Positions 1-64,000 of a DNA stretch of 64,000 nucleotides are shown in pieces. Within the stretch, counting starts at the first letter, position 1; the number at the start of each line of letters is the position of its first letter. The DNA lies in contig OZ219754.1 in the NCBI GenBank assembly GCA_964291295.2, positions 3,584,016-3,648,015 on the forward strand. The letters run 5' to 3'. The position numbers and the translations under genes are program-made. A model generated the notes under the pieces. The model was not told the DNA's origin and did no database searches. It saw nothing but the letters and a program-made list of their open reading frames with translations. Origin of the DNA: an uncultured Candidatus Binatia bacterium (GTDB lineage: Bacteria > Desulfobacterota > Binatia > UBA9968 > JAJDTQ01).

Positions 1-568
1 CGAGGTCATTCAGCGAATCCCGCAGTTCTCGAAGCCTGCGAAAATACGGGCGGCTGGCTTCGGCATCGCCGGCCAACGGCGGCACGATCATCAGCCCCTT
101 GACCCTGACGCGAGAGAGACCGGACACCTCCCGCAACAGCGGCTCGAGCCCCTCCTCGCTGACGCCTGTCTTGGTCCGCTCCCCGGCGAGGTTGACCTCC
201 ACCAGAACGTCGATGTACCGGTTCCGTTCCCGCCCTTCCCGGTCCAATGCTCGGGCCAGCCTGGGACTGTCCAGCGTCTGAATGACCGAGAACAGGGCCG
301 CGGCCGCCCGCGCCTTGTTCCTCTGAAGATGTCCGATGAGATGCCATTCGGCAATGTCGCCGGCGGCCTCCTTCTTGGCCTGCGCTTCCTGGACGTAGTT
401 CTCTCCCAGAAGACGCACGCCAGCCTCCACCGCGGCACCCACCGCGCGGGCGGACCGGCTCTTGGTGGCGGCAAGCAGCCGCACCTGCCGCGGGTCTCTG
501 CCGCTCCGTTCCGCGGCGCGGACGATACCGTCCATGACCCGTTTGCAGTTGCCCGCGATGTCGACCAT
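1..568 (-). CDS. yggS: YggS/PROSC family pyridoxal phosphate homeostasis protein (3' end runs off the window; not in the ORF track)
   Basis: Manual translation from ATG at 568: MVDIAGNCKRV...VRLLAATKS...GENYVQEA...WHLIGHLQRNK...IQTLDSPRLA...VLVEVNLAGERTKTG...VKGLMIVPP...RPYFRRLRELRD. These are the standard YggS motifs. Confidence 0.93.
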   Translation of the reverse strand, partial: MVDIAGNCKRVMDGIVRAAERSGRDPRQVRLLAATKSRSARAVGAAVEAGVRLLGENYVQEAQAKKEAAGDIAEWHLIGHLQRNKARAAAALFSVIQTLDSPRLARALDREGRERNRYIDVLVEVNLAGERTKTGVSEEGLEPLLREVSGLSRVRVKGLMIVPPLAGDAEASRPYFRRLRELRDSLNDL

Positions 569-687
569 TACCGTGTCGCGCCCCTGAAGCCGTCTTGAAC
601 CGACCCGCGTGCCCGCGTCTGCCGGGCAGGGCGGCCGTTCCCCACTATACTACCACAGGAACAGTATCCACCGTACTTCGGAGCGGG

Positions 688-729
688 TCCGTTCGCCCGG
701 GCCGGCACCAGCTGTCCCGGGCGAACGGA
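688..729. repeat. Perfect 14-bp inverted repeat (hairpin) in the divergent yggS-slt intergenic region
   Basis: TCCGTTCGCCCGGG (688-701) is the reverse complement of CCCGGGCGAACGGA (716-729). Confidence 0.7.
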
Positions 730-897
730 AGCGCCGCGCACCCCGATCCCTTCCCCGTGGCCTGCGGACTGCTGGAATCCCACCCAGCCGGCGCCACAGG
801 CAATTTCCGTGGGACAGGGATACACGGGGAGCCCCGATTCGCGTCCGATCATGGGACAAGGCTACAAATTTCCGGCATTCTGGATGACAATCCGGAC

Positions 898-3243
898 ATG
901 TCCTCCACACCCCCCTTCTCCCGAAGCATCCTGCGGCACACACACCCCGTTTCACGCGCAACCACAAAAAACCCTGCCCGTGGCGTCTGGACCCTTCTGG
1001 TGTGGCTGTCCGCCGCTCCCCTTTACGCCGGGACCGAAGCCGAGACGGATTTCGCACGGGCCTACCAGCACTACTCCGCAGGCGACCACGCGCGGGCGAA
1101 GCCGCTCTTCCGGAGCGCACTGGACGACTCCACCCTGGTCCTGAGGGACTACGTCCTCTTCCATCTCGGACGAATCGCCGTCGGAGAGCGGCGATACAAG
1201 GAGGCGCGCGGCTACTTTGCAGAGCTGCAGGAGTCCTGCCCCGGAAGCGTCTGGTGCACCGAGGCTTGGTTCGCGTTTGTCGAACTCGACCTGGCCGGGA
1301 AGCGCCGCGAGGCAGCCGTCCGACGCGCCGCCGCGCTCGGGAAGACAGCATCCGGAAGAACGGCGCGGGCGCGGGCCGCGTACTACCTCGGCCAGGCCCA
1401 CGAGGCCCTCGGCAACCACCGCAAGGCGTACCGCCGTCACCAGGAGGCGCGCCGGCGGGCACCCCGCTCGGTGTGGGCCGGCCGCGCTCGGGAACGGGTC
1501 CGGCAGCTGCGGCGGGAGCATCCGGAACAGCTCGGGCTTCGCGGCGGCGACGCCATGCTCCGGGAGGCCGGGAAACTGCAACGAGAGCGGGAATACGCCG
1601 CGGCCGCGGAACTCTACCGGCGCATCCTGCGCGAGACCCGGTTCCGCCGGCTGTCACTGGAAGGGCTCGCCGACGTCTACCGGAAGATGCGGCGGCGCGA
1701 CCAGGAGGAGCAGATCCTGCGCCGGTACATCAAGCACTATCCGCAACGCGCCCGAGCGGGGGCGGCGCTGACCCGGATCGCCGTCATCCAGTGGAACCGC
1801 GAAGACAACGCGGGAGCACTGGAGACCTTGCGCACGTTCCGGAGGAAATATCCCGGGCATGCCCGACAGCGCTTCGCCGTCTACATCACCGGGCGCATTC
1901 ACGAATCCATGGGACGGCGGAAGGCGGCGATCCGGACTTATCGACGGCTCTTGGCCAAGGAGCACCGCTTCAGCCGGTTCCGCGGCGACGCGGCGTGGCG
2001 GCTGGGGTGGCTCCACTATCTGGCGGCCGACTACCCGCCGGCAAAAGCCCGCTTCCACGACCTTGCCGGCAGGCGCGGGGCCTACCGGACGGCCGCGGTC
2101 TTCTGGGAGGCTCGCACCGCCGAGAAGCTGGAGGATGTCGCCACCGCCGCGCGGCTGTACCGGCGCGTGGTCCGGGAGGCTCCGGAGTCCTACTACGCGG
2201 TCCCGGCATCCCGGCGCCTCGCCGGACTGGGGGCCGCCGTTGCCCACCCGCCCCCGCCCGAGCCCGCCACGCCGGCGGCCGGCGCCCCTCGCCTGGGTGC
2301 CCGGGCCGGGCTCCACCTCGCCCGGGCACACGCGCTGATGCGGCTCGGTTTGAACCGGCTCGCCCATGGCGAACTCGACCGGGTCCGCAGGCACGCGAAA
2401 CGCACTGCCGGTGTCACCCGGCTGCTCATGCGCGAGTATGCCCGGAGCCGCGCGCACCACCGCGGTCTCTCGCTGGCGCTGCGGTCGCCAACCTCTCCCG
2501 AGACGCGGCGGCTGCGCTATCCGCTGGCCTATTGGGACATCGTGCGGCGTCATGCCAACGACGTGGATCCTTACCTGGTGTTGTCGCTGATGCGGCAGGA
2601 GAGCCGATTCCAGCGGCGGGCCGTGTCCCCCGCGAATGCCTTCGGACTCATGCAACTGATCCGGGAGACCGCGGACAGGGAGGCCGCGAAGATGGGGCTG
2701 CCGGAGCCCGAAACGCCGCAGCTCTTCGATCCGGAACTGAACATCAGGCTCGGGGTCCACCACCTCAAGGGGCTTCTCCAATACTACGCCGGCAACCGGG
2801 TCAGGGCCCTGGCTGCCTACAACGCCGGCAAGGAGGCGGTGGCGCGCTGGACGCGAAACTTCGCGTCCGACGACGACGCGGCGTTCATCGAGCGGATCTC
2901 CTACCGGGAGACGCGCCAGTACGTGAAGGCCGTCCTGCGCAACTATCACGTCTACCGGACCCTGTACCGCGGCGCGGCGGCGTGCGGGAGGTCGCCCGCG
3001 CCCCCGAAGCGTTGCCAGGAACAGTCTTGCCGCCGCCGGCGGCCGGCGAGCGTGCCGCGCCGCTGGCGCCTCCTTGAGGCCGAAACCGGCATATCGACAA
3101 CGAATGCGGCTCCGGATGGACCGATGGACCACTGGAGGCGGACCGCCGGCCCTGCCTGCGTCGCCCGCGCCGGTCAGCAACCGTGTCCCCGGGGCGTTGC
3201 GGTGGACAAGTCCCCGCCGTTCCCTGTATTGATGATCCGGTGA
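898..3243 (+). CDS. slt: Soluble lytic murein transglycosylase (Slt70-like, TPR repeats plus SLT domain)
   Basis: TPR-like helical repeats followed by SLT motifs LMRQESRF, AFGLMQL, ALAAYNAG and ISYRETRQYVKAV. Start uncertain (ATG 898 chosen). About 90 atypical residues follow YRTLY. Confidence 0.88.
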   Translation: MSSTPPFSRSILRHTHPVSRATTKNPARGVWTLLVWLSAAPLYAGTEAETDFARAYQHYSAGDHARAKPLFRSALDDSTLVLRDYVLFHLGRIAVGERRYKEARGYFAELQESCPGSVWCTEAWFAFVELDLAGKRREAAVRRAAALGKTASGRTARARAAYYLGQAHEALGNHRKAYRRHQEARRRAPRSVWAGRARERVRQLRREHPEQLGLRGGDAMLREAGKLQREREYAAAAELYRRILRETRFRRLSLEGLADVYRKMRRRDQEEQILRRYIKHYPQRARAGAALTRIAVIQWNREDNAGALETLRTFRRKYPGHARQRFAVYITGRIHESMGRRKAAIRTYRRLLAKEHRFSRFRGDAAWRLGWLHYLAADYPPAKARFHDLAGRRGAYRTAAVFWEARTAEKLEDVATAARLYRRVVREAPESYYAVPASRRLAGLGAAVAHPPPPEPATPAAGAPRLGARAGLHLARAHALMRLGLNRLAHGELDRVRRHAKRTAGVTRLLMREYARSRAHHRGLSLALRSPTSPETRRLRYPLAYWDIVRRHANDVDPYLVLSLMRQESRFQRRAVSPANAFGLMQLIRETADREAAKMGLPEPETPQLFDPELNIRLGVHHLKGLLQYYAGNRVRALAAYNAGKEAVARWTRNFASDDDAAFIERISYRETRQYVKAVLRNYHVYRTLYRGAAACGRSPAPPKRCQEQSCRRRRPASVPRRWRLLEAETGISTTNAAPDGPMDHWRRTAGPACVARAGQQPCPRGVAVDKSPPFPVLMIR

Positions 3244-4289
3244 ACAACCACGAACCCGCACAAATCCTCTCCGCCCGAGAACGCGCGGCCTGGAGCGTCA
3301 CGGCTCCGGCAATTCTGTCCCCCGGAAGGCACTCCGCCGACGATACCGCCGCCGGCACGGTCAAGACCCTGTTCGACCGCCCCCGGTGGCTGGAGCCCCG
3401 CCACCTGTACGACGAGCGGGGTTCGTTGTTGTTCGAGGAGATCTGCGCACTGCCGGAGTACTACCTGACACGCACCGAAGCGGCCATCCTCGAGCGCGAG
3501 GCTGGCGCACTGATGCGGCTGGTGCCGGTGGAGTGCATCGTGGAGCTCGGCGCCGGCTTCTCCAGGAAGACCGTGCATCTGCTCAAGGCCCTGAGCCGGA
3601 CCCGCGGCCGCGGCACCTTCGCCGCGGTGGACGTGAGCGCCACCGCCCTCATGGCCTCCAGACGCATGGCCGAGGATCTGTTCCCGGAACTGGCGTTCGC
3701 CGGACTCGAAGCCCGTTTCGAGGACGCCATCACCAGCATCACCCGCGACATTCCCAAGCTCGTGGTGTTCCTTGGCAGCACCATCGGCAACTTCACCGCC
3801 ACCGACATGCTGCATTTCTTCACGCACCTGTGCGATCACTTGGGGTCCGACGACTACCTGCTGCTCGGGGTCGATCGGATCAAGGATCCCGCGGTCATCG
3901 AAGCCGCCTACGACGACCCCCGGGGAGTGACCGCCGCCTTCATCCTCAACGCCTTCCGCAACATCAACCGCACCACCGGCGCCACCTTCCAGCCGGAGAA
4001 GATCGCCTTCCGGAGCCGCTACAACCGGGAGCGGGCGCAGGTGGAGATGCACGGCGTCAGCACCGAAACACACCGCGTGGACCTTCCGCGGCAGTCCGCT
4101 TCGTTCACCTGGGAAAAGGACGAGGGGATCCTGGTGGAGACCAGCCGCAAGTTCGACCCCGACGCCCTGCAGATACAGTTGCGGTCGTTCGGGCTCCGGA
4201 GCCTGGGGCACTGGACCGACCCGAACCGCTGGTTCTCGCTGCTGCTCTTCCGCCGGAGCGCACGCACCGGCGACCCGGAATCAAGATGA
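3240..4289 (+). CDS. egtD: L-histidine N-alpha-methyltransferase (hercynine synthase)
   Basis: Motifs LYDERGSLLFEEICALPEYYLTRTE, VELGAG, FLGSTIGNF, AAYDDPRGVTAAF and ETSRKF. The GTG at 3240 overlaps the slt stop (GTGA). Confidence 0.92.
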   Translation: MNNHEPAQILSARERAAWSVTAPAILSPGRHSADDTAAGTVKTLFDRPRWLEPRHLYDERGSLLFEEICALPEYYLTRTEAAILEREAGALMRLVPVECIVELGAGFSRKTVHLLKALSRTRGRGTFAAVDVSATALMASRRMAEDLFPELAFAGLEARFEDAITSITRDIPKLVVFLGSTIGNFTATDMLHFFTHLCDHLGSDDYLLLGVDRIKDPAVIEAAYDDPRGVTAAFILNAFRNINRTTGATFQPEKIAFRSRYNRERAQVEMHGVSTETHRVDLPRQSASFTWEKDEGILVETSRKFDPDALQIQLRSFGLRSLGHWTDPNRWFSLLLFRRSARTGDPESR

Positions 4290-5605
4290 AGAGAGTCCCC
4301 GATACTTCCCCCGCCTACGATCTGACGGATTCCCGGTTCTGGGACGAGACCGACCTGCGCTCCGAGGTGGAGCGCGTTTTCCACCTGTGTGCCGAATGCC
4401 GCCTGTGCGTGAAGTTCTGCGGCAGCTTCCCGAAGCTGTTCGACGCCATCGACTCGTACTGCACCGGGGAAGAGTTCGCGGAAGTGGACGCCACCCGGCT
4501 CAAGGCGGAAGACGTGGACGAGGTGGTGGACCTGTGCTTCCAGTGCAAGCTCTGCAACATCAACTGCCCCTACACGCCGGGGGACCACGACTGGGCCATC
4601 GACTTTCCGCGCCTCATGGCGCGCGCCAAGGCCCAGCATGTGAAGAAGCACGGAGTGCCGTTCACGGACCGGGTGCTGGGCAATCCCGACCTGGTGGGCA
4701 AGCTGGGTTCCGCCGCCGCGCCCCTGGCCAACTGGGGCAACGAGAACCGGGTGCACCGGCTGTTCATGCAGGGTGCCCTGGGCATCCACAAGGACAAGAA
4801 ACTGCCGCCGTTCGCATGGAAGACCTTCGCCTCCCGGTTCCGCGCCGCGCGCCAGGAGCCCGAGGCCGCGCCGGTGGCGAAAGTCGCCTACTTCACCACC
4901 TGTTTCGTCAACTACAACGAGCCCGGCATCGGACTGGACACGCTGGAAGTGATGGCCCGGAACGGCGTGGACGTGGCGCTGGCGTACCAGCAGTGCTGCG
5001 GCATGCCGTCGTGGCACAACGGCGACATGGACCGGGCCCGGGACCAGGCGCAGCGGAACGTCGCGTTCCTGACTCCGTTCGTCGAGGAGGGCCGAACCAT
5101 CGTCGCCACCAATCCCACCTGTTCGCTGACCCTGCGCGACGAGTACCCGCGTCTGCTGGGAACCCGGGCGGCCCGGGAGGTGGCCGGGCACACCACCGAT
5201 CCCGCGGCTTTCCTGGCCTCGCTTCACGCCGAAGGCAAGCTCAATCTCGACTTCAGGACCGGCCCGGGCAGGATCGCCTACCACATGCCGTGCCACTTGC
5301 GGGCCCAGCGGCTGGGCAACAAGACCCGCGACCTGCTGTCGCTGCTGCCGGACACCGAGGTCACGCTGATTCAGGCCTGCTCGGGGCACGACGGCACCTG
5401 GGCCATGAAACGGCAGAACTTCGAGGCCTCCATGCGCTGGGGACGGCAGGCTTTCAGGGACATGGACAACGCCGGAGCCGCGGTGGCCTGTTCCGATTGT
5501 CCCCTGGCCGCCATCCAGATCGAGCAGGCCACCGGCAGCCGTCCGCTGAACCCCTTGCAGATCCTGGCCAGGAGCTACCGCGGAGAGGACGACTGGGGCC
5601 CATGA
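4286..5605 (+). CDS. GlpC/HdrD-like Fe-S oxidoreductase (two 4Fe-4S motifs plus CCG domains)
   Basis: CAECRLCVKFC, CFQCKLCNINCP, QCCGMP, YHMPCH, CSGHDGTW and SDCPLA motifs. ATG at 4286 overlaps the egtD stop (ATGA). Confidence 0.88.
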   Translation: MKRVPDTSPAYDLTDSRFWDETDLRSEVERVFHLCAECRLCVKFCGSFPKLFDAIDSYCTGEEFAEVDATRLKAEDVDEVVDLCFQCKLCNINCPYTPGDHDWAIDFPRLMARAKAQHVKKHGVPFTDRVLGNPDLVGKLGSAAAPLANWGNENRVHRLFMQGALGIHKDKKLPPFAWKTFASRFRAARQEPEAAPVAKVAYFTTCFVNYNEPGIGLDTLEVMARNGVDVALAYQQCCGMPSWHNGDMDRARDQAQRNVAFLTPFVEEGRTIVATNPTCSLTLRDEYPRLLGTRAAREVAGHTTDPAAFLASLHAEGKLNLDFRTGPGRIAYHMPCHLRAQRLGNKTRDLLSLLPDTEVTLIQACSGHDGTWAMKRQNFEASMRWGRQAFRDMDNAGAAVACSDCPLAAIQIEQATGSRPLNPLQILARSYRGEDDWGP

Positions 5606-5740
5606 CCCCCACCGCGGCGCCGTTCATCATCGCGTGTGGCGGCAGACGACCGCCGAGCGGGCACGTCCGTCTCCGCTGACCGGATGGCCGGCCGCGCGGA
5701 CGTGTCGCACGGATCTGTTCACGGCGACTCGAGAAACCCC

Positions 5741-7711
5741 ATGAACGCCACCCTTGTCATCGACGAGCGCACACCCTTTGCCGGCGGCGCCGACTTCGGT
5801 ACTGCCGGTGCCTACGAACGGATCAAGGGACGGGTCCGCTTCGCCATCGATCCGGGCCTGCCCGCCAACCGGCACATCGTGGACCTGACGCTGGCGCCTG
5901 CGGACGACCGCGGCCGGGTGGCGTACTCGACGGAGTTCTTCATCCTCAAGCCCGTGGACATGAGCCGCGGCAACCGCCGGCTGCTCTACGACGTCAACAA
6001 CCGCGGCAACAAGCGGGCGCTCCAGTTCTTCAATGACGCCCCGCCCAACAACGATCCGCGCACGGCGGCAGACGCCGGGCACGGCTTCCTGATGAACCGG
6101 GGCTACACCGTGGCGTGGTGCGGATGGCAGGGAGACCTGCTCCCGGGGGACGGGCGCCTGACCATGGACCTGCCCGTCGCCCGCCGGACCGGCGGGCCGG
6201 TCACGGGGCCGTTCCGGGCCGAGTTCATCGTCGAGCAGCCCGGGGTGGCGACGGTCTCCCTGGGCGGACACGACTACATCCGACCCTGCCCCGCCGTGGA
6301 CCTGGACACCGGCGGGGCGACCCTCACCCGCCGTCGGCTGGAGCGGGACGCGCGCACGGCCGTACCCGCAAGCGACTGGCGGTTCGCCGCCGCGGATGCG
6401 GCCGGCAACCTCCGACCGTCGGACACGCACTGTCATCTTCCGGCGGGCTTTCGGCCCGGTTGGATCCACGAACTCGTTTACACGGCGCGGGATCCGCTGG
6501 TGCTGGGGCTGGGTTTCACCGGCGTGCGCGACTTCGTGGACTTCCTGCGGCACGCCGACGAGGATGCCGCCGGGCAGGCCAATCCACTGCGTGACGGGTC
6601 GCCGGGCATCGAGATGGCCTGCGCCTGGGGCCGTTCCCAGAGCGGCCGCTTCCTGCGCCAGTTCGTCTACGGGGGCTTCAACGCTTCGGACCGCGGCCAG
6701 CGCATCTTCGACGGCGTGTTCCCCCACGTGGCCGGTGGCGGGCGGCTCCAGCTCAACGGCCGCTTTGCGCAGCCCGACCGCTATCCCCGCCAGCACGAGG
6801 ATCACCTCTACCCCTCCGACGAGTTTCCCTTCGCCTACGGCCGCACCGAAGACCCTTTCACCGGAAAGCGGGACGCGATCCTGAAACGGCCGGCAATCGA
6901 CCCCCGGATCATCCACACCCAGACCGCCACCGAGTACTGGCAGCGGCGCGGCTCCCTGGTGCACACGGACCCCCTGGGCAACGACCTGCCGGAGCACGAG
7001 CAGGTCCGCGTCTACCTGCTTTCCTCCCTGCAGCACAACGACGCGGCCGCGGCGCTGGAAGGCGGCGCGCCCCGCTACCCGCAAAACCCGCTGCCGGCCA
7101 ATCCGGTCCTGCGCGCCCTGCTGTGCGCCCTGGACGAATGGATCACCAAAGGGGTGCCGCCCCCCGACAGCCGCATTCCCACGCGCTCCGACGGCCAACT
7201 CGTCACCGGCGACTCGTTCCGGGACAGCTTCCCGGCGGTGCCGGGAAGCGCCTGTCCCGACCCGCATGCGCTGCATCCGCTGGACCGCGGACCGAACTTC
7301 GCGGACGGCCTCCTTTCCCGCGAACCTCCATCGGAGGACAGGACCCGCGAATATCCGGTCCTGGTGCCCTCGGTGGACGCCGACGGCAACGAGCGCGCCG
7401 GCGTCCGGGTGCCGGAAGTGGCCGCGCCCCTGGCCACCTGCCTGGGATGGAACCTTCGCACGGACACGGTGGTGATGGCGGGCATCGTCGGCAGCGCCCT
7501 CCGCTTCGCCGAGACCGAGGAGGCGCGCGCGGCGCAAGGCGACCCGCGCCGCTCCATCCGGGCGCGCTACCCGTCCAGGGAGGCCTATCTGGACGCCGTC
7601 CGGGGAGCGGCCGAGGCCCTGCGGGAGCAACGCCTGCTGCTGGCCGAGGACATCGAGCGCTGCGTGGTGGCGGCGGGAAAGCGCTGGGATACACGGCACG
7701 ATACGCGGTAG
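5741..7711 (+). CDS. Large alpha/beta-hydrolase-domain protein (tannase-like, Abhydrolase_10 type)
   Basis: YERIKGRVRFAIDP, YDVNNRG, GWQGDL, nucleophile elbow WGRSQSGRFLR, EYWQRRGSL and VDADGNERAGVR. Start taken at ATG 5741. Confidence 0.8.
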   Translation: MNATLVIDERTPFAGGADFGTAGAYERIKGRVRFAIDPGLPANRHIVDLTLAPADDRGRVAYSTEFFILKPVDMSRGNRRLLYDVNNRGNKRALQFFNDAPPNNDPRTAADAGHGFLMNRGYTVAWCGWQGDLLPGDGRLTMDLPVARRTGGPVTGPFRAEFIVEQPGVATVSLGGHDYIRPCPAVDLDTGGATLTRRRLERDARTAVPASDWRFAAADAAGNLRPSDTHCHLPAGFRPGWIHELVYTARDPLVLGLGFTGVRDFVDFLRHADEDAAGQANPLRDGSPGIEMACAWGRSQSGRFLRQFVYGGFNASDRGQRIFDGVFPHVAGGGRLQLNGRFAQPDRYPRQHEDHLYPSDEFPFAYGRTEDPFTGKRDAILKRPAIDPRIIHTQTATEYWQRRGSLVHTDPLGNDLPEHEQVRVYLLSSLQHNDAAAALEGGAPRYPQNPLPANPVLRALLCALDEWITKGVPPPDSRIPTRSDGQLVTGDSFRDSFPAVPGSACPDPHALHPLDRGPNFADGLLSREPPSEDRTREYPVLVPSVDADGNERAGVRVPEVAAPLATCLGWNLRTDTVVMAGIVGSALRFAETEEARAAQGDPRRSIRARYPSREAYLDAVRGAAEALREQRLLLAEDIERCVVAAGKRWDTRHDTR

Positions 7712-7788
7712 GGCGTGCGGCACGACATGTGGCACGAACGCGCCGGGATACACGGCGGAATACACACGGCACGATACGGGACACGATA
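7688..7788. repeat. Degenerate ~12-bp tandem repeat (consensus approx. TACACGGCACGA, ~8 units) between convergent genes
   Basis: gatacacggcacgatacgcgg...cgtgcggcacgacatgtggcacga...gatacacggcggaatacacacggcacgatacgggacacgata. Confidence 0.6.
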
Positions 7789-7841
7789 GGCGGCAGGACA
7801 CCCGCCGGAGGGCGGGCGGTGCGGGTTCCGGGAACCGGAGG

Positions 7842-8624
7842 CTACGCCATCAGACCGTTGTCCCGCAGAAACTCCACCACCAGGGCGTCGAATCCCGCCG
7901 GGTCTTCGATGCAGCAGGCATGACCCGTACCCGGCAGCACCCGGTGCACCGCTCCAGGCGTCAAGGCCGCGGTTTTCCTGCCGCCCTCCAGCGACAGGTC
8001 GTGCTCGCCGTTGATGACCAGGGTCGGCACCCTCATCTCCGAAAGGCGCGGTGTCATGTCGGTGCCCGCGCGGGCGCGAAAGATCTGCGCGATGGACCTT
8101 CCCGAAAGCCACGAATTGCGCTCCAGGAAGATGTCCAGCAGGTACCGGCCGAGCCGCGTGTTCTCGAATCCCGGCGCCACCAGTTCCCTGATATGCCGCG
8201 CGTGATACGTGGCCGCATCGTCCGTATAGCCGCGGACACGTTCTTCGATGCGCGCCCCCCCGCCGCTGCTTCCACCCACCAGGATCACGCCCCGGAACAG
8301 ATCCGGATGATCGAGGCCCAGCAGCAGGGCGATGCCCGATCCCACGCTGACGCCGCCGATGACAGCCTCCCGCACGCCCTCGGCCCGGCACACCGCGAGC
8401 ACGTCCGCCGCCATGTCCCCCAGCGAGAACGGCGTCTCCGGCTTGTCGGACCTGCCGTAGCCCCGGATGTCCGGCGCGATGACCCTGAAGCAGGTCGAGA
8501 AGCGGGCCACCTGGTACAGGAGCAGATTGTGATCGAAGGGATTGGCGTGCACCCAGATGAAGGGCAATCCCTCTCCGGACACCTCGTAGTAAATGCGCAC
8601 TCCGTCGGAATCGGCATACGGCAT
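7842..8624 (-). CDS. Alpha/beta fold hydrolase
   Basis: IAPDIRGYGRS, nucleophile GVSVG, PTLVINGEHD and catalytic His in GTGHA. Confidence 0.92.
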   Translation of the reverse strand: MPYADSDGVRIYYEVSGEGLPFIWVHANPFDHNLLLYQVARFSTCFRVIAPDIRGYGRSDKPETPFSLGDMAADVLAVCRAEGVREAVIGGVSVGSGIALLLGLDHPDLFRGVILVGGSSGGGARIEERVRGYTDDAATYHARHIRELVAPGFENTRLGRYLLDIFLERNSWLSGRSIAQIFRARAGTDMTPRLSEMRVPTLVINGEHDLSLEGGRKTAALTPGAVHRVLPGTGHACCIEDPAGFDALVVEFLRDNGLMA

Positions 8625-8703
8625 GGGAACACCTCGAACACGGGCGGACAGATCACACGAGAAGGCGCCGCCGTTGCACCGGCGCGGGTGACGGCGCGGA
8701 GTC

Positions 8704-9951
8704 CTACCTGTCGTCCAGCAGCACCGTGCGGATCATGGAGACGGCGTTGAGGCTCATGCGGGCGCGGTCGGGGCCGCCGCGGCCGCCGAGGTTATAGGTG
8801 CGGGTGTGGAACTTCGTGCCGTCGGTCACGGATATGCAGGTCTGGCCCCGGGCCAGATTGACAGCGGTGTCTCCGGGCGCCTCCACCGCATGCAACGCCA
8901 GGCCCAGGTCGCTGCCGGCCTGTTGCCGGACGGTCCAGGCCAGCTCCTCGGTCAGCGGCTCGGGCTGGGCCAGCAGGGAATCGGCCTCGCCCGGCCGCCG
9001 CGACCCGGCCAGCAGCCGTAGCGTGCCGCGCTCGCCCGGTGCCACCCGCCCCTCCACGAAGTGCTCCTTGCTGGCTCGCTGCAGGCGGTCGGCCACCAGC
9101 CCGGCCGTCATGTCCTCGAATACGGCAACGCTCCGCTCCTTCTCCCGCAGGAGCCGCCCCACCGCATCTTCCATGGTCTCGTCGTCCACCGCGAAGATGT
9201 GGCTGGCGAGGAGTTCCCGGACCTGCGCCTCCACCGGCGCGATGAGTTCCATGGCCTGTTCCCGGCTCGACGCCTTGGCGGTAATGCGTACGTCCACCTG
9301 GCCGGGGTGGGCCAGCACCCCGACGGTGGGGTTGCGGGAGTTGGCGATGAGGTGGCCGATCTCGTGATCCACCGAGCTTTCGCCCATGTCGGTGACCTTG
9401 AGCACCCGGTAGGTGATGGTCTCCGAGAGATTCCACTTGCGCCGCGCGTAGGGGGTCACTTCGTTGTCGAAGAGCCACTTCATCTCGTGGGGCACGCCCG
9501 GCAGCGCGAAGATGGCTCCCTTGTCGTGCTCGACGATGAACGACGGCGCCGTGCCGTTGGGGTTCTCCACCGGAATGGCGCCCTCGGGGATGTCGGCCTG
9601 CCGTTCGTTGTTGGGAGTCATGATCATGTTGCGGCGGCGGAAGCGCCGGTCGATCTGGTCCAGCAGGCCCGGGTCCCGCACCAGCCTGCGGCCGCACACC
9701 TCGGCGAGGATCTCCCGGGTGAGGTCGTCCTGGGTCGGCCCGAGGCCGCCGCTTGTGATGACCAGGTCCGCCCGGTCCAACGCCCGGCCGATGACGTCCT
9801 TCATGCGTCCCGGGTTGTCGCCGACGATGGTCTTGAAGAACAGATTGATTCCGAGATCGGACAGGCGCCGGGCCATCCACGCGGAGTTGGTATCCACGAT
9901 CTGACCCAGGAGCAACTCCGATCCGATGGCAACGATTTCGGCGTTGGGCAC
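8704..9951 (-). CDS. cinA: CinA family protein (MoCF/ADP-ribose pyrophosphatase domain plus a degenerate PncC domain)
   Basis: AEIVAIGSELLLGQIVDTN, SGGLGPTQDDLT, NPNGTAP and LPGVPHEM motifs. The C-terminal domain has FEDMTAG where AESCTGG is expected. Confidence 0.88.
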   Translation of the reverse strand: MPNAEIVAIGSELLLGQIVDTNSAWMARRLSDLGINLFFKTIVGDNPGRMKDVIGRALDRADLVITSGGLGPTQDDLTREILAEVCGRRLVRDPGLLDQIDRRFRRRNMIMTPNNERQADIPEGAIPVENPNGTAPSFIVEHDKGAIFALPGVPHEMKWLFDNEVTPYARRKWNLSETITYRVLKVTDMGESSVDHEIGHLIANSRNPTVGVLAHPGQVDVRITAKASSREQAMELIAPVEAQVRELLASHIFAVDDETMEDAVGRLLREKERSVAVFEDMTAGLVADRLQRASKEHFVEGRVAPGERGTLRLLAGSRRPGEADSLLAQPEPLTEELAWTVRQQAGSDLGLALHAVEAPGDTAVNLARGQTCISVTDGTKFHTRTYNLGGRGGPDRARMSLNAVSMIRTVLLDDR

Positions 9952-10078
9952 GATGCGCTCCTATCCTTGAGAGCCTGCGCCGCGGGCAGAACGGCCTGCG
10001 CACTTCGTGCCAGAAGCCGGCAGCGGCTGGCAAGGGATTCGGCGGCGCCGAACGCGGACAGGTTCGAGGGACCGATCC

Positions 10079-13000
10079 TTACGTCTCGCCGTGCGCGGCC
10101 TCCGGCGCGGGCGCCGGTTCGGCGGCGCCCGTCCCCGGCGCCCACCGGCGCCGGACCCCCTGGCGCACGTCCAGCCACAGGCAATAGAGGGTGGGCGTGA
10201 GCACCAGCGTGAACAGCGTGGAGACGGCCAATCCGCCCAGCACGGCGAGGCCCAGGCCGCGGTAGAGCTCGGAGCCGGCGCCGCGGGACAGCACCAGCGG
10301 CAACATGCCGAACACGGTGGTGGCCGCGGTGATGAAGATGGGGCGGATGCGCGTGCGCACGCTGGAGAGCAGAGCCGCCCGGGGCGCTTCCCCGGAGCGG
10401 ATGAAATTGAGTGTCTGGTGCACGATCAGGATCGCGTTGTTGACGACGATGCCCGTCAGGATGATGAACCCCAGCATGGTGACGGTGTCCATCTTGATGG
10501 TGGGCTCGGTGGCGTGCCCGAGGCTCACGGCGAGCACGCCGCCGGTCGCGGCCAGGGGCACGCTGAACATGATGATCAGCGGGTAGCTCCAGGATTCGAA
10601 CAGCGAGCACATCGCCAGGTAGACCACCACCACGGCCAGCAGGAACGTCCATTTGAAGGCGTCCCAGGCTTCGTTCAGGCTCCGGGCCTGACCGCTGACC
10701 TCAATGGAATAGCCCAGCGGCAGCGTGCGCCGGACCTCCGCCACCGCGTTGTCCTCCACCAGCCGCACCGCTTCCTCCAGCGGCAGCGCATCCCGCATGT
10801 TGGCATTCAGCATGATGGCGCGGTCGAGGTCCACATGCTCGACCTTGGTGGGACCATCCCCCGGGCGGATGTCCGCGATGTCCGAGAGCTGCACCAGCCG
10901 GCCCGCGCCATTGGCGAGCATGAGCCCGCCGAGGTCCTGGGTATGCGCCATCTCCCCGCGCGGCCCCCTGAGGATGATGTCGATCTCCTTGCCGCGCTCG
11001 CGGAACCGCCCGGCGCGGGTTCCCTCCACCGCGGTCTCGATGACGTCGCCCACATCGGAGGCGCGCAGGCCCAGGGCCGAGACCCGGTCGCGGTCCAGAG
11101 TCACGCGGATCTCGGGGTTGCCCCACTCGAAGGATGAATTGACGAAGTTCACCCCGTCCACCCCGCGGATGCGCCCTTCAAGGTAGCGCGCGATATTCCG
11201 GATGGCCTGCAGGTCATCGCCCTTGACGTCCAGGGCCACATTGTTGCCGCCGAAGAAGGCGCCGCGCTGACGGAACAGCGAGGCCTGGGTGATGAAGACG
11301 GCCTGGGGCCCGGGAATGCCGCCGACGGCCCGGCGCATGGTCGCCACCACGCGGCGCATGCCTTCAAGGTCGGTATGCGCCTCCTTCACGATGGCCCCCA
11401 TGATGGGGTTGTCGATACGGATGACGGCGAACATGCGCGCCACCTCGGGGATGGCCCGGATACGCGACTCGATCTCCTTGATGATCGCTTCCTTCTGATC
11501 CGTGTTGAAACCCGGCGGCATCTTCACCAGGCCGAAAACGAAATTGCGGTTCCCGCGCGGGAGATAGTCCAGCGGCGGCGCCAACCACCAGGCCAGGGCC
11601 ACCGAGCCGCCCACGATGAACAGCACCACCAGCACCTGCCGAACGGCGCCGCGCTGAAGCCACGCCAGCAGTCCGAGCACCATTCGGGAGAATCCGGCTC
11701 CGGCCCGATCCAGCACGGCCATGGCCGCACGCAGGCGGCGGAACCGCACACGCGTCCGTTCCGGAAGGATATGGGCGGAGAGCATCGGCACCACGGTGAG
11801 GGCCACCACCAGGGACAGGGCCACCGCCACGGACACGGCCAGGGCGATGTCCCGGAACAGTTGCCCGGCCTCCTGCCGGATGAACAGCACGGGGACGAAT
11901 ACGGCCACCGTGGTCAGCGACGAGGCCACGATGGCCCCACCCACCTCGCGCGCCCCGTCCAGTGCCGCGCGCACCCGCGTCTTGCCCATGTCGCGATGGC
12001 GGAACACGTTCTCCAGCACCACCACCGCATTGTCCACCACCATGCCGGTGGCAAAGGCGAGGCCGGCCAGCAGAATGATGTTGAGGGAGGAACCGAAGAT
12101 ATTGAGAACCACGAACGTCGTGACGATGGACACGGGAATCGCCACCGCGACGACCACGATGCTGGCGACGCTTCTCAGGAACAGCAGCAGCACCAGCACC
12201 GCCAGGGCCACGGCGATATAGATGTTGCGGGTCACCAGGTTGATGGAGTCCTTGATGTAGTCGGTCTCGTCGTAGACCATCTCCAGGTGGATGCCCTTGT
12301 CGCCGTAGCGTTCCTGCAATCGGCTCAAGGTCTGCCGGACCCCCGCCATGACCTCCATGGTGTTCGCCCCGGAACGGCGCAACACGCCCATGCCGAGGGC
12401 GGGCCGGCCGTCGATGCGCACGGCGAAGTCCCGATCCTCGTAGCCATGGGAGACGGCGGCCACGTCGCGCACGTAGACGGGTCCGGTGAGGTCGTGCCGC
12501 ACCACCACGTCGGCGATGTGACGGAGTTCCTCGAACTGGCCGAGGGTGCGCACCACGTGCCGGCGCTTGCCTTCGCTCAGGTCGCCGCCCTTGACGTTGC
12601 GGTTCTCGCGGGTGATGGCCTGCCGTATCTCCGCCACGGTGATGCCGCGGGCAGCCATGGCGCTGGGATCCAGCGTCACGTGCACCTGGCGGTCCCGACC
12701 GCCGAAGCGCCACACCGCGCCAACCCCGGGAACCCGCTCCATCTGCGGCACGATGACGTCCTTCAACTCCTCCCACACCTCGTTGAGGTCGCGCTCCGTG
12801 TTCACCATGATCCACGAGATCGGACTCTCCTCGTCGGTGTTCACCGCGCGGATCCGGGACTCGCCGACGTCCGGCGGCAGCCCCCTGACCGTGTCGAGCT
12901 TCTCCGAGACCCCCAGGCGCGCGATGTCCTTGTCGGTGCCCCAATCGAACTTGAGCACCACGCGGGAGCGGCCTTCGATGGAACTGGACGAAACCTGCCG

Positions 13001-13231
13001 GAGCTGCTCCACGGCGTTGAGCCGCTCCTCCAGCCGGTCCGTCACCTCGCGCTCGACCTCAAGGGGTCCGGCGCCGTCGTAGTCGGTCTCCACCGTGATC
13101 TCGGGCCGGTCCACGGTGGGGATCATCTGGATCGGCAGGCGCAGCAGCGCGATGATCCCGAACAGCGCGGCCAGGATGACGCCGACCATCACCGAGACCG
13201 GATTGCGGATGCAGAAGTCAACGATTCCCAT
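10079..13231 (-). CDS. RND efflux transporter permease subunit (AcrB/AcrD/AcrF family)
   Basis: About 1050 aa with GMVVDNAVVVLEN, GIVVNNAILIV, RIRPIFIT and STLFTLVLTP. Start MGIVDF at 13231. Confidence 0.95.
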   Translation of the reverse strand: MGIVDFCIRNPVSVMVGVILAALFGIIALLRLPIQMIPTVDRPEITVETDYDGAGPLEVEREVTDRLEERLNAVEQLRQVSSSSIEGRSRVVLKFDWGTDKDIARLGVSEKLDTVRGLPPDVGESRIRAVNTDEESPISWIMVNTERDLNEVWEELKDVIVPQMERVPGVGAVWRFGGRDRQVHVTLDPSAMAARGITVAEIRQAITRENRNVKGGDLSEGKRRHVVRTLGQFEELRHIADVVVRHDLTGPVYVRDVAAVSHGYEDRDFAVRIDGRPALGMGVLRRSGANTMEVMAGVRQTLSRLQERYGDKGIHLEMVYDETDYIKDSINLVTRNIYIAVALAVLVLLLFLRSVASIVVVAVAIPVSIVTTFVVLNIFGSSLNIILLAGLAFATGMVVDNAVVVLENVFRHRDMGKTRVRAALDGAREVGGAIVASSLTTVAVFVPVLFIRQEAGQLFRDIALAVSVAVALSLVVALTVVPMLSAHILPERTRVRFRRLRAAMAVLDRAGAGFSRMVLGLLAWLQRGAVRQVLVVLFIVGGSVALAWWLAPPLDYLPRGNRNFVFGLVKMPPGFNTDQKEAIIKEIESRIRAIPEVARMFAVIRIDNPIMGAIVKEAHTDLEGMRRVVATMRRAVGGIPGPQAVFITQASLFRQRGAFFGGNNVALDVKGDDLQAIRNIARYLEGRIRGVDGVNFVNSSFEWGNPEIRVTLDRDRVSALGLRASDVGDVIETAVEGTRAGRFRERGKEIDIILRGPRGEMAHTQDLGGLMLANGAGRLVQLSDIADIRPGDGPTKVEHVDLDRAIMLNANMRDALPLEEAVRLVEDNAVAEVRRTLPLGYSIEVSGQARSLNEAWDAFKWTFLLAVVVVYLAMCSLFESWSYPLIIMFSVPLAATGGVLAVSLGHATEPTIKMDTVTMLGFIILTGIVVNNAILIVHQTLNFIRSGEAPRAALLSSVRTRIRPIFITAATTVFGMLPLVLSRGAGSELYRGLGLAVLGGLAVSTLFTLVLTPTLYCLWLDVRQGVRRRWAPGTGAAEPAPAPEAAHGET

Positions 13232-14576
13232 CTCGCCTCGAATCGGCTGCGGCTCCAGGCCGGGCGGACCTGGCTCCCGGGCTCCCTCCGGCTCCTCCCG
13301 GCCCCCTGCCGGGCCTGGCCCCATTGCCCGACAGCACCTTGGCACCGTCCCGCAGTGCCTCGTTGCCCAGCGTGACCACCTGCTGGCCGGGCTCCAGGTC
13401 GCCGCCGGCGATTTCCAGCAGCGTCCGGTAGCCGCGGCCGGTGCGGACCTTCACCGCCTTCGCCTGACCGTTCGAGACCACGAAGACCAGTTCGTCCGGG
13501 CCGCGCCGCACCACCGCGTCCTTGGGCACGAACACGCTCGGCTCGCCGCTCGCCACGGTCACCACCACGCGGGCCAGCATTCCGGCCTTGAGGCGTCCCT
13601 GCGCGTTGGACAGCCGGACCTTCACCGGAAAGCTGCGGCTGCGCGTGTCCGCCTGAGGAACGATGTGCACCACCTCTCCGGCAAAGACCTCGTCCGGGAA
13701 TGCGTCCAGCGTGACCGTGGCCGGCAGGCCGGGGCGCAGCAGGGCGATCTTTCGCTCCCCCACCGGGCCGGTGGCAAATACCGGATCAAGGTCCACCAGA
13801 TCCGCCACCGGCTCGCCGGCGTTCACCCAGGCACCCACGTCCACATGCTTGCGGACGACGAAGCCCGATATGGGCGCCGGCAGCGTACTCTTGTCGATCT
13901 CGTAGGTCACCGCATCAAGGCGCGCCCGCGCTTCCTCGAACTCGGCCTCGGCCATGGCGATGTCCTGAGCCCTGGCACCGGAGCGGGTCAGGTCGAGGGC
14001 GGCGCGGGCGCTGCCGTACTTCTCGCGGGCGGCCAGGTACTCGCTCTCCACCCTCTGGAACTCCGCAACGCTCACGAGCTGACTGTCGTGGAGTCGTTTG
14101 GCGCGCTCCAGGTCACGCTCGGCCTGCTGCAGGATCGCACGCTGCTCCTTGGCCGCGGCCACGCGCTGCTGGACTTCCTCGGCGCGGGAGCCCTCCCGGA
14201 CCTTGTCCCATTGCTTTTTCGCCCGTTCCAGCGCGGCCGCCCGCTCCCGCAGCGCGATTTCGCGCCGCCCCCGATCGACCCCCAGCAGCACGGTCTTCCC
14301 CGCCTCCACGGCGTCGCCCTCGCGGAAACCGGCCGCCACCACCCGGCCCGAGACCACCGACGCGGCGGTGGTGGAGACGTTGGGCTCGATGGTGCCGATG
14401 AAGGAGACCTCCTCGGGTATCGCCTTCGACTCCACCGGCGCCACCTTCACCGCGGTGGGACGCGCGCCCCAGCCCTGCGCCCCGGCATCCGGGGCGGCCA
14501 GCAGCACGCAGCCGGCAACCATGGGCGGCACGGCTCCGAAGAGCACATTTCGAGAGCGGTGGAACAACAAGTGCAT
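13218..14576 (-). CDS. RND efflux periplasmic adaptor (membrane fusion protein)
   Basis: Signal-like N-terminus, lipoyl/coiled-coil hairpin, and motifs APISGFV, ADTRSRSFPVK, LKAGMLARV and VPKDAV. Start at ATG 14576. Confidence 0.92.
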   Translation of the reverse strand: MHLLFHRSRNVLFGAVPPMVAGCVLLAAPDAGAQGWGARPTAVKVAPVESKAIPEEVSFIGTIEPNVSTTAASVVSGRVVAAGFREGDAVEAGKTVLLGVDRGRREIALRERAAALERAKKQWDKVREGSRAEEVQQRVAAAKEQRAILQQAERDLERAKRLHDSQLVSVAEFQRVESEYLAAREKYGSARAALDLTRSGARAQDIAMAEAEFEEARARLDAVTYEIDKSTLPAPISGFVVRKHVDVGAWVNAGEPVADLVDLDPVFATGPVGERKIALLRPGLPATVTLDAFPDEVFAGEVVHIVPQADTRSRSFPVKVRLSNAQGRLKAGMLARVVVTVASGEPSVFVPKDAVVRRGPDELVFVVSNGQAKAVKVRTGRGYRTLLEIAGGDLEPGQQVVTLGNEALRDGAKVLSGNGARPGRGPGGAGGSPGARSARPGAAADSRRDGNR

Positions 14577-14605
14577 TTCGATTCCCCGATCCTGACTTCC
14601 CGAAC

Positions 14606-14627
14606 TGTATTGAGGATGTATTGAGGA
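14606..14627. promoter_or_regulatory. Perfect 11-bp tandem direct repeat upstream of the RND operon; candidate regulator site
   Basis: TGTATTGAGGA twice, 30 bp upstream of the adaptor start. The one-helical-turn period is typical of OmpR/PhoB-type sites. Confidence 0.4.
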
Positions 14628-14934
14628 TAGGGGTTTTCGGGTAAAGGGGCAACCGCTTCCCGGGCACCGGGAGGGCAAGTTCATGCGAGTTGGAATGCGG
14701 ATGGCTCTCCCATTCGACCGCCTCCATGCTGCCGACATTCAGGGGAGGGCGAGGACGTTCCCATCCTTGATCGGCAGCTGGCTGGGGGCAGGGCGATGCC
14801 CGCAAGCTTGCCGGGTTGGAGGAGCTGCGTAGTCCGGGTTGAAACCCGGCCTGTCATTTGCCGTCCGAAGGTCGTTGACACATGAAGTGGACCCGCAGGT
14901 CACGCGGCCCTGCGCGGGCCAATGCGGAGATGCG

Positions 14935-14959
14935 AAAAGGGCGGCCCATGGCCGCCCTT
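14935..14959 (-). terminator. Rho-independent terminator downstream of the RTX genes
   Basis: AAGGGCGGCC-CAT-GGCCGCCCTT 10-bp stem ending in a TTTT run on the minus strand, ~28 bp after the stop at 14987. Confidence 0.7.
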
Positions 14960-14986
14960 CCTCTCCGACATCAGGTCACGTCCCGA

Positions 14987-15456
14987 TCACGCGATAAAAG
15001 AGAAATCGCTTTCAACCAGAGTCGAATCGACTGTGCCCTCGATAACGATCTGCCAGGTTTCACTGGCTTCACGGGCTTTGATTATCGTGTCGTTGCCATC
15101 TTGAGAAATATTCAGGTCATCATATTCCAGATCTCTGGTTTTCCCGGACTCCGTCGTTTTCCTGCCATGAAATCGTATCTTGTCCCCCGACTCCCAATCC
15201 TTGATCGTGTCCTTCTCGAGAGAATCATACGTCTCGCCGAATATGAAATAGTCGATGCCCGCGCCGCCTACCAAGGTGTCGCCGCCCCTGCCGCCGCCAA
15301 GAAAGTCGTCGCCGTCGCCGCCATAAAGATCGTCGTCACCGTCGCCGCCGTAAAGCTCGTCGTTGTCGTCGCCACCGTCCAGGTTGTGGGCGGTCCCGTA
15401 TAGTCACTTCCATTTGTACCATGAATGGTGTTCGTGGTTGGCTGAAATTCACTCAT
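14987..15456 (-). pseudogene. Small hemolysin-type (RTX) Ca-binding repeat protein, frameshifted near codon 18-20
   Basis: RBS (AGGGAG) and ATG at 15456 give MSEFQPTTNTIHGTNGSD. The RTX repeats (LDGGDDNDELYGGDGDDDLYGGDGDDFLGGGRGGDTLVGGAGID) are in another frame that has a TGA just upstream. Confidence 0.72.
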
Positions 15457-15491
15457 TGTTTTCTCCCTTTCCTTGATGAGGAAGCCGCGCT

Positions 15492-17619
15492 TCACCCCGT
15501 GAACTCGAAATCGGATTCGGTCAATTCAGACGGCGAAACCATGGAAAGCCGGATGCTCCAGTCACCGTCCGGTCCGGTAATCAACGTGGATGATGGCAGA
15601 TCGTAACTACGCACACCTCCTCTATAGCCAAAAGTCACTTCTTCCGTGAAGATCAAATCGGAAAACTTGATGCCGCTGGTGAACACGATCTTGTCCTCGT
15701 CCACGCTGAAGCGACGTATACGGTCATGACCGCTGTTCTTGTCGTACACAAAGATGTCCGCGCCCCTGCCGCCATCGAGTTCGTCGTCACCGTCGCCGCC
15801 GTCGAGGGTGACATCGGCATCGCTCTTCACCCACGGCGGCAACGGCACCGCGTTGTAAAACACGTTCTCGCCAAGAACCAGGGAGTCCGCCGTCACCCCC
15901 AACAACCGGACGGTGTCGTCGTCGCCATGGCGAATGATGGCATCGGCGCCGTCCTGCTCAATGACAAGCTCCTTGAACACATCATGCAAGATATGAAGCT
16001 TGTCGCCTTCCCCGAAATCGGTAATAGTGTCGTTGCCGTCTCCCGCAAAGAAAGAGAAAAAGTCGGCACCCTTGCCGCCCGTCAGCGTGTCGTCGCCGTT
16101 CCTGCCATGGATGGAGTCGTTGCCGTCGCCGCCGTAGAGCGTGTCATTGCCGCCGTTGTAGCCGCCGTCGACAAGGTCGTTGCCGTCACCGCCGTAGATT
16201 ACGTCGTCACCGCCCTTGCCATAGAGCCGGTCGTCCCCGCCGAGGCCGCGAATCGTGTCGTTGCCACTCCCCGCGATCAGTTCCTCTTCGCCCGCGCTGC
16301 CGACAAGAGTAATGCCGTTGCCGGATGGTGTATTCGTGGCCTCGCCGGTACCGGACGGCGTGTTCGCAGGCACACTCGCGCCCGGCGGGTCGCCTGCACT
16401 GGCGCCATGCGCCGTCGTTTCGCTATCGCCGCTGCCACCCATGGCCGACACGATGATGTCGTCCTCGCTCAGAGAGTCCGCCGTCACCCCCGACAGCCTG
16501 ATGGTATCGCCGCCCTCGCCATAGCTGATGACGGTATCGGCGCCTTCCTGATCGATACGGAGCGCCGTGAACCCGCCCACCACGCCATCAAGGCGGATAC
16601 TGTCTCCCGCCTCGAAGTCCGTCACGATGTCCTCACCGTCTCCGGCTTCGAACACGAAGGTGTCGTCGCCCCTGCCACCCTTCAGCGTATCGTCGCCCGC
16701 GCCGCCGGCCAGCGTGTCGTCGCCCTTGCCTCCCCCCAGCGTATCGTCGCCCTCCCCGCCCTCCAGCGTGTCGTCGCCCTTGCCTCCCTCCAGCATGTCG
16801 GCACCGGCACCGCCCCGCAGCGTATCGTCGCCTTGGCGGCCCCGCAGCGTATCGTCGCCCTCAAGGCCCATCAGGACATCGCCGCCCTTGCCACCCCCCA
16901 GCATGTCGGCACCGGCACCGCCCTTCAGCGTGTCGTCGTCCTCGCCACCCCGCAGCGTGTCCGCGCCTTTGCCGCCCGTGAGCACCCTCCTGCCCAAGAG
17001 CTGGCCCCGCAAGGCGTCGCCGTCGTTGCCACCCTGCGGGGTATCCTGCACCGGAGCGCCTTGCTGAGGGGCACCCTGTTGAGCGTTGTCCTGCGGCGGG
17101 TCGCCCTGCGGAGCGGCGCCCTCCTCGCCCCCCGTCTCCACCGGAAGGAAGTGGAAATCCTCCGCGCCGAGAGAGGCCGCGGTCACGCCCTGCAACGTGA
17201 TCCTGTCTCCCTCGCCGTAGCGGATGACCGCATTGGTGCCCTCCTGCTCGATCACCAGTTCCGGGAACCCGCCAGACACCCCGGCAATCTCGATGGTGTC
17301 CCCCGCCTCGAAATCCACGATCCTGTCGGCACCGTCCCCCACCGCGAATGCGAAAGTGTCCGCCCCCAAGCCGCCAAACAGCTTGTCCCCGCCCCGACCG
17401 CCTCTCAGCCTGTCGTCGCCTTGCCCCCCGAACACGGAGTCGTTCCCAGAACCCCCCTCCACCGTGTCGTCCCCGTTGCCGCCATACAGCCGGTCGTCGC
17501 CGTCGCCCCCGTTCAGCCTGTCGTCGCCCATGCCGCCGTCCAGCGTATCGTCGCCAATACCGCCCGTCAGGATGTCGTCGCCCTCACCACCGGTCCTTGA
17601 AATAACCTTGTGCCATCAT
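15492..17619 (-). CDS. RTX (GGxGxD nonapeptide) Ca-binding repeat protein, T1SS-substrate type; 5' frameshift, so either a pseudogene or translated from the internal ATG at 17531
   Basis: More than 25 GGxGxDxL repeats in several blocks and an acidic C-terminus (ESDFEFTG). GGAGGAG RBS plus ATG ATG at 17619 reads MMAQGYFKDRW*, while the RTX repeats run in the +1 frame from ~17610. Confidence 0.85.
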
Positions 17620-18179
17620 GGTTCTCCTCCTGTAATCCGGTCGCCGTCAGCCAACCCCGGAAATGCTTCACCATACACAGCCGATACACAGCCGATACAT
17701 TCCTTGCCGTATAGCCCTGCTGTCGCACACACCACTACCTGCAACACGGCTACCTTCAAGCCCTTACTCCCCCCCCCTGTCAACCCCCTTCAAGCCAAGG
17801 TCTTGTCCAAGGAACCAAGTTCTAGCCTGTATCCCCGTCTGACCACCAAGGAGCGGTTTCCCACCAGGAAAGGCCCTGCTTCTCCCATTTCTCCTCAACC
17901 GTCATCTGCTTCCAATCCTTGATCATCATCCTCTCCATCTCAGCTCGCCGCCATCCCGTATTCCATGAAAAGGCCACCGGTTTCCTGAATGCGGCCAGGA
18001 CTGTCCCTTCTGAAGGTTTGTGTCGGGACGAGAGCCGGGCGCAAGGGTGTTTGGCGCCATCCTTGCGGTTGTCGGTGTACGGGTATGGTCGAGGGATGAG
18101 AGCCGGCGGGGTGAGCGCGGGATGGGTTTGGACGGTCGGATGGCCTGCGGGCGGCGTTGAGGCCCGGCTCCCCCGAATG

Positions 18180-18420
18180 CGGCCGCGGTCAGGCCCGGGT
18201 CACCGCGGCGATGCCTGGCCGCGGTCGAGTTGCAGCCGTCGGCGGGTTTCGGCGAAGCTCGCGCGGGCGCGCCGGTTGGTGAAGATCACCGCGAGCGCGA
18301 TGTGCTTGAGGCCGGCGAGGTTCGCCGCTCCGTGTCCGCTCCGGATCAGGCAGCCTCCCCGCCGATTCAGGTCCTCCACGACCCCGTGTCCGAACCTCCT
18401 CCTCCGACAGCGCATACCCT
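18180..18420 (-). mobile_element. ISAs1-family transposase remnant (C-terminal fragment)
   Basis: CLIRSGHGAANLAGLKHIALAVIFTNRR...SFAETRRRLQ matches the ISAs1 C-terminal pattern (ED.cRiR.ghga.Nla.lrhiAl). No intact DDE ORF is present. Boundaries approximate. Confidence 0.65.
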
Positions 18421-18681
18421 TCCGGAGCCTCACCGTGGATCGGGCTCGACCCCTTGCAGATGCGTTCCCACATTCCCCAAGCATGACTGCCCCAACGCTG
18501 GAACGTCACTGCCTGTCACCAAACCTCTCCCACCCGCACCGGACACGCAGCCTGGAACAGCCCTGGGCACCGGCGGCGCTGGCCGGGGCGACATTGCCGC
18601 CCATCCCACTGCGGACTTCCAGGCCCCGAATCACGACGTCCCCGCCCTCGACCGGCAAGCCCGGAGCCGTTCCGCCCGTGC

Positions 18682-18710
18682 TTGACAGCCCTCCGGCGAG
18701 GACCTACCAT
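18682..18710 (+). promoter_or_regulatory. Sigma70-type promoter for the amidohydrolase-GH84-senA-senB operon
   Basis: TTGACA (18682-18687), 17-bp spacer, TACCAT (18705-18710), ~80 bp upstream of ATG 18792. Confidence 0.7.
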
Positions 18711-18791
18711 GCCAAGATTCTGTCCGGGACAGGCGCACGGACTTGGGGAAAGAACCCTCCGAGAGAACTCCCGGCTTCGCGGAGAAAAACG

Positions 18792-19916
18792 ATGGCCAGG
18801 CAAGGCTTCAAGGCAATGGACTCCGACATGCACGTGTTCGAGCCTCACGATCTCTGGGAGCGATACATCGACCCGGAGTTCAGGGACCGTGCGCCCAGGG
18901 GCCTGCAGCGCGATTTCCGCGACCTCGGCGTCGAGGTGGACGGCAAGATCCTTCCCGTGCCGAGGCGCCCGGAAAACCCGCACCTGAGGGACTACCGCCT
19001 GGCCACCCTCAAGGAAAAATACGGCGACGTGGCCGCGCGCAACTTCGACGGCGTCAGCCAGGTCATGGCCATGGACAAGGAAGGCCTCGACGTGGCGTTC
19101 CTGTTTCCCACGCGCGGGCTATTCGTCCTCGGCATCGACGGCCTCGACCCCGAACTGGCCGCGGCCATCTCCCGCGCCTACAACGACTGGCTCCACGACT
19201 TTGCGCAGGAGGCTCCCGACCGCATGGCCTGCGTCGCCATGGTGCCGCCCCAGAACGTCGAGGCGGCCGTGGCCGAAACCAGACGGACGGTCACCGGAAA
19301 GGGATTCCGGGGCATCTTCATGCGCCCCAACCAGACCAACGGCAAGTGCTGGAGCGACCCGTACTACGATCCCCTGTGGGAGGTGTGCCAGAGCCTGAAC
19401 GTGCCGGTGGGCTTCCATGAGGCCGGGCGCGTCCATCAGCCCCAGCCGGCCATCTCCCGATTCATCCCCTCCTTCACCATGTTCAACACCCTGAGCTTCC
19501 CGATGGCCAACATGTTCGCATGCGCGGACATGATCTACGGCGGCGTCATGGAGCGCTTCCCCAGGCTCAGGGTGGCGTTCCTGGAAGGCAATTGTTCCTG
19601 GCTCCCATGGCTCCTGTACCGCATGGGGGACTACATGGAATCGGTGGGCAAGGCGGAGTACCCGGAGCTCCGGCTCGAGCCGCTGGAATATTTCCAGCGC
19701 CAGTGCTACGGGGCCGTCGAATGCGACGAGATCACCGCCAGGCACATGCCCGAGTACGGACTGGAGGACAATCTGGTGTTCTCCACCGACTATCCGCACC
19801 TGGACGTCAAGTATCCCCACGCGCTGGACACGTTCCTGGAGATGCCGTTCTCCGAGGAGTCCAAGCGGAAATACCTCTGGGACAACTGTGCCCGGCTGTA
19901 CAACATGGGTCCGTAA
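18792..19916 (+). CDS. Amidohydrolase_2 family metal-dependent hydrolase/decarboxylase
   Basis: DSDMHVFEP, RAYNDW, YDPLW, VAFLEGNCSWLPW, FSTDYPH and DNCARLY. GGAG RBS precedes ATG 18792. Confidence 0.92.
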   Translation: MARQGFKAMDSDMHVFEPHDLWERYIDPEFRDRAPRGLQRDFRDLGVEVDGKILPVPRRPENPHLRDYRLATLKEKYGDVAARNFDGVSQVMAMDKEGLDVAFLFPTRGLFVLGIDGLDPELAAAISRAYNDWLHDFAQEAPDRMACVAMVPPQNVEAAVAETRRTVTGKGFRGIFMRPNQTNGKCWSDPYYDPLWEVCQSLNVPVGFHEAGRVHQPQPAISRFIPSFTMFNTLSFPMANMFACADMIYGGVMERFPRLRVAFLEGNCSWLPWLLYRMGDYMESVGKAEYPELRLEPLEYFQRQCYGAVECDEITARHMPEYGLEDNLVFSTDYPHLDVKYPHALDTFLEMPFSEESKRKYLWDNCARLYNMGP

Positions 19917-21036
19917 CACCCCGGTTTCCACATTCGCGCGGCGGGGCATCGTCGAAGGCTTCTTCGGTCCCCCGTGGAGCCGGGCCCACCGCGCGGCCAT
20001 GTTCGCGTTTGGCGCCGCGCGCGGCATGAACACCTACCTCTACGCACCCAAGGACGACCCCTACCACCGGGAGCGCTGGCATCAGCCCTACCCGGAGACG
20101 GAATGGCGCGAACTCTGCGCGCTCATCGACGCGGCCCGGGGCTGCGGCATCGACTTCGTCTACGGCTTTCACCCGGGCCGGAACCTCCGCTTTGCCGCGG
20201 CGGAACCGGTGCGCCTTCTGCTCGACAAGGCGGCGCGTCTCCAGGATCGGGGCGTGCGCACCTTTGCGGTGCTGTTCGACGACATTCCGTCGCGGCTGAC
20301 GCACACCGAAGACAGGAAGAGGTTCGACGGCAGCCTGGCCAAGGCCGAGTCCCTGTGGCTCGAGGCGGTGCTGGAACAACAGCCCGCGGGCCGCGATGCG
20401 GCGTGGTGGTTCTGTCCCTCGTACTACACGCCCGACCCGCTGTTGGCCCAGACCTTCGGCGAGTTCGAGCCGGAGTTCCCCGAGACCGTCGGGCGGTACC
20501 TGCCGGCGCCGGTCGACTGCTTATGGACCGGCCCCAAGGTGGTGCCGGAAAGCGTCACCCTGGAACACATGGAGGAGATCGGCCAACGGATGGGTCACCG
20601 GCTGCTGCTCTGGGACAACTACCCGGTCAACGACCTGACCCGGGCCGACGCCATGCATATCGGCCCCCTCACCGGCCGAGACCCGCGGCTGCCGGAGCGG
20701 GTGCACGCGCACTTGGCCAACCCGCTCCTGCAGGAGCAGCTCAGCTTCATTCCCCTGGCCACCTGCTTCGACTATGCGCGGGAGCCCGGCACCTACGACC
20801 CGGAAACGAGTTGGGATGCGGCGGTGACGGAACGGTTCGGCGCGGCCCACCTGGAACACTGGCGGGCACTCCGGCGGTTCTGCGAACAGGATGCCGGCGG
20901 CGGCGCGGCGAGGTGCCCCGAGTCCGAGCGGGGCACGCTGGAAGCGGCCCACGCCTACCTGCAGGCCCACCGCGGCGAAGCGTGGTGCCGTGAATTCGAG
21001 CCGTGGCGGGAGCGGCTGGAACAGGCGCTCCGGTAA
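19888..21036 (+). CDS. GH84 beta-N-acetylglucosaminidase (O-GlcNAcase-like catalytic domain, no signal peptide)
   Basis: RGIVEGFFGPPWS, YLYAPKDDPYHRERW, catalytic LFDDI, WTGPKVV and WDNYPVND. Start codon uncertain. Confidence 0.9.
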   Translation: MPGCTTWVRNTPVSTFARRGIVEGFFGPPWSRAHRAAMFAFGAARGMNTYLYAPKDDPYHRERWHQPYPETEWRELCALIDAARGCGIDFVYGFHPGRNLRFAAAEPVRLLLDKAARLQDRGVRTFAVLFDDIPSRLTHTEDRKRFDGSLAKAESLWLEAVLEQQPAGRDAAWWFCPSYYTPDPLLAQTFGEFEPEFPETVGRYLPAPVDCLWTGPKVVPESVTLEHMEEIGQRMGHRLLLWDNYPVNDLTRADAMHIGPLTGRDPRLPERVHAHLANPLLQEQLSFIPLATCFDYAREPGTYDPETSWDAAVTERFGAAHLEHWRALRRFCEQDAGGGAARCPESERGTLEAAHAYLQAHRGEAWCREFEPWRERLEQALR

Positions 21037-21040
21037 CATC

Positions 21041-22348
21041 ATGGACGACAGGACCGTCACCACCCGCGAACTGCTGGCAACCCTGGAAGAGGTCCGTTCC
21101 CGGACCCTGGGTCTGGTGGAGGATCTGTCCGGCGCGCAACTCACCGTGCCCATGTGGAACATCGTCAATCCCCCGCTCTGGGAGATCGGACATGTCTCCT
21201 GGTTCCACGAACGGTGGGCGCTGCGGCATCTGCGCGGCCGCCGCCCCATCATTGCCAACGGCGACCAACTGTACGATTCCGCGGCCGTGCACCACGACAC
21301 CCGCTGGGCGCTGGCGCTGCCGCCGCTGGAGGAAACCCTCGCCTACAAGGCCCGGGTCCTCCGGGAGATCACCGAAGCGCTTCCCGCCCAACGGCTCGGT
21401 CCGGAGGAGACCTGGTTCCACAGGCTGGTCCTCTTTCACGAGGACATGCACGCGGAGGCCATGACCTACACGCGCCAGACCCTGGGCTATCCCCCGCCTC
21501 GGTTCGCGTCCGGACGCGCGGCGCCCCGGGGCGGGCCGTGCCCCGGCGATGTGGCGGTGCCGGGCGGTGCGTTCATCCTCGGCGGCACGCCGGATCTGCC
21601 CTTCGTCTTCGACAACGAGAAGTGGGGGCATCGGGTGACCGTGGCACCATACCGCATGGCCCGGGCGCCGGTAACCAACGAAGCGTTTGCCGCATTCGCC
21701 GACGACAACGGCTACCGGAATCCCCGGTGGTGGAGCACCGAGGGCTGGAACTGGCGGCAGGCCGAGAACCCGGCGCATCCCGTCTACTGGAAGCGGGAGG
21801 CCCCGGGGCGGTGGCTGGAGCGGCTCTTCGACCGATGGTTGCCACTTCAGCCCGAACTGCCGGTCATCCACGTCAACTGGTACGAAGCCGAGGCCTGGTG
21901 CCGCTGGGCCGGACGCCGGCTGCCCACCGAGGCGGAGTGGGAAATGGCCGCGGCCTCCGGTCCCGGCCCGGGAGCGGCCAAGCGCGGCTACCCGTGGGGC
22001 GACGCCCCGCCGGACCCGGCCTGCGGCAATCTCGACTGGGCGGCCGGCGGACGGCTGCCCGTGGACGCGCTGTCCGCGGGCGACAGCGCCTTCGGCTGCC
22101 GGCAGATGATCGGCAATGTGTGGGAGTGGACAGCCGACACCTTCCACCCCTATCCCGGATTCGTGCGGGATCCCTACAAGGAATACTCGGAACCCTGGTT
22201 CGGCCACCGCAAAGTGCTGCGCGGCGGCTGCTGGGCCACCCGCTCGCACCTGATCCGCAACACCTGGCGGAACTTCTTCACGCCGGACCGGCGGGACGTC
22301 CTGGCCGGCTTTCGCACCTGCGCGCGCGAGCGGCACGACCGCCGCTAG
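21041..22348 (+). CDS. senA: Selenoneine synthase SenA (EgtB-like DinB plus FGE-sulfatase domains)
   Basis: NPPLWEIGHVSWFHERW, LYDSAAVHHDTRW, FHEDMHAEA (Fe-binding His), FDNE, RRLPTEAEWE, GNVWEW, PYKEYSEPWF and RNFFTPDRRD. Immediately upstream of senB. Confidence 0.9.
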   Translation: MDDRTVTTRELLATLEEVRSRTLGLVEDLSGAQLTVPMWNIVNPPLWEIGHVSWFHERWALRHLRGRRPIIANGDQLYDSAAVHHDTRWALALPPLEETLAYKARVLREITEALPAQRLGPEETWFHRLVLFHEDMHAEAMTYTRQTLGYPPPRFASGRAAPRGGPCPGDVAVPGGAFILGGTPDLPFVFDNEKWGHRVTVAPYRMARAPVTNEAFAAFADDNGYRNPRWWSTEGWNWRQAENPAHPVYWKREAPGRWLERLFDRWLPLQPELPVIHVNWYEAEAWCRWAGRRLPTEAEWEMAAASGPGPGAAKRGYPWGDAPPDPACGNLDWAAGGRLPVDALSAGDSAFGCRQMIGNVWEWTADTFHPYPGFVRDPYKEYSEPWFGHRKVLRGGCWATRSHLIRNTWRNFFTPDRRDVLAGFRTCARERHDRR

Positions 22349-22361
22349 ACTGGAAGACAAC

Positions 22362-23342
22362 TTGGCACGAAAGAACCCCGCGCCGACCCGGGTTGCCCTC
22401 GTGACCCCCGCCGGGCCCACGCGGCGTACGGGCAACCGGATATCCGGAGGCAGGTGGGCGCGCATCCTCCGGGCCTCGGGACATCGGGTTGCAGCCCTGG
22501 ACCGATATGAACGCGAGCCCTGCGACCTGCTGATCGCACTCCACGCCCGGCGCAGCCATGACTCCATCCGGCGGTTCCGCGACCGGCATCCCGGCAAGCC
22601 GCTGGTCGTGGTGTTGACCGGCACGGACCTCTACCGCGACATTCACGTGGACCCGGACTCCCGGGAATCCCTGGGGTTGGCCGACCGCCTGGTGGTGCTG
22701 CAGCGCAAGGGGCTGGACGAACTCGCTCCGGGGCTGCGCGGGAAGACCCGGGTCATCTACCAGTCCGCCTCGGCCCGCCCCGGCCGCCCCGGCGACCCCG
22801 GCAAGCAGTTCACCGTGGCCGTGGTGGGCCACATGCGCCCGGAGAAGGACCCGTTCCGGACGGCCATGGCGGTGCGTTCATTGCCGCGCGCATCACGGGT
22901 CCGGGTGGTGCACATCGGCGCCGCCTTCAGCAACGGCATGGCCCGGCGCGCGGCGCGGGAGGCGGAACGCAATCCTCGCTACCGGTGGCTGGGCGAACTG
23001 CCCCACTGGAGGACGCGGCAACTCCTGGCCAACAGCCACCTGGCCTCCCTCACCTCGCGCATGGAGGGCAGCTCGAACGTCCTGTGCGAGGCGCTGGCCT
23101 CCAGCGTACCCGTGGCGGCCTCCAGGATCTCCGGACTGATGGGCACCCTGGGAGAAGATTTTCCGGGCTACTACGAACTCGGCGACACCGCCGGCCTGAA
23201 GCGCCTGCTGCTCCGGGCCGAGAACGACCCGCCTTTCTACCAGAGCCTGGCGCGGCACTGCGCCGAGGTGGCGCCGCTGGTGAATCCCGAGCGCGAGATC
23301 CGGACGTGGCAGGGATTGATCGATGAGCTTACGACGGGTTGA
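22362..23342 (+). CDS. senB: Selenosugar synthase SenB (GT-B glycosyltransferase)
   Basis: VTPA...TGNRIS..RWARIL, IALHARRS, VLTGTDLYRD, GHMRPEKDP and SRMEGSSNV. TTG start 13 bp after senA. Confidence 0.92.
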   Translation: MARKNPAPTRVALVTPAGPTRRTGNRISGGRWARILRASGHRVAALDRYEREPCDLLIALHARRSHDSIRRFRDRHPGKPLVVVLTGTDLYRDIHVDPDSRESLGLADRLVVLQRKGLDELAPGLRGKTRVIYQSASARPGRPGDPGKQFTVAVVGHMRPEKDPFRTAMAVRSLPRASRVRVVHIGAAFSNGMARRAAREAERNPRYRWLGELPHWRTRQLLANSHLASLTSRMEGSSNVLCEALASSVPVAASRISGLMGTLGEDFPGYYELGDTAGLKRLLLRAENDPPFYQSLARHCAEVAPLVNPEREIRTWQGLIDELTTG

Positions 23343-23366
23343 AGCGAGGGACCGGTCGGACAGCAC

Positions 23367-24524
23367 TCAGCCGGACAGCACCTCGATCAGATTGTCCGCC
23401 ACGGTGTCCAACTCGCGGCGGGTGATGACCAGCGGCGGCAGCAGCCGGATCACCGTCGATCCCGCGGGCAGCGCCAGCACGCCTTTCTCCAGCAACGCCA
23501 CGAGATGGGGCTGGGACTTCTCCCTGAGTTCGATGCCGATCATCAAGCCCAGCTGGCGGATCTCTCGAACCCTGGGCAAATCCGCGGCCCTGAGCCGCTC
23601 CACCAGACGGGCACCCTTCTCCTCGGCGGCCTCGGCCAGCCGCTCGTCGATCATGGCGTCGATGGCCGCCAGCGCGGCGGCGCATGCCAGCGGGTTGCCG
23701 CCGAAGGTGCTGCCGTGGCGCCCCACCGGCACCTGGACGTTGTCGGCGCAGACCACCGCGCCCATGGGGATGCCTCCGGCCATGGCCTTGGCCAGGCACA
23801 GGATGTCGGGCTCGAGACCGAAATGCTCGCAGGCGAACATCCGGCCGGTGCGGCAAAAGCCGGTCTGGACCTCGTCGACAATGAAAAGGACGCCCCGCTC
23901 CCGGCACAGTTCGCTCACCTGGGCGAAGAACTCGGCCTGGCCCAGATTGACGCCGCCCTCGCCCTGGACGATCTCCAGCATCACCGCTGCGGTGCCGTCA
24001 TTCACCTTCTCCGCCAACTTGGCGAAGTTGTTGAAGGGCGTGAACTGGAAGCCCTCGACGACGGGCAGGAAGGGTTCGCGGTACTCCTTCGTGAACGTGG
24101 CGCTCAGCGCCCCCATGGTGCGGCCGTGAAATCCGCGCATGGCGCACACGAACTCCTGCCTGCCGGTGGTGAAGCGGGCGAACTTGATGGCCGCCTCGAT
24201 GGTTTCGGTGCCCGAGTTGCACAGGAAGGCGCGGTTGAGATTGCCGGGGGTGATGCCGGCCAGCCGTTCCAGCAGCCGCGCCCTGACGTCGTTGTAGAAG
24301 ATGCCGGGGCAGCTCATCAGACGTCCGGCCTGCTCGGCCACCGCCCGCACCACTCCGGGGTGGCCGTGCCCCAGGTTGGCGACGCCGTGGCCGGCCACAC
24401 AGTCGATGTACTCACGACCCTCGTCGTCCCAGACCCGGGCGCCCTCGCCGCGCACCAACACGACGTCGCGCTTGGGATAGACATCGAACTCGTACCGTTG
24501 CTGCAACGCCTTCAGGTCCGTCAC
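23367..24524 (-). CDS. lysJ: [LysW]-aminoadipate semialdehyde transaminase (class III PLP aminotransferase, ArgD/LysJ)
   Basis: NSGTETIEAAIK, GFHGRT, EIVQGEGG, DEVQTG, LAKAMAGG and HGSTFGGNP. Last gene of the lysW cluster. Confidence 0.9.
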   Translation of the reverse strand: MTDLKALQQRYEFDVYPKRDVVLVRGEGARVWDDEGREYIDCVAGHGVANLGHGHPGVVRAVAEQAGRLMSCPGIFYNDVRARLLERLAGITPGNLNRAFLCNSGTETIEAAIKFARFTTGRQEFVCAMRGFHGRTMGALSATFTKEYREPFLPVVEGFQFTPFNNFAKLAEKVNDGTAAVMLEIVQGEGGVNLGQAEFFAQVSELCRERGVLFIVDEVQTGFCRTGRMFACEHFGLEPDILCLAKAMAGGIPMGAVVCADNVQVPVGRHGSTFGGNPLACAAALAAIDAMIDERLAEAAEEKGARLVERLRAADLPRVREIRQLGLMIGIELREKSQPHLVALLEKGVLALPAGSTVIRLLPPLVITRRELDTVADNLIEVLSG

Positions 24525-25312
24525 CGGATCACCGTTCCTTTCCCCGCCAGGGCGTCCCGCACCGGATGCGCCACCCGGCCGTCGCCCATGATGACCTTTT
24601 TCGCGCCCTCCTCGAACAGCTGGCGCAGAGCCCGCATCTTGCGCTTCATGCGCCCTTCCACCTGGGCCTCCCGCTGCTCGAGTTCGGCAACGCGGAGGGC
24701 GGGCACCACGGTGCTCTCGTCGTCCTTGTCCGCGAGAAACCCGGGTGCCTCGATGAGTTGCAGCACCACCTCGGCATGAAAGGCGGCCTGGAGCACGTTG
24801 AGGATGTCGTCGTTCTCCGAGTTGATGGCGGTGTGGTGCTCGTCGAGAATGGGGATGGACAGCACCGGCACGTAGCCCCCGTCAAGCAGCCACTGGAACA
24901 ACTCCTTGTTGGCGCTCCTGGGCTTGCCGGAGAAGTCCCGGACGATGACGGTCTTGCCGTTCTTCCGCACCCGGATGCCCTTGTTGCGCCGTCCCTGGAT
25001 GGCGCGGCCGTCGATGCCCGAGAGGCCCACGGCGTTGACCCCGTTCTGCTGCAGCAACTCCACGATGCGCTTGTTCTGAACGCCCGCGTAACCCATGAGG
25101 ATGGCGTCGAGCGCGGCCTTGTCGGAAAGCACGCTGGTGTAGCCCGACACCGACGTCACCACCTGGGTGGGGCTGCCCAGCCTGGCCGCGATGGCGTCCC
25201 GCAACGCGTTGGCGCCGTGCACCACGATGAAACGGTCCGTTGCCGAGGCCAGATCCTCGGCAATGCCCGGCAGGTTGATGGCGCCGCCGCCGCCGACCTT
25301 CACCAGAATCAT
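24521..25312 (-). CDS. lysZ: [LysW]-aminoadipate/[LysW]-glutamate kinase
   Basis: MILVKVGGG, VVHGANA, VTSVSGYTS, GLSGIDG, GRMKRKM and GKGTVI. Start at 25312 (ATGA overlap). Confidence 0.9.
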   Translation of the reverse strand: MILVKVGGGGAINLPGIAEDLASATDRFIVVHGANALRDAIAARLGSPTQVVTSVSGYTSVLSDKAALDAILMGYAGVQNKRIVELLQQNGVNAVGLSGIDGRAIQGRRNKGIRVRKNGKTVIVRDFSGKPRSANKELFQWLLDGGYVPVLSIPILDEHHTAINSENDDILNVLQAAFHAEVVLQLIEAPGFLADKDDESTVVPALRVAELEQREAQVEGRMKRKMRALRQLFEEGAKKVIMGDGRVAHPVRDALAGKGTVIR

Positions 25313-25947
25313 CGGAGCCGCTCCACCGTGTCGTTGGGGATCATGCGCCACTCCGGCAGGTCCGCCACGGTCTCGGAACTGACGGTGAAACCGCCGCCGC
25401 TCTCGCGCAAGCGCAGCCTGAAGTACTCCGGCGCCTCGTTGTAGAACGATCCCACGTAGACATTCTCCCGGTCCGCGATGATCATGTTCATGGCCCGGAC
25501 GTAGCGCGTCCTGCGGACCAGCAGATCCATCCCCTTGCGCAGGGCCGCGGCCATGTCGCCCTTGTCGAAGCGCTTGATGGTGTTGAACACCTTTTCCGCG
25601 CCGATGCGGCCTTCCGCGCGGATCCGGACACCCCGCAACTCGCCGTTGAACGCGAACACGTACCGGTGGTCGGAGAACGGCATGTTGTTCTCCACCACGA
25701 CGTTCTCGTCCCGGAACGCGCTGCGGGCATGACCCACCAGCAGCGTCGTGGCGCCGAACCGATCCAGGTCGTCCTCCCAGATGGGCCTGATGTTGCGATA
25801 GATCCGCCACGCGCCGTCCACGAGGAAGGCGCAGCCCCAGCCGTGACCCTGGTATTCGGGGCTGCGGCGGGCGATGTCGGCCAGCTCCGTCAGGCGCGAG
25901 CCGATGTCGAACGGCTCCCGGTTCTTGACGCACAACAGGCGGCACAT
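25309..25947 (-). CDS. Class II glutamine amidotransferase / Ntn-hydrolase (EgtC/YafJ/Dug3-like)
   Basis: N-terminal nucleophile MCRLL, HGWG, GHARSA, NNMPF, FAFNGEL and SSE. Stand-alone, 212 aa. Confidence 0.88.
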   Translation of the reverse strand: MCRLLCVKNREPFDIGSRLTELADIARRSPEYQGHGWGCAFLVDGAWRIYRNIRPIWEDDLDRFGATTLLVGHARSAFRDENVVVENNMPFSDHRYVFAFNGELRGVRIRAEGRIGAEKVFNTIKRFDKGDMAAALRKGMDLLVRRTRYVRAMNMIIADRENVYVGSFYNEAPEYFRLRLRESGGGFTVSSETVADLPEWRMIPNDTVERLR

Positions 25948-25966
25948 GGCTGACGGCCCGGACGCG

Positions 25967-27019
25967 CTAGGCGCCCGGGTGCAGCCCCGGGAACTCCAGT
26001 CCCAGGGTCTCCTCGAAGCCGCTCATGAGGTTGAAGGCCTGAACCGCCTGGCCCGAGGCGCCCTTCATGAGATTGTCCAGCGCGCTCAGCACCACCAGCC
26101 GGTCCGACCCTTTCTCCTTCTGGAAACCGATGTCGCAGTAATTGGTGCCGCTCAGCAGCTTCGGTTCCGGATAGCGGTAGATCCCGTCGGCCTCCTTCAC
26201 GATGCGGAGAAAAGGCTCCCTGCCGTAGACCTCGCGGTAGAGCTTCCAGACATCCTTTTCTTCAAGCGGTTCCTTGAGGAACAGGTGGCAGGTGGCCAGC
26301 ACCCCCCGCACCCTCTCGATGGAGGTGGCGGAAAAGTAGACCCGGATGGGCTTGCCGAAACCCAGTTCCTGGACGATCTCCGCGCCGTGGCGGTGCCGGG
26401 TGGGCATGAACGAGCGCACGGCGCCGCTCCGTTCCGGATGGTGGGACGCGTCGGTGGCAACGCGGCCGCCCTCGCTGGAGCCCACCTTGACCTCCACCAC
26501 CGTGCGGTCCGTGTCCACCAATCCTTTGCTGAAGAACGGGTAGATGCCGAGGATGGTGGCGGTGGCGTTGCAGCCGGCGCCGGTGACGAGACGCGCGCCC
26601 CGGATCTCCTCGCGGTGCAGTTCGGGAACGCCGTAGACGAACTCCTCGAGGAGATCCGGGCGCGGGTGGTGCGTCCCGTACCAGCACCGGTACGCCTCCG
26701 CGTCGTTGAGCCGGAAGTCGGCGCTCAGGTCGATGAGCTTCGGCGCCAGTGCCCGGAACGAATCGATGCGCTCCATGGCCTGGCCGTGGGGCAGGCAGAG
26801 GAACAGCAGGTCGCACGGCTTGATTTCGTCCATCGTGCGGAAGCGCAGCTGCGTCCGCTTGCGCAGATTGGGATGGGCCTTGAACAGAAACTTGCCGGCG
26901 TAGCGCTCCGAGGTGACGTCGCCGACCTCCACCCGGGGGTGCCAAAGGAGCAGGCGCAGGAGCTCGCCGCCGGTGTAGCCGGAGCCCCCCACGATGGAGA
27001 CCCTCAGCTTGTCCGCCAC
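25967..27019 (-). CDS. lysY: [LysW]-aminoadipate 6-phosphate reductase (ArgC/LysY)
   Basis: IVGGSGYTGGELLR, IDLSADFRL, YGVPE, GCNATA, SHHPERSG and DNLMKGASGQA. GTG at 27019 with a GGAGG RBS. Confidence 0.9.
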   Translation of the reverse strand: MADKLRVSIVGGSGYTGGELLRLLLWHPRVEVGDVTSERYAGKFLFKAHPNLRKRTQLRFRTMDEIKPCDLLFLCLPHGQAMERIDSFRALAPKLIDLSADFRLNDAEAYRCWYGTHHPRPDLLEEFVYGVPELHREEIRGARLVTGAGCNATATILGIYPFFSKGLVDTDRTVVEVKVGSSEGGRVATDASHHPERSGAVRSFMPTRHRHGAEIVQELGFGKPIRVYFSATSIERVRGVLATCHLFLKEPLEEKDVWKLYREVYGREPFLRIVKEADGIYRYPEPKLLSGTNYCDIGFQKEKGSDRLVVLSALDNLMKGASGQAVQAFNLMSGFEETLGLEFPGLHPGA

Positions 27020-27074
27020 GGCTGCCGCCCTCCTCCCCGGCACGTCCCGCGCATCCGCTCCCCGCGCCGGCCCA

Positions 27075-27947
27075 TCAGGCCACGTCCCTGCGCGCCTGCT
27101 CTTCCCGCGCCGCGCCGAGCACATGCGCGACGATGAGCCCGGGAATGTTCACCCCGGTGGTATCGATGCTGTTCCGGAACTCCATGGTGTAGTTGACTTC
27201 GTTGACCAGAAGGCCGCCGACGGTTTCAAGCAGGTCCACCGCAACGATACCGCCGCCCACCGCCCGGGCGGCGCGGAGCGAGAGGTCTCGCAACTCGTCC
27301 GTGACCGGGCAGTTCTCGGCGCGTCCTCCCCGGGCCGTGTTGGTGATCCAGTGCCCGCTGTAGCGGTAGATGGCGGCGACGCACGCGTCGCCCACGACAA
27401 AGCTCCGGATGTCGCGCCCGGTCTTCTCGATATACTCCTGAACGTAGAAGATGGAGTGGTGGTAACTGCCCAGGATCGCCTTGTGTTCGAGGATCGTTTC
27501 GGCCGCGTCCCGGTCGTTCACCTTGGCCAGCAGCCGGCCCCAGGAGCCCACCGCCGGCTTCAGCACCACCGGGTAGCCCATCGCCTCGATGGCCTCCAGG
27601 GTGGATTCCTCGGTGAAGGCGATGCGCACCTCGGGCTGGGGCACGCCGTGCTCCTGCAGGTGTACCGAAGTGAGGATCTTGTCGCCGCATACCGTGGCCA
27701 CCGACGACGCGTTGATGCAGCGCACCCCCGCGCTCTCGAAGAGCCGCAGCCCGTGCAGCGCCCGGGAATGGTTGATGCACCGCTCCAGCAGAACGTCCAG
27801 GTCGAACCGGTCCTTGCCCAGGTTGAATGCGAGCCGCCGGTCGTCGATCAATTGGAGTTCCACGCCGGCATGCCGGCGAAACTCCTTGATCAGCAGCTTC
27901 TCCTCCGGGCGCACCAGTGAATGCAGCAACCCGATTTTCAAGCTCAT
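27075..27947 (-). CDS. lysX: Alpha-aminoadipate--LysW ligase (RimK-like ATP-grasp)
   Basis: [33 protein letters not shown]...[10 protein letters not shown] and [11 protein letters not shown] (LysX-type rather than ArgX-type signatures). Confidence 0.95.
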
Positions 27948-28108
27948 TCCCCCCAGTCTTCCTCTTCCTGGGGCGCCTCTTCCACCGCCGGAGGATCCAG
28001 GCTGGTGACCTCCAACTCGATACCGCAGTCGGCACAGGCGATCAGCTCGCCCTCCACCGCGTCATCCTCCAGTTCCAGTTCCGCGTCGCATACCGGGCAC
28101 TCAACCAT
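27944..28108 (-). CDS. lysW: Amino-group carrier protein LysW (54 aa; not in the ORF track)
   Basis: [54 protein letters not shown], with two CxxC motifs, the EDWGE C-terminus, a GGGAGG RBS and an ATGA overlap with lysX. Confidence 0.97.
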
Positions 28109-28321
28109 CGACGGATACCTCCCTGTTACGTGGAATCACTCGCAAGCCCCCGGCCCACGCATCGCCAACGCGGGCGGGATGCTCCCGGCCGGCGCGGATA
28201 CCGGCCGCGGCGCGCCGGCCATCAACGAGGCCGGTTCGGGTCGGCTCGCCCCGTGTTCCGGCCGGGGCCGGCAATACCGCGGCCGGCCGGTGCTTCTGTC
28301 CTCGCGGCCGCCGCCAACGCC

Positions 28322-29353
28322 TCACAATCCGTAGTAACGCTTGGGATTGTCGCACAGGATCTTCTTGCGCAGACCGGGGCTGACATCCTCCCGGGCAAAG
28401 AAGTCCGGCAGATCGCGGAAGAATTCCGAGCGCGCCCGCTCGTGGGGAAAGTCCGAGGCCCACAGCACCTGATCCCCGCCGAGCCTCTCCAGCACGTATG
28501 GCAGCGCCTTCTCGTCCACCTCGCAGGTGAAGAACAGGTTGCCGCCGCGAATGATGTCGCTCGGGCGCTGCCTCACCGCCAGCGCCGCGCCGCGCCGCTC
28601 CCAGTTCTCGTCCAGCGCGTCCATCATGAACGGCACCCAGCCGGTGCCGCACTCCAGGTAGGCCACCCGCAGGTCGGGGAAGCGGTCGTACACGCCGGCG
28701 TTGATCATGCTCATCATCTGCACCATCTGCGGCATGGCGTGCTCCAGCGGTCGCGCCTCGGCCAGGCTCTCGAAGATGTCGAGGCCCAGGCCCGCCACCG
28801 GACCGCCATGGACCGCCAGCGGACAATCCAACCGTTCCGCTTCGGCGTAGATCGGGTCGAACCGGCTTCCCCCCAGACCCGCCAGCGGCGCCATCACGGA
28901 CGGGATCACGCCCGCCACCATTCCCAGTTCGTCCACGCACCGGCGCAACTCCGCGACCGCGGCGTCGATGTCCTGCACCGGCAGCAGCGCCACCCCCTTG
29001 AGCCGGTCCGACTGACGCCCGAAACAGTCGTACAGCCAGTCGTTGTAGGCCCGGGCCACGGCCGTCGCCCAGCCCTTGTTCCGGATCTGGCCGTGGAACA
29101 GCGCGTTGCTGGGATAGAGGATGGTCCGGTGGATCCCGGACTCGTCGAGAAAGCTCAGCCAGTTGGCCGCGTCCGGCACCTCCGCCTTGTGGCGGGACGA
29201 CATGCCGCGCATCCAACCGTCGGTGAGGGGAAACAGGTAATACTCCCGGGTCCAGTCCTTCTCGGACCAGGGCGCGGGCAGATAGCGGCGCAGGTCCTTG
29301 TCCTGGTCCACCACGTGGCCGTCGGCGTCGATAATGTCATGTTCGCATTCCAT
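28322..29353 (-). CDS. Amidohydrolase_2 family protein
   Basis: IDADGHV, ARAYNDW, VAYLECGTGWVP, WASDFPH and DNPKRYYGL. Confidence 0.92.
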   Translation of the reverse strand: MECEHDIIDADGHVVDQDKDLRRYLPAPWSEKDWTREYYLFPLTDGWMRGMSSRHKAEVPDAANWLSFLDESGIHRTILYPSNALFHGQIRNKGWATAVARAYNDWLYDCFGRQSDRLKGVALLPVQDIDAAVAELRRCVDELGMVAGVIPSVMAPLAGLGGSRFDPIYAEAERLDCPLAVHGGPVAGLGLDIFESLAEARPLEHAMPQMVQMMSMINAGVYDRFPDLRVAYLECGTGWVPFMMDALDENWERRGAALAVRQRPSDIIRGGNLFFTCEVDEKALPYVLERLGGDQVLWASDFPHERARSEFFRDLPDFFAREDVSPGLRKKILCDNPKRYYGL

Positions 29354-29398
29354 GTCGGCCTCCACCGCCGGACTCGTGCGGCACCCCGGCGTCGTGCC

Positions 29399-30868
<1,470 letters not shown>

Positions 30869-30945
30869 GCGTGTCTCCTCGAGGCCCGTGCCGCACGTCA
30901 TGAAAAGGCTTGCGGCGCAGAACACCCGCACTGGGCGTGTGGAGG

Positions 30946-30974
30946 ATTAAAAAAGACCGGCGGTTCCGTGTCAA
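30946..30974 (-). promoter_or_regulatory. Sigma70 promoter for the ALDH-amidohydrolase(-lys) genes
   Basis: Minus strand TTGACA (30974-30969), 17-bp spacer, TTTAAT (30951-30946). Confidence 0.65.
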
Positions 30975-30988
30975 GCGTTCACCGGCAT

Positions 30989-31018
30989 TTGCGGCAACCC
31001 TCCGGCGCCCTCTATACT
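30989..31018 (+). promoter_or_regulatory. Divergent sigma70 promoter for rnhA-ychF
   Basis: TTGCGG, 18-bp spacer, TATACT, 23 bp upstream of the rnhA ATG. Confidence 0.5.
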
Positions 31019-31041
31019 TGCCGCTTCCCGGACCCACCGCC

Positions 31042-31521
31042 ATGAGACACGTCACGATCCATACCGACGGCGCATGCCTCGGAAACCCCGGACCGGGAGG
31101 CTACGGTGCCGTGCTTCTCTGCGACGGCAAGCGCAGGGAGTTGAGCCGCGGTTACCGCAGAACCACCAACAACCGCATGGAGATCATGGCCGTCCTGGCC
31201 GCCCTCCGATCCCTGAAGGAATCCTGCCGGGTGACCCTCTACAGCGATTCCCGCTACGTCGTGGACGCCATGGCCAAGGGATGGGCGGAGCGCTGGCGCG
31301 CCAAGGGGTGGAAACGGGGCAACAACGCCCCCACCCTGAATCCCGATCTCTGGGCCGAGATGCTGGAGCTGTCACACCGCCACCAGGTCGAGTTCCGCTG
31401 GGTCAAGGGCCACGCCGGCAACCGGGAGAACGAGCGCTGCGACCAGTTGGCGGTGGCGGCGGCGAGCGGTGGGACGCTGGCGCGCGACGAGGTGTACGAG
31501 CAGAAGGGCGGGAAACAATGA
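31042..31521 (+). CDS. rnhA: Ribonuclease HI
   Basis: TDGACLGNPGPGG, TTNNRME, DSRYV, WVKGHAG and NERCDQLA. Confidence 0.97.
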   Translation: MRHVTIHTDGACLGNPGPGGYGAVLLCDGKRRELSRGYRRTTNNRMEIMAVLAALRSLKESCRVTLYSDSRYVVDAMAKGWAERWRAKGWKRGNNAPTLNPDLWAEMLELSHRHQVEFRWVKGHAGNRENERCDQLAVAAASGGTLARDEVYEQKGGKQ

Positions 31522-32576
31522 AGGTGGGGCTCACCGGATTTTCCCGGGCGGGCAAGACCACCCTGTACAACGCCCTTACGGGCCTGAACATCGCGGTGGG
31601 CGGTTTCGAGGCACGCCGCGAGGCGGCCATGGCGGTGGTCAAGGTGCCGGACCCTCGCGTGGACGCGCTGAGCGGCATCGTCCACCCCAGGGAGAAGAAG
31701 TACGCGGAGATCACGTTCCTGGACTTCCCGCCGTCGCAGGAACGGAAAGCGGCGCTGGAGACCCGCTCCCTGACGCAACTGCGCGAAGTGGACGCCCTGG
31801 CCCAGGTGGTGCGGGCCTTCGACGACCCGCTGGCCAACGAGCCGCCGGCGCCCCTGCGGGAGCTCGACGCCTTTCAGGCCGAGTTGATTCTGGCCGACCT
31901 GGCCGTCATCGAGAAACGCCTGGAGCGAATCCGCAAGGAGGCCGTGAAGGCACGGGAGCGGGAGCTGGAGACGGCCCTTCTCGACCGCTGCCAGCGCGCC
32001 CTGGAAGAGGAGCAGCCGTTGCGCGGACTGGAGTTCCTGCCGGAGGAACGAACCCTGCTCTCGGGCTTCTCCTTCCTGAGCGTCAAGCCGCTGCTGGTGG
32101 TGTACAACGCCGGCGAGAGCGCGCTTCAGGAACCGCTGCCCGCCGGCATCGTGGAATACGCCCGGACCGGAAACCTCACCGTGGTGCCGTTCTGCGGCAA
32201 GCTCGAGATGGAGGTGGCACAACTCGATGACGACGAGCGCGCCGGATTTCTTTCGGAACTGGGGCTCTCGGAGACCGCCCGGGACCGCTTCATCCGCCAC
32301 GCCTATGACCATCTCCGCCTCATGAGCTTCTTCACCGCCGGTCCCTCGGAGGTGCGCGCCTGGACCATCACCCGGGACACCGCCGCGGTCCACGCCGCCG
32401 GCAAGATCCACTCCGACATCGAACGCGGCTTCATCCGCGCCGAGGTCATCGCCTACGCCGACTACATCGAACACCGCGGCGAAGCCGGCTGCCGCGCCGC
32501 CGGCAAGCTGCGCCTCGAAGGCAAGGACTACCGGGTCCAGGACGGCGACGTGATGCACATCCGGTTCAATGTGTAA
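31518..32576 (+). CDS. ychF: YchF/OLA1 family ATPase (atypical paralogue with TGS/DUF933 domain)
   Basis: GFSRAGKTTLYNALT, VKVPDPRV, FFTAG..EVRAW, AGKIHSDIERGFIRAEV and RLEGKDYRVQDGD..IRFNV. ATGA overlap with rnhA. Confidence 0.9.
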   Translation: MKVGLTGFSRAGKTTLYNALTGLNIAVGGFEARREAAMAVVKVPDPRVDALSGIVHPREKKYAEITFLDFPPSQERKAALETRSLTQLREVDALAQVVRAFDDPLANEPPAPLRELDAFQAELILADLAVIEKRLERIRKEAVKARERELETALLDRCQRALEEEQPLRGLEFLPEERTLLSGFSFLSVKPLLVVYNAGESALQEPLPAGIVEYARTGNLTVVPFCGKLEMEVAQLDDDERAGFLSELGLSETARDRFIRHAYDHLRLMSFFTAGPSEVRAWTITRDTAAVHAAGKIHSDIERGFIRAEVIAYADYIEHRGEAGCRAAGKLRLEGKDYRVQDGDVMHIRFNV

Positions 32577-33261
32577 GGGGCGAATGCCAAGGGTGGATGC
32601 CAGCGCCGGTGAGGGTCAGGCGGACGGCGGCCACCGCGCCGTGCCGGTCCAGGGTTACCCGCGCCGCCGCCGCCGCCAGCGCAAAGTCACCGTAGCGGCG
32701 GCTCACTTCCTGGAACGAAACGCCGCTGCCCGGGGCGGTCTCCGGAACCCGCACTTCACGGAGCAGTTCGCCCGGCTCCAGGACCGTGGTCATGGTGCCC
32801 AGGAAGAATTCCTCCGCCGCCACCGCGCGCTCCCCGCTCTCCCGCTGCAACAGCAGGACAGCGCCCAGCGTGACCATGGCCAGCGGCAACTCGGCCGAAG
32901 GGAAGGCGTGGGCGAGACTGCCACCCACCGTGCCCCGGTTCCGTATCTGGACGTGGCCGATGAATCCCGCGGCTTCACGCAGCAACGGCCAGCCCGCCGC
33001 TACCGTGCCGGAGCGCTCCAGCACCCGCTGCCGGGTCATGGCGCCGATGCGCAATTCCGCCCCCTCCACCGCAAGGAAGTCCAACGCCGCCACCCGCCCC
33101 AGGTCCACCAGGTGGGCGGGCCGGGCCAGGCGGAAGTTCATCAGCGGCACCAGACTCTGGCCGCCGGCAAGCACCCGCGCCTCCTCCCCCAGAGCGCCCA
33201 GCAGCGCGGTGGTCTCGGACACGCTCGTCGGGTCGTGATACTCGAAGCTGGCCGGTTTCAC
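32566..33261 (-). pseudogene. CoxM/CutM-like FAD-binding medium subunit of a molybdenum hydroxylase, C-terminally truncated orphan
   Basis: VKPASFEYHDP, LAGGQSLVPLMNFRLARP, QIRNRGTVGGSLAHA and RRYGDFAL. It ends at 231 aa colliding with the ychF 3' end, shorter than typical family members, and has no S or L subunit genes next to it. Confidence 0.78.
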
Positions 33262-33434
33262 GTGGCCTCCAGGAAGGGGCTGAGCGGAAACACCGCCCCC
33301 GGCATGCACATGAGAGCGCTCTCGGCCAGATGAACCTTCTGCAGGAAAATCCGGATCTGTCCCCTCATCCGCCACATCCCGAAGCGGCCTGCGACGCCGC
33401 CTCCGAGGCCTGCGCTCACAACACTGTCCCGAAA

Positions 33435-33585
33435 GGAAGGCATGGGCGAGACGGCCCCACCGTGCCCCGGTTCCGTATCTGGACGTGGCCGAGGAATCCC
33501 GCGGCGTCACGCAGCAACGGTCAGCTCGCCGCGACCGTGCCGGAGCGCTCCAGCGCCGGTTGCCGGGTCATGGCGCCGATGCGCA
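33435..33585 (-). repeat. Degenerate ~150-bp direct duplicate of 32901-33053 (coxM internal fragment)
   Basis: Shared ccgtgccccggttccgtatctggacgtggccga...gccgggtcatggcgccgatgcgca. The copy carries an indel and a TGG->TGA change. Confidence 0.88.
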
Positions 33586-33661
33586 CCCGCCGCCGCAAGG
33601 ACGCCCCCGCTCTCATCATCCACAAGACCGGGTTCGACACCGCAGCCTGCCGCGGGCCCTC

Positions 33662-36600
33662 CTACCACAGGGCCTGAAGTTCGAAGTCGATGCGGCCATC
33701 GGCGGGCTCCAGCGTGTTTTCGCGCCGGACCGCCCGGATCGTCATGTTGAGATCGGGCGCGCCCGCCGCCGGCGCCAGGCGCCAGCCGACGCCGACCTCC
33801 GGTGCGCCGGACCAGACGCCGTAGCTCACATGCGGGGTGCCGACGAACCGTCCGCGGAAGGCCGCCAGGCCGTAGCCCGCCTCGGCCGTCCAGCGACCGC
33901 CGTTGCCGCCGCCCAGGCGCTGCGTCAGCGGCGCGTCGGCGAACAGCGCGTCCAGGCCGCCCGTCGCCGCACCCCCCAGGTCCGAGCGCAGCGCCAGGGT
34001 CAGCCCCAGGGCCGACTCCGGCCTGGGGTCATAGGCAAGCGACGCCGAAAAGCCCCGGTCCTTCAGGGCGCCGTCCTCGTGGGACAGCAGCGCGCGCCCC
34101 TCCACGTTGAAGTCCAGGCCCAGACCCGGCGCGTCCCACCCGATCCCGCCGCCCACCTCCAACCCGAACCCGGTCTCCGCGTCGCCGCCATCGTGGCGCC
34201 CGCCGATTCCCAGCTTCGGCGTCAGGCCGCTGCCGCCGGGCAACTCGAATCGCCGGCTGCCCTCCAGCCCCAGCCGCAGCCGACCGATGTCCGCCTCCGT
34301 ACCCGCCAGACCCTGCGCGCGGTCCGACGTCGTGCGCGCCCACAGCGCGTCCGACACCAGCGACAGCGAGCCCCCGTCCCCGAACACCCACAACTCGCCA
34401 CGCGTTCCCGCCGCCGCCATGGTCCAGCTGATGTCCGTCTTCACCGACTCGCCCGCCCCCGGCTTGAGCGTCACCGCGCCGGCCCCCCGGCCCGCCGCCC
34501 CCCACACCGCCACACGCTCCGTGGGCCGCCACGAGGCATACGGAATCGCCGCCGTCAGCGAGCCCTCCATCTCCCCCTCCCCCGCCGCACCGCGGTAGTC
34601 GCCGTCGCCGCGGCTTTGTGCCACCGCCACTCCCGCCCGCCAGCGGTTCCGTGCGTAGTCCGCCCCCAGCAGAGCCGTGGTCACCTCCCCGTCAAGATCC
34701 ACTTCCCCATCCTTCCCGTCGAACGATGTCCGCGACCCGCGGCCCCAGAACCCCAGAACCCCGCCCACCGGATCCTCCCCGCGCGTGTAGGTGAAGCGGC
34801 TGTCCGCCAGCAGGTGCCCCGGACCCGGCTCCCTTGCGCCCTCACCCAACCCCGCCGGATAACCCGAGAACCTCCTGGCCCCGCCAAGACCTGTCCACCA
34901 CCGATACCCCCCGTAGCCGTCGAAAATCCCCGACCCCGGCTCTCCGCCCATGGCCTCGCCCGCCATCAGGTCGAAACCGCCCGCCGCGCATCCCCCTTCC
35001 GCCCCCGCACCGCCGCCGGCACCGCAGCCATCCTCCTCCAGCGGAATGCCTCCCAGCACACCCTGGAATCCCGGCACGCGGACCGCTTCCCCCACCCGCT
35101 CGGCAATGCCCTCCAGAGCCCGCTCCGCCACCGTGCGACCGAAACGACCCAGCCACGCACGCGGCATCGGGTCCGTGTTCACGATGGTGCCCGTGGCCTC
35201 GCCGTCCGCGATGCTCCCTCCCTTCGCCTCCGACAGCAGCACCGCGAAGCTCTCCCGCCCCTCGTCGTGCGCATCGTCGAGGGTCTGGATGCGTATCTCC
35301 ACCCGGGTGGCCCCCGGACGGAACCGCACCACACCCGAACCCTGGACGAAGTCCGAACCCCCCTCCGCGCTCCCGTGCTCCCCGCCCCACGCCGTGCGCC
35401 ACGAAACCCGAACCTTGCGCGCGGACGCCTCCGACAGCGTGATCCCGAAGACCATCGCCTCCCCCTCACCGGCCGAGGCGTCGGCAATGGAAATCTCCGG
35501 CTTCCTCAACGGCGTCGCGAACACCCGCCCGGACTTGACTCCCGGACCCGCCTCATTCACCCCCCGAACCCGGAACCGGTACTCCGTGCCGTTCTCCAGA
35601 CCCGTCACCCGGTGCGTCACCGTCCCCGCATCCGACCCCGCCATGTCCGTCCACGCTCCCCACCGCCCGACGCCGCGCCGCACCCGCACCTGCCAATGGC
35701 TCAGCGTCCGATCCTCCAGATCCTCCCAGAAAAGCCGCACCTCCCCATCCCCCGCCTTCGCCCTCAACCTCCGCGGCCGTCCCGGCCGCTCCGGCGCCGA
35801 CTCCGGCGGTGGCCCCGCCGACCCCGGCGCATTGCCCCCCGCCTCCGCACCGCCCGGAGACATCGTCTTGTCGTTCTCCACCACCGTCACCGTCACGCTG
35901 TCGATGTTCACCCCGTCGTAGCCCCCGCCGCTCGCCGTCAGCGTCAGCACCACGTCCGTGTCGTCCTCCATGTCCGCGTCCTCCCGCACCCACACCCGCA
36001 CCCATTGCGGAACCTCCCAGTTCCCCGTCGTGAACGTCAGCCTCCCCCAGTTGCCGCCGTCGTCCCCCTGTCCCTCGGTGGTGAAGGTCACATCCCCCGA
36101 CACCCCCGACACCGTCACCGTCACGTCCTCACTCGGCGCCGCGTCCAGCACCACCATAAAGCCCGCACCGCCCCCCTCCGCCGCCGTCAGCTCCATCGGG
36201 ATGACCGTCACCCCCTTGGTCGTCCCCGGCGTCGTCGGCGTCCCCGAAGCCGCGTCGTTCAGCCTCCCGTCCGCCGTGGTGTCGCTCCCCAGCTTGTAGC
36301 CGTTCTCCGTGCTGTCATCCCCCAGGGTCACCGTGTAGGTCTCCACTCCCTCCGAGGTCAATCCGTCCCGGTTCGTCGGTATCGTCACCGTGCCCGTGGT
36401 GCCCCCCTCTTCGCCGAAGTCCGCCATCCGCGTCTGCACCAGCCCGCCCGGAAGGTCCGCCGCCGCAAAACCGCTGCTCCCCCGGTCCGCAAAGCTCAGA
36501 CTCACCGGCAACGCTCCCGTCAGGGCACGGTCCGAGGTGATCTCCAGACTGATCTCCTCCCCCTCCGTCACCGCCGCAGGATCCGTCGCCAGCGTCAGCG

Positions 36601-39600
36601 TCGCCGTCGTGTCCACCACCGTCACCGTGACATCCTCCGCCTCCACATCCGCGTAGTTCGTCCCCGGAGCCTTCACCTCCAGTTCCTGCGTGACCTCGTA
36701 GCCCTCCACATCATCCAGCACCCGACCGTATATGCTGACCCGCCGCGGATCGTCCCAGTCCGTGGCATCGAACATCAACTCGCCCACTTCCACGTCGTCC
36801 CGCCCCTGGGCCACCGACGTGATCTCCACCCTCACCCTTCCCGTCGGCGCCACCCCCGCCAGCACCACCGTGTAATGGTTGCCCCCTCCCTCCTTCACCG
36901 TCAACTCCGTCGGCGTCACCACCACACGCGGCGTCGCCGAACCCCTCGGCGTCGCCCTCACCCAGCCCACATTGTTGGTCACGCTCTCCGCCAAGGTCGT
37001 ACCGTTCGTATGCAACAGCACGATCCGGATGTTGTACGTCTGACCGTTGAGAACCTCCGGCCCCCCCGAAAGGGGAAGCGTCGCGCTGCGCGCCGCCACA
37101 CCCCCCGGCAGATCCCGCAACTCGTCCCCCGTACTTCCCGTGAAGTACTCCACCTGCCACTTCGAGGCCCCCTGGGTCGGACCGGTATAGACCCACGTCA
37201 GCTCGATCGTGCCATCGCCCCCCTTGGCTCTGAGAATCACCGTCACCCCCGGGGCCGGCGTCACCGTGATCGTCACCGTCGCCGTGTCCTCGTTCCCCTT
37301 CCCGTCCGATGCCGTCACCGTCATCGTGTACGTGCCCGCCGCCGCCGCCGTGAACGTCAGACGCGCCGCGTTCAGCCCCGTGCCCCCGGGTAGCGCCGGC
37401 AACGTCTCCCCCGCCTTGCGCTCCCACGAGTAGCTGATCGTGTCGTTGTCGCCGTCCGTCGCCACGGCCGTCACGTCCACGTCCTCGCCCACCGCCACCG
37501 TCTGCGCCGTCAGCGACGCCAGCACCGGCGAAGCGTCGTCGTCCGTGATCGTGCCGCTCGCCGTCGCCCTCGTGATGCTCGCGTTGCCCGCGTTCGACAG
37601 CTTCAGCACCACCGTCTCGTCCGCCTCGTCCAACTCATCCCCCCTCACCGCCACCGTCACCGTCTGCGCCAGGGCCGCCCCCGTGCTGCCCGCCGCAAAG
37701 GTCAGCGTCCCTCCCGCCAAGGCCGTGAAATCCGTCCCCGATGCCGCCGTCGACGTGCCGTCCACCGCGTAGTCCACCGTCACCGCCCGACCGCTGGTCG
37801 CACCCAGCGTCACCGTGAACACCATGTCCGTACTCCCCGAATCCCCCTCCGTCACCGCCCCCGGCGCCCCAACCGACAGACCCGGCAACGGGTCGTCATC
37901 CGTGATCGTCCCCGTCCCCGTCGCGTCCGAGAGCGTCACCCCCGACGACGGCTCCGACAGCGTCACCGTGAACGTCTCGTCACCCTCGTCCAGCGCGTCG
38001 TCCGTCACCGCCACCGTGATCGTCGTGCTCGTCGCATTCGCCGCAATCGTCTTTGCCACAGCCGTCGTCACCGCCGTGAAGTCCGCCCCCGCCGTCGCCG
38101 TGTCCCCGCTCGCCGCCGTCACCGTGTACTTGAACGTCACCTCCGAAGACGAAGCCGGCGACGCCGTCACCGTGAACGTGAACGTCCCGTCCTCCGCCGC
38201 CGTCACGTCCGCAATGCTCAACGCGGTGGACTGCGCCGCGCCATCGTTCAGCGTACCGTCCGCCGTCTTGTCCACGCCCAGCGCGTAGCCCGTCCCGTCG
38301 TTCAGCGTGATCCGGTAGGTCTCCGCACCCTCCGCTTCCGAATCCGTGCTGGTGGGGATCGTCACCGTCCCCGTCCTGCTGGCACTGTTGCCGAACGACG
38401 CGGTGAAGTTCCGCGGACCCAGCGTGCCCGGGATGTCCTCCGCGTCGAAACCGCTCGATCCTCGGTCCGAAAGCGTCAGGCTCACCGTCAGATCGCCCGT
38501 CAACGCACGGTCCGACGTCACCGTCAGGCTGATCGCCGATCCCTCCGTCACCGCCGCCGGATCCGTCGTCAGCTGCAATGTCGGCAACGGCGCCGGCTCG
38601 GTCACCGTCACTTCGACATCGTCGATGATCAATGACGGGCCGTAGTTCGTGTCGCTGCTGGCCGATGCGTGCGTCAAGGTCGCGCTGTCGTTGGTCGTGT
38701 CCAGGTCGGTAGCCGCATTCACCGTCACCGTCTGCGCGGTCTTCCAGTTCGACGGCGTGAACGTCAACGGCGAACCCGTCACCGTCACATCGCCCGATTC
38801 GCCGCCCACTGTCACCGTCACGTCCGACGAGGGCTTCGTGTCCAGCTTCACCGTGTAGGTATTGCTGCCGCCCTCCGCCACCGTCACAGTGCTCGGCGTG
38901 ATCGTCACCCCCGCCGTGTCGTCATCGGTGATCGTGCCCGTCGCTTCGAGTCTCGTCCCGCCGCCGGCAAAGACCACGCGATGGTCATTCGTGCGGATGT
39001 TGTTCAGCCGCAGCGTAAAGGTCTCGTTGTCCTCATCCGCCTCATCGCCCAGAACATCCACCCTCACCGTCTGGCTCAGGGCCGCGCCGGTCGCATCCGC
39101 CGCGAATACCACCTTCCGGTTCGCCTGAAAATGCCTGAAGTCCTTTCCGGGACCCGCCTCGGCCGTCCCCTCCCGGGCAACCGCGTCCACCTGAACCGGG
39201 TGACTCGGAGAACCGCTCAGCGTCACCGTGAAGTTCAGCGCCGTCCGCCCCGAGTCCCCTTCGACCACCTCCGCGTCCGCCACCGAAATCTCATGACCGG
39301 TCGCCGTGGCGTCGTCATCGTCGGTGATCGTGCCGGTCGCTTCGAGTCTCGACTCGCCGCCGGCAAAGACCACGCGACTGTCGGCCGTGCGCAGGTTGTT
39401 CAACAGCAGCGTAAAGGTCTCGTTGTCCTCGTCCACCTCATCGCCCAGCACCTGCACCGCCACCGTCTTGCTCAAGGACGCGCCCGTCGCATTCGCCTCG
39501 AAGACAATCTTCCGATCCCTGAAACCGATGAAGTCCTGGCCAGGCCCCCAGCCTCCCTTGGCCGCATCGCCCGAATCCTTGGCCCAAGCCGTCGCCTTGA

Positions 39601-42600
39601 TCTCGACCTGATGACTCGGCGAACCGCTCAACGTCACCGTGAAGTTCATGGCCGTCTTGTGAGAGTCGCCCTCCGTGACACTCGCATTCGCCACCGAAAT
39701 GGTGTGGCCGGTGGAAGTCGTGTCGTCGTCGTCCGTGATCGTGCCGGTCGCTTCGAGTCTCGTCTCGCCGCCGGCAAAGGCCACGCGACTGTCGGTCGTG
39801 CGCAGGACGTTCAACCGCAGCGTAAAGGTCTCGTCGTCCTCTTCGACCTCGTCGCCCAGTATCTTCACCGTCACCGTCTTGCTCAGCCCCGCGCCGGTCG
39901 CGTTCGCCGCAAACACCAGCTTCCGTCTCTGGAAACCGATGAAGTCCCGGCCAGCCCCCCTGCCTCCCTTCGCCGTATCGCCCGAGCCCTTGGCCCACGC
40001 CGTCGCCTGAATCTCCACCTGATGACTCGGCGAACCGCTCAACGTCACCGTGAAGTTCATGTCCGTCTCGCCGGAGTCGCCCTCCATGACACTCACGTCC
40101 GCCACCGAAATCGTCAGAGCCGCAGCCACGGTCTGCGTCACCGTCAACACCACATCCTTCGTGTCCGTGTTGCCGTTCCCGTCCGACGCCGTCACCGTCA
40201 TCGTGTACGTGCCCGGAGCCGTCGTCGTGAACGTGAGCTGCGCCGCATTCAGCGCCGTACCGTTCGGAATCGCCGGCGTCGTCTCGCCCGCCTTGCGCGT
40301 CCACGCGTACGTCACCGTGTCCCCGTCGCCGTCCGTCGCCGACGCCGTGATGTCCACATCCTCGCCCACCGTCACCGTCTGGGCCGTCAGCGACGCCAGC
40401 ACCGGCGAAGCGTCGTCGTCCTCGATCGTGCCACTCGCCGTGGCCGGGTCCGGCAGCGTCGCGCCAACCGCATCGCTCAGCTTCAGCACCACCGTCTCGT
40501 CCGCCTCGTCCAACTCGTCGCCGGTCACCGCAACCGTCACCGTCTTTGCCAGGGCCGCCCCGGTGCTGCCCGCGGCAAAGGTCAGCGTGCCCGCCGTCAG
40601 GGCGGTGAAGTCCGTGCCCGAGGTCGCCGTCGAGGCGCCGCTGTCCACCGCGTAGTCCACCGTCACCGCTCGACCGCTGGTCGCACCCAGCGTCACCGTG
40701 AACACCATGTTCGTGCTGCCCGAATCGCCCTCCGTCACCGCCGCCGGCGCCGCGATGGACAGGGCCGGCGGGTCGTCGTTGTCGGTAATCGTGCCCGTCG
40801 CCGTCGCGTCGCCGAGCGTCACCCCGGACGACGGCTCCGACAGCGTCACCGTGAACGTCTCGTCCGGCTCGTCCAGCGCGTCGTCCGTCACCGACACCGT
40901 GATCGTCGTGCTGCTCGCGTTCGCCGCGATGGTCGCCGCAGTGGCCGTCGTCACCGCCGTGAAGTCCGTGTCCGCGGTCGCCGTGTCGCCGCTCTCCGCC
41001 GTCACGGTGTACTTGAACGTCACCTCCGAGGATGACGCCGGCGCAGCCGTCACGGTGAACGTGAACGTCCCGTCCTCGGCCGCCGTCACGTCCGCGACGC
41101 TCAGCGACACCGCCTGCGGCGTCGCCGTCACCACCGACGACTGCGCGCCGTTGCCGCCCACGTTTACCGCACGGATGCGGAAACTGTAGGCACTGCCGTT
41201 CTCCAGACCCGTCACCTTGTGGGTCGTCGTCTCCGCGTCCGAACCCGAGATCGCCGTCCACGAACCCCAGGCGGCGCTCCCCTTCTTCTGCTGCAGCTCG
41301 TAACGCGTGATCGATGCGTCCTCCGGATCGTCCCAGGACAACGCCACCTCGGCATTGCCGCCCGTCGCATCCAGACCCGACGGAGCAGCCGGCACCGGCT
41401 GCGTCACCGTCAACACCACATCCTTCGTGTCCGTGTTGCCGTTCCCGTCCGACGCCGTCACCGTCATCGTGTACGTGCCCGGAGCCGTCGTCGTGAACGT
41501 GAGCTGCGCCGCATTCAGCGCCGTACCGTTCGGAATCGCCGGCGTCGTCTCGCCCGCCTTGCGCGTCCACGCGTACGTCACCGTGTCCCCGTCGCCGTCC
41601 GTCGCCGACGCCGTGATGTCCACATCCTCGCCCACCGTCACCGTCTGGGCCGTCAGCGACGCCAGCACCGGCGAAGCGTCGTCGTCCTCGATCGTGCCAC
41701 TCGCCGTGGCCGGGTCCGGCAGCGTCGCGCCAACCGCATCGCTCAGCTTCAGCACCACCGTCTCGTCCGCCTCGTCCAACTCGTCGCCGGTCACCGCAAC
41801 CGTCACCGTCTTTGCCAGGGCCGCCCCGGTGCTGCCCGCGGCAAAGGTCAGCGTGCCACCCGCCAGTGCCGTGAAGTCCGTGCCCGATGTCGCCGTCGAG
41901 GCGCCGCTGTCCACCGCGTAGCCCACCGTCACTTGCCGACCGCTGGTCGCGCCCAGCGTCACCGTGAACACCATGTCCGTGCTGCCCGAATCGCCCTCCG
42001 TCACCGCCGCCGGCGCCGCGATGGACAGGGACGGCGGATCGTCGTTGTCGGTGATCGTGCCCGTTGCGGTGGCGTCGGACAGCGTCACCCCGGACGACGG
42101 ATCCGACAGCGTCACCGTGAACGTCTCGTCCGGCTCGTCCACGGCGTCGTCCGTCACCGACACCGTGATCGTCGCGCTGCTCGCGTTCGCCGCGATCGTC
42201 GCTGACGTCGCCGTCGTCACTGCCGTGAAGTCCGCGCCCGCCGTCGCGGTATCGCCGCTCGCCGCCGTCACCGTGTACTTGAACGTCACCTCCGAGGAAG
42301 ACACCGGCGCAGCCGTCACGGTGAACGTGAAGGTACCGTCCTCGGCCGCCGTCACATCCGCGATGCTCAGCGCAGTGGACTGCGGCGGATCATTCAGTGT
42401 GCCGTCGGCGGTCTTGTCGACGCCGAGCGCGTAGCCGGTCCCGTCGTTCAGCGTGACCCGGTAGGTCTCCGCGCTCTCCGCGTCCGAGTCCGTGCTGGTG
42501 GGGATCGTCACCGTGCCCGTCGTGCTGGCACTGACGCCGAACGAAGCAGTGAAGTTCCGCGGACCCAGCGTGCCCGGTATGTCGTCCGCGTCGAAACCGC

Positions 42601-45600
42601 TCGAACCACGGTCCGATAGCGTCAGGCTCACCGTCAGATCGCCCGTCAACGCACGGTCCGAAGACACCGTCAGGCTGATGTCCTCGCCCTCCGTCACCGC
42701 CGCCGGATCCGTCGATAGCTGCAAGGTCGGCGTCGTGTCAGTCACCGTCACCTTCACCTTGGGGTTCGAGGCGGCAATCAGAACGTAGTCGTCGCGATTC
42801 GTCGAGCTGTGCGTCAGCGTCGCCGTGTCATTGACCGTGTCCTCGTCTGCGCCCGCCCTCACCGTCACCGTCTGCGCCTCGCTCCAGTTCGCGACGGTGA
42901 AGATCAGCGTGTCCTCGTCCACCGTCACCTCGCCCGACTCGCCGCCCACGCTCAGGGTCACGTCCCCCCCACGCGGGCGCGCGGCCAGTTTCACCGTGTA
43001 CGCGCCGCTGCTCCCCTCTTCCACCGTCAGCGCGGATGTCGAAACGACAAGCGCCGGCTTCACCAACGGCGTCGACGTCACCCCGGCCGAGGCCGCCCCC
43101 TTGCCGCCCGCGTTCTCCGCGCGAACCTGGAACGTGTACGCCGTCCCGTTGGTCAGACCCGTCACCGTGTAGCTCGTGGTCCCCGCACCGGCGCCGGTCA
43201 TCGCCGTCCACTCGCCGTATGCGCCCCCGTCCGACTTCTGACGGTACTCCCAGCCGGTGATCGTCGTATCCCCCAGACCAAGCCACTGCAGCGTCACCTC
43301 ACCGTCGCCTGCCCTGCTTGACAGATTCTGCGGCGCCCCAGGCGGCGTCCGCGGCGTCGCCGACACCCGCGCCGACCAGTGACCGCCCTCGGTACCGAAC
43401 GCCCGCACCTGGAAATGATGCGCCGCGCTGTTCGTCAGACCCGTCACCACCGCGCTCGTCGTCTCCGCATCGGAACCGGTCACGTCCATCGCCGCGCCCC
43501 AAACGCTCGCGCTGGCCAGCTTCCAGCGGTACTGCCACTTCGTGATGGCCGCATTGCCCGGATCCGTCCACGACAGCGTCACCTGACCGCTGCCCGCCTT
43601 CGCACTCACCCCCGCCGGCCTCGGGAACGGCTCCGCGCCCGGCGTCGCCGTCACCTTCGCCGAGGCCGACCCCGCGCCCTGATCGTTCACCGCCCGAATC
43701 CGCAGATCGTACGGCGTCCCGTTGGTCAGACTGGTGAAGGTATGGCTCGTGGTGGACGCATCGGAACCGCCAATGTCCGTCCACGTTCCAGGCCAGTTGC
43801 CGGCGCTGGCCAGCTTCTGCTGCACCTGCCATTTGGTCACGCTCGGATCCCCGAAGGCGCTCCAGACCACCCGCACCTGAGCGCTGCTCGGTTCGGTGGC
43901 GGTAATCACCGGCTGCCCGGGAACACCCCCCGCCGGCGTTGCCGTCACCTCCGCCGAGGCCGCACTGGCCGCACTCCCGCTCCTCGAACGAATCCGGAAC
44001 GCGTACGCCGTGCCGTTGCTCAGACCCGACACCGAGTAGCTGGTCGTGGCCGCGCCGGAACCGCTCATCGCCGTCCACTCGCCGTACTCGCCGCCAGCCG
44101 CCTTCTGCCGGTACTCCCAACCCGTCAGCGTCGGGTTCGCCGCATCCGTCCAGCTCAGCTTCACGTGCCGGTTGCCCGCCGCCGCCGCCAGACCCGCCGG
44201 CTGCGCCAGCGGACCGAACCAGACATGGCCGACCGCCGATTCCGGACCCGCCTTCTCCCCGTTGAGCGCGCGCACCCTCACATTGCGCAGACCCGTCAGC
44301 AGAACGCCCCCTGGCGACAAGTTGAAGAACCTCTGGGTCGTCTGCGGCTGATTGCTGTTGGACAGGTTCAGCGTCCCGAAGGAGGTCCAGGACACGTCGC
44401 TCCAATCCTGGGCGGCGGTCTTGACCTGCATTTCCGCCGTCGTGATCCGCCCGCAGTTGGCCGGAACGCTCACCGTCAAGTACAGTATTTTCCGATTCCG
44501 CTGCCCCAGCGACGAAACCGCAATCCTGCACGGCGCCGCCGCCGATGTCGTCGTGTCGGTCACCGTTACCGACACGTCGTCGATGCTCAGCGACGAGCCG
44601 TAGTTCGTGTCCGTGCTCGACGCCGCATGCGTCAGCGTCGCCGCGTCGTTCGTCGTGTCCGTATCGGACCCGGCGTTCACCGTCACCGTCTGCGCCGTGC
44701 CGTAGTTCGACGGCGTGAACGTCAACGGCGAACCCGTCACCGTCACCTCGCCCGACTCGCCGCCCACCGTCACCGTCACGTCCGCCGTCGGCTCCGTGTC
44801 CAGCTTCACCGTGTAGCTGCCGTTGCTGCCTTCATTCACCGTCAGCGAGGTCGGCGAGACCGTCACGCCCGCCGTGTCGTCGTCCGTGATCGTGCCCGTC
44901 GCCGTGGCGCCCGAGAGCGTCACCCCGGACGACGGATCGGACAGCGTCACCGTGAACGTCTCGTCCGATTCGTCCAGGGCGTCGTCCGTCACCGACACCG
45001 TGATCGTCGTGGTCGTCGCGTTCGCCGCGATCGTCGCCGCGGTGGCCGTCGTCACCGCCGTGAAGTCCGTATCCGCCGTCGCCGTGTCGCCGCTCTCCGC
45101 CGTCACCGTGTACTTGAACGTCACCTCCGAGGACGGCGCCGGAGCGGCCGTCACGGTGAACGCGAACGTGCCGTCTTCCGCCGCCGTCACGTCCGCGATG
45201 CTCAGCGACACCGTCGGCGTTGTTGTCGCCGCCGTCACCGTGATCGCTACCGTCCCGGTGTCCTTGTTGCCGTTGCCGTCCGAGGCCGTCACCGTCATCG
45301 TGTACGTGCCGGTCTCGGTCGGGGTGAAGGTGAGCCGGGCCTGGTTCAGCGCCGGACTGCCGGGAATCGCCGGAGTCGTCTCGCCCGCCTTGCGCGTCCA
45401 GAGATACGTCACCGTGTCGCCGTCGCCGTCCGTCGCCGATGCCGTGATGTCCACGTCCTCGCCCACCGTCACCGACTGGGCCGTCAGCGCCGCCAGCACC
45501 GGCGACACGTCGTCGTCCGTGATCGTGCCCGTCGCCGTCGCCGGGTCCGGCAGGGCCGCGCCAACCGCATTGCTCAGCTTCAGCACCACCGTCTCGTCCG

Positions 45601-48600
45601 CCTCGTCCAACTCGTCGCCCGCCACCGCCACGGTGAGCGTCTTGCTGGTCTCGCCGGCCGCAAACGTCAGCGTGCCAGACAGATCGGTGAAGTCCGCCGC
45701 GCTCGCCGTCGACGCCGTATCGACCCCGTAGTCCACCGTCACCGCCTTGCCGCTGGCGGCGTCCAGCGCGACCGTGAAGGTCATGTCCGTGCTGCCGCTG
45801 TCGCCTTCCGCAACTGCCGCCGGCGCCGCGATCGACAGGACCGGCGGATCGTCGTTGTCCGTGATCGTGCCCGTCGCGGTCGCGTCGCCCAGCGTCACCC
45901 CGGACGACGGCTCCGACAGCGTCACCGTGAAGGTTTCGTCCGACTCGTCCAGGGCGTCGTCCGTCACCGCAACCGTGATCGTCGTGCTCGTCGCGTTCGC
46001 CGCGATCGTCGCCGGCGTCGGCGTCGTCACCGCCGTGAAGTCCGTGTCCGCCGTCGCCGTGTCGCCGCTCTCCGCGGTCACCGTGTACTTGAACGTCACC
46101 TGCGAGGATGACGCCGGCGCAGCCGTCACCGTGAATGTGAACGTCCCGTCCTCCGCCGCCGTCACGTCCGCGATGCTCAGCGCGGGGGACTGCGGCGGGT
46201 CGTTCAGTGTGCCGTCCGCCGTCTTGTCCACGCCCAGCGCGTAGCCGGTCCCGTCGTTCAGCGTGATCGTGTAGGTCTCCGCGCCCTCCGTATCCGAGTC
46301 GGTGCTGGTCGGGATCGTTACCGTACCCGTCGTGCCGGCGGTGTTGCCGAAGGACGCGGTGAAGTTCCGCGGGCCCAGCGTGCCCGGGATGTCGTCCGCG
46401 TCGAAACCGCTCGATCCACGGTCGGCAAGCGTCAGGCTCACCGTCAGATCGCCCGTCAACGCGCGGTCAGAAGACACCGGCAGACTGATCGCCGCCCCCT
46501 CCGTCACCGCCGCCGGATCCGTCGAAAGCTGCAACGTCGGCGTGGTGTCCGTGATCGAAACCGTCACCGAGTCGATCGACACCGAACCGTAGCCGCCGCC
46601 GGAAGCGCTGTGCGTCAGCGTCACCGCGCTGTCCGTCGTCGTGTCCTCGTCCGACGCCGCGCTCACTGTCACCGTCTGTGCTGTGGCGTAGTTCGAAGTC
46701 GTGAACGTCAGACTGGCCGGCTCCACCGTCACGTCGCCCGAGGCGCCGCCCACCGTCAACGTCACGTCACCGGTCGGCTCCGTGTCCAGCACCAACGTGT
46801 ACTCGCCGCTGCCGCCTTCCTCCACCGTCAGCGCAGTCGCCGACACCGACACCCCCGCCGTGTCGTTGTCCTCGATCGTCCCCGTCGCCGTCGCGTCGCC
46901 CAGCGACGCCCCGGCAGACGGCTCCGACAGCGTCACCGTGAACGTCTCGTCCGACTCCGCTACCGCGTCGTCCGTCACCGACACCGTGATCGTCGCGCTG
47001 CTCGCGTTCGCCGCGACCGACGCTGCAACCGCCGTCGTCACCGCCGTGAAGTCCGTGTCCGCGGTCGCCGTGTCGCCGCTCTCCGCCGTCACGGTGTACT
47101 TGAACGTCACCTCCGAGGACGGCGCCGGAGCGGCCGTCACGGTGAACGCGAACGTGCCGTCTTCCGCCGCCGTCACGTCCGCGATGCTCAGCGACACCGC
47201 CTGCGGAGTCGCCGTCACCACCGACGACTGCGCGCCGTTGCCGCCCACGTTTACCGCACGGATGCGGAAACTGTAGGCACTGCCGTTCTCCAGACCCGTC
47301 ACCTTGTGGGTCGTCGTCTCCGCGTCCGAACCCGAGATCGCCGTCCACGAACCCCAGGCGGCGCTCCCCTTCTTCTGCTGCAGCTCGTAACGCGTGATCG
47401 ATGCGTCCTCCGGATCGTCCCAGGACAACGCCACCTCGGCATTGCCGCCCGTCGCATCCAGACCCGACGGAGCAGCCGGCACCGGCTGCGTCACCGTGAA
47501 CGTCACATCCTTCGTGTCCGTGTTGCCGTTGCCGTCCGACGCCGTCACCGTCATCGTGTACGTGCCCGGAGCCGTCGTCGTGAAGGTGAGCTGCGCCGCA
47601 TTCAGCGCCGTGCCGTTCGGAATCGCCGGCGTCGTCTCGCCCGACTCGCGCGTCCACGCGTAACTGATCGTGTCGTTGTCGCCGTCCGTCGCCGACGCCG
47701 TCACGTCCACGTCCTGACCCACCGTCAGCGACTGATCCGCGATCTCCACCAGCACCGGAGACTCGTCGTCGTCCTCGATCGTGCCACTCGCCGTGGCCGG
47801 GTCCGGCAGCGCCGCGCCGACCGCATCGCTCAGCTTCAGCACCACCGTCTCGTCGAACTCGTCGGACTCGTCGCCGGTCACCGAGACCGTGACCGTCTGC
47901 GCCAGGGCGGACCCGGTGCTGCCGGCGGCAAAGGTCAGCGTGCCAGCCGACAGGGCGGTGAAGTCCGTCCCCGATGTCGCCGTCGAGGAGGTGCTGTCCA
48001 CCGCGTAGCCCACCGTCACCTGCCGACCGCTGGCGGCGTCCAGCGTGACCGTGAAGGTCATGTCCGTGCTGCCGCTGTCGCCTTCCGTGACCGCCGGCGG
48101 CGACACGATGGACAGGGCCGGCGGATCGTCGTTGTCGGTGATCGTGCCCGTTGCGGTGGCGTCGGACAGCGTGACGCCGGCGGACGGATCGGACAGCGTC
48201 ACCGTGAACGTCTCGTCGGCCTCGTCCAGCACGTCGTCCGTCACCGACACCGTGATCGTCTTGCTGCTTGCGTTCGCCGCGATGGTTGCCGTGGTGGCCG
48301 TCGTCACCGCCGTGAAGTCCGTGTCCGCGGTCGCCGTGTCGCCGCTCTCCGCCGTCACCGTGTACTTGAATGTCACCTCCGAGGACGGCGCCGGAGCCGC
48401 CGTCACCGTGAACGTGAAGGTCCCGTCTTCCGCCGCCGACACGTCCGCGATGCTCAGCGATACCGTGCCGTCGTTCAGTGTGCCGTCGGCGGTCACGTCA
48501 TCGCCGACCGCATAGCCATCGGCGTCGTTCAGCGTGATCCGGTAGGTCTCCGCGTTCTCCGCATCCGAGTCCGTACTGGTCGGGATGGTCACCGTACCCG

Positions 48601-51600
48601 TCGTGCTGGCACTGTTACCGAACGACGCGGTGAAGTCCCGCGGACCCAGCGGGCCCGGTATGTCGTCCGCGTCGAACCCGCTCGATCCACGGTCCGAAAG
48701 CGTCAGGCTCACCGGCAGATCGCCCGTCAGCGCCCGGTCCGACGACACCGAAAGACTGATGTCCGACCCCTCGGTCACCGCCGCCGGATCCGTCGAAAGC
48801 TGCAAGGTCGGCGTCGTGTCGGTCACCGTTACCGTGACGTCGTCGATGCTCAGGGAGGCGCCGTAGTCCGTGTCGGTGCTGGACGCCGTGTGCGTCAGCG
48901 TCGCCGCGTCGTCCGTCGTGTCCTCGTCGGCCCCGGCGTTGACCGTCACCGTCTGGGCCGTACCGAAGTTGGCCGGCGTGAACGTCAGCGAAGACGGGAT
49001 CGCCGTCACCTCGCCCGATTCGCCGCCAACCATCACCGTCACGTTCGCCGACGGCGCCGTGTCCAGCTTCACCGTGTACTCGCCGCTGTCGCCCTCTTCG
49101 ATCGTCAGTGCAGTCGGGGAGATGGTCACGCCCGCTACGCCGACCGGCGTTGCCGTCACACTGTCCGAAATCGCTCCGTTTCCGACATCGTTCACCGCGC
49201 GGATCCTGAAGGTGTAAGAGACGTTGTTGGTCAGACCACTCACCGTGTGGCTCGTGGTCGCAGCGCCAGCCCCTGGCATGGTCATCCACCCGCCGTAGCC
49301 GCCCTCGGCCTTCTGCTGATACTGCCAACCTGTGATGCCGGGGTTGTTCGGGTCGTCCCATGACAACGTCACTTGACCGTCAGCCGGGTCAACGGCGAAA
49401 CCGGTCGGTTTGACGGGAACGGTTGCGGGGTCGTTCAACGCGCCCTCGACTGTCTTGTCGGCGCCGAGCGCATAGCCGGTCCCGTCGTTCAGCGTGATCG
49501 TGTAGGTTTCCAGGCCCTCCGCATCCATATCGGCGTTCGTCCCGATCAATACCGTGCCCGTGGTGCTCGGGGTCGTGCCGAAGGACGCGGCGAGATTGCG
49601 CGGACCCAGCGAGCCAATGATGTCGTCCGCGTCAAAGCCGCTCACGCCGCGGTCGGCCAGCGTCAGGTTCACCATCAGATCGCCCGTGAGCTGCCGGTCG
49701 GACGTCACCGTCAGACTGATGTCCGCCCCCTCCGTCACCGCCGCAGGGTCGGCAACGAGTGTGAGGATTGGCGTCGTCTCGGTGATCGACACATTTACCG
49801 ATGCGATCGTCGCCCCATCGTAGCCGCCGCCCGCGGCGCTGTGCGTCAGGGTCACGTCGGGGTCTTCAGTCGTGTCCTCATCGGCAGCAACCACTACCGT
49901 TATCGTCTGCGGGACATTGTAGTTCGAGGCGGTAAACCTGATCGGAGGACCCGTCACCGTCACATCGCTTGAAGAGGCGCCGCTCACGGTCAGCGTGACA
50001 TCGCCGGACGGCTCGGAGGTCAGCGCTACCGTATAGGTGTCGCTACTGCCCTCCGCCACTTCCAGGCGGGTCCTGGAAACAGTGGCGGCATTGGAGACGG
50101 TGATCACCAAATCTTCCGTGTCCGTGTTGCCGTTGCCGTCACTGGCCGTCACTGTCATCGTGTACGTGCCCACAGCCGGCGGCGTGAATGCCAACCGCGC
50201 CTGATTCAGCGCCGTGCCGCCCGGCAACGCAGGAGTCATCTCGCTGGAATCGCGCGCCCAGACGTAGGTGATCGCGTCCCCGTCCGCGTCCGTCGCCGCA
50301 GCCGCGATGTCCACCGTCTGCCCCAGCTTGACGGCGGCAGCGTCAATCGCCCCCAGCACAGGCGAGGCGTCATCGTCCGTGATCGTCACCGTGGTCACGG
50401 CATTGCCCAGCTCGGGGGCATCCCCGGACCGGCTTGCACCCGCCAGCGCAATCGTCACCGTGAAGGTCTCATCAGGCTCATCCAGCGCGTCGTCCGTGAT
50501 CGGAATCACGATATCCGCGGTCGTAGCGGCGGTCGGGAAGTCCACGGACGTCACGGCGTCGTTGTCATAGTCACCGTTCGACGGCTCCGCAGCGCCCGTC
50601 GCCGCGCCGCCATACGTGACATCGAACGCCGCCGGGTTGTCGAGTGCCCTGGAGGCGGTGATCCGCACCGTCGCGCTGCCCGCACCCTCGGCCACCGTCA
50701 GCGCCGCCGGTACCGACACTGTCCTGGTGGACGGCGTCGCCGTCACCTCGTCGGAGGCAGCGCCTTCATCATCGGGATTCACCGCCCTGTTCACTGCGCG
50801 CACCTTGAAGGTGTACAAAGAGCCGTTGGTCAGACTCGTCACCACATGACGGGTAGTAGACGCGTCGGAACCGGGAATGGGCGTCCAGTTGCCGTAGTTG
50901 CCGCCGCCCGCCTTCTGCTGGTATTCCCATCCGGTGATGCTGGCGTTGTTCGGATTGTTCCAGGACAGCGTGATCCGACTGTCCCCGGCGGTGGCGGTCA
51001 GACCCGTCGGCCTGGCGGGGTTCGGAACCGGGGTCGCCGGGACAGTCGCGATGTTGCCCGGGAAACTGCCATCAAACCCGGCAACCTGGAAATCGTATCT
51101 CCTGTTGTTCGTCAGACCGGTCACCGTGTGATTCCCGATCGTCTGGCTCGCGGTCCCGGTGGACCCGGAGATGATCTGCCAGTTTCCGTACTGGACCTCC
51201 GGAAATCTCCTCCAGCGCACCCTCCAGTTGTCGATGCCCGGGTCCTTCGGGTTCCCCCAGGACAGCGTTACCTTGCCGTTGCCCGCCGCCGCGCCAAGCC
51301 CGGTCGGCGCGGCGGGTTTTCTGGTTGGCTGTCCAGTCACCTCTGCCGCGGGGCCAGCACCGGCGCTGTTCGACGCGCGCACCTGGAAGGTATACGTGGT
51401 CCCGTTGGTCAGCCCCGTCACCGCGTGGCGATTCGTTGTCGGGCTGGAGGAAATCAGCGTCCAGGTATCGCTGAATGTACCCGCTCCTGACTTCTGCCGG
51501 AACTCCCACCTCGTGATGCTGGGGTTGTTCGGGTCGTTCCACAGCAGCGTCACTCTCTTGTCGCTGCCCTCTGCCCTGAGACCGGCCGGTGCGGCAGGCC

Positions 51601-54600
51601 GGCCGAGTCGAGGCGTCGCCGTCACCTCGTCCGATTCCGCTCCGTTGCCGCGGACATTGACTGCCCGGACCTTGAAGGCGTAGGCCGTTCCATTGCTCAG
51701 GTTCCCCACCACGTAGCTGGTGGTGGCGGCGCGAGAGTTCGGAATGTCCGTCCAGTCGCCGTAGTTGCCCGCGCCTTCCTTCTGCCGGTACTGCCATGCC
51801 GTGATGCCGGGATCGTTCGCATTGTCCCAGGACAGCGTCACCTGCCTGTCCCCCGGCGCGGCGCTGAGATTCATGGGTTGGGCGGGCACGGGAGGTAGCG
51901 GCGTCGCGGTCTTCTCGCTCGACTCGCCGCCGGCGCCGATCGGGTTCACCGCCCGGACCTTGAAGGCATGGACCGTCCCGTTGGTCAGATTCGTCACCAC
52001 GTGACTGGTCGTCGCGGCATTGGACCCCGGAATGTCCGTCCAGTTGCCGTAGTTGCCCGTCCCTTCCTTCTGCCGGTACTGCCATGCCGTGATGCCGGGG
52101 TTGGCCGGATTGTCCCAGGACAACGTCACCTGCCCGTCCCCTGCCGTCACGGTGAAACCCGTTGGCGGAGCGGGCGGCGCCATCGGCATCGCCGTTGTCT
52201 CTGCCGAGGCTGCGCCATCGCCGTTGCCGTTCACCGCGCGGACCTTGAACGCGTAGGTCGTTCCGTTGTCGAGGTTCCCCACCACGTGACTGGTCGTCTC
52301 GGCCCTGGAACCCGGAATGTCCGTCCAGCCGCCGTAGTCGCCCGCGTCTTCCTTCTGCTGGTACTGCCATCTCGTGATGCCGGGATCGTTCGCGCTGTCC
52401 CAGGACAGCGTCACCTGCCTGTTGCCCGCCGCCGCGCGAAGACCCGTCGGCTGCAGGGGGGCGTCGTTCTCCTCCACAATCACGACGACGGAGTCGATCG
52501 CCACCGAGCCGTAGTCTCCGCCCGAGGCGCTGTGGGTCAGCGTCACTGCCGGGTCGGCAAGCGGATCGGCGTCCACGCCTGCCGTCACCGTCACCGCCTG
52601 CCAGTCGCCGAAATTGCTGCCAGTGAAGATCAGGCTGTCCGGGTTCACCGTCACGTCGCCCGATGCGCCGCCCACCGTCACCGTGACGTTCGCGGAAGGC
52701 CGCGTGTCCAGTCTCACCGAGTAGGTCTCGCTGTCGCCCTCCCCGACGTTCAACCTGGACTCGGAGAGCGTGACCCCGGCAGCATCGTCCTCCGTCACGA
52801 CGACCACGATGTCATCAACGTCGACATGGTCGTAGCCGCCGCCCGAGGCGCTGTGCTTCAGTGTCACCGCGGGGTCCGCGAGCGCGTCGGCATCGTGGTC
52901 GGCCGACACGGCCACCGCCTGCGCGACATCGAAGTTGCCGGTCGTGAAGGTCAGGCGCTCCGGATCCACCGTCACGTCACCCGACATGCCCGAGACCGTC
53001 ACGACCACGCTGGCCGCAGGCCGCGCGTCCAGCGCAACCAGGTAGTCGGAACTACCGCCCTCGGCCACCGTCAGCCTGGACTCGGAGAGCGTTATTCCCG
53101 GCGGCATCGCCGTCGGTGTCGCGGTTACCTGGCCAGACCAGGAGCTATCGGTCGGCAGATGGCCGAATCTGGAACGCAACCGGAACGTGTAAGTCGTATT
53201 GTTCGAAAGTCCCTCGACTACAGCCGTGACGCTCGCGCCAGGCACATCAACGGCGGCGGACCAGTCGCCACTGGACTTGTACTGATACTGCCAGGACCTG
53301 ATGCCCCGTCCCGGTTGGGGGTTCCAGCTCAAGGCGACAGAGCCATCTCCGGCGGTCGCGCGCAGACCGGTTGGCGCATTCACCGCGCCAACGAGTATTC
53401 GGGTCGCGTCAGATGCCGGACCGACCACCTGGCCGCTGAGCGCCCGAAAGCGCACAAGCAGCGTCCTGGTCGAGACCGGAGGCGCAACACGGAAACGAAG
53501 CAGCGCATCGGACAGTGACCGGGTCTCGGGATGGGTGGCAAGAGGAAAGCCGTCCCTGGTGATTGGCGACCACGTCGTCGCGTCATCCCAGGTCTGCTCA
53601 AGAGTCCTGGTCTGGAACTGGATTCCGGTAATCCTTCCGCAGTTGGCTGGAATGATCAGATCGGCACTTGCCGAGGTATCTCCGGAGCTGCTGAGGACGC
53701 CGCTGCCCAGGGCGCTGCGAATGCGGACCTTGCAGGGCGCCATGGCAACCGGGGTTCCGTTCACCGTGGCTGAGGCATCACCGTTGCCTACCGGGTTCAC
53801 GGCGCGGACCTTGAACCCATAGGCAGTTCCGTTGGTCAGCCCCGTTACCCGGTAACTCGTGGAGCTGGCCCCGGAACCATCCATGTTCGTCCACGCGCCC
53901 CACGTCGCCGCTCCGGCGAGCTGCTGCTGGTATTCCCACCCGGTGATGCTGGCATTGCCCGGATTGTTCCAGGACAGCGTGATCCGCGTGTCGCCTGCTG
54001 TCGCGGAAAGGCCCGTCGGCGCGGCAGGAGGCGGGATCGGGGTCGCTGAAACAGTCGCGATACCTTCCGGCTTGGTGCCTCTGGACCCGGCGACCTGAAA
54101 ATCGTACCTTCTGTTGTTCGTCAGACCCGTTACCGTATGACTTTCGATCGTCTGGCTCGCGGCGCCGCTGGACCCGGGGATGGGCGTCCAGGTTCCGTAG
54201 TTGACCTGCGGATACTGCCTCCACCGCACCCTCCAGTTGTCGAAGCGCGGGTCCTTCGGGTTGCCCCAGGACAGGATGACGCGCCCGTTGCCCGGTGTCG
54301 CGGTGAGATTGATCGGTTCCGGATACACGCCGTCTCTGGGCGTCGCCGTCCTCTCATCCGACTGGTAGCCGAAGCGCTCGGAGTCCCGTGCGCGAAGGAT
54401 GAACGTGTAGACCGTCTCGTTGTCCAGGCCCGTCACTTCATGGCGAGTCGTTGTGGCGTCGGAATCGGGAATCGGCGTCCACTCGAGGTCCCAGGATGTT
54501 GTTCTGGCTCCCCCCAGGCGCCTGGTGAACTTGCGTCGGTACTGCCACTCGACGATGCTGGGATCGTTCGGATTGTCCCAGGACAGCGTCACCCGACCGT

Positions 54601-57600
54601 CACCGCTTCCAACAGCGCTGAAGCCCGTCGGTTTTGCAGGCAGGGTGATCGTCGTCGCCGCAGCCTCATCGGACTCGGGACTGTAGCTGCCGACGGTCGC
54701 CGCACGGATCCTGAACGTGTACCGCGTTCCGTTCTTGAGGTCCGTCACCACATGGCGGGTGGTCGCGGCCCCGGAGTTCGGGATGTTCGTCCAGTCACCG
54801 TAGTTCCCCGCACCTTCCTTCCTTCGCACCTGCCAACCGGTGATGGCAGGATTCCCCGGATTGTTCCATGACAACGTGATCCGCGTGCGGCCCGGCCCGG
54901 CAGTGAAACCCGTCGGCTTCGAGGGCACTGGCGGCAGCGGCCTTGCCGTCGCTTCGACCGATTCGGCCCCGCCGCCGATACGGTTCACCCCGCGGACCTG
55001 GAAAACCCAGGTATCCCCGTTGACCAGGTTCGCCACCACGTGACTCGTCGTGAGCGCGCCGGAGATGGACGTCCAGGGGCCATACTCGTCCAGGATCTTC
55101 TTCTGTCGGAATTCCCAACTGGTGATACTGGCGTCTTGCGGGTCTTTCCAGGAAAGCGTCACCTGACTGTCCCCTGCCGTCGCGACAAAGCCGGCCGGCG
55201 CGGCGGGCAGGGCGAGCGGGGTCACCGTGACTTCGATCGATTCCGCGCCGTTGCCTGTGTCATTCACTGCGCGGATCTTGAAGCTATGGATCGCCCCGTT
55301 GGTCAGGTTCTCCACCACATGACTGGTCGTGCGCGCATCGGAATCCGGCATATCGATCCAGAGTCCATAGTCATTGCTATCGACCTTTTGCTGGTACTGC
55401 CACATCGTGATGCTGTCGTCGTCCGGGTCGTTCCATGCGAGCGTCGCCCGCCCTTCACCCGCCGTTGCCGTCAGACCCGTCGGCTTGGCCGGAGCGGTTC
55501 CGAGGTCGTTCAGCGTGCCGTCGGCCGTCTTGTCGACGCCGAGCGCGTAGCCGGCAGCGTCGTTCAGCGTGATCCGATAGGTCTCCGCGCTCTCCCTGGT
55601 CGAATCGGCTCTGGTCGGGATCGTTACCGTGCCCGTCGTGCTGGCACTGTTGCCGAACGACGCGGGGAAGCCCCGCGGACCCAGCGTGCCCGGTATGTCG
55701 TCCGCGTCGAAACCGCTCGAACCGCGGTCCGAAAACGTCAGGCTTACCGTCAGATCGCCCGTCAACGCGCGGTCCGAAGACACCAGCAGGCTGATCGCCG
55801 CCCCTTCCGTCACCGCTGCCGGATCCGTCAAAAGCTGCAAGGTCGGCGTCGTGTCGGTCACCGTCACCGAGACATCGTCGATGTCCAGGGAGGCGCCGTA
55901 GTTCGTGTCGCTGCTTGATGCCGCATGCGTCAGCGCCGCCGTGTCCTCCGTCGTGTCCTCGTCGGCCCCGGCGTTCACTGTTACCGTCTGTGCCGTGCCG
56001 TAGTTCGACGGCGTGAACGTCAACGGCGAACCCATCACCGTCACCTCGCCCGATTCGCCGCCCACCGTCACCGTCACGTTCCCCGTCGGTTCCGTGTCCA
56101 GCTTCACCGTGTACTCGCCGCTGCCGCCTTCTTCCACCGTCAGCGACGTTGGCGAGATCGTCACCCCCGCCGTGTCGTCGTCCGTGATCGTCACCGTGGT
56201 CGTGGTGTTGCCCAGAACAAAGCCGCCCGGCAGCGTGCTGCCTTCCGCCAGCTCAATCGTTACCGTAAAGGTCTCGTCGGACTCGTCCAGCGTGTCGTCG
56301 GTGATCGGAACCGCAATCGTCTTCGACGTGTCAGCGCTGTTGAACGCCACTTCAGTCACCGCATCGTTGTCGTAGTCACCGTCAGCCGGCGCGCTGGCGC
56401 CCGTCGCCGAGGAACCGCCGTAGCTGACATCAAAGGTCACCGACCGGCCAAAGGCCGCAGGAGTCGTGATCGTCACCTCGGCGTTGCCCACCCCCTCGCC
56501 CACCGTCAGCGCGGTCGGCGTCGAAACCGAAGTCGCCGCACCCACCGTGATCGTCACCGACTCGCTGTCCTCGTTGCCATTGCCGTCGGAGGCGGTAACG
56601 CTCATCACGTAGGCGCCTGTCGCCGTCGGCGTGAACGTCAGCGTCGATCCGCTCAGCGTCACACCGTCCGGCAGCGACGGCCCGCTGGTCCTGCTCCAGA
56701 CATAGCTCACCGTATCGCCATCCCCGTCCGTCGCCGACGCCGTGACCGACACCTCCTGGCCCACCTTCCTCGTGACATTGGTCAGCGCCGCCAGCACCGG
56801 CGACGCGTCGTCGTCCGTGATCGTCCCGCTCGCCGTCGCCGTGCCGAGGCTGGCATTGCTCTCATTCGACAGCTTCAGCACCACCTTCTCGTCGTCCTCG
56901 TCCAACTCGTCGCCCGTCACCGAAACCGTGATCGTCTTGCTCGTCTCGCCGGCCGCAAACGTCAGCGTGCCCGACAGATCGGTGAAGTCCGTGTCCGCCG
57001 TCGCCGTCGAACTCGCATCCACCGCATAGTCCACCGTCACCGACCGACCGCTGGCCGCGTCCAGCGCAACCGTGAACACCATGTCGCTGCTGCCGCTGTC
57101 GCCTTCCGTCACCGCCGACGGCGCCGTGATCGACAGCGCCGGCGGATCGTCGTCATCCGTGATCGTCACCGTCGCCGGAGTGAAGCTGTTGCCCTGGAGC
57201 GTGCCGCCAATGGTGATCGTCTCGTTCGACTCGTCCGCACTGTCCGTGGTAACTACCAGATCGAAACTCGCCTCGCCCGAGGTCGCGCCCGCGGCAACGG
57301 CAAGGTCGAAGTCCGCGACCTCGCTGAAATCCGTCCCCGCCGTCGCCGTGCCGCCCGCTACACCGACCGTGACGGTGGTCGGAATGGTGGCCGTCGCTGT
57401 CCCTCTGCGTGTGGCCGTCACCTTGATCGCAGTGGTCCCGCTCGACTCGGTCACCGAAACCGGATCCGCCGCCAGCGTCCAGGCGGTGGACAGCACATCG
57501 TCGTCCGTGATCGTCACCGTGGTCGTGGTGTTGCCCAGAACAAAGCCGCCCGGCAGCGTGCTGCCTTCCGCCAGCTCAATCGTTACCGTAAAGGTCTCGT

Positions 57601-60600
57601 CGGACTCGTCCAGCGTGTCGTCGGTGATCGGAACCGCAATCGTCTTCGACGTGTCGGCGCTGTTGAACGCCACTTCAGTCACCGCATCGTTGTCGTAGTC
57701 GCCGTCAGCCGGCGCGCTGGCGCCCGTCGCCGAAGAACCGCCGTAGCTGACATCAAAGGTCACCGACCGGCCAAAGGCCGCAGGAGTCGTGATCGTCACC
57801 TCGGCGTTGCCCGCACCTTCGCCCACCGTCAGCGCGGTCGGCGTCGAAACCGAAGTCGCCGCACCCACCGTGATCGTCACCGACTCGCTGTCCTCGTTGC
57901 CATTGCCGTCGGAGGCGGTAACGCTCATCACATAGGCGCCTGTCGCCGTCGGCGTGAACGTCAGCGTCGATCCGCTCAGCGTCACCCCGCCCGGCAGCGA
58001 CGGCCCGCTGGTCCTGCTCCAGACATAGCTCACCGTATCGCCATCCCCGTCCGTCGCCGACGCCGTGACCGACACCTCCTGGCCCACCTTCCTCGTGACA
58101 TTGGTCAGCGCCGCCAGCACCGGCGACGCGTCGTCGTCCGTGATCGTCCCGCTCGCCGTCGCCGTGCCGAGGCTGGCGTTGCTCTCATTCAACAGCTTCA
58201 GCACCACCTTCTCGTCGTCCTCGTCCAACTCGTCGCCCGTCACCGAAACCGTGATCGTCTTGCTCGTCTCGCCGGTCGCAAACGTCAGCGTGCCCGACAG
58301 ATCGGTGAAGTCCGTGTCCGCCGTCGCCGTCGAACTCGCATCCACCGCATAGTCCACCGTCACCGACCGACCGCTGGCCGCGTCCAGCGCAACCGTGAAC
58401 ACCATGTCCGTGCTGCCGCTGTCGCCTTCCGCAACCGCCGACGGCGCCGCGATCGACAGCGCCGGCGGATCGTCGTCATCCGTGATCGTCCCGCTCGCCG
58501 TCGCCGTGCCGAGGCTGGCGTTGCTCTCATTCGACAGCTTCAGCACCACCTTCTCGTCGTCCTCGTCCAACTCGTCGCCCGTCACCGAAACCGTGATCGT
58601 CTTGCTCGTCTCGCCGGCCGCAAACGTCAGCGTGCCCGACAGATCGGTGAAGTCCGTGTCCGCCGTCGCCGTCGAACTCGCATCCACCGCATAGTCCACC
58701 GTCACCGACCGACCGCTGGCCGCGTCCAGCGCAACCGTGAACACCATGTCGCTGCTGCCACTGTCGCCTTCCGTCACCGCCGACGGCGCCGTGATCGACA
58801 GCGCCGGCGGATCGTCGTCATCCGTGATCGTCACCGTGGCCGGCGTGAAGCTGTTGCCCTGGAGCGTGCCGCCAATGGTGATCGTCTCGTTCGACTCGTC
58901 CGCACTGTCCGTGGTAACTACCAAGTCGAAACTCGCCTCGCCCGAGGTCGCGCCCGCGGCAACGGCAAGGTCGAAGTCCGTAACCTCGCTGAAATCCGTC
59001 CCCGCCGTCGCCGTGCCGCCGGACACACCGACCGTGACGGTGGTCGGAATGGTGGCCGTCGCTGTCCCTCTGCGTGTGGCCGTCACCTTGATCGCAGTGG
59101 TCCCGCTCGACTCGGTCACCGAAACCGGATCCGCCGCCAGCGTCCAGGCGGTGGACAGCACATCGTCGTCCGTGATCGTCACCGTGGTCGTGGTGTTGCC
59201 CAGAACAAAGCCGCCCGGCAGCGTGCTGCCTTCCGCCAGCTCAATCGTTACCGTAAAGGTCTCGTCGGACTCGTCCAGCGTGTCGTCGGTGATCGGAACC
59301 GCAATCGTCTTCGACGTGTCGGCGCTGTTGAACGCCACTTCAGTCACCGCATCGTTGTCGTAGTCGCCGTCAGCCAGCACGCTGGCGCCCGTCGCCGAAG
59401 AACCGCCGTAGCTGACATCAAAGGTCACCGACCGGCCAAAGGCCGCAGGAGTCGTGATCGTCACCTCGGCGTTGCCCGCACCTTCGCCCACCGTCAGCGC
59501 GGTCGGCGTCGAAACCGAAGTCGCCGCACCCACCGTGATCGTCACCGACTCGCTGTCCTCGTTGCCATTGCCGTCGGAGGCGGTAACGCTCATCACATAG
59601 GCGCCTGTCGCCGTCGGCGTGAACGTCAGCGTCGATCCGCTCAGCGTCACCCCGCCCGGCAGCGACGGCCCGCTGGTCCTGCTCCAGACATAGCTCACCG
59701 TATCGCCATCCCCGTCCGTCGCCGACGCCGTGACCGACACCTCCTGGCCCACCTTCCTCGTGACATTGGTCAGCGCCGCCAGCACCGGCGACGCGTCGTC
59801 ATCCGTGATCGTCCCGCTCGCCGTCGCCGTGCCGAGGCTGGCGTTGCTCTCATTCGACAGCTTCAGCACCACCTTCTCGTCGTCCTCGTCCAACTCGTCG
59901 CCCGTCACCGAAACCGTGATCGTCTTGCTCGTCTCGCCGGTCGCAAACGTCAGCGTGCCCGACAGATCGGTGAAGTCCGTGTCCGCCGTCGCCGTCGAAC
60001 TCGCATCCACCGCATAGTCCACCGTCACCGACCGACCGCTGGCCGCGTCCAGCGCAACCGTGAACACCATGTCGCTGCTGCCACTGTCGCCTTCCGTCAC
60101 CGCCGACGGCGCCGTGATCGACAGCGCCGGCGGATCGTCGTCATCCGTGATCGTCCCGCTCGCCGTCGCCGTGCCGAGGCTGGCGTTGCTCTCATTCGAC
60201 AGCTTCAGCACCACCTTCTCGTCGTCCTCGTCCAACTCGTCGCCCGTCACCGAAACCGTGATCGTCTTGCTCGTCTCGCCGGTCGCAAACGTCAGCGTGC
60301 CCGACAGATCGGTGAAGTCCGTGTCCGCCGTCGCCGTCGAACTCGCATCCACCGCATAGTCCACCGTCACCGACCGACCGCTGGCCGCGTCCAGCGCAAC
60401 CGTGAACACCATGTCGCTGCTGCCACTGTCGCCTTCCGTCACCGCCGACGGCGCCGTGATCGACAGCGCCGGCGGATCGTCGTCATCCGTGATCGTCACC
60501 GTGGCCGGCGTGAAGCTGTTGCCCTGGAGCGTGCCGCCAATGGTGATCGTCTCGTTCGACTCGTCCGCACTGTCCGTGGTAACTACCAGATCGAAACTCG

Positions 60601-63600
60601 CCTCGCCCGAGGTCGCGCCCGCGGCAACGGCAAGGTCGAAGTCCGTGACCTCGCTGAAATCCGTCCCCGCCGTCGCCGTGCCGCCGGACACACCGACCGT
60701 GACGGTGGTCGGAATGGTGGCCGTCGCTGTCCCTCTGCGTGTGGCCGTCACCTTGATCGCAGTGGTCCCGCTCGACTCGGTCACCGAAACCGGATCCGCC
60801 GCCAGCGTCCAGGCGGTGGACAGCACATCGTCGTCCGTGATCGTCACCGTGGTCGTGGTGTTGCCCAGAACAAAGCCGCCCGGCAGCGTGCTGCCTTCCG
60901 CCAGCTCAATCGTTACCGTAAAGGTCTCGTCGGACTCGTCCAGCGTGTCGTCGGTGATCGGAACCGCAATCGTCTTCGACGTGTCGGCGCTGTTGAACGC
61001 CACTTCAGTCACCGCATCGTTGTCGTAGTCGCCGTCAGCCGGCGCGCTGGCGCCCGTCGCCGAAGAACCGCCGTAGCTGACATCAAAGGTCACCGACCGG
61101 CCAAAGGCCGCAGGAGTCGTGATCGTCACCTCGGCGTTGCCCACCCCCTCGCCCACCGTCAGCGCGGTCGGCGTCGAAACCGAAGTCGCCGCACCCACCG
61201 TGATCGTCACCGACTCGCTGTCCTCGTTGCCGTTGCCGTCGGAGGCGGTAACGCTCATCACATAGGCGCCTGTCGCCGTCGGCGTGAACGTCAGCGTCGA
61301 TCCGCTCAGCGTCACCCCGCCCGGCAGCGACGGCCCGCTGGTCCTGCTCCAGACATAGCTCACCGTATCGCCATCCCCGTCCGTCGCCGACGCCGTGACC
61401 GACACCTCCTGGCCCACCTTCCTCGTGACATTGGTCAGCGCCGCCAGCACCGGCGACGCGTCGTCATCCGTGATCGTCCCGCTCGCCGTCGCCGTGCCGA
61501 GGCTGGCATTGCTCTCATTCGACAGCTTCAGCACCACCTTCTCGTCGTCCTCGTCCAACTCGTCGCCCGTCACCGAAACCGTGATCGTCTTGCTCGTCTC
61601 GCCGGCCGCAAACGTCAGCGTCCCCGACAGATCGGTGAAGTCCGTGTCCGCCGTCGCCGTCGAACTCGCATCCACCGCATAGTCCACCGTCACCGACCGA
61701 CCGCTGGCCGCGTCCAGCGCAACCGTGAACACCATGTCGCTGCTGCCACTGTCGCCTTCCGTCACCGCCGACGGCGCCGTGATCGACAGCGCCGGCGGAT
61801 CGTCGTCATCCGTGATCGTCACCGTCGCCGGAGTGAAACTGTTGCCCTGGAGCGTGCCGCCAATGGTGACCGTCTCGTTCGACTCGTCCGCACTGTCCGT
61901 GGTAACTACCAAGTCGAAACTCGCCTCGCCCGAGGTCGCGCCCGCGGCAACGGCAAGGTCGAAGTCCGTGACCTCGCTGAAATCCGTCCCCGCCGTCGCC
62001 GTGCCGCCGGACACACCGACCGTGACGGTGGTCGGAATGGTGGCCGTCGCTGTCCCTCTGCGTGTGGCCGTCACCTTGATCGCAGTGGTCCCGCTCGACT
62101 CGGTCACCGAAACCGGATCCGCCGCCAGCGTCCAGGCGGTGGACAGCACATCGTCGTCCGTGATCGTCACCGTGGTCGTGGTGTTGCCCAGAACAAAGCC
62201 GCCCGGCAGCGTGCTGCCTTCCGCCAGCTCAATCGTTACCGTAAAGGTCTCGTCGGACTCGTCCAGCGTGTCGTCGGTGATCGGAACCGCAATCGTCTTC
62301 GACGTGTCGGCGCTGTTGAACGCCACTTCAGTCACCGCATCGTTGTCGTAGTCGCCGTCAGCCGGCGCGCTGGCGCCCGTCGCCGAAGAACCGCCGTAGC
62401 TGACATCAAAGGTCACCGACCGGCCAAAGGCCGCAGGAGTCGTGATCGTCACCTCGGCGTTGCCCGCACCTTCGCCCACCGTCAGCGCGGTCGGCGTCGA
62501 AACCGAAGTCGCCGCACCCACCGTGATCGTCACCGACTCGCTGTCCTCGTTGCCATTGCCGTCGGAGGCGGTAACGCTCATCACATAGGCGCCTGTCGCC
62601 GTCGGCGTGAACGTCAGCGTCGATCCGCTCAGCGTCACCCCGCCCGGCAGCGACGGCCCGCTGGTCCTGCTCCAGACATAGCTCACCGTATCGCCATCCC
62701 CGTCCGTCGCCGACGCCGTGACCGACACCTCCTGGCCCACCTTCCTCGTGACATTGGTCAGCGCCGCCAGCACCGGCGACGCGTCGTCATCCGTGATCGT
62801 CCCGCTCGCCGTCGCCGTGCCGAGGCTGGCATTGCTCTCATTCGACAGCTTCAGCACCACCTTCTCGTCGTCCTCGTCCAACTCGTCGCCCGTCACCGAA
62901 ACCGTGATCGTCTTGCTCGTCTCGCCGGCCGCAAACGTCAGCGTCCCCGACAGATCGGTGAAGTCCGTGTCCGCCGTCGCCGTCGAACTCGCATCCACCG
63001 CATAGTCCACCGTCACCGACCGACCGCTGGCCGCGTCCAGCGCAACCGTGAACACCATGTCCGTGCTGCCGCTGTCGCCTTCCGCAACCGCCGACGGCGC
63101 CGCGATCGACAGCGCCGGCGGATCGTCGTCATCCGTGATCGTCCCGCTCGCCGTCGCCGTGCCGAGGCTGGCGTTGCTCTCATTCGACAGCTTCAGCACC
63201 ACCTTCTCGTCGTCCTCGTCCAACTCGTCGCCCGTCACCGAAACCGTGATCGTCTTGCTCGTCTCGCCGGCCGCAAACGTCAGCGTGCCCGACAGATCGG
63301 TGAAGTCCGTGTCCGCCGTCGCCGTCGAACTCGCATCCACCGCATAGTCCACCGTCACCGACCGACCGCTGGCCGCGTCCAGCGCAACCGTGAACACCAT
63401 GTCGCTGCTGCCACTGTCGCCTTCCGTCACCGCCGACGGCGCCGTGATCGACAGCGCCGGCGGATCGTCGTCATCCGTGATCGTCACCGTGGCCGGCGTG
63501 AAGCTGTTGCCCTGGAGCGTGCCGCCAATGGTGACCGTCTCGTTCGACTCGTCCGCACTGTCCGTGGTAACTACCAAGTCGAAACTCGCCTCGCCCGAGG

Positions 63601-64000
63601 TCGCGCCCGCGGCAACGGCAAGGTCGAAGTCCGTGACCTCGCTGAAATCCGTCCCCGCCGTCGCCGTGCCGCCGGACACACCGACCGTGACGGTGGTCGG
63701 AATGGTGGCCGTCGCTGTCCCTCTGCGTGTGGCCGTCACCTTGATCGCAGTGGTCCCGCTCGACTCGGTCACCGAAACCGGATCCGCCGCCAGCGTCCAG
63801 GCGGTGGACAGCACATCGTCGTCCGTGATCGTCACCGTGGTCGTGGTGTTGCCCAGAACAAAGCCGCCCGGCAGCGCGCTGCCTTCCGCCAGCTCAATCG
63901 TTACCGTAAAGGTCTCGTCGGACTCGTCCAGCGTGTCGTCGGTGATCGGAACCGCAATCGTCTTCGACGTGTCGGCGCTGTTGAACGCCACTTCAGTCAC
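33662..64000 (-). CDS. Giant (>10,100 aa, 5' end outside the window) surface adhesin: Calx-beta, fibronectin type III and PKD/cadherin-like repeats plus a C-terminal autotransporter-like beta-barrel
   Basis: One uninterrupted ORF with dozens of Calx-beta units (DD.LDE.DETFTVTL...TITDDD), ~21 FN3 units (P..P.GL.A..G...V.LSW...Y.F.VRAVN) and YTMTVTASDGNGN units. The last ~500 aa after DPMPRAWLGRFGRTVA are barrel-like and end in FELQALW. Confidence 0.93.
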   Translation of the reverse strand: MTEVAFNSADTSKTIAVPITDDTLDESDETFTVTIELAEGSALPGGFVLGNTTTTVTITDDDVLSTAWTLAADPVSVTESSGTTAIKVTATRRGTATATIPTTVTVGVSGGTATAGTDFSEVTDFDLAVAAGATSGEASFDLVVTTDSADESNETVTIGGTLQGNSFTPATVTITDDDDPPALSITAPSAVTEGDSGSSDMVFTVALDAASGRSVTVDYAVDASSTATADTDFTDLSGTLTFAAGETSKTITVSVTGDELDEDDEKVVLKLSNESNASLGTATASGTITDDDDPPALSIAAPSAVAEGDSGSTDMVFTVALDAASGRSVTVDYAVDASSTATADTDFTDLSGTLTFAAGETSKTITVSVTGDELDEDDEKVVLKLSNESNASLGTATASGTITDDDASPVLAALTNVTRKVGQEVSVTASATDGDGDTVSYVWSRTSGPSLPGGVTLSGSTLTFTPTATGAYVMSVTASDGNGNEDSESVTITVGAATSVSTPTALTVGEGAGNAEVTITTPAAFGRSVTFDVSYGGSSATGASAPADGDYDNDAVTEVAFNSADTSKTIAVPITDDTLDESDETFTVTIELAEGSTLPGGFVLGNTTTTVTITDDDVLSTAWTLAADPVSVTESSGTTAIKVTATRRGTATATIPTTVTVGVSGGTATAGTDFSEVTDFDLAVAAGATSGEASFDLVVTTDSADESNETVTIGGTLQGNSFTPATVTITDDDDPPALSITAPSAVTEGDSGSSDMVFTVALDAASGRSVTVDYAVDASSTATADTDFTDLSGTLTFAAGETSKTITVSVTGDELDEDDEKVVLKLSNESNASLGTATASGTITDDDASPVLAALTNVTRKVGQEVSVTASATDGDGDTVSYVWSRTSGPSLPGGVTLSGSTLTFTPTATGAYVMSVTASDGNGNEDSESVTITVGAATSVSTPTALTVGEGVGNAEVTITTPAAFGRSVTFDVSYGGSSATGASAPADGDYDNDAVTEVAFNSADTSKTIAVPITDDTLDESDETFTVTIELAEGSTLPGGFVLGNTTTTVTITDDDVLSTAWTLAADPVSVTESSGTTAIKVTATRRGTATATIPTTVTVGVSGGTATAGTDFSEVTDFDLAVAAGATSGEASFDLVVTTDSADESNETITIGGTLQGNSFTPATVTITDDDDPPALSITAPSAVTEGDSGSSDMVFTVALDAASGRSVTVDYAVDASSTATADTDFTDLSGTLTFATGETSKTITVSVTGDELDEDDEKVVLKLSNESNASLGTATASGTITDDDDPPALSITAPSAVTEGDSGSSDMVFTVALDAASGRSVTVDYAVDASSTATADTDFTDLSGTLTFATGETSKTITVSVTGDELDEDDEKVVLKLSNESNASLGTATASGTITDDDASPVLAALTNVTRKVGQEVSVTASATDGDGDTVSYVWSRTSGPSLPGGVTLSGSTLTFTPTATGAYVMSVTASDGNGNEDSESVTITVGAATSVSTPTALTVGEGAGNAEVTITTPAAFGRSVTFDVSYGGSSATGASVLADGDYDNDAVTEVAFNSADTSKTIAVPITDDTLDESDETFTVTIELAEGSTLPGGFVLGNTTTTVTITDDDVLSTAWTLAADPVSVTESSGTTAIKVTATRRGTATATIPTTVTVGVSGGTATAGTDFSEVTDFDLAVAAGATSGEASFDLVVTTDSADESNETITIGGTLQGNSFTPATVTITDDDDPPALSITAPSAVTEGDSGSSDMVFTVALDAASGRSVTVDYAVDASSTATADTDFTDLSGTLTFAAGETSKTITVSVTGDELDEDDEKVVLKLSNESNASLGTATASGTITDDDDPPALSIAAPSAVAEGDSGSTDMVFTVALDAASGRSVTVDYAVDASSTATADTDFTDLSGTLTFATGETSKTITVSVTGDELDEDDEKVVLKLLNESNASLGTATASGTITDDDASPVLAALTNVTRKVGQEVSVTASATDGDGDTVSYVWSRTSGPSLPGGVTLSGSTLTFTPTATGAYVMSVTASDGNGNEDSESVTITVGAATSVSTPTALTVGEGAGNAEVTITTPAAFGRSVTFDVSYGGSSATGASAPADGDYDNDAVTEVAFNSADTSKTIAVPITDDTLDESDETFTVTIELAEGSTLPGGFVLGNTTTTVTITDDDVLSTAWTLAADPVSVTESSGTTAIKVTATRRGTATATIPTTVTVGVAGGTATAGTDFSEVADFDLAVAAGATSGEASFDLVVTTDSADESNETITIGGTLQGNSFTPATVTITDDDDPPALSITAPSAVTEGDSGSSDMVFTVALDAASGRSVTVDYAVDASSTATADTDFTDLSGTLTFAAGETSKTITVSVTGDELDEDDEKVVLKLSNESNASLGTATASGTITDDDASPVLAALTNVTRKVGQEVSVTASATDGDGDTVSYVWSRTSGPSLPDGVTLSGSTLTFTPTATGAYVMSVTASDGNGNEDSESVTITVGAATSVSTPTALTVGEGVGNAEVTITTPAAFGRSVTFDVSYGGSSATGASAPADGDYDNDAVTEVAFNSADTSKTIAVPITDDTLDESDETFTVTIELAEGSTLPGGFVLGNTTTTVTITDDDTAGVTISPTSLTVEEGGSGEYTVKLDTEPTGNVTVTVGGESGEVTVMGSPLTFTPSNYGTAQTVTVNAGADEDTTEDTAALTHAASSSDTNYGASLDIDDVSVTVTDTTPTLQLLTDPAAVTEGAAISLLVSSDRALTGDLTVSLTFSDRGSSGFDADDIPGTLGPRGFPASFGNSASTTGTVTIPTRADSTRESAETYRITLNDAAGYALGVDKTADGTLNDLGTAPAKPTGLTATAGEGRATLAWNDPDDDSITMWQYQQKVDSNDYGLWIDMPDSDARTTSHVVENLTNGAIHSFKIRAVNDTGNGAESIEVTVTPLALPAAPAGFVATAGDSQVTLSWKDPQDASITSWEFRQKKILDEYGPWTSISGALTTSHVVANLVNGDTWVFQVRGVNRIGGGAESVEATARPLPPVPSKPTGFTAGPGRTRITLSWNNPGNPAITGWQVRRKEGAGNYGDWTNIPNSGAATTRHVVTDLKNGTRYTFRIRAATVGSYSPESDEAAATTITLPAKPTGFSAVGSGDGRVTLSWDNPNDPSIVEWQYRRKFTRRLGGARTTSWDLEWTPIPDSDATTTRHEVTGLDNETVYTFILRARDSERFGYQSDERTATPRDGVYPEPINLTATPGNGRVILSWGNPKDPRFDNWRVRWRQYPQVNYGTWTPIPGSSGAASQTIESHTVTGLTNNRRYDFQVAGSRGTKPEGIATVSATPIPPPAAPTGLSATAGDTRITLSWNNPGNASITGWEYQQQLAGAATWGAWTNMDGSGASSTSYRVTGLTNGTAYGFKVRAVNPVGNGDASATVNGTPVAMAPCKVRIRSALGSGVLSSSGDTSASADLIIPANCGRITGIQFQTRTLEQTWDDATTWSPITRDGFPLATHPETRSLSDALLRFRVAPPVSTRTLLVRFRALSGQVVGPASDATRILVGAVNAPTGLRATAGDGSVALSWNPQPGRGIRSWQYQYKSSGDWSAAVDVPGASVTAVVEGLSNNTTYTFRLRSRFGHLPTDSSWSGQVTATPTAMPPGITLSESRLTVAEGGSSDYLVALDARPAASVVVTVSGMSGDVTVDPERLTFTTGNFDVAQAVAVSADHDADALADPAVTLKHSASGGGYDHVDVDDIVVVVTEDDAAGVTLSESRLNVGEGDSETYSVRLDTRPSANVTVTVGGASGDVTVNPDSLIFTGSNFGDWQAVTVTAGVDADPLADPAVTLTHSASGGDYGSVAIDSVVVIVEENDAPLQPTGLRAAAGNRQVTLSWDSANDPGITRWQYQQKEDAGDYGGWTDIPGSRAETTSHVVGNLDNGTTYAFKVRAVNGNGDGAASAETTAMPMAPPAPPTGFTVTAGDGQVTLSWDNPANPGITAWQYRQKEGTGNYGNWTDIPGSNAATTSHVVTNLTNGTVHAFKVRAVNPIGAGGESSEKTATPLPPVPAQPMNLSAAPGDRQVTLSWDNANDPGITAWQYRQKEGAGNYGDWTDIPNSRAATTSYVVGNLSNGTAYAFKVRAVNVRGNGAESDEVTATPRLGRPAAPAGLRAEGSDKRVTLLWNDPNNPSITRWEFRQKSGAGTFSDTWTLISSSPTTNRHAVTGLTNGTTYTFQVRASNSAGAGPAAEVTGQPTRKPAAPTGLGAAAGNGKVTLSWGNPKDPGIDNWRVRWRRFPEVQYGNWQIISGSTGTASQTIGNHTVTGLTNNRRYDFQVAGFDGSFPGNIATVPATPVPNPARPTGLTATAGDSRITLSWNNPNNASITGWEYQQKAGGGNYGNWTPIPGSDASTTRHVVTSLTNGSLYTFKVRAVNRAVNPDDEGAASDEVTATPSTRTVSVPAALTVAEGAGSATVRITASRALDNPAAFDVTYGGAATGAAEPSNGDYDNDAVTSVDFPTAATTADIVIPITDDALDEPDETFTVTIALAGASRSGDAPELGNAVTTVTITDDDASPVLGAIDAAAVKLGQTVDIAAAATDADGDAITYVWARDSSEMTPALPGGTALNQARLAFTPPAVGTYTMTVTASDGNGNTDTEDLVITVSNAATVSRTRLEVAEGSSDTYTVALTSEPSGDVTLTVSGASSSDVTVTGPPIRFTASNYNVPQTITVVVAADEDTTEDPDVTLTHSAAGGGYDGATIASVNVSITETTPILTLVADPAAVTEGADISLTVTSDRQLTGDLMVNLTLADRGVSGFDADDIIGSLGPRNLAASFGTTPSTTGTVLIGTNADMDAEGLETYTITLNDGTGYALGADKTVEGALNDPATVPVKPTGFAVDPADGQVTLSWDDPNNPGITGWQYQQKAEGGYGGWMTMPGAGAATTSHTVSGLTNNVSYTFRIRAVNDVGNGAISDSVTATPVGVAGVTISPTALTIEEGDSGEYTVKLDTAPSANVTVMVGGESGEVTAIPSSLTFTPANFGTAQTVTVNAGADEDTTDDAATLTHTASSTDTDYGASLSIDDVTVTVTDTTPTLQLSTDPAAVTEGSDISLSVSSDRALTGDLPVSLTLSDRGSSGFDADDIPGPLGPRDFTASFGNSASTTGTVTIPTSTDSDAENAETYRITLNDADGYAVGDDVTADGTLNDGTVSLSIADVSAAEDGTFTFTVTAAPAPSSEVTFKYTVTAESGDTATADTDFTAVTTATTATIAANASSKTITVSVTDDVLDEADETFTVTLSDPSAGVTLSDATATGTITDNDDPPALSIVSPPAVTEGDSGSTDMTFTVTLDAASGRQVTVGYAVDSTSSTATSGTDFTALSAGTLTFAAGSTGSALAQTVTVSVTGDESDEFDETVVLKLSDAVGAALPDPATASGTIEDDDESPVLVEIADQSLTVGQDVDVTASATDGDNDTISYAWTRESGETTPAIPNGTALNAAQLTFTTTAPGTYTMTVTASDGNGNTDTKDVTFTVTQPVPAAPSGLDATGGNAEVALSWDDPEDASITRYELQQKKGSAAWGSWTAISGSDAETTTHKVTGLENGSAYSFRIRAVNVGGNGAQSSVVTATPQAVSLSIADVTAAEDGTFAFTVTAAPAPSSEVTFKYTVTAESGDTATADTDFTAVTTAVAASVAANASSATITVSVTDDAVAESDETFTVTLSEPSAGASLGDATATGTIEDNDTAGVSVSATALTVEEGGSGEYTLVLDTEPTGDVTLTVGGASGDVTVEPASLTFTTSNYATAQTVTVSAASDEDTTTDSAVTLTHSASGGGYGSVSIDSVTVSITDTTPTLQLSTDPAAVTEGAAISLPVSSDRALTGDLTVSLTLADRGSSGFDADDIPGTLGPRNFTASFGNTAGTTGTVTIPTSTDSDTEGAETYTITLNDGTGYALGVDKTADGTLNDPPQSPALSIADVTAAEDGTFTFTVTAAPASSSQVTFKYTVTAESGDTATADTDFTAVTTPTPATIAANATSTTITVAVTDDALDESDETFTVTLSEPSSGVTLGDATATGTITDNDDPPVLSIAAPAAVAEGDSGSTDMTFTVALDAASGKAVTVDYGVDTASTASAADFTDLSGTLTFAAGETSKTLTVAVAGDELDEADETVVLKLSNAVGAALPDPATATGTITDDDVSPVLAALTAQSVTVGEDVDITASATDGDGDTVTYLWTRKAGETTPAIPGSPALNQARLTFTPTETGTYTMTVTASDGNGNKDTGTVAITVTAATTTPTVSLSIADVTAAEDGTFAFTVTAAPAPSSEVTFKYTVTAESGDTATADTDFTAVTTATAATIAANATTTTITVSVTDDALDESDETFTVTLSDPSSGVTLSGATATGTITDDDTAGVTVSPTSLTVNEGSNGSYTVKLDTEPTADVTVTVGGESGEVTVTGSPLTFTPSNYGTAQTVTVNAGSDTDTTNDAATLTHAASSTDTNYGSSLSIDDVSVTVTDTTTSAAAPCRIAVSSLGQRNRKILYLTVSVPANCGRITTAEMQVKTAAQDWSDVSWTSFGTLNLSNSNQPQTTQRFFNLSPGGVLLTGLRNVRVRALNGEKAGPESAVGHVWFGPLAQPAGLAAAAGNRHVKLSWTDAANPTLTGWEYRQKAAGGEYGEWTAMSGSGAATTSYSVSGLSNGTAYAFRIRSRSGSAASAASAEVTATPAGGVPGQPVITATEPSSAQVRVVWSAFGDPSVTKWQVQQKLASAGNWPGTWTDIGGSDASTTSHTFTSLTNGTPYDLRIRAVNDQGAGSASAKVTATPGAEPFPRPAGVSAKAGSGQVTLSWTDPGNAAITKWQYRWKLASASVWGAAMDVTGSDAETTSAVVTGLTNSAAHHFQVRAFGTEGGHWSARVSATPRTPPGAPQNLSSRAGDGEVTLQWLGLGDTTITGWEYRQKSDGGAYGEWTAMTGAGAGTTSYTVTGLTNGTAYTFQVRAENAGGKGAASAGVTSTPLVKPALVVSTSALTVEEGSSGAYTVKLAARPRGGDVTLSVGGESGEVTVDEDTLIFTVANWSEAQTVTVRAGADEDTVNDTATLTHSSTNRDDYVLIAASNPKVKVTVTDTTPTLQLSTDPAAVTEGEDISLTVSSDRALTGDLTVSLTLSDRGSSGFDADDIPGTLGPRNFTASFGVSASTTGTVTIPTSTDSDAESAETYRVTLNDGTGYALGVDKTADGTLNDPPQSTALSIADVTAAEDGTFTFTVTAAPVSSSEVTFKYTVTAASGDTATAGADFTAVTTATSATIAANASSATITVSVTDDAVDEPDETFTVTLSDPSSGVTLSDATATGTITDNDDPPSLSIAAPAAVTEGDSGSTDMVFTVTLGATSGRQVTVGYAVDSGASTATSGTDFTALAGGTLTFAAGSTGAALAKTVTVAVTGDELDEADETVVLKLSDAVGATLPDPATASGTIEDDDASPVLASLTAQTVTVGEDVDITASATDGDGDTVTYAWTRKAGETTPAIPNGTALNAAQLTFTTTAPGTYTMTVTASDGNGNTDTKDVVLTVTQPVPAAPSGLDATGGNAEVALSWDDPEDASITRYELQQKKGSAAWGSWTAISGSDAETTTHKVTGLENGSAYSFRIRAVNVGGNGAQSSVVTATPQAVSLSVADVTAAEDGTFTFTVTAAPASSSEVTFKYTVTAESGDTATADTDFTAVTTATAATIAANASSTTITVSVTDDALDEPDETFTVTLSEPSSGVTLGDATATGTITDNDDPPALSIAAPAAVTEGDSGSTNMVFTVTLGATSGRAVTVDYAVDSGASTATSGTDFTALTAGTLTFAAGSTGAALAKTVTVAVTGDELDEADETVVLKLSDAVGATLPDPATASGTIEDDDASPVLASLTAQTVTVGEDVDITASATDGDGDTVTYAWTRKAGETTPAIPNGTALNAAQLTFTTTAPGTYTMTVTASDGNGNTDTKDVVLTVTQTVAAALTISVADVSVMEGDSGETDMNFTVTLSGSPSHQVEIQATAWAKGSGDTAKGGRGAGRDFIGFQRRKLVFAANATGAGLSKTVTVKILGDEVEEDDETFTLRLNVLRTTDSRVAFAGGETRLEATGTITDDDDTTSTGHTISVANASVTEGDSHKTAMNFTVTLSGSPSHQVEIKATAWAKDSGDAAKGGWGPGQDFIGFRDRKIVFEANATGASLSKTVAVQVLGDEVDEDNETFTLLLNNLRTADSRVVFAGGESRLEATGTITDDDDATATGHEISVADAEVVEGDSGRTALNFTVTLSGSPSHPVQVDAVAREGTAEAGPGKDFRHFQANRKVVFAADATGAALSQTVRVDVLGDEADEDNETFTLRLNNIRTNDHRVVFAGGGTRLEATGTITDDDTAGVTITPSTVTVAEGGSNTYTVKLDTKPSSDVTVTVGGESGDVTVTGSPLTFTPSNWKTAQTVTVNAATDLDTTNDSATLTHASASSDTNYGPSLIIDDVEVTVTEPAPLPTLQLTTDPAAVTEGSAISLTVTSDRALTGDLTVSLTLSDRGSSGFDAEDIPGTLGPRNFTASFGNSASRTGTVTIPTSTDSEAEGAETYRITLNDGTGYALGVDKTADGTLNDGAAQSTALSIADVTAAEDGTFTFTVTASPASSSEVTFKYTVTAASGDTATAGADFTAVTTAVAKTIAANATSTTITVAVTDDALDEGDETFTVTLSEPSSGVTLSDATGTGTITDDDPLPGLSVGAPGAVTEGDSGSTDMVFTVTLGATSGRAVTVDYAVDGTSTAASGTDFTALAGGTLTFAAGSTGAALAQTVTVAVRGDELDEADETVVLKLSNAGNASITRATASGTITDDDASPVLASLTAQTVAVGEDVDVTAVATDGDNDTISYSWERKAGETLPALPGGTGLNAARLTFTAAAAGTYTMTVTASDGKGNEDTATVTITVTPAPGVTVILRAKGGDGTIELTWVYTGPTQGASKWQVEYFTGSTGDELRDLPGGVAARSATLPLSGGPEVLNGQTYNIRIVLLHTNGTTLAESVTNNVGWVRATPRGSATPRVVVTPTELTVKEGGGNHYTVVLAGVAPTGRVRVEITSVAQGRDDVEVGELMFDATDWDDPRRVSIYGRVLDDVEGYEVTQELEVKAPGTNYADVEAEDVTVTVVDTTATLTLATDPAAVTEGEEISLEITSDRALTGALPVSLSFADRGSSGFAAADLPGGLVQTRMADFGEEGGTTGTVTIPTNRDGLTSEGVETYTVTLGDDSTENGYKLGSDTTADGRLNDAASGTPTTPGTTKGVTVIPMELTAAEGGGAGFMVVLDAAPSEDVTVTVSGVSGDVTFTTEGQGDDGGNWGRLTFTTGNWEVPQWVRVWVREDADMEDDTDVVLTLTASGGGYDGVNIDSVTVTVVENDKTMSPGGAEAGGNAPGSAGPPPESAPERPGRPRRLRAKAGDGEVRLFWEDLEDRTLSHWQVRVRRGVGRWGAWTDMAGSDAGTVTHRVTGLENGTEYRFRVRGVNEAGPGVKSGRVFATPLRKPEISIADASAGEGEAMVFGITLSEASARKVRVSWRTAWGGEHGSAEGGSDFVQGSGVVRFRPGATRVEIRIQTLDDAHDEGRESFAVLLSEAKGGSIADGEATGTIVNTDPMPRAWLGRFGRTVAERALEGIAERVGEAVRVPGFQGVLGGIPLEEDGCGAGGGAGAEGGCAAGGFDLMAGEAMGGEPGSGIFDGYGGYRWWTGLGGARRFSGYPAGLGEGAREPGPGHLLADSRFTYTRGEDPVGGVLGFWGRGSRTSFDGKDGEVDLDGEVTTALLGADYARNRWRAGVAVAQSRGDGDYRGAAGEGEMEGSLTAAIPYASWRPTERVAVWGAAGRGAGAVTLKPGAGESVKTDISWTMAAAGTRGELWVFGDGGSLSLVSDALWARTTSDRAQGLAGTEADIGRLRLGLEGSRRFELPGGSGLTPKLGIGGRHDGGDAETGFGLEVGGGIGWDAPGLGLDFNVEGRALLSHEDGALKDRGFSASLAYDPRPESALGLTLALRSDLGGAATGGLDALFADAPLTQRLGGGNGGRWTAEAGYGLAAFRGRFVGTPHVSYGVWSGAPEVGVGWRLAPAAGAPDLNMTIRAVRRENTLEPADGRIDFELQALW
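38920..40120 (-). repeat. Three tandem ~130-aa Calx-beta variants (396/411-bp period) with basic inserts
   Basis: ISVA...EGDS..T.MNFTVTLSGSPSH.V....DF..F..RK.VF.A.ATGA.LS...RLEATGTITDDD three times. Anchor tcgcttcgagtctc at 38941, 39337 and 39748. Confidence 0.85.
40140..42350 (-). repeat. Near-identical 1266-bp-offset duplication inside the giant gene; the intervening FN3 block (~41100-41410) is also duplicated at ~47190-47500 (6087-bp offset)
   Basis: Antisense shadow ORFs repeat at +1266 (40698/41964) and +6087 (41307/47394). PVPAAPSGLDATGGNAEV... occurs twice identically. Confidence 0.85.
56170..64000 (-). repeat. Near-identical tandem array of 1323-bp and 1665-bp units (differing by an optional 342-bp Calx-beta module), ~5 units, continuing beyond the window
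   Basis: Near-identical shadow ORFs start at 56742, 58065, 59730, 61395 and 62718 (offsets 1323, 1665, 1665, 1323). The 342-bp sub-repeat is seen at 58395/58737 and 60060/60402. Confidence 0.95.

Follow-up and report, generated by a model that had tools for sequence, protein, structure and literature searches.

Selenoneine biosynthesis was reportedly first described in 2022, as a three-enzyme route with a spontaneous last step. SenB converts UDP-GlcNAc and selenophosphate to beta-1-seleno-GlcNAc, which SenA couples to hercynine to give the hercynyl-SeGlcNAc selenoxide. EgtE and OvoB-type enzymes are PLP-dependent C-S lyases of the ergothioneine and ovothiol pathways. The canonical selenoneine pathway, as described, has no glycosidase step and needs none. 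Here, we analysed a window of 64,000 nucleotides (the whole stretch of DNA under study) from an uncultured Candidatus Binatia bacterium, in which a GH84 gene lies in the same operon as senA and senB. Its presence there suggests that the selenoneine pathway includes a step of sugar removal or sugar recycling that has not been described so far. Our literature search found no paper joining selenoneine with GH84 or O-GlcNAcase, and none on Binatia and selenoneine.

Structure of the operon

The amidohydrolase, GH84, senA and senB genes form one operon on the + strand of the window, and an egtD-like gene is located 14.5 kb upstream of it:

3183..4289, + strand, egtD-like histidine methyltransferase gene (hercynine supply), start codon not fixed (PF10017, E 4e-89)
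18682..18710, + strand, predicted sigma-70-like promoter, TTGACA-N17-TACCAT (sequence scan)
18792..19916, + strand, Amidohydro_2-family gene, 374 aa (PF04909, E 5e-33)
19888..21036, + strand, sen-linked GH84 beta-N-acetylglucosaminidase homologue, 382 aa, predicted cytoplasmic (PF07555)
21041..22348, + strand, senA, selenoneine synthase with DinB_2 and FGE-sulfatase domains (NF041186, PF03781, PF12867)
22362..23342, + strand, senB, selenosugar synthase, GT-B (TIGR04348)

The initial annotation had placed the four genes behind a single TTGACA-N17-TACCAT promoter, with 4 bp between GH84 and senA and 13 bp between senA and senB, and the coordinates agree with it on each count. GH84 starts with GTG and overlaps the amidohydrolase gene by 29 nt; its TAA stop codon (21034-21036) is separated by 4 bases from the ATG of senA at 21041, while 13 bases lie between the stop codon of senA (22346-22348) and the TTG start of senB at 22362. 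senB ends at 23342, facing an argD/lysJ-type transaminase gene that runs towards it on the - strand. The promoter-like site at 18682-18710 is the sole sigma-70-like match in positions 17500-23600, a finding that is weak by itself at 0.4 matches expected from shuffles. At the orthologous position, TTGACA-N17-TA..AT is kept in 8/8 same-genus loci chosen for alignment, and the sequence flanking it is unconserved in the same eight loci.

The proposed identities of senA and senB were confirmed, as both proteins exceed the curated NCBIfam cut-offs. SenA reached 507.4 bits with NF041186 (cut-off 420), compared to 337.9 bits with the EgtB model, below its cut-off of 360, and 146.3 bits with the OvoA model. 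SenB scored 383.7 bits with TIGR04348 (cut-off 300), the same model that also finds senB in the genome search.

As in the canonical senA-senB-senC cluster of Variovorax paradoxus, in so far as the available part of the report describes it (bioRxiv 10.1101/2022.04.13.486033), senA and senB lie side by side and read in one direction, and an egtD-like gene occurs in the wider neighbourhood. The locus differs from that cluster in having no selD/senC gene and in carrying GH84, in this genus together with the Amidohydro_2 gene, ahead of senA. A selD/senC gene beside or overlapping senB was not found, and the operon is in that regard not a canonical three-gene sen cluster. The only SelD over the cut-off in the bacterium's own genome (C1:690884-691807) lies about 2.9 Mb from senB (C1:3606407); its gene neighbours a selB-like gene and contains an in-frame TGA. 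The egtD-like protein scored 287.2 bits with TIGR03438, slightly below the cut-off of 290.9, the matched genome coordinates corresponding to window positions 3360-4247, and an egtD homologue adjoins GH84 in 20 of the 60 loci of the sen-linked GH84 clade described below.

The Amidohydro_2 protein matched none of the NCBIfam models; among solved structures, PtmU3 (6omp, E 1.4e-35) is nearest to it, with decarboxylases of the LigW type next. The gene is found upstream of GH84 in 11/11 same-genus loci, and in 11 of the 60 clade loci. An operon led by the amidohydrolase, as initially annotated, was hence recovered within the window's genus and not outside it, a restriction that led us to reject a general role of the amidohydrolase in the pathway.

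Linkage of GH84 and sen genes in related genomes

In a sample of the class comprising 201 genomes with a completeness of 90% or more, GH84 at 56% or more identity was present in 32 genomes, all from the window's order. SenB was detected in 32 genomes of this order, and 31 genomes of the order contain both proteins, in 30 of them encoded on one contig within 4.2 kb. Among relatives with both GH84 and sen genes, the two lie no more than 3.5 kb apart on a single contig in 26/27. GH84 occurs in a sen operon in about fifty related species. In the stored flank of loci with a GH84 of 50% or more identity, SenA or SenB was seen in 46/60 cases, and SenB is present in 30 of the 35 clade loci having at least 5 kb downstream, while sen genes were found at none of the 20 loci with a GH84 of 41% or less identity. 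A quick tree unites the sen-linked GH84s in a single clade with a long stem (1.64 changes per site, SH-aLRT 100). A sen-linked clade, which the initial annotation had suggested looking for by phylogeny, therefore exists, and its concern that the linkage might be found only in this genome is clearly dispelled by conservation throughout the order.

The linkage outlasts rearrangement. In family f2, GH84 is located 144-335 bp from senB, whereas senA is 0.8-1.4 Mb distant or found on a different contig; all three f2 genomes encode a full SenA over the cut-off (3/3). One further locus (L054) has the order egtD-GH84-senB, and in family f3, one gene of the VOC superfamily and one of the alpha/beta-hydrolase type lie between GH84 and senA. 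Such maintenance through changes of gene order counts against GH84 being a cytoplasmic beta-N-acetylglucosaminidase of the ordinary kind, which would replace NagZ in muropeptide recycling or act as an O-GlcNAcase on proteins, and whose tie to the sen genes would reflect descent alone or some loose part in supplying GlcNAc. This housekeeping function, which we regard as improbable, would fit to the bacterium's own genome, in which an AmpG-family permease scored 365 bits, over the cut-off, and no GH3/NagZ was found; GH3 is also absent from families f1 (0/13) and f2 (0/3). It would further fit to an AmpG-like MFS gene (254 bits, under the cut-off of 350) adjoining senB in 24/60 clade loci. However, 16/16 genomes of f3 contain GH3 and 15/16 contain a sen-clade GH84 in addition, so that GH84 is not simply a NagZ substitute, while in family f8 only 5/31 genomes have GH3 and 0/31 have GH84. 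The presence of GH84 follows SenB and not the absence of GH3. A GT41 OGT (PF13844) was not found in the 99.13%-complete genome of the bacterium, with control genomes positive, which argues against a role in protein O-GlcNAc cycling.

The GH84 protein

The GH84 protein matches PF07555 (NAGidase) with 266.4 bits (cut-off 25, E 4e-79) over profile positions 1-292 of 295, and it has hits to 38 solved GH84 chains with E values of 1e-10 or better. The nearest solved structure, 5diy_A (E 9e-65), was deposited as hyaluronidase; we take it to be a bacterial O-GlcNAcase, a proximity that favours the housekeeping function discussed above. With the GlcNAcase model NF041654, 185.8 bits were obtained, under the cut-off of 1000 and over profile positions 144-427 of 732 only. 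Compared to the GH84 O-GlcNAcases (5diy, Clostridium perfringens NagJ, Bacteroides BT_4395 and human OGA), the match spans the region of the catalytic domain, and both the DD pair and the GlcNAc-binding residues are common to all. The sen-linked protein differs by its shortness (382 aa), a C-terminal segment of its own, a Phe in place of a Tyr, the long tree stem, the lack of an OGT partner and the position of its gene within a small-molecule biosynthetic operon.

The motif LFDDIP holds the catalytic pair D131-D132, which does not vary among 13/13 orthologues, aligns to the DD of NagJ and is common to outgroup GH84s at 85% or more. The residues K55, Y180, W242, N244, D249 and N278 of the -1 site, a set (Lys, Tyr, Trp, Asn, Asp, Asn) presumably correctly assigned via human OGA numbering, are kept in at least 95% of the clade, with the same residue in at least 85% of 20 distant GH84s. 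Judged by these residues, the catalytic apparatus is intact, as had been claimed initially for the LFDDI pair. The claimed lack of a signal peptide was likewise upheld, since the Pfam domain begins at residue 19 and leaves no room for one. Beside the catalytic centre, position 26 is Phe in at least 95% of the clade and Tyr in 20/20 outgroup rows; we assume that it is equivalent to Tyr69 of human OGA. According to the available part of a study on that enzyme (PMC2973230), Tyr69 is close to the sugar and the catalytic machinery. H95 and several gained Trp, Phe and His residues are also clade-specific, as are W325, Y357, W366, E369 and W373 in the C-terminal segment of approximately 60 residues.

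Possible functions

What would a glycosidase do in a pathway that needs none? Our analysis shows which genes are present, how the operon is built, that the linkage is conserved and specific to the clade, and that the catalytic apparatus is intact; the substrate and the chemistry are what we infer. A conserved, clade-specific glycosidase in the operon suggests that at least some producers treat the GlcNAc carrier enzymatically, and the carrier could be cut from its conjugate with selenium or be disposed of later. We tentatively favour the former and propose that GH84 may serve the selenoneine pathway of one Candidatus Binatia order as a dedicated accessory enzyme in the cytoplasm, cleaving hercynyl-SeGlcNAc, the substrate that the initial annotation had put forward. 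In the thiol-rich cytoplasm, part of the selenoxide would be converted to the stable selenoether before elimination. The canonical -1 site of GH84 would take the GlcNAc moiety, and substrate-assisted catalysis by D131 and D132 would break the anomeric C-Se bond, releasing GlcNAc and, as an excellent leaving group, selenoneine. Scarce selenium would in this way be saved from a dead end. The selenoether has been observed in vitro as a DTT-reduced side product, according to the available part of the report (bioRxiv 10.1101/2022.04.13.486033).

On this proposal, GH84 would have a role analogous to that of EgtE and OvoB, stripping the chalcogen of its carrier after an EgtB/SenA-type coupling. There is no homology between them: EgtE and OvoB act as PLP-dependent beta-lyases on a cysteinyl sulfoxide, whereas GH84 would act as a hydrolytic glycosidase on an anomeric C-Se bond. 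Since GH84 is kept with senB and not with senA in f2, SeGlcNAc would fit at least as well as a substrate. The sen-linked GH84 clade might represent a natural Se-glycosidase acting on hercynyl-SeGlcNAc or SeGlcNAc and add an EgtE-like enzymatic release step, a view that we consider plausible but somewhat less likely than not. Cleavage of a C-Se glycosidic bond in nature was not encountered in print in our literature search. If true, such cleavage would offer cells a way to regain scarce selenium from a dead-end intermediate; GlcNAc would become a removable selenium carrier, giving cells a handle on selenosugar turnover, and the enzyme could serve as a practical tool to lift the yield in engineered selenoneine production.

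The clean-up of a by-product is a rather unlikely alternative, in which GH84 would regenerate GlcNAc by hydrating 2-acetamidoglucal, the sugar arising from selenoxide elimination. Once protonated at C2, the glucal would give the oxazolinium intermediate that GH84 enzymes normally form, and the cell would benefit from recycling the sugar or from removing a potential inhibitor of GlcNAc-processing enzymes. In favour of this, 2-acetamidoglucal is an observed co-product of the related OvsA reaction, to which that of SenA is stated to be analogous in the available part of the source (PMC11030361). The hydration needs an intact -1 site only, which is what is conserved, and the evidence from GH84-sen linkage serves it equally. 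The VOC-superfamily and alpha/beta-hydrolase genes between GH84 and senA in f3 could mean further handling of by-products. On the other hand, a trace-element pathway carries a tiny flux and salvage of the sugar would accordingly be of small value, and carbon salvage also looks weak as a driver because no NagA was found in the bacterium's own genome (best score 20.9 bits, cut-off 225.65). In f2, GH84 remains beside senB and away from senA, the source of the glucal. Moreover, N-acetyl glycals are reported to inhibit hexosaminidases tightly and not to serve them as good substrates; our literature search found no paper on hydration of a glycal by a hexosaminidase.

The f2 loci and L054, with GH84 adjacent to senB and without senA, fit to another function that we nevertheless consider quite unlikely, in which GH84 would hydrolyse 1-seleno-GlcNAc, made by SenB, or the corresponding diselenide, yielding GlcNAc and selenide. 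SenB and GH84 together would then buffer or store reactive selenium, or act as a proofreading cycle. The beta configuration of 1-seleno-GlcNAc and its GlcNAc moiety match the specificity of GH84. However, GH84 alongside SenB would amount to a futile cycle spending UDP-GlcNAc and selenophosphate, and the full SenA in all f2 genomes speaks for retention of the whole pathway. Turnover of the selenosugar would also leave the altered residues beside the catalytic centre unexplained.

Distribution beyond the order

GH84 is an accessory of one lineage and not a core enzyme or a general missing step of the pathway, because 78 of 80 SenB-positive Burkholderiales genomes are devoid of any GH84; the remaining two are the seed genome and one with an unlinked gene. 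A sen-clade GH84 was not found in seven SenB-positive Binatia genomes outside the window's order. A phylum-wide survey, in which 4/401 genomes were SenB-positive, is of little informative value as the phylum is very broad. In the GH84-bearing genome G031, for which completeness is not given, neither senA nor senB was found.

A Burkholderiales subclade of GH84 is nested in the sen-linked clade (L048, L060, L063, L067, L075 and L084); its genes are mostly not beside sen genes, and senA and senB occur elsewhere in 3/5 of the genomes checked. In genome G035, the coding sequence of GH84 (L084) is spread over two frames, and both senA and senB are broken up. We set this apparent co-decay aside as evidence, an assembly consensus error being equally possible.

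Operon structure

The window's GH84 gene is embedded with senA and senB, in a run of four + strand genes that profile searches of the window placed in the region 18682-23342:

18792-19916, + strand, amidohydrolase gene (Amidohydro_2, PF04909, E = 5e-33)
19888-21036, + strand, GH84/NAGidase gene (PF07555, 266 bits)
21041-22348, + strand, senA, DinB_2 + FGE-sulfatase gene (NCBIfam NF041186, 507.4 bits, cut-off 420)
22362-23342, + strand, senB, GT-B glycosyltransferase gene (NCBIfam TIGR04348, 383.7 bits, cut-off 300)

The initial annotation had named senA and senB, and both names hold at the NCBIfam cut-offs; the EgtB model reaches 337.9 bits on SenA, under its cut-off of 360. Reading of the junctions reproduced the reported spacings of 4 bases from the GH84 stop to the senA ATG and 13 bases from the senA stop to the senB TTG, and the GTG start of the GH84 gene, at 19888, gives a 29-nt overlap with the end of the amidohydrolase gene. 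The promoter described earlier, TTGACA-N17-TACCAT, was found at 18682-18710 as the sole sigma-70-like site in 17500-23600, which is weak by itself with 0.4 sites expected. At the orthologous position in eight hand-chosen, aligned loci of the same genus, the -35 hexamer and a TA..AT -10 element are invariant (8/8) and the flanks unconserved.

Conservation of the GH84-sen linkage

The linkage is conserved and clade-defining. Among 31 relatives, the window's genome included, GH84 was found in 28 and SenB in 27, and both genes share a contig at a distance of at most 3.5 kb in 26 of 27 genomes, the sole exception being genome G024, where GH84 sits at the edge of its contig. At class level, 201 genomes with a completeness of at least 90% were sampled, and their GH84 matches split into those with at least 56% identity (32 genomes) and those with at most 41% (33 genomes, all of other families); these tallies take in the unpublished genome G568, a distant GH84 match on which no claim depends. 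The closer group is confined to the window's order, comprising the window's genome with 13/13 genomes of family f1, 3/3 of f2 and 15/16 of f3. SenB occurs in 32 genomes of this order and in 7 elsewhere in the class, none of which carries a sen-clade GH84 (0/7); three have a distant GH84 on a separate contig. Of the concern that the pairing might be peculiar to this genome nothing remained, as both genes lie on the same contig within 4.2 kb in 30 of the order's 31 genomes with both. Two fragmented assemblies have one gene each, G008 GH84 without SenB and G552 SenB without GH84.

The linkage also persists through changes in gene order. Amidohydrolase-GH84-senA-senB is found in 11/11 loci of the window's genus. 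Family f3 has GH84-senA-senB, often with VOC-superfamily and alpha/beta-hydrolase genes inserted between GH84 and senA, and in family f2 GH84 lies 144-335 bp from senB, with a full senA above cut-off in 3/3 genomes on a separate contig or 0.8-1.4 Mb off.

Several genes recur around these loci. The GH84-senA gap of f3-type loci (L043, L049, L061, L064, L068, L074, L081) holds at least one of a VOC/glyoxalase-superfamily, an HsaD/BphD-like alpha/beta-hydrolase and an NMT1-like gene, L081 having the hydrolase gene only. Around f3-type loci, LysE, a fatty-acid-desaturase-like gene and a Gfo/Idh/MocA sugar dehydrogenase recur, as do an MFS gene resembling AmpG, which converges on senB, and an ABC transporter composed of a permease-OpuAC fusion and its ATPase, which we take to be the EgtUV architecture. 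Divergent from GH84, a short gene with the FGE-sulfatase domain alone (about 270 aa, 106 bits with the SenA model, without DinB domain) is present in loci L019, L021, L024 and L026 and in 20 of 60 clade loci (L028-L092).

Phylogeny and distribution of the GH84 clade

A survey from the GH84 side used 13 aligned orthologues as query against one genome for each of 185,579 species. It retained 80 loci, several of them from genomes already covered above, so that the surveys overlap. Sixty loci have at least 50% identity to the window's GH84, and SenA or SenB lies in the stored flank of 46 of them; with at least 5 kb downstream, SenB is found in 30/35 (not in L039, L048, L067, L080 and L084). The stored flanks of the loci with at most 41% identity contain sen genes in 0/20. 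In a quick IQ-TREE search, the clade (59 rows including the window's own; two of the 60 loci, short matches only, were left out) is set off by a stem 1.64 changes per site in length (SH-aLRT 100) and holds 47/47 sen-linked rows. A Burkholderiales/Betaproteobacteria subclade (L048, L057, L060, L063, L075, L084), mostly unlinked to sen genes, is nested among the Binatia rows, which suggests horizontal transfer of the sen-type GH84; mis-binning would be the alternative. Five genomes with an unlinked GH84 were checked for senA and senB, which lie elsewhere above cut-off in three, as fragmented copies in one and are absent from one.

Sen clusters do not generally include a GH84. Of 301 genomes from the order to which one Burkholderiales MAG belongs, 107 have SenB above cut-off (a tally including the unpublished G626), and a PF07555 search of 80 of these 107 found any GH84 in 2/80: the seed genome and G776, in which GH84 and SenB are on different contigs.

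The GH84 protein

Among solved structures, 5diy is nearest (E = 9e-65), with NagJ, BT_4395 and human OGA next. Residues common to the clade and 20 distant GH84s include K55, D131, D132, Y180, W242, N244, D249 and N278, which by mapping to the human numbering are the catalytic pair and GlcNAc site. Residues were called clade-specific at ≥95% in the clade and ≤10% in the outgroup; they comprise F26 (Tyr in 20/20 outgroup rows), H95 (Ser or Ala), F102 and F197 (mostly Tyr), W73, W157, W169, W173, W174, C211 and C293, and W325, Y357, W366, E369 and W373 in the C-terminal segment. Via the EGF-Y-G motif we take F26 to be the counterpart of human Tyr69. One report places Tyr69 near the sugar and the catalytic machinery (PMC2973230).

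Role and substrate

The GH84 is most likely a pathway-dedicated enzyme cleaving beta-GlcNAc. Hercynyl-SeGlcNAc ranks first as its substrate, a tentative but real possibility. Thioglycoside cleavage by an O-GlcNAcase has reportedly been described in one published study. According to the preprint by Kayrouz & Seyedsayamdost (bioRxiv 10.1101/2022.04.13.486033), the hercynyl-SeGlcNAc selenoxide eliminates internally to the selenenic acid, the reduced selenoether is a side product with DTT, and an EgtE-like step is stated to be unneeded. Ranked second and rather unlikely is 2-acetamidoglucal, the released sugar according to an ovoselenol preprint (PMC11030361); SeGlcNAc, third, seems less likely still. 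A link between selenoneine and GH84 was not found in the literature searched; the supplementary co-localisation tables of the 2022 work could already list such neighbours.

A housekeeping substrate, ranked fourth, is improbable. The window's own genome, 99.13% complete, lacks a GT41 OGT, and protein O-GlcNAc cycling is thus unlikely. Substitution for NagZ might be considered since the same genome lacks GH3/NagZ at this completeness yet has an AmpG-family permease, and GH3 is likewise missing from f1 (0/13) and f2 (0/3). However, f3 has GH3 in 16/16 genomes alongside the sen-clade GH84 in 15/16, and f8, another family of the class, has GH3 in only 5/31 yet no GH84 (class-wide GH3 tallies take in the unpublished G568 and G493); the distribution of GH84 thus tracks that of SenB and not the lack of GH3. 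As NagA was not found in the own genome either, salvaging carbon from GlcNAc is a weak driver in this organism, and peptidoglycan-sugar recycling, if present, must use enzymes other than GH3/NagZ and NagA.

Selenium supply and wider neighbourhood

The own genome has one SelD, about 2.9 Mb from the sen operon and next to a selB-like gene (locus L004, C1:689384-693307), and no dedicated senC. Because the SelD gene has an in-frame TGA (motif A-G-U-A-A-K) and is preceded by the selB-like gene, the organism probably uses selenocysteine.

In the window, an egtD-like gene lies at 3183-4289. Directly upstream of the operon is an RTX gene (15492-17531, - strand; 679 aa, 10 calcium-binding nonapeptide stretches, PF00353, E = 1e-58); no convincing gene was found in the 1.1 kb from there to the promoter (about 17600-18680), where other loci of the genus have ABC-transporter genes. 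Downstream of the operon lies a LysW-type lysJ/lysZ/lysY/lysX amino-group-carrier cluster (23367-27947, - strand), convergent with senB and encoding a LysJ-like transaminase, a LysZ-like kinase, an ArgC/LysY-like reductase and a LysX-like ATP-grasp protein. Within 28322-30931 (- strand), a second Amidohydro_2 gene, with 27% identity to the operon's, adjoins an aldehyde dehydrogenase gene, probably as an aromatic-acid or ACMSD-type catabolic pair. A single open frame exceeding 10,112 codons (33662-64000, - strand) continues past the window end; Calx-beta and fn3 domains are matched by its final 999 residues, and shadow ORFs on the + strand are spaced in a way that points to long internal repeats.

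Follow-up and report, generated by a model that had tools for sequence, protein, structure and literature searches.

The LysW or amino-group carrier protein (AmCP) pathway is the textbook case for a common origin of lysine and arginine biosynthesis. To our knowledge, LysK is the only known release enzyme of this pathway. LysK belongs to the M20 (ArgE/DapE) family, has a di-metal centre and a length of about 340 to 380 aa, and is encoded after lysJ or beside lysX. One report (PMC12998189) describes LysK as the hydrolase of the LysW pathway and as an argE homologue. Another described system is EgtC (TIGR03442), a stand-alone class II amidotransferase domain with an N-terminal cysteine. The titles of the PDB entries 4zfj, 4zfk and 4zfl name EgtC as an Ntn hydrolase, with glutamine and its natural gamma-glutamyl substrate as ligands; its substrate is a small molecule, and its gene lies among egt genes. 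The glutaminase domains of GlmS and PurF (GATase_4 and GATase_6) share the fold and are accompanied by a synthase domain. In GlmS and PurF, an Arg residue is assigned to the substrate carboxylate and an Asn-Gly pair to the oxyanion hole.

In the present study, we analyzed a LysW cluster in a 64,000-nt stretch (the window) of contig OZ219754.1 from an uncultured Candidatus Binatia bacterium (GCA_964291295.2). The open reading frames on the minus strand, together with their family scores (Table 1), confirmed the tightly packed order lysW-lysX-lysY-hydrolase gene-lysZ-lysJ that had been read from the sequence. The lysW stop overlaps the lysX start, and the end of lysZ and the start of lysJ share 4 nt. 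At the hydrolase gene, both junctions are as the original prediction gave them: 19 nt separate the lysY stop (TAG) from its start, and its stop overlaps the lysZ start, with TGA and ATG sharing ATGA. LysW, LysX and LysZ pass equivalog cut-offs, LysY passes the argC cut-off and LysJ passes that of the argD subfamily only (469.9 bits on the LysJ_Th_th model, under the cut-off of 700). The locus is a LysW (AmCP) cluster in that a carrier with an EDWGE tail (C-terminus ...EEEDWGE) is encoded together with LysX, LysZ, LysY and LysJ. Judging from the sequence, the true start of lysY is probably near 27016, because the match to the argC model begins at residue 41 of the open reading frame.

Table 1 Genes of the LysW cluster, with positions in the window
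Gene and product	Position	Strand	Basis
lysW, amino-group carrier protein, 54 aa	27944..28108	-	TIGR01206 68.9 bits (cut-off 53.2); PF21344 65.9 bits
lysX, ATP-grasp ligase loading substrate on LysW	27075..27947	-	TIGR02144 346.4 bits (cut-off 275.6); PF22626, PF08443
lysY, [LysW]-acyl-phosphate reductase (ArgC family), longest ORF	25967..27124	-	TIGR01850 argC 383.9 bits (cut-off 233.6)
Stand-alone Cys1 Ntn hydrolase (class II amidotransferase fold), 212 aa	25309..25947	-	PF13230 and TIGR03442 below cut-off; AF2 fold
lysZ, [LysW]-aminoadipate kinase	24521..25312	-	NF010659 243.4 bits (cut-off 223)
lysJ, LysW-pathway class III aminotransferase	23367..24524	-	PF00202 374 bits; TIGR00707 argD-subfamily 419.6 (cut-off 410.05)

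An M20/ArgE-type lysK had been reported missing from the window, and none was seen among the open reading frames of positions 20000-32000. The genome, which is 99.13% complete, also gave no lysK orthologue in a search of its whole length: the best score was 42.3 bits against the LysK model TIGR01902 (cut-off 163.1) and 74.5 bits against the [LysW]-lysine hydrolase model NF003367 (cut-off 363). Nine other M20 genes are present in this genome, several of them of the generic ArgE/DapE type, and one of these nine could be the product-release enzyme.

Unlike LysK, the protein encoded between lysY and lysZ has only 212 aa and an unrelated predicted fold, in which a cysteine would be the N-terminal nucleophile; the Pfam and NCBIfam-type family models gave no M20 match to it. 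Its AF2 model (pLDDT 93.2, pTM 0.90) has the four-layer alpha-beta-beta-alpha Ntn fold, and the top PDB matches in Foldseek were the EgtC entries 4zfl, 4zfj and 4zfk (E 3e-14, TM 0.79-0.82, 18-20% identity); further domains of the class II amidotransferases (PA1307-like 1te5, 3mdn, PurF and GlmS) came next. All of these matches had a probability of 1.00. Thus, the description of the protein as an EgtC-like Ntn hydrolase stands for the fold, but the likeness in sequence is weak: the score was 40 bits on TIGR03442, far under the equivalog cut-off of 218.65, and 21.2 bits on PF13230 (GATase_4), under the gathering threshold of 23. Some homologues carry a precomputed PF13230 hit. The synthase domain of GlmS and PurF is absent.

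All of the motifs listed earlier (MCRLL, HGWG, GHARSA and FNGEL) are present in the translation. A cysteine directly follows the initiator Met. Across 28 sequences, with identities down to 27%, this Cys2 does not vary, nor do Arg3, Arg75 and Asn101, and Gly102 is nearly invariant. In hhalign, the N-terminal Cys aligns with that of GlmS from the same genome, and H73-A74-R75 and N101-G102 pair with the HTR and NG motifs of this GlmS, at a very low alignment probability. At E <= 0.001, a HMMER search of 1.84 billion cluster representatives retrieved only 348; therefore, this is a compact family, separate from most amidotransferases. In public data, more than 3000 protein clusters carry it, the best name being 'class II glutamine amidotransferase'.

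Of 600 pattern matches in a contig set with one genome per species, 491 encode relatives. The expected tie to LysW clusters was found in each of the 80 best loci, where the gene is beside LysW-pathway genes; 60 of these loci contain lysY as well as lysZ, and there the gene is found between the two or beside lysY. By record titles, the loci are from Binatia, Ignavibacteriota, Calditrichota, Bacteroidota, Rhodothermota and Gemmatimonadota, as well as Pseudomonadota, Planctomycetota, Myxococcota and archaeon-labelled MAGs. In the class of the window's genome, 7 of 121 genomes have the hydrolase gene and the same 7 have LysX over the cut-off; in the class of genome G267, the gene is in 8 of 101 genomes and LysX in the same 8. 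LysK over the cut-off was found in none of the 121 genomes, none of the 101, and none of five genomes of other lineages with the hydrolase gene, which also contain generic ArgE/DapE-type M20 genes, all under the LysK cut-off. Two LysX-positive genomes of the window's phylum have neither the hydrolase gene nor LysK. Both are fragmented: in one of these (locus L104) lysY is directly followed by lysZ and the contig ends right after lysJ, and in the other the contig is cut inside lysY.

LysK and the Ntn hydrolase were mutually exclusive in the gene clusters examined. Using five LysK queries, each passing NF003367 (369.6-416.7 bits, cut-off 363), we found a LysK-like gene in 0 of 80 loci with the hydrolase gene and in 17 of 80 metagenome loci seeded with LysW, so that the proposed anti-correlation is seen at the level of the cluster. 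The single M20 hit among the gene-bearing loci (L044) is 25% identical, 8.5 kb away, on the opposite strand and unrelated. Conversely, the Ntn gene was present in none of these 80 metagenome loci. Among the metagenome loci with both lysY and lysZ, LysK was found in 16 of 25, and 7 of the remaining 9 stop at a contig edge just past lysZ or lysJ. The converse test, whether LysK-bearing genomes lack the hydrolase gene, thus stands at the level of the locus; at the phylum level, it found zero LysK genomes.

A model of the complex with LysW, in which a basic docking patch had been anticipated, passed its controls. The C-terminal tail of LysW is predicted to enter the pocket of Cys2, Arg75 and Asn101, and the interface uses this catalytic pocket and a conserved basic surface (hydrolase residues 1-2, 75, 77-78, 89, 100-110, 115-117, 119-120, 126, 142 and 146-148; LysW residues 20-22, 33 and 45-54). 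The ipSAE, which is a model confidence and not a measurement, was 0.62 (0.60, 0.62 and 0.65 in three runs) versus 0.01 for the best of three controls; the runs share at least 95% of contacts, with a partner pLDDT of at least 79. Among 80 solved complexes, 58 attain that mark, as do 2 among 110 mismatched pairs, counts that hold only roughly here because our own alignments were used. We know of no solved complex of an Ntn hydrolase with LysW.

The C-termini of the carriers also differ. In clusters with the gene, LysW (n = 65) ends in Glu in 49 cases and in Gln in 15, and one end is masked; in clusters without the gene, it ends in Glu in 52 of 52 and in Gln in none (Fisher p = 1e-4, with rows that are not independent). 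On the hydrolase tree, the Glu/Gln state changes at least 8 times, 3 of these changes being forced by well-supported branches.

Together, the genomic comparison and the modelled complex support the idea that the cysteine hydrolase replaces LysK. We consider it rather probable that the 212-aa protein is an Ntn amidohydrolase acting on the gamma-carboxamide at the C-terminal residue of LysW, the reaction of LysK. From the gene order, the family distribution, the fold and the predicted interface, we infer the following substrate and catalytic steps. Removal of Met1 would expose Cys2 as the N-terminal nucleophile. The acidic tail of LysW (...EEEDWG-E) would dock on the conserved basic surface (residues 103-108 and 114-126), and the terminal Glu, with the product on its gamma-carboxyl, would enter the pocket of Cys2, Arg75 and Asn101-Gly102. 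Attack of Cys2 on the gamma-carbonyl would let lysine (or ornithine) leave, with LysW retained as a gamma-glutamyl thioester, and water would then restore LysW-Glu; this thioester mechanism may be the same as in GlmS and PurF. The hydrolase would thus resemble LysK in its place in the pathway and in its reaction, cleavage of the amide by which the C-terminal Glu of LysW, through its gamma-carboxyl, is joined to the product at the alpha-amino group; such a relation is functional analogy and not family membership. Unlike that of EgtC, its proposed substrate is the C-terminus of a protein. By the same chemistry, a LysW whose gene encodes a C-terminal Gln would be converted to the Glu form, and Gln-ended LysW may therefore be tolerated only where the hydrolase is present; nothing here suggests such a deamidation for LysK. 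In the literature, we found no paper describing such a hydrolase of LysW clusters.

One possible explanation of the Gln-ended carriers is that the enzyme only matures LysW from Gln to Glu, and that an unlinked M20 hydrolase releases the product. Hydrolysis of the glutamine amide is native chemistry of this fold, 15 of the 64 readable linked LysW end in Gln, and sub-cut-off ArgE/DapE-type M20 genes are available in the window's genome and the five other genomes with the hydrolase gene. However, Glu already ends the other 49, including LysW of the window and of all 20 close relatives in the tree, and yet the hydrolase is kept there at 75-87% identity. Furthermore, none of the 80 clusters has a LysK-like gene, although LysK is as a rule part of the cluster when there is no Ntn gene. 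We therefore regard maturation alone as unlikely. It is also of low probability that the protein acts on free substrates and not on LysW, as a glutaminase or gamma-glutamyl amidase providing glutamate or ammonia for transaminations or proofreading by-products. Small molecules are the substrates of class II domains that stand alone, for example EgtC and YafJ-like proteins, and the closest folds are of this kind, but the complex modelled with the LysW tail passes its controls, the distribution of Gln-ended LysW directs attention to the carrier terminus, and the co-occurrence with LysX (15 of 15 genomes in the two classes) is tighter than a helper glutaminase would predict.

The genes beside lysJ offer a further explanation. 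SenA, a relative of EgtB (507.4 bits, cut-off 420), and SenB (383.7 bits, cut-off 300) are encoded at 20891-23342, and the best structural match of the hydrolase is EgtC, as might be expected of an EgtC-type enzyme of these selenoneine/ergothioneine genes. However, both Sen genes are encoded on the opposite strand and adjoin the cluster only in 21 close relatives among the 80 loci (0 of the 59 others); a conserved neighbourhood of ergothioneine genes is thus not seen. The hydrolase gene is translationally coupled to lysZ, and its score on the EgtC model is low, as noted above. In addition, the selenoneine route uses a selenosugar and not gamma-glutamylcysteine, and would therefore have no EgtC step. 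An EgtC-type role is very improbable.

The product of the cluster in this genus is a separate question, in which the hydrolase would still be the release enzyme. The window's genome encodes LysA (523 bits), DapF, ArgB, ArgD, ArgG and ArgJ, with a separate argC_other gene (373.9 bits) elsewhere, and thus has the DAP route to lysine and a full acetyl-type arginine pathway; therefore, the LysW cluster is not required here to fill an essential gap. LysA was over the cut-off in 3 of the 5 other genomes with the hydrolase gene, so that redundancy of lysine routes is common. No homocitrate synthase over the cut-off was found in the window's genome, only LeuA and CimA. In other phyla, the gene context points to lysine: a homocitrate-synthase-like gene lies between lysW and lysX, and three loci add homoaconitase- and homoisocitrate-dehydrogenase-like genes (called by N-terminal motifs and 30-40% identity to leuA/leuCD/leuB of the window's genome, not by family models); the window cluster has no such homocitrate-synthase-like gene. 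Upstream of the window cluster, an Amidohydro_2 gene and a gene for an aldehyde dehydrogenase are conserved. These features would suit a module for ornithine, aminoadipate salvage or another amino compound. Against this, LysZ passes the [LysW]-aminoadipate kinase equivalog, with the bifunctional models under the cut-off, and in its gene order the cluster otherwise matches the lysine clusters of other phyla; a module that is not a lysine route is unlikely.

Our results can be brought together in a wider reading, toward which we lean with some reserve. The Ntn hydrolase may have displaced LysK across about ten record-title phyla by forming a thioester with the last residue of the carrier. As any gamma-amide would be cut, Gln- and Glu-ended carriers would be equivalent, and one enzyme would serve both carrier priming and product release. 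Where, as here, a genome has the DAP and acetyl-arginine routes and no homocitrate synthase, the module may be used for another product than housekeeping lysine or under another condition. Most likely, from the comparisons and models above, an uncharacterised cysteine hydrolase cuts the finished amino acid off LysW and would be a new enzyme in a known pathway. If so, it would fill what looks like a missing step when the pathway is reconstructed automatically for hundreds of species, give the compact hydrolase family its first function, and account for carriers encoded with a terminal Gln. Furthermore, a protein C-terminus would join the substrates of enzymes with the Ntn amidotransferase fold, and the enzyme would be a metal-free tool to cleave gamma-glutamyl-linked cargo off carrier proteins.

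The window (GC about 0.68) contains six closely packed genes on the minus strand, lysW, lysX, lysY, a 212-aa gene, lysZ, and lysJ, the five pathway genes of which were identified by NCBIfam and Pfam models. The original prediction described this order and packing, with the ATG of the 212-aa gene (hereafter, the putative hydrolase gene) 19 nt past the lysY stop codon and its TGA overlapping the ATG of lysZ as ATGA, and all of these features match the open reading frame and family scans.

Genes of the LysW cluster and its neighbors in the window
Feature	Position	Strand	Remarks
lysW	27944-28108	-	Over equivalog cut-off
lysX	27075-27947	-	Over equivalog cut-off
lysY	25967-27124 (longest ORF)	-	Over argC cut-off
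Putative hydrolase gene (212 aa, starts MCRLL)	25309-25947	-	Sub-threshold matches to PF13230 (21.2 bits, cut-off 23) and EgtC TIGR03442 (40 bits, cut-off 218.65)
lysZ	24521-25312	-	Over equivalog cut-off
lysJ	23367-24524	-	Over argD-subfamily cut-off only
Amidohydro_2 gene and aldehyde dehydrogenase	28322-30931	-	Upstream of lysW; syntenic in relatives
SenA and SenB (selenoneine biosynthesis)	20891-23342	+	NF041186, 507.4 bits (cut-off 420); TIGR04348, 383.7 bits (cut-off 300)

The AlphaFold2 model of the putative hydrolase (pLDDT 93.2, pTM 0.90) matches best, among solved structures, three EgtC entries (TM 0.79-0.82, 18-20% identity). Behind these rank two stand-alone class II domains that are uncharacterised, together with the PurF and GlmS glutaminase domains; the same proteins came up as weak matches when PDB sequences were searched with a profile. 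Thus, the earlier description of the protein as EgtC-like applies mainly to the fold and only weakly to the sequence, which is far below the cut-off of TIGR03442. In an hhalign alignment with GlmS of the same genome, which has a very low probability and ends at residue 106, H73-A74-R75 and N101-G102 correspond to the HTR and NG motifs, which we take to contain the Arg that binds the carboxylate and to form the oxyanion hole, respectively, in GlmS and PurF. A word-indexed search with the hydrolase found 3086 proteins at E <=0.001, almost all of 207-224 aa and, where the source gives a name, called 'glutamine amidotransferase' or 'hypothetical', and an exhaustive HMMER search found 348 cluster representatives at E <=0.001 among 1.84 billion. 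Judged from these sequences, the family is compact and separate from the ordinary amidotransferases. In 28 members, with identities down to 27%, C2, R3, Q33, G36, W37, G38, P55, W57, R75, P90, N101, G113, G116, N154, Y175, and S191 are invariant. Two apparent fusion proteins, P0178 (hydrolase-LysZ) and P0240 (LysY-hydrolase), have low-complexity stretches between the parts and look like frameshifted gene calls.

A scan that took a single genome from each species gave 600 pattern matches, of which 491 were confirmed as relatives, and the best 80 loci were analyzed. The homologues are tied to lysW clusters, as had been supposed, in every locus examined: in 80 of these best 80 of the 491, the hydrolase gene is beside lysW-pathway genes, with the hydrolase gene inside a cluster having both lysY and lysZ in 60 and with lysX present in 69. 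In loci other than those of Binatia, lysW and lysX flank a gene that starts with a homocitrate/isopropylmalate-synthase-type motif, and three loci also hold homoaconitase-like and homoisocitrate-dehydrogenase-like genes (all judged without family models); therefore, the usual setting of the family appears to be an aminoadipate-lysine cluster. On a Binatia-labelled chromosome (L031:2631-12168), lysY, the hydrolase gene, lysZ, and lysJ are present in two tandem copies, although the second lysZ was matched only in part. Eight loci labelled Gammaproteobacteria or Thiotrichales (L054, L068, L075, L079, L080, L082, L087, and L090) have a cluster that ends after the hydrolase gene (lysW-lysX-lysY-hydrolase), and lysZ and lysJ are missing from the flank or, as in L054, lie 9 kb away.

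The original prediction rested in part on the absence of lysK, the gene for the M20 metallopeptidase, from the window, and this absence extends to the whole genome. The assembly (3 contigs, 99.13% complete) has nine M20 genes, none of which comes near the score of a LysK model: the best score was 42.3 bits for TIGR01902 over the whole genome (cut-off 163.1) and 74.5 bits for NF003367, the model for [LysW]-lysine hydrolase, in a six-frame full-length genome search (cut-off 363). The best families of the nine genes are carbamoylase/allantoate-amidohydrolase-like, dipeptidase-like, PepT-like, and generic ArgE/DapE-type, in a scan run on fragments rather than whole reading frames, which underestimates the scores.

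We also scanned metagenomes with LysW as the seed, the first seed being that of L104, a cluster without the hydrolase gene; the search patterns excluded the last residue of LysW. None of the resulting 80 loci contained the hydrolase gene; lysX was present in 52 and both lysY and lysZ in 25. Using as queries five M20 genes found beside lysJ or lysX, on which the following counts rest and all of which pass NF003367, we detected a LysK-like gene in 17 of the 80 metagenome loci; 16 of these 17 are among the 25 that have both lysY and lysZ. In seven of the remaining nine of the 25, the contig runs out no more than about 450 bases past the last cluster gene. The only M20 gene detected in the 80 hydrolase-bearing loci is that of L044, which has 25% identity and is 8.5 kb away on the opposite strand. 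Thus, the expected anti-correlation with lysK holds at the locus level, that is, practically 0/80 with the hydrolase (L044 aside) versus 17/80 without it (Fisher p = 6e-6, which overstates the case because the loci are related). Of the 80 metagenome loci (L108-L187), 28, such as L109, L118, L121, and L129, encode small LysW-like zinc-ribbon proteins with tails such as EEDWNE, EEDWSE, EEDWTE, and EEEWRE but have no lysX; these proteins may serve other pathways as carriers, or the contigs may simply be short. Two or three lysX-like ligase genes are present in L048 and L059, which have the hydrolase, and in L117, L119, L120, L133, L144, L161, L173, and L184, which do not; they may reflect separate loading of lysine and arginine, as in bifunctional systems.

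The distribution in whole genomes is of the same kind. In the class of the window, 7 of 121 genomes have the hydrolase, the same 7 have LysX over the cut-off, and none has LysK over the cut-off; these tallies include G233, a genome flagged as unpublished, which is counted only among those without LysX or LysK over the cut-off and on which no conclusion depends by itself. The hydrolase and LysX occur in 7/7 genomes of the genus of the window and in 0/114 others of the class, which suggests that the LysW module, including the hydrolase gene, was acquired as a unit. Likewise, in the class of G267, the genome of a Melioribacter-labelled locus, the hydrolase is present in 8 of 101 genomes, with LysX over the cut-off in the same 8 and LysK in none. 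LysK was over the cut-off in none of five carriers of other lineages, chosen as carriers, and in none of 121 genomes in the phylum of G271 (small-genome archaea). In the sample of the phylum of the window (151 genomes), two have the hydrolase and four have LysX over the cut-off. The two LysX-positive genomes without the hydrolase, G025 and G036, are broken into 310 and 430 contigs at about 90% completeness, and LysK was not found over the cut-off in either of these fragmented assemblies. In the cluster of one of them (L104), lysZ directly follows lysY, truly without the hydrolase gene, and the contig ends after lysJ; in the other, the contig is cut inside lysY.

We predicted the complex of the hydrolase with LysW using our own alignments of 28 hydrolases and 16 LysW sequences. 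The ipSAE was 0.62 (0.60, 0.62, and 0.65 in three runs), and the best of three controls gave 0.01; among solved complexes, 58 of 80 reach this mark, and among mismatched pairs, 2 of 110 do, counts that apply only roughly because our own alignments were used. At least 95% of the contacts agree between runs, and the partner pLDDT is at least 79. On LysW, the predicted interface includes residues 45-54, the C-terminal tail, and on the hydrolase, it consists of residues 1-2, 75, 77-78, 89, 100-110, 115-117, 119-120, 126, 142, and 146-148, which comprise the catalytic pocket and the conserved stretch E103-L104-R105-G106-V107-R108. The predicted complex passes its controls with the catalytic pocket in the interface, and it supports, at the level of a model, binding of LysW by the hydrolase.

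A possible clue to the reaction is the last residue of LysW. Of 65 LysW read in hydrolase-bearing loci, 49 end in EEDWGE or QEDWGE and 15 in EEDWGQ (one is masked), whereas in loci that lack the hydrolase, the LysW adjoining lysX ends in Glu in 52 of 52 cases (Fisher p = 1e-4, with rows that are not independent). The Glu/Gln state changes at least eight times on the hydrolase tree, and three of the changes are forced by well-supported branches. Gln-ended LysW was found in loci labelled Pseudomonadota, Ignavibacteriota, Bacteroidota, and Calditrichota, as well as in a delta-proteobacterium-labelled locus and an archaeon-labelled MAG. Among the eight loci in which the cluster ends after the hydrolase gene, it is present in six of the seven readable ones; L080 shows no LysW. 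Since LysX requires a free gamma-carboxylate on LysW, the Gln-ended LysW would have to be deamidated before loading, and deamidation is the native chemistry of the class II amidotransferase fold. However, LysW of the window and of all 20 of its close relatives in the tree ends in Glu; therefore, deamidation alone cannot explain the retention of the hydrolase there. Action of the putative hydrolase on the gamma-amide of the C-terminal residue of LysW is, in our view, probable.

An alternative is a role like that of EgtC in selenoneine biosynthesis. In fact, SenA and SenB are convergent to lysJ, and the order of aldehyde dehydrogenase, Amidohydro_2, and lysW to lysJ, with SenB and SenA following on the opposite strand, is shared with relatives. 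However, SenA/SenB adjoin in only 21 of the 80 loci, all from close relatives, and this role was therefore rejected as improbable. The best match of the aldehyde dehydrogenase is alpha-ketoglutaric semialdehyde/2,5-dioxovalerate dehydrogenase, below the cut-off. Relatives in about 20 Binatia-labelled loci encode, between Amidohydro_2 and lysW, a class III (omega-type) aminotransferase of 462 aa (for example, L016:6316-7704); the window has a 213-bp spacer instead (28108-28322), and the best match elsewhere in its genome is 36% identical.

In the genome of the window (G000), argB, argD, argG, lysA, and dapF are clustered outside the window (contig C1, about 1488800-1497000), argJ and an argC_other are also present, all over their cut-offs, and the sole homocitrate-synthase-like genes are those scoring as LeuA and CimA. 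Hence, the diaminopimelate (DAP)-lysine and acetyl-arginine routes exist beside the LysW module, which is thus neither the sole route to lysine nor the one to arginine and has no evident source of aminoadipate here. Three of the five other carriers likewise have LysA over the cut-off. This redundancy makes it less compelling that the hydrolase has to supply an absent essential step, but does not affect the evidence from linkage.

LysK, an ArgE homologue, is the known hydrolase of the LysW pathway according to PMC12998189, and in PMC3249071, LysW appears only in a list of ATP-grasp enzymes. In a full-text search, with subscription journals and supplements outside its range, we found no literature linking LysW/AmCP pathways to an enzyme of the Ntn or class II amidotransferase type. 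The original proposal of a Cys-dependent hydrolase in place of LysK is supported by the gene linkage, the complementarity with LysK, the fold, the predicted complex, and the Gln-ended LysW. Our results thus support the view that in these organisms the last enzyme of a known pathway, LysK, is replaced by a non-homologous putative hydrolase.
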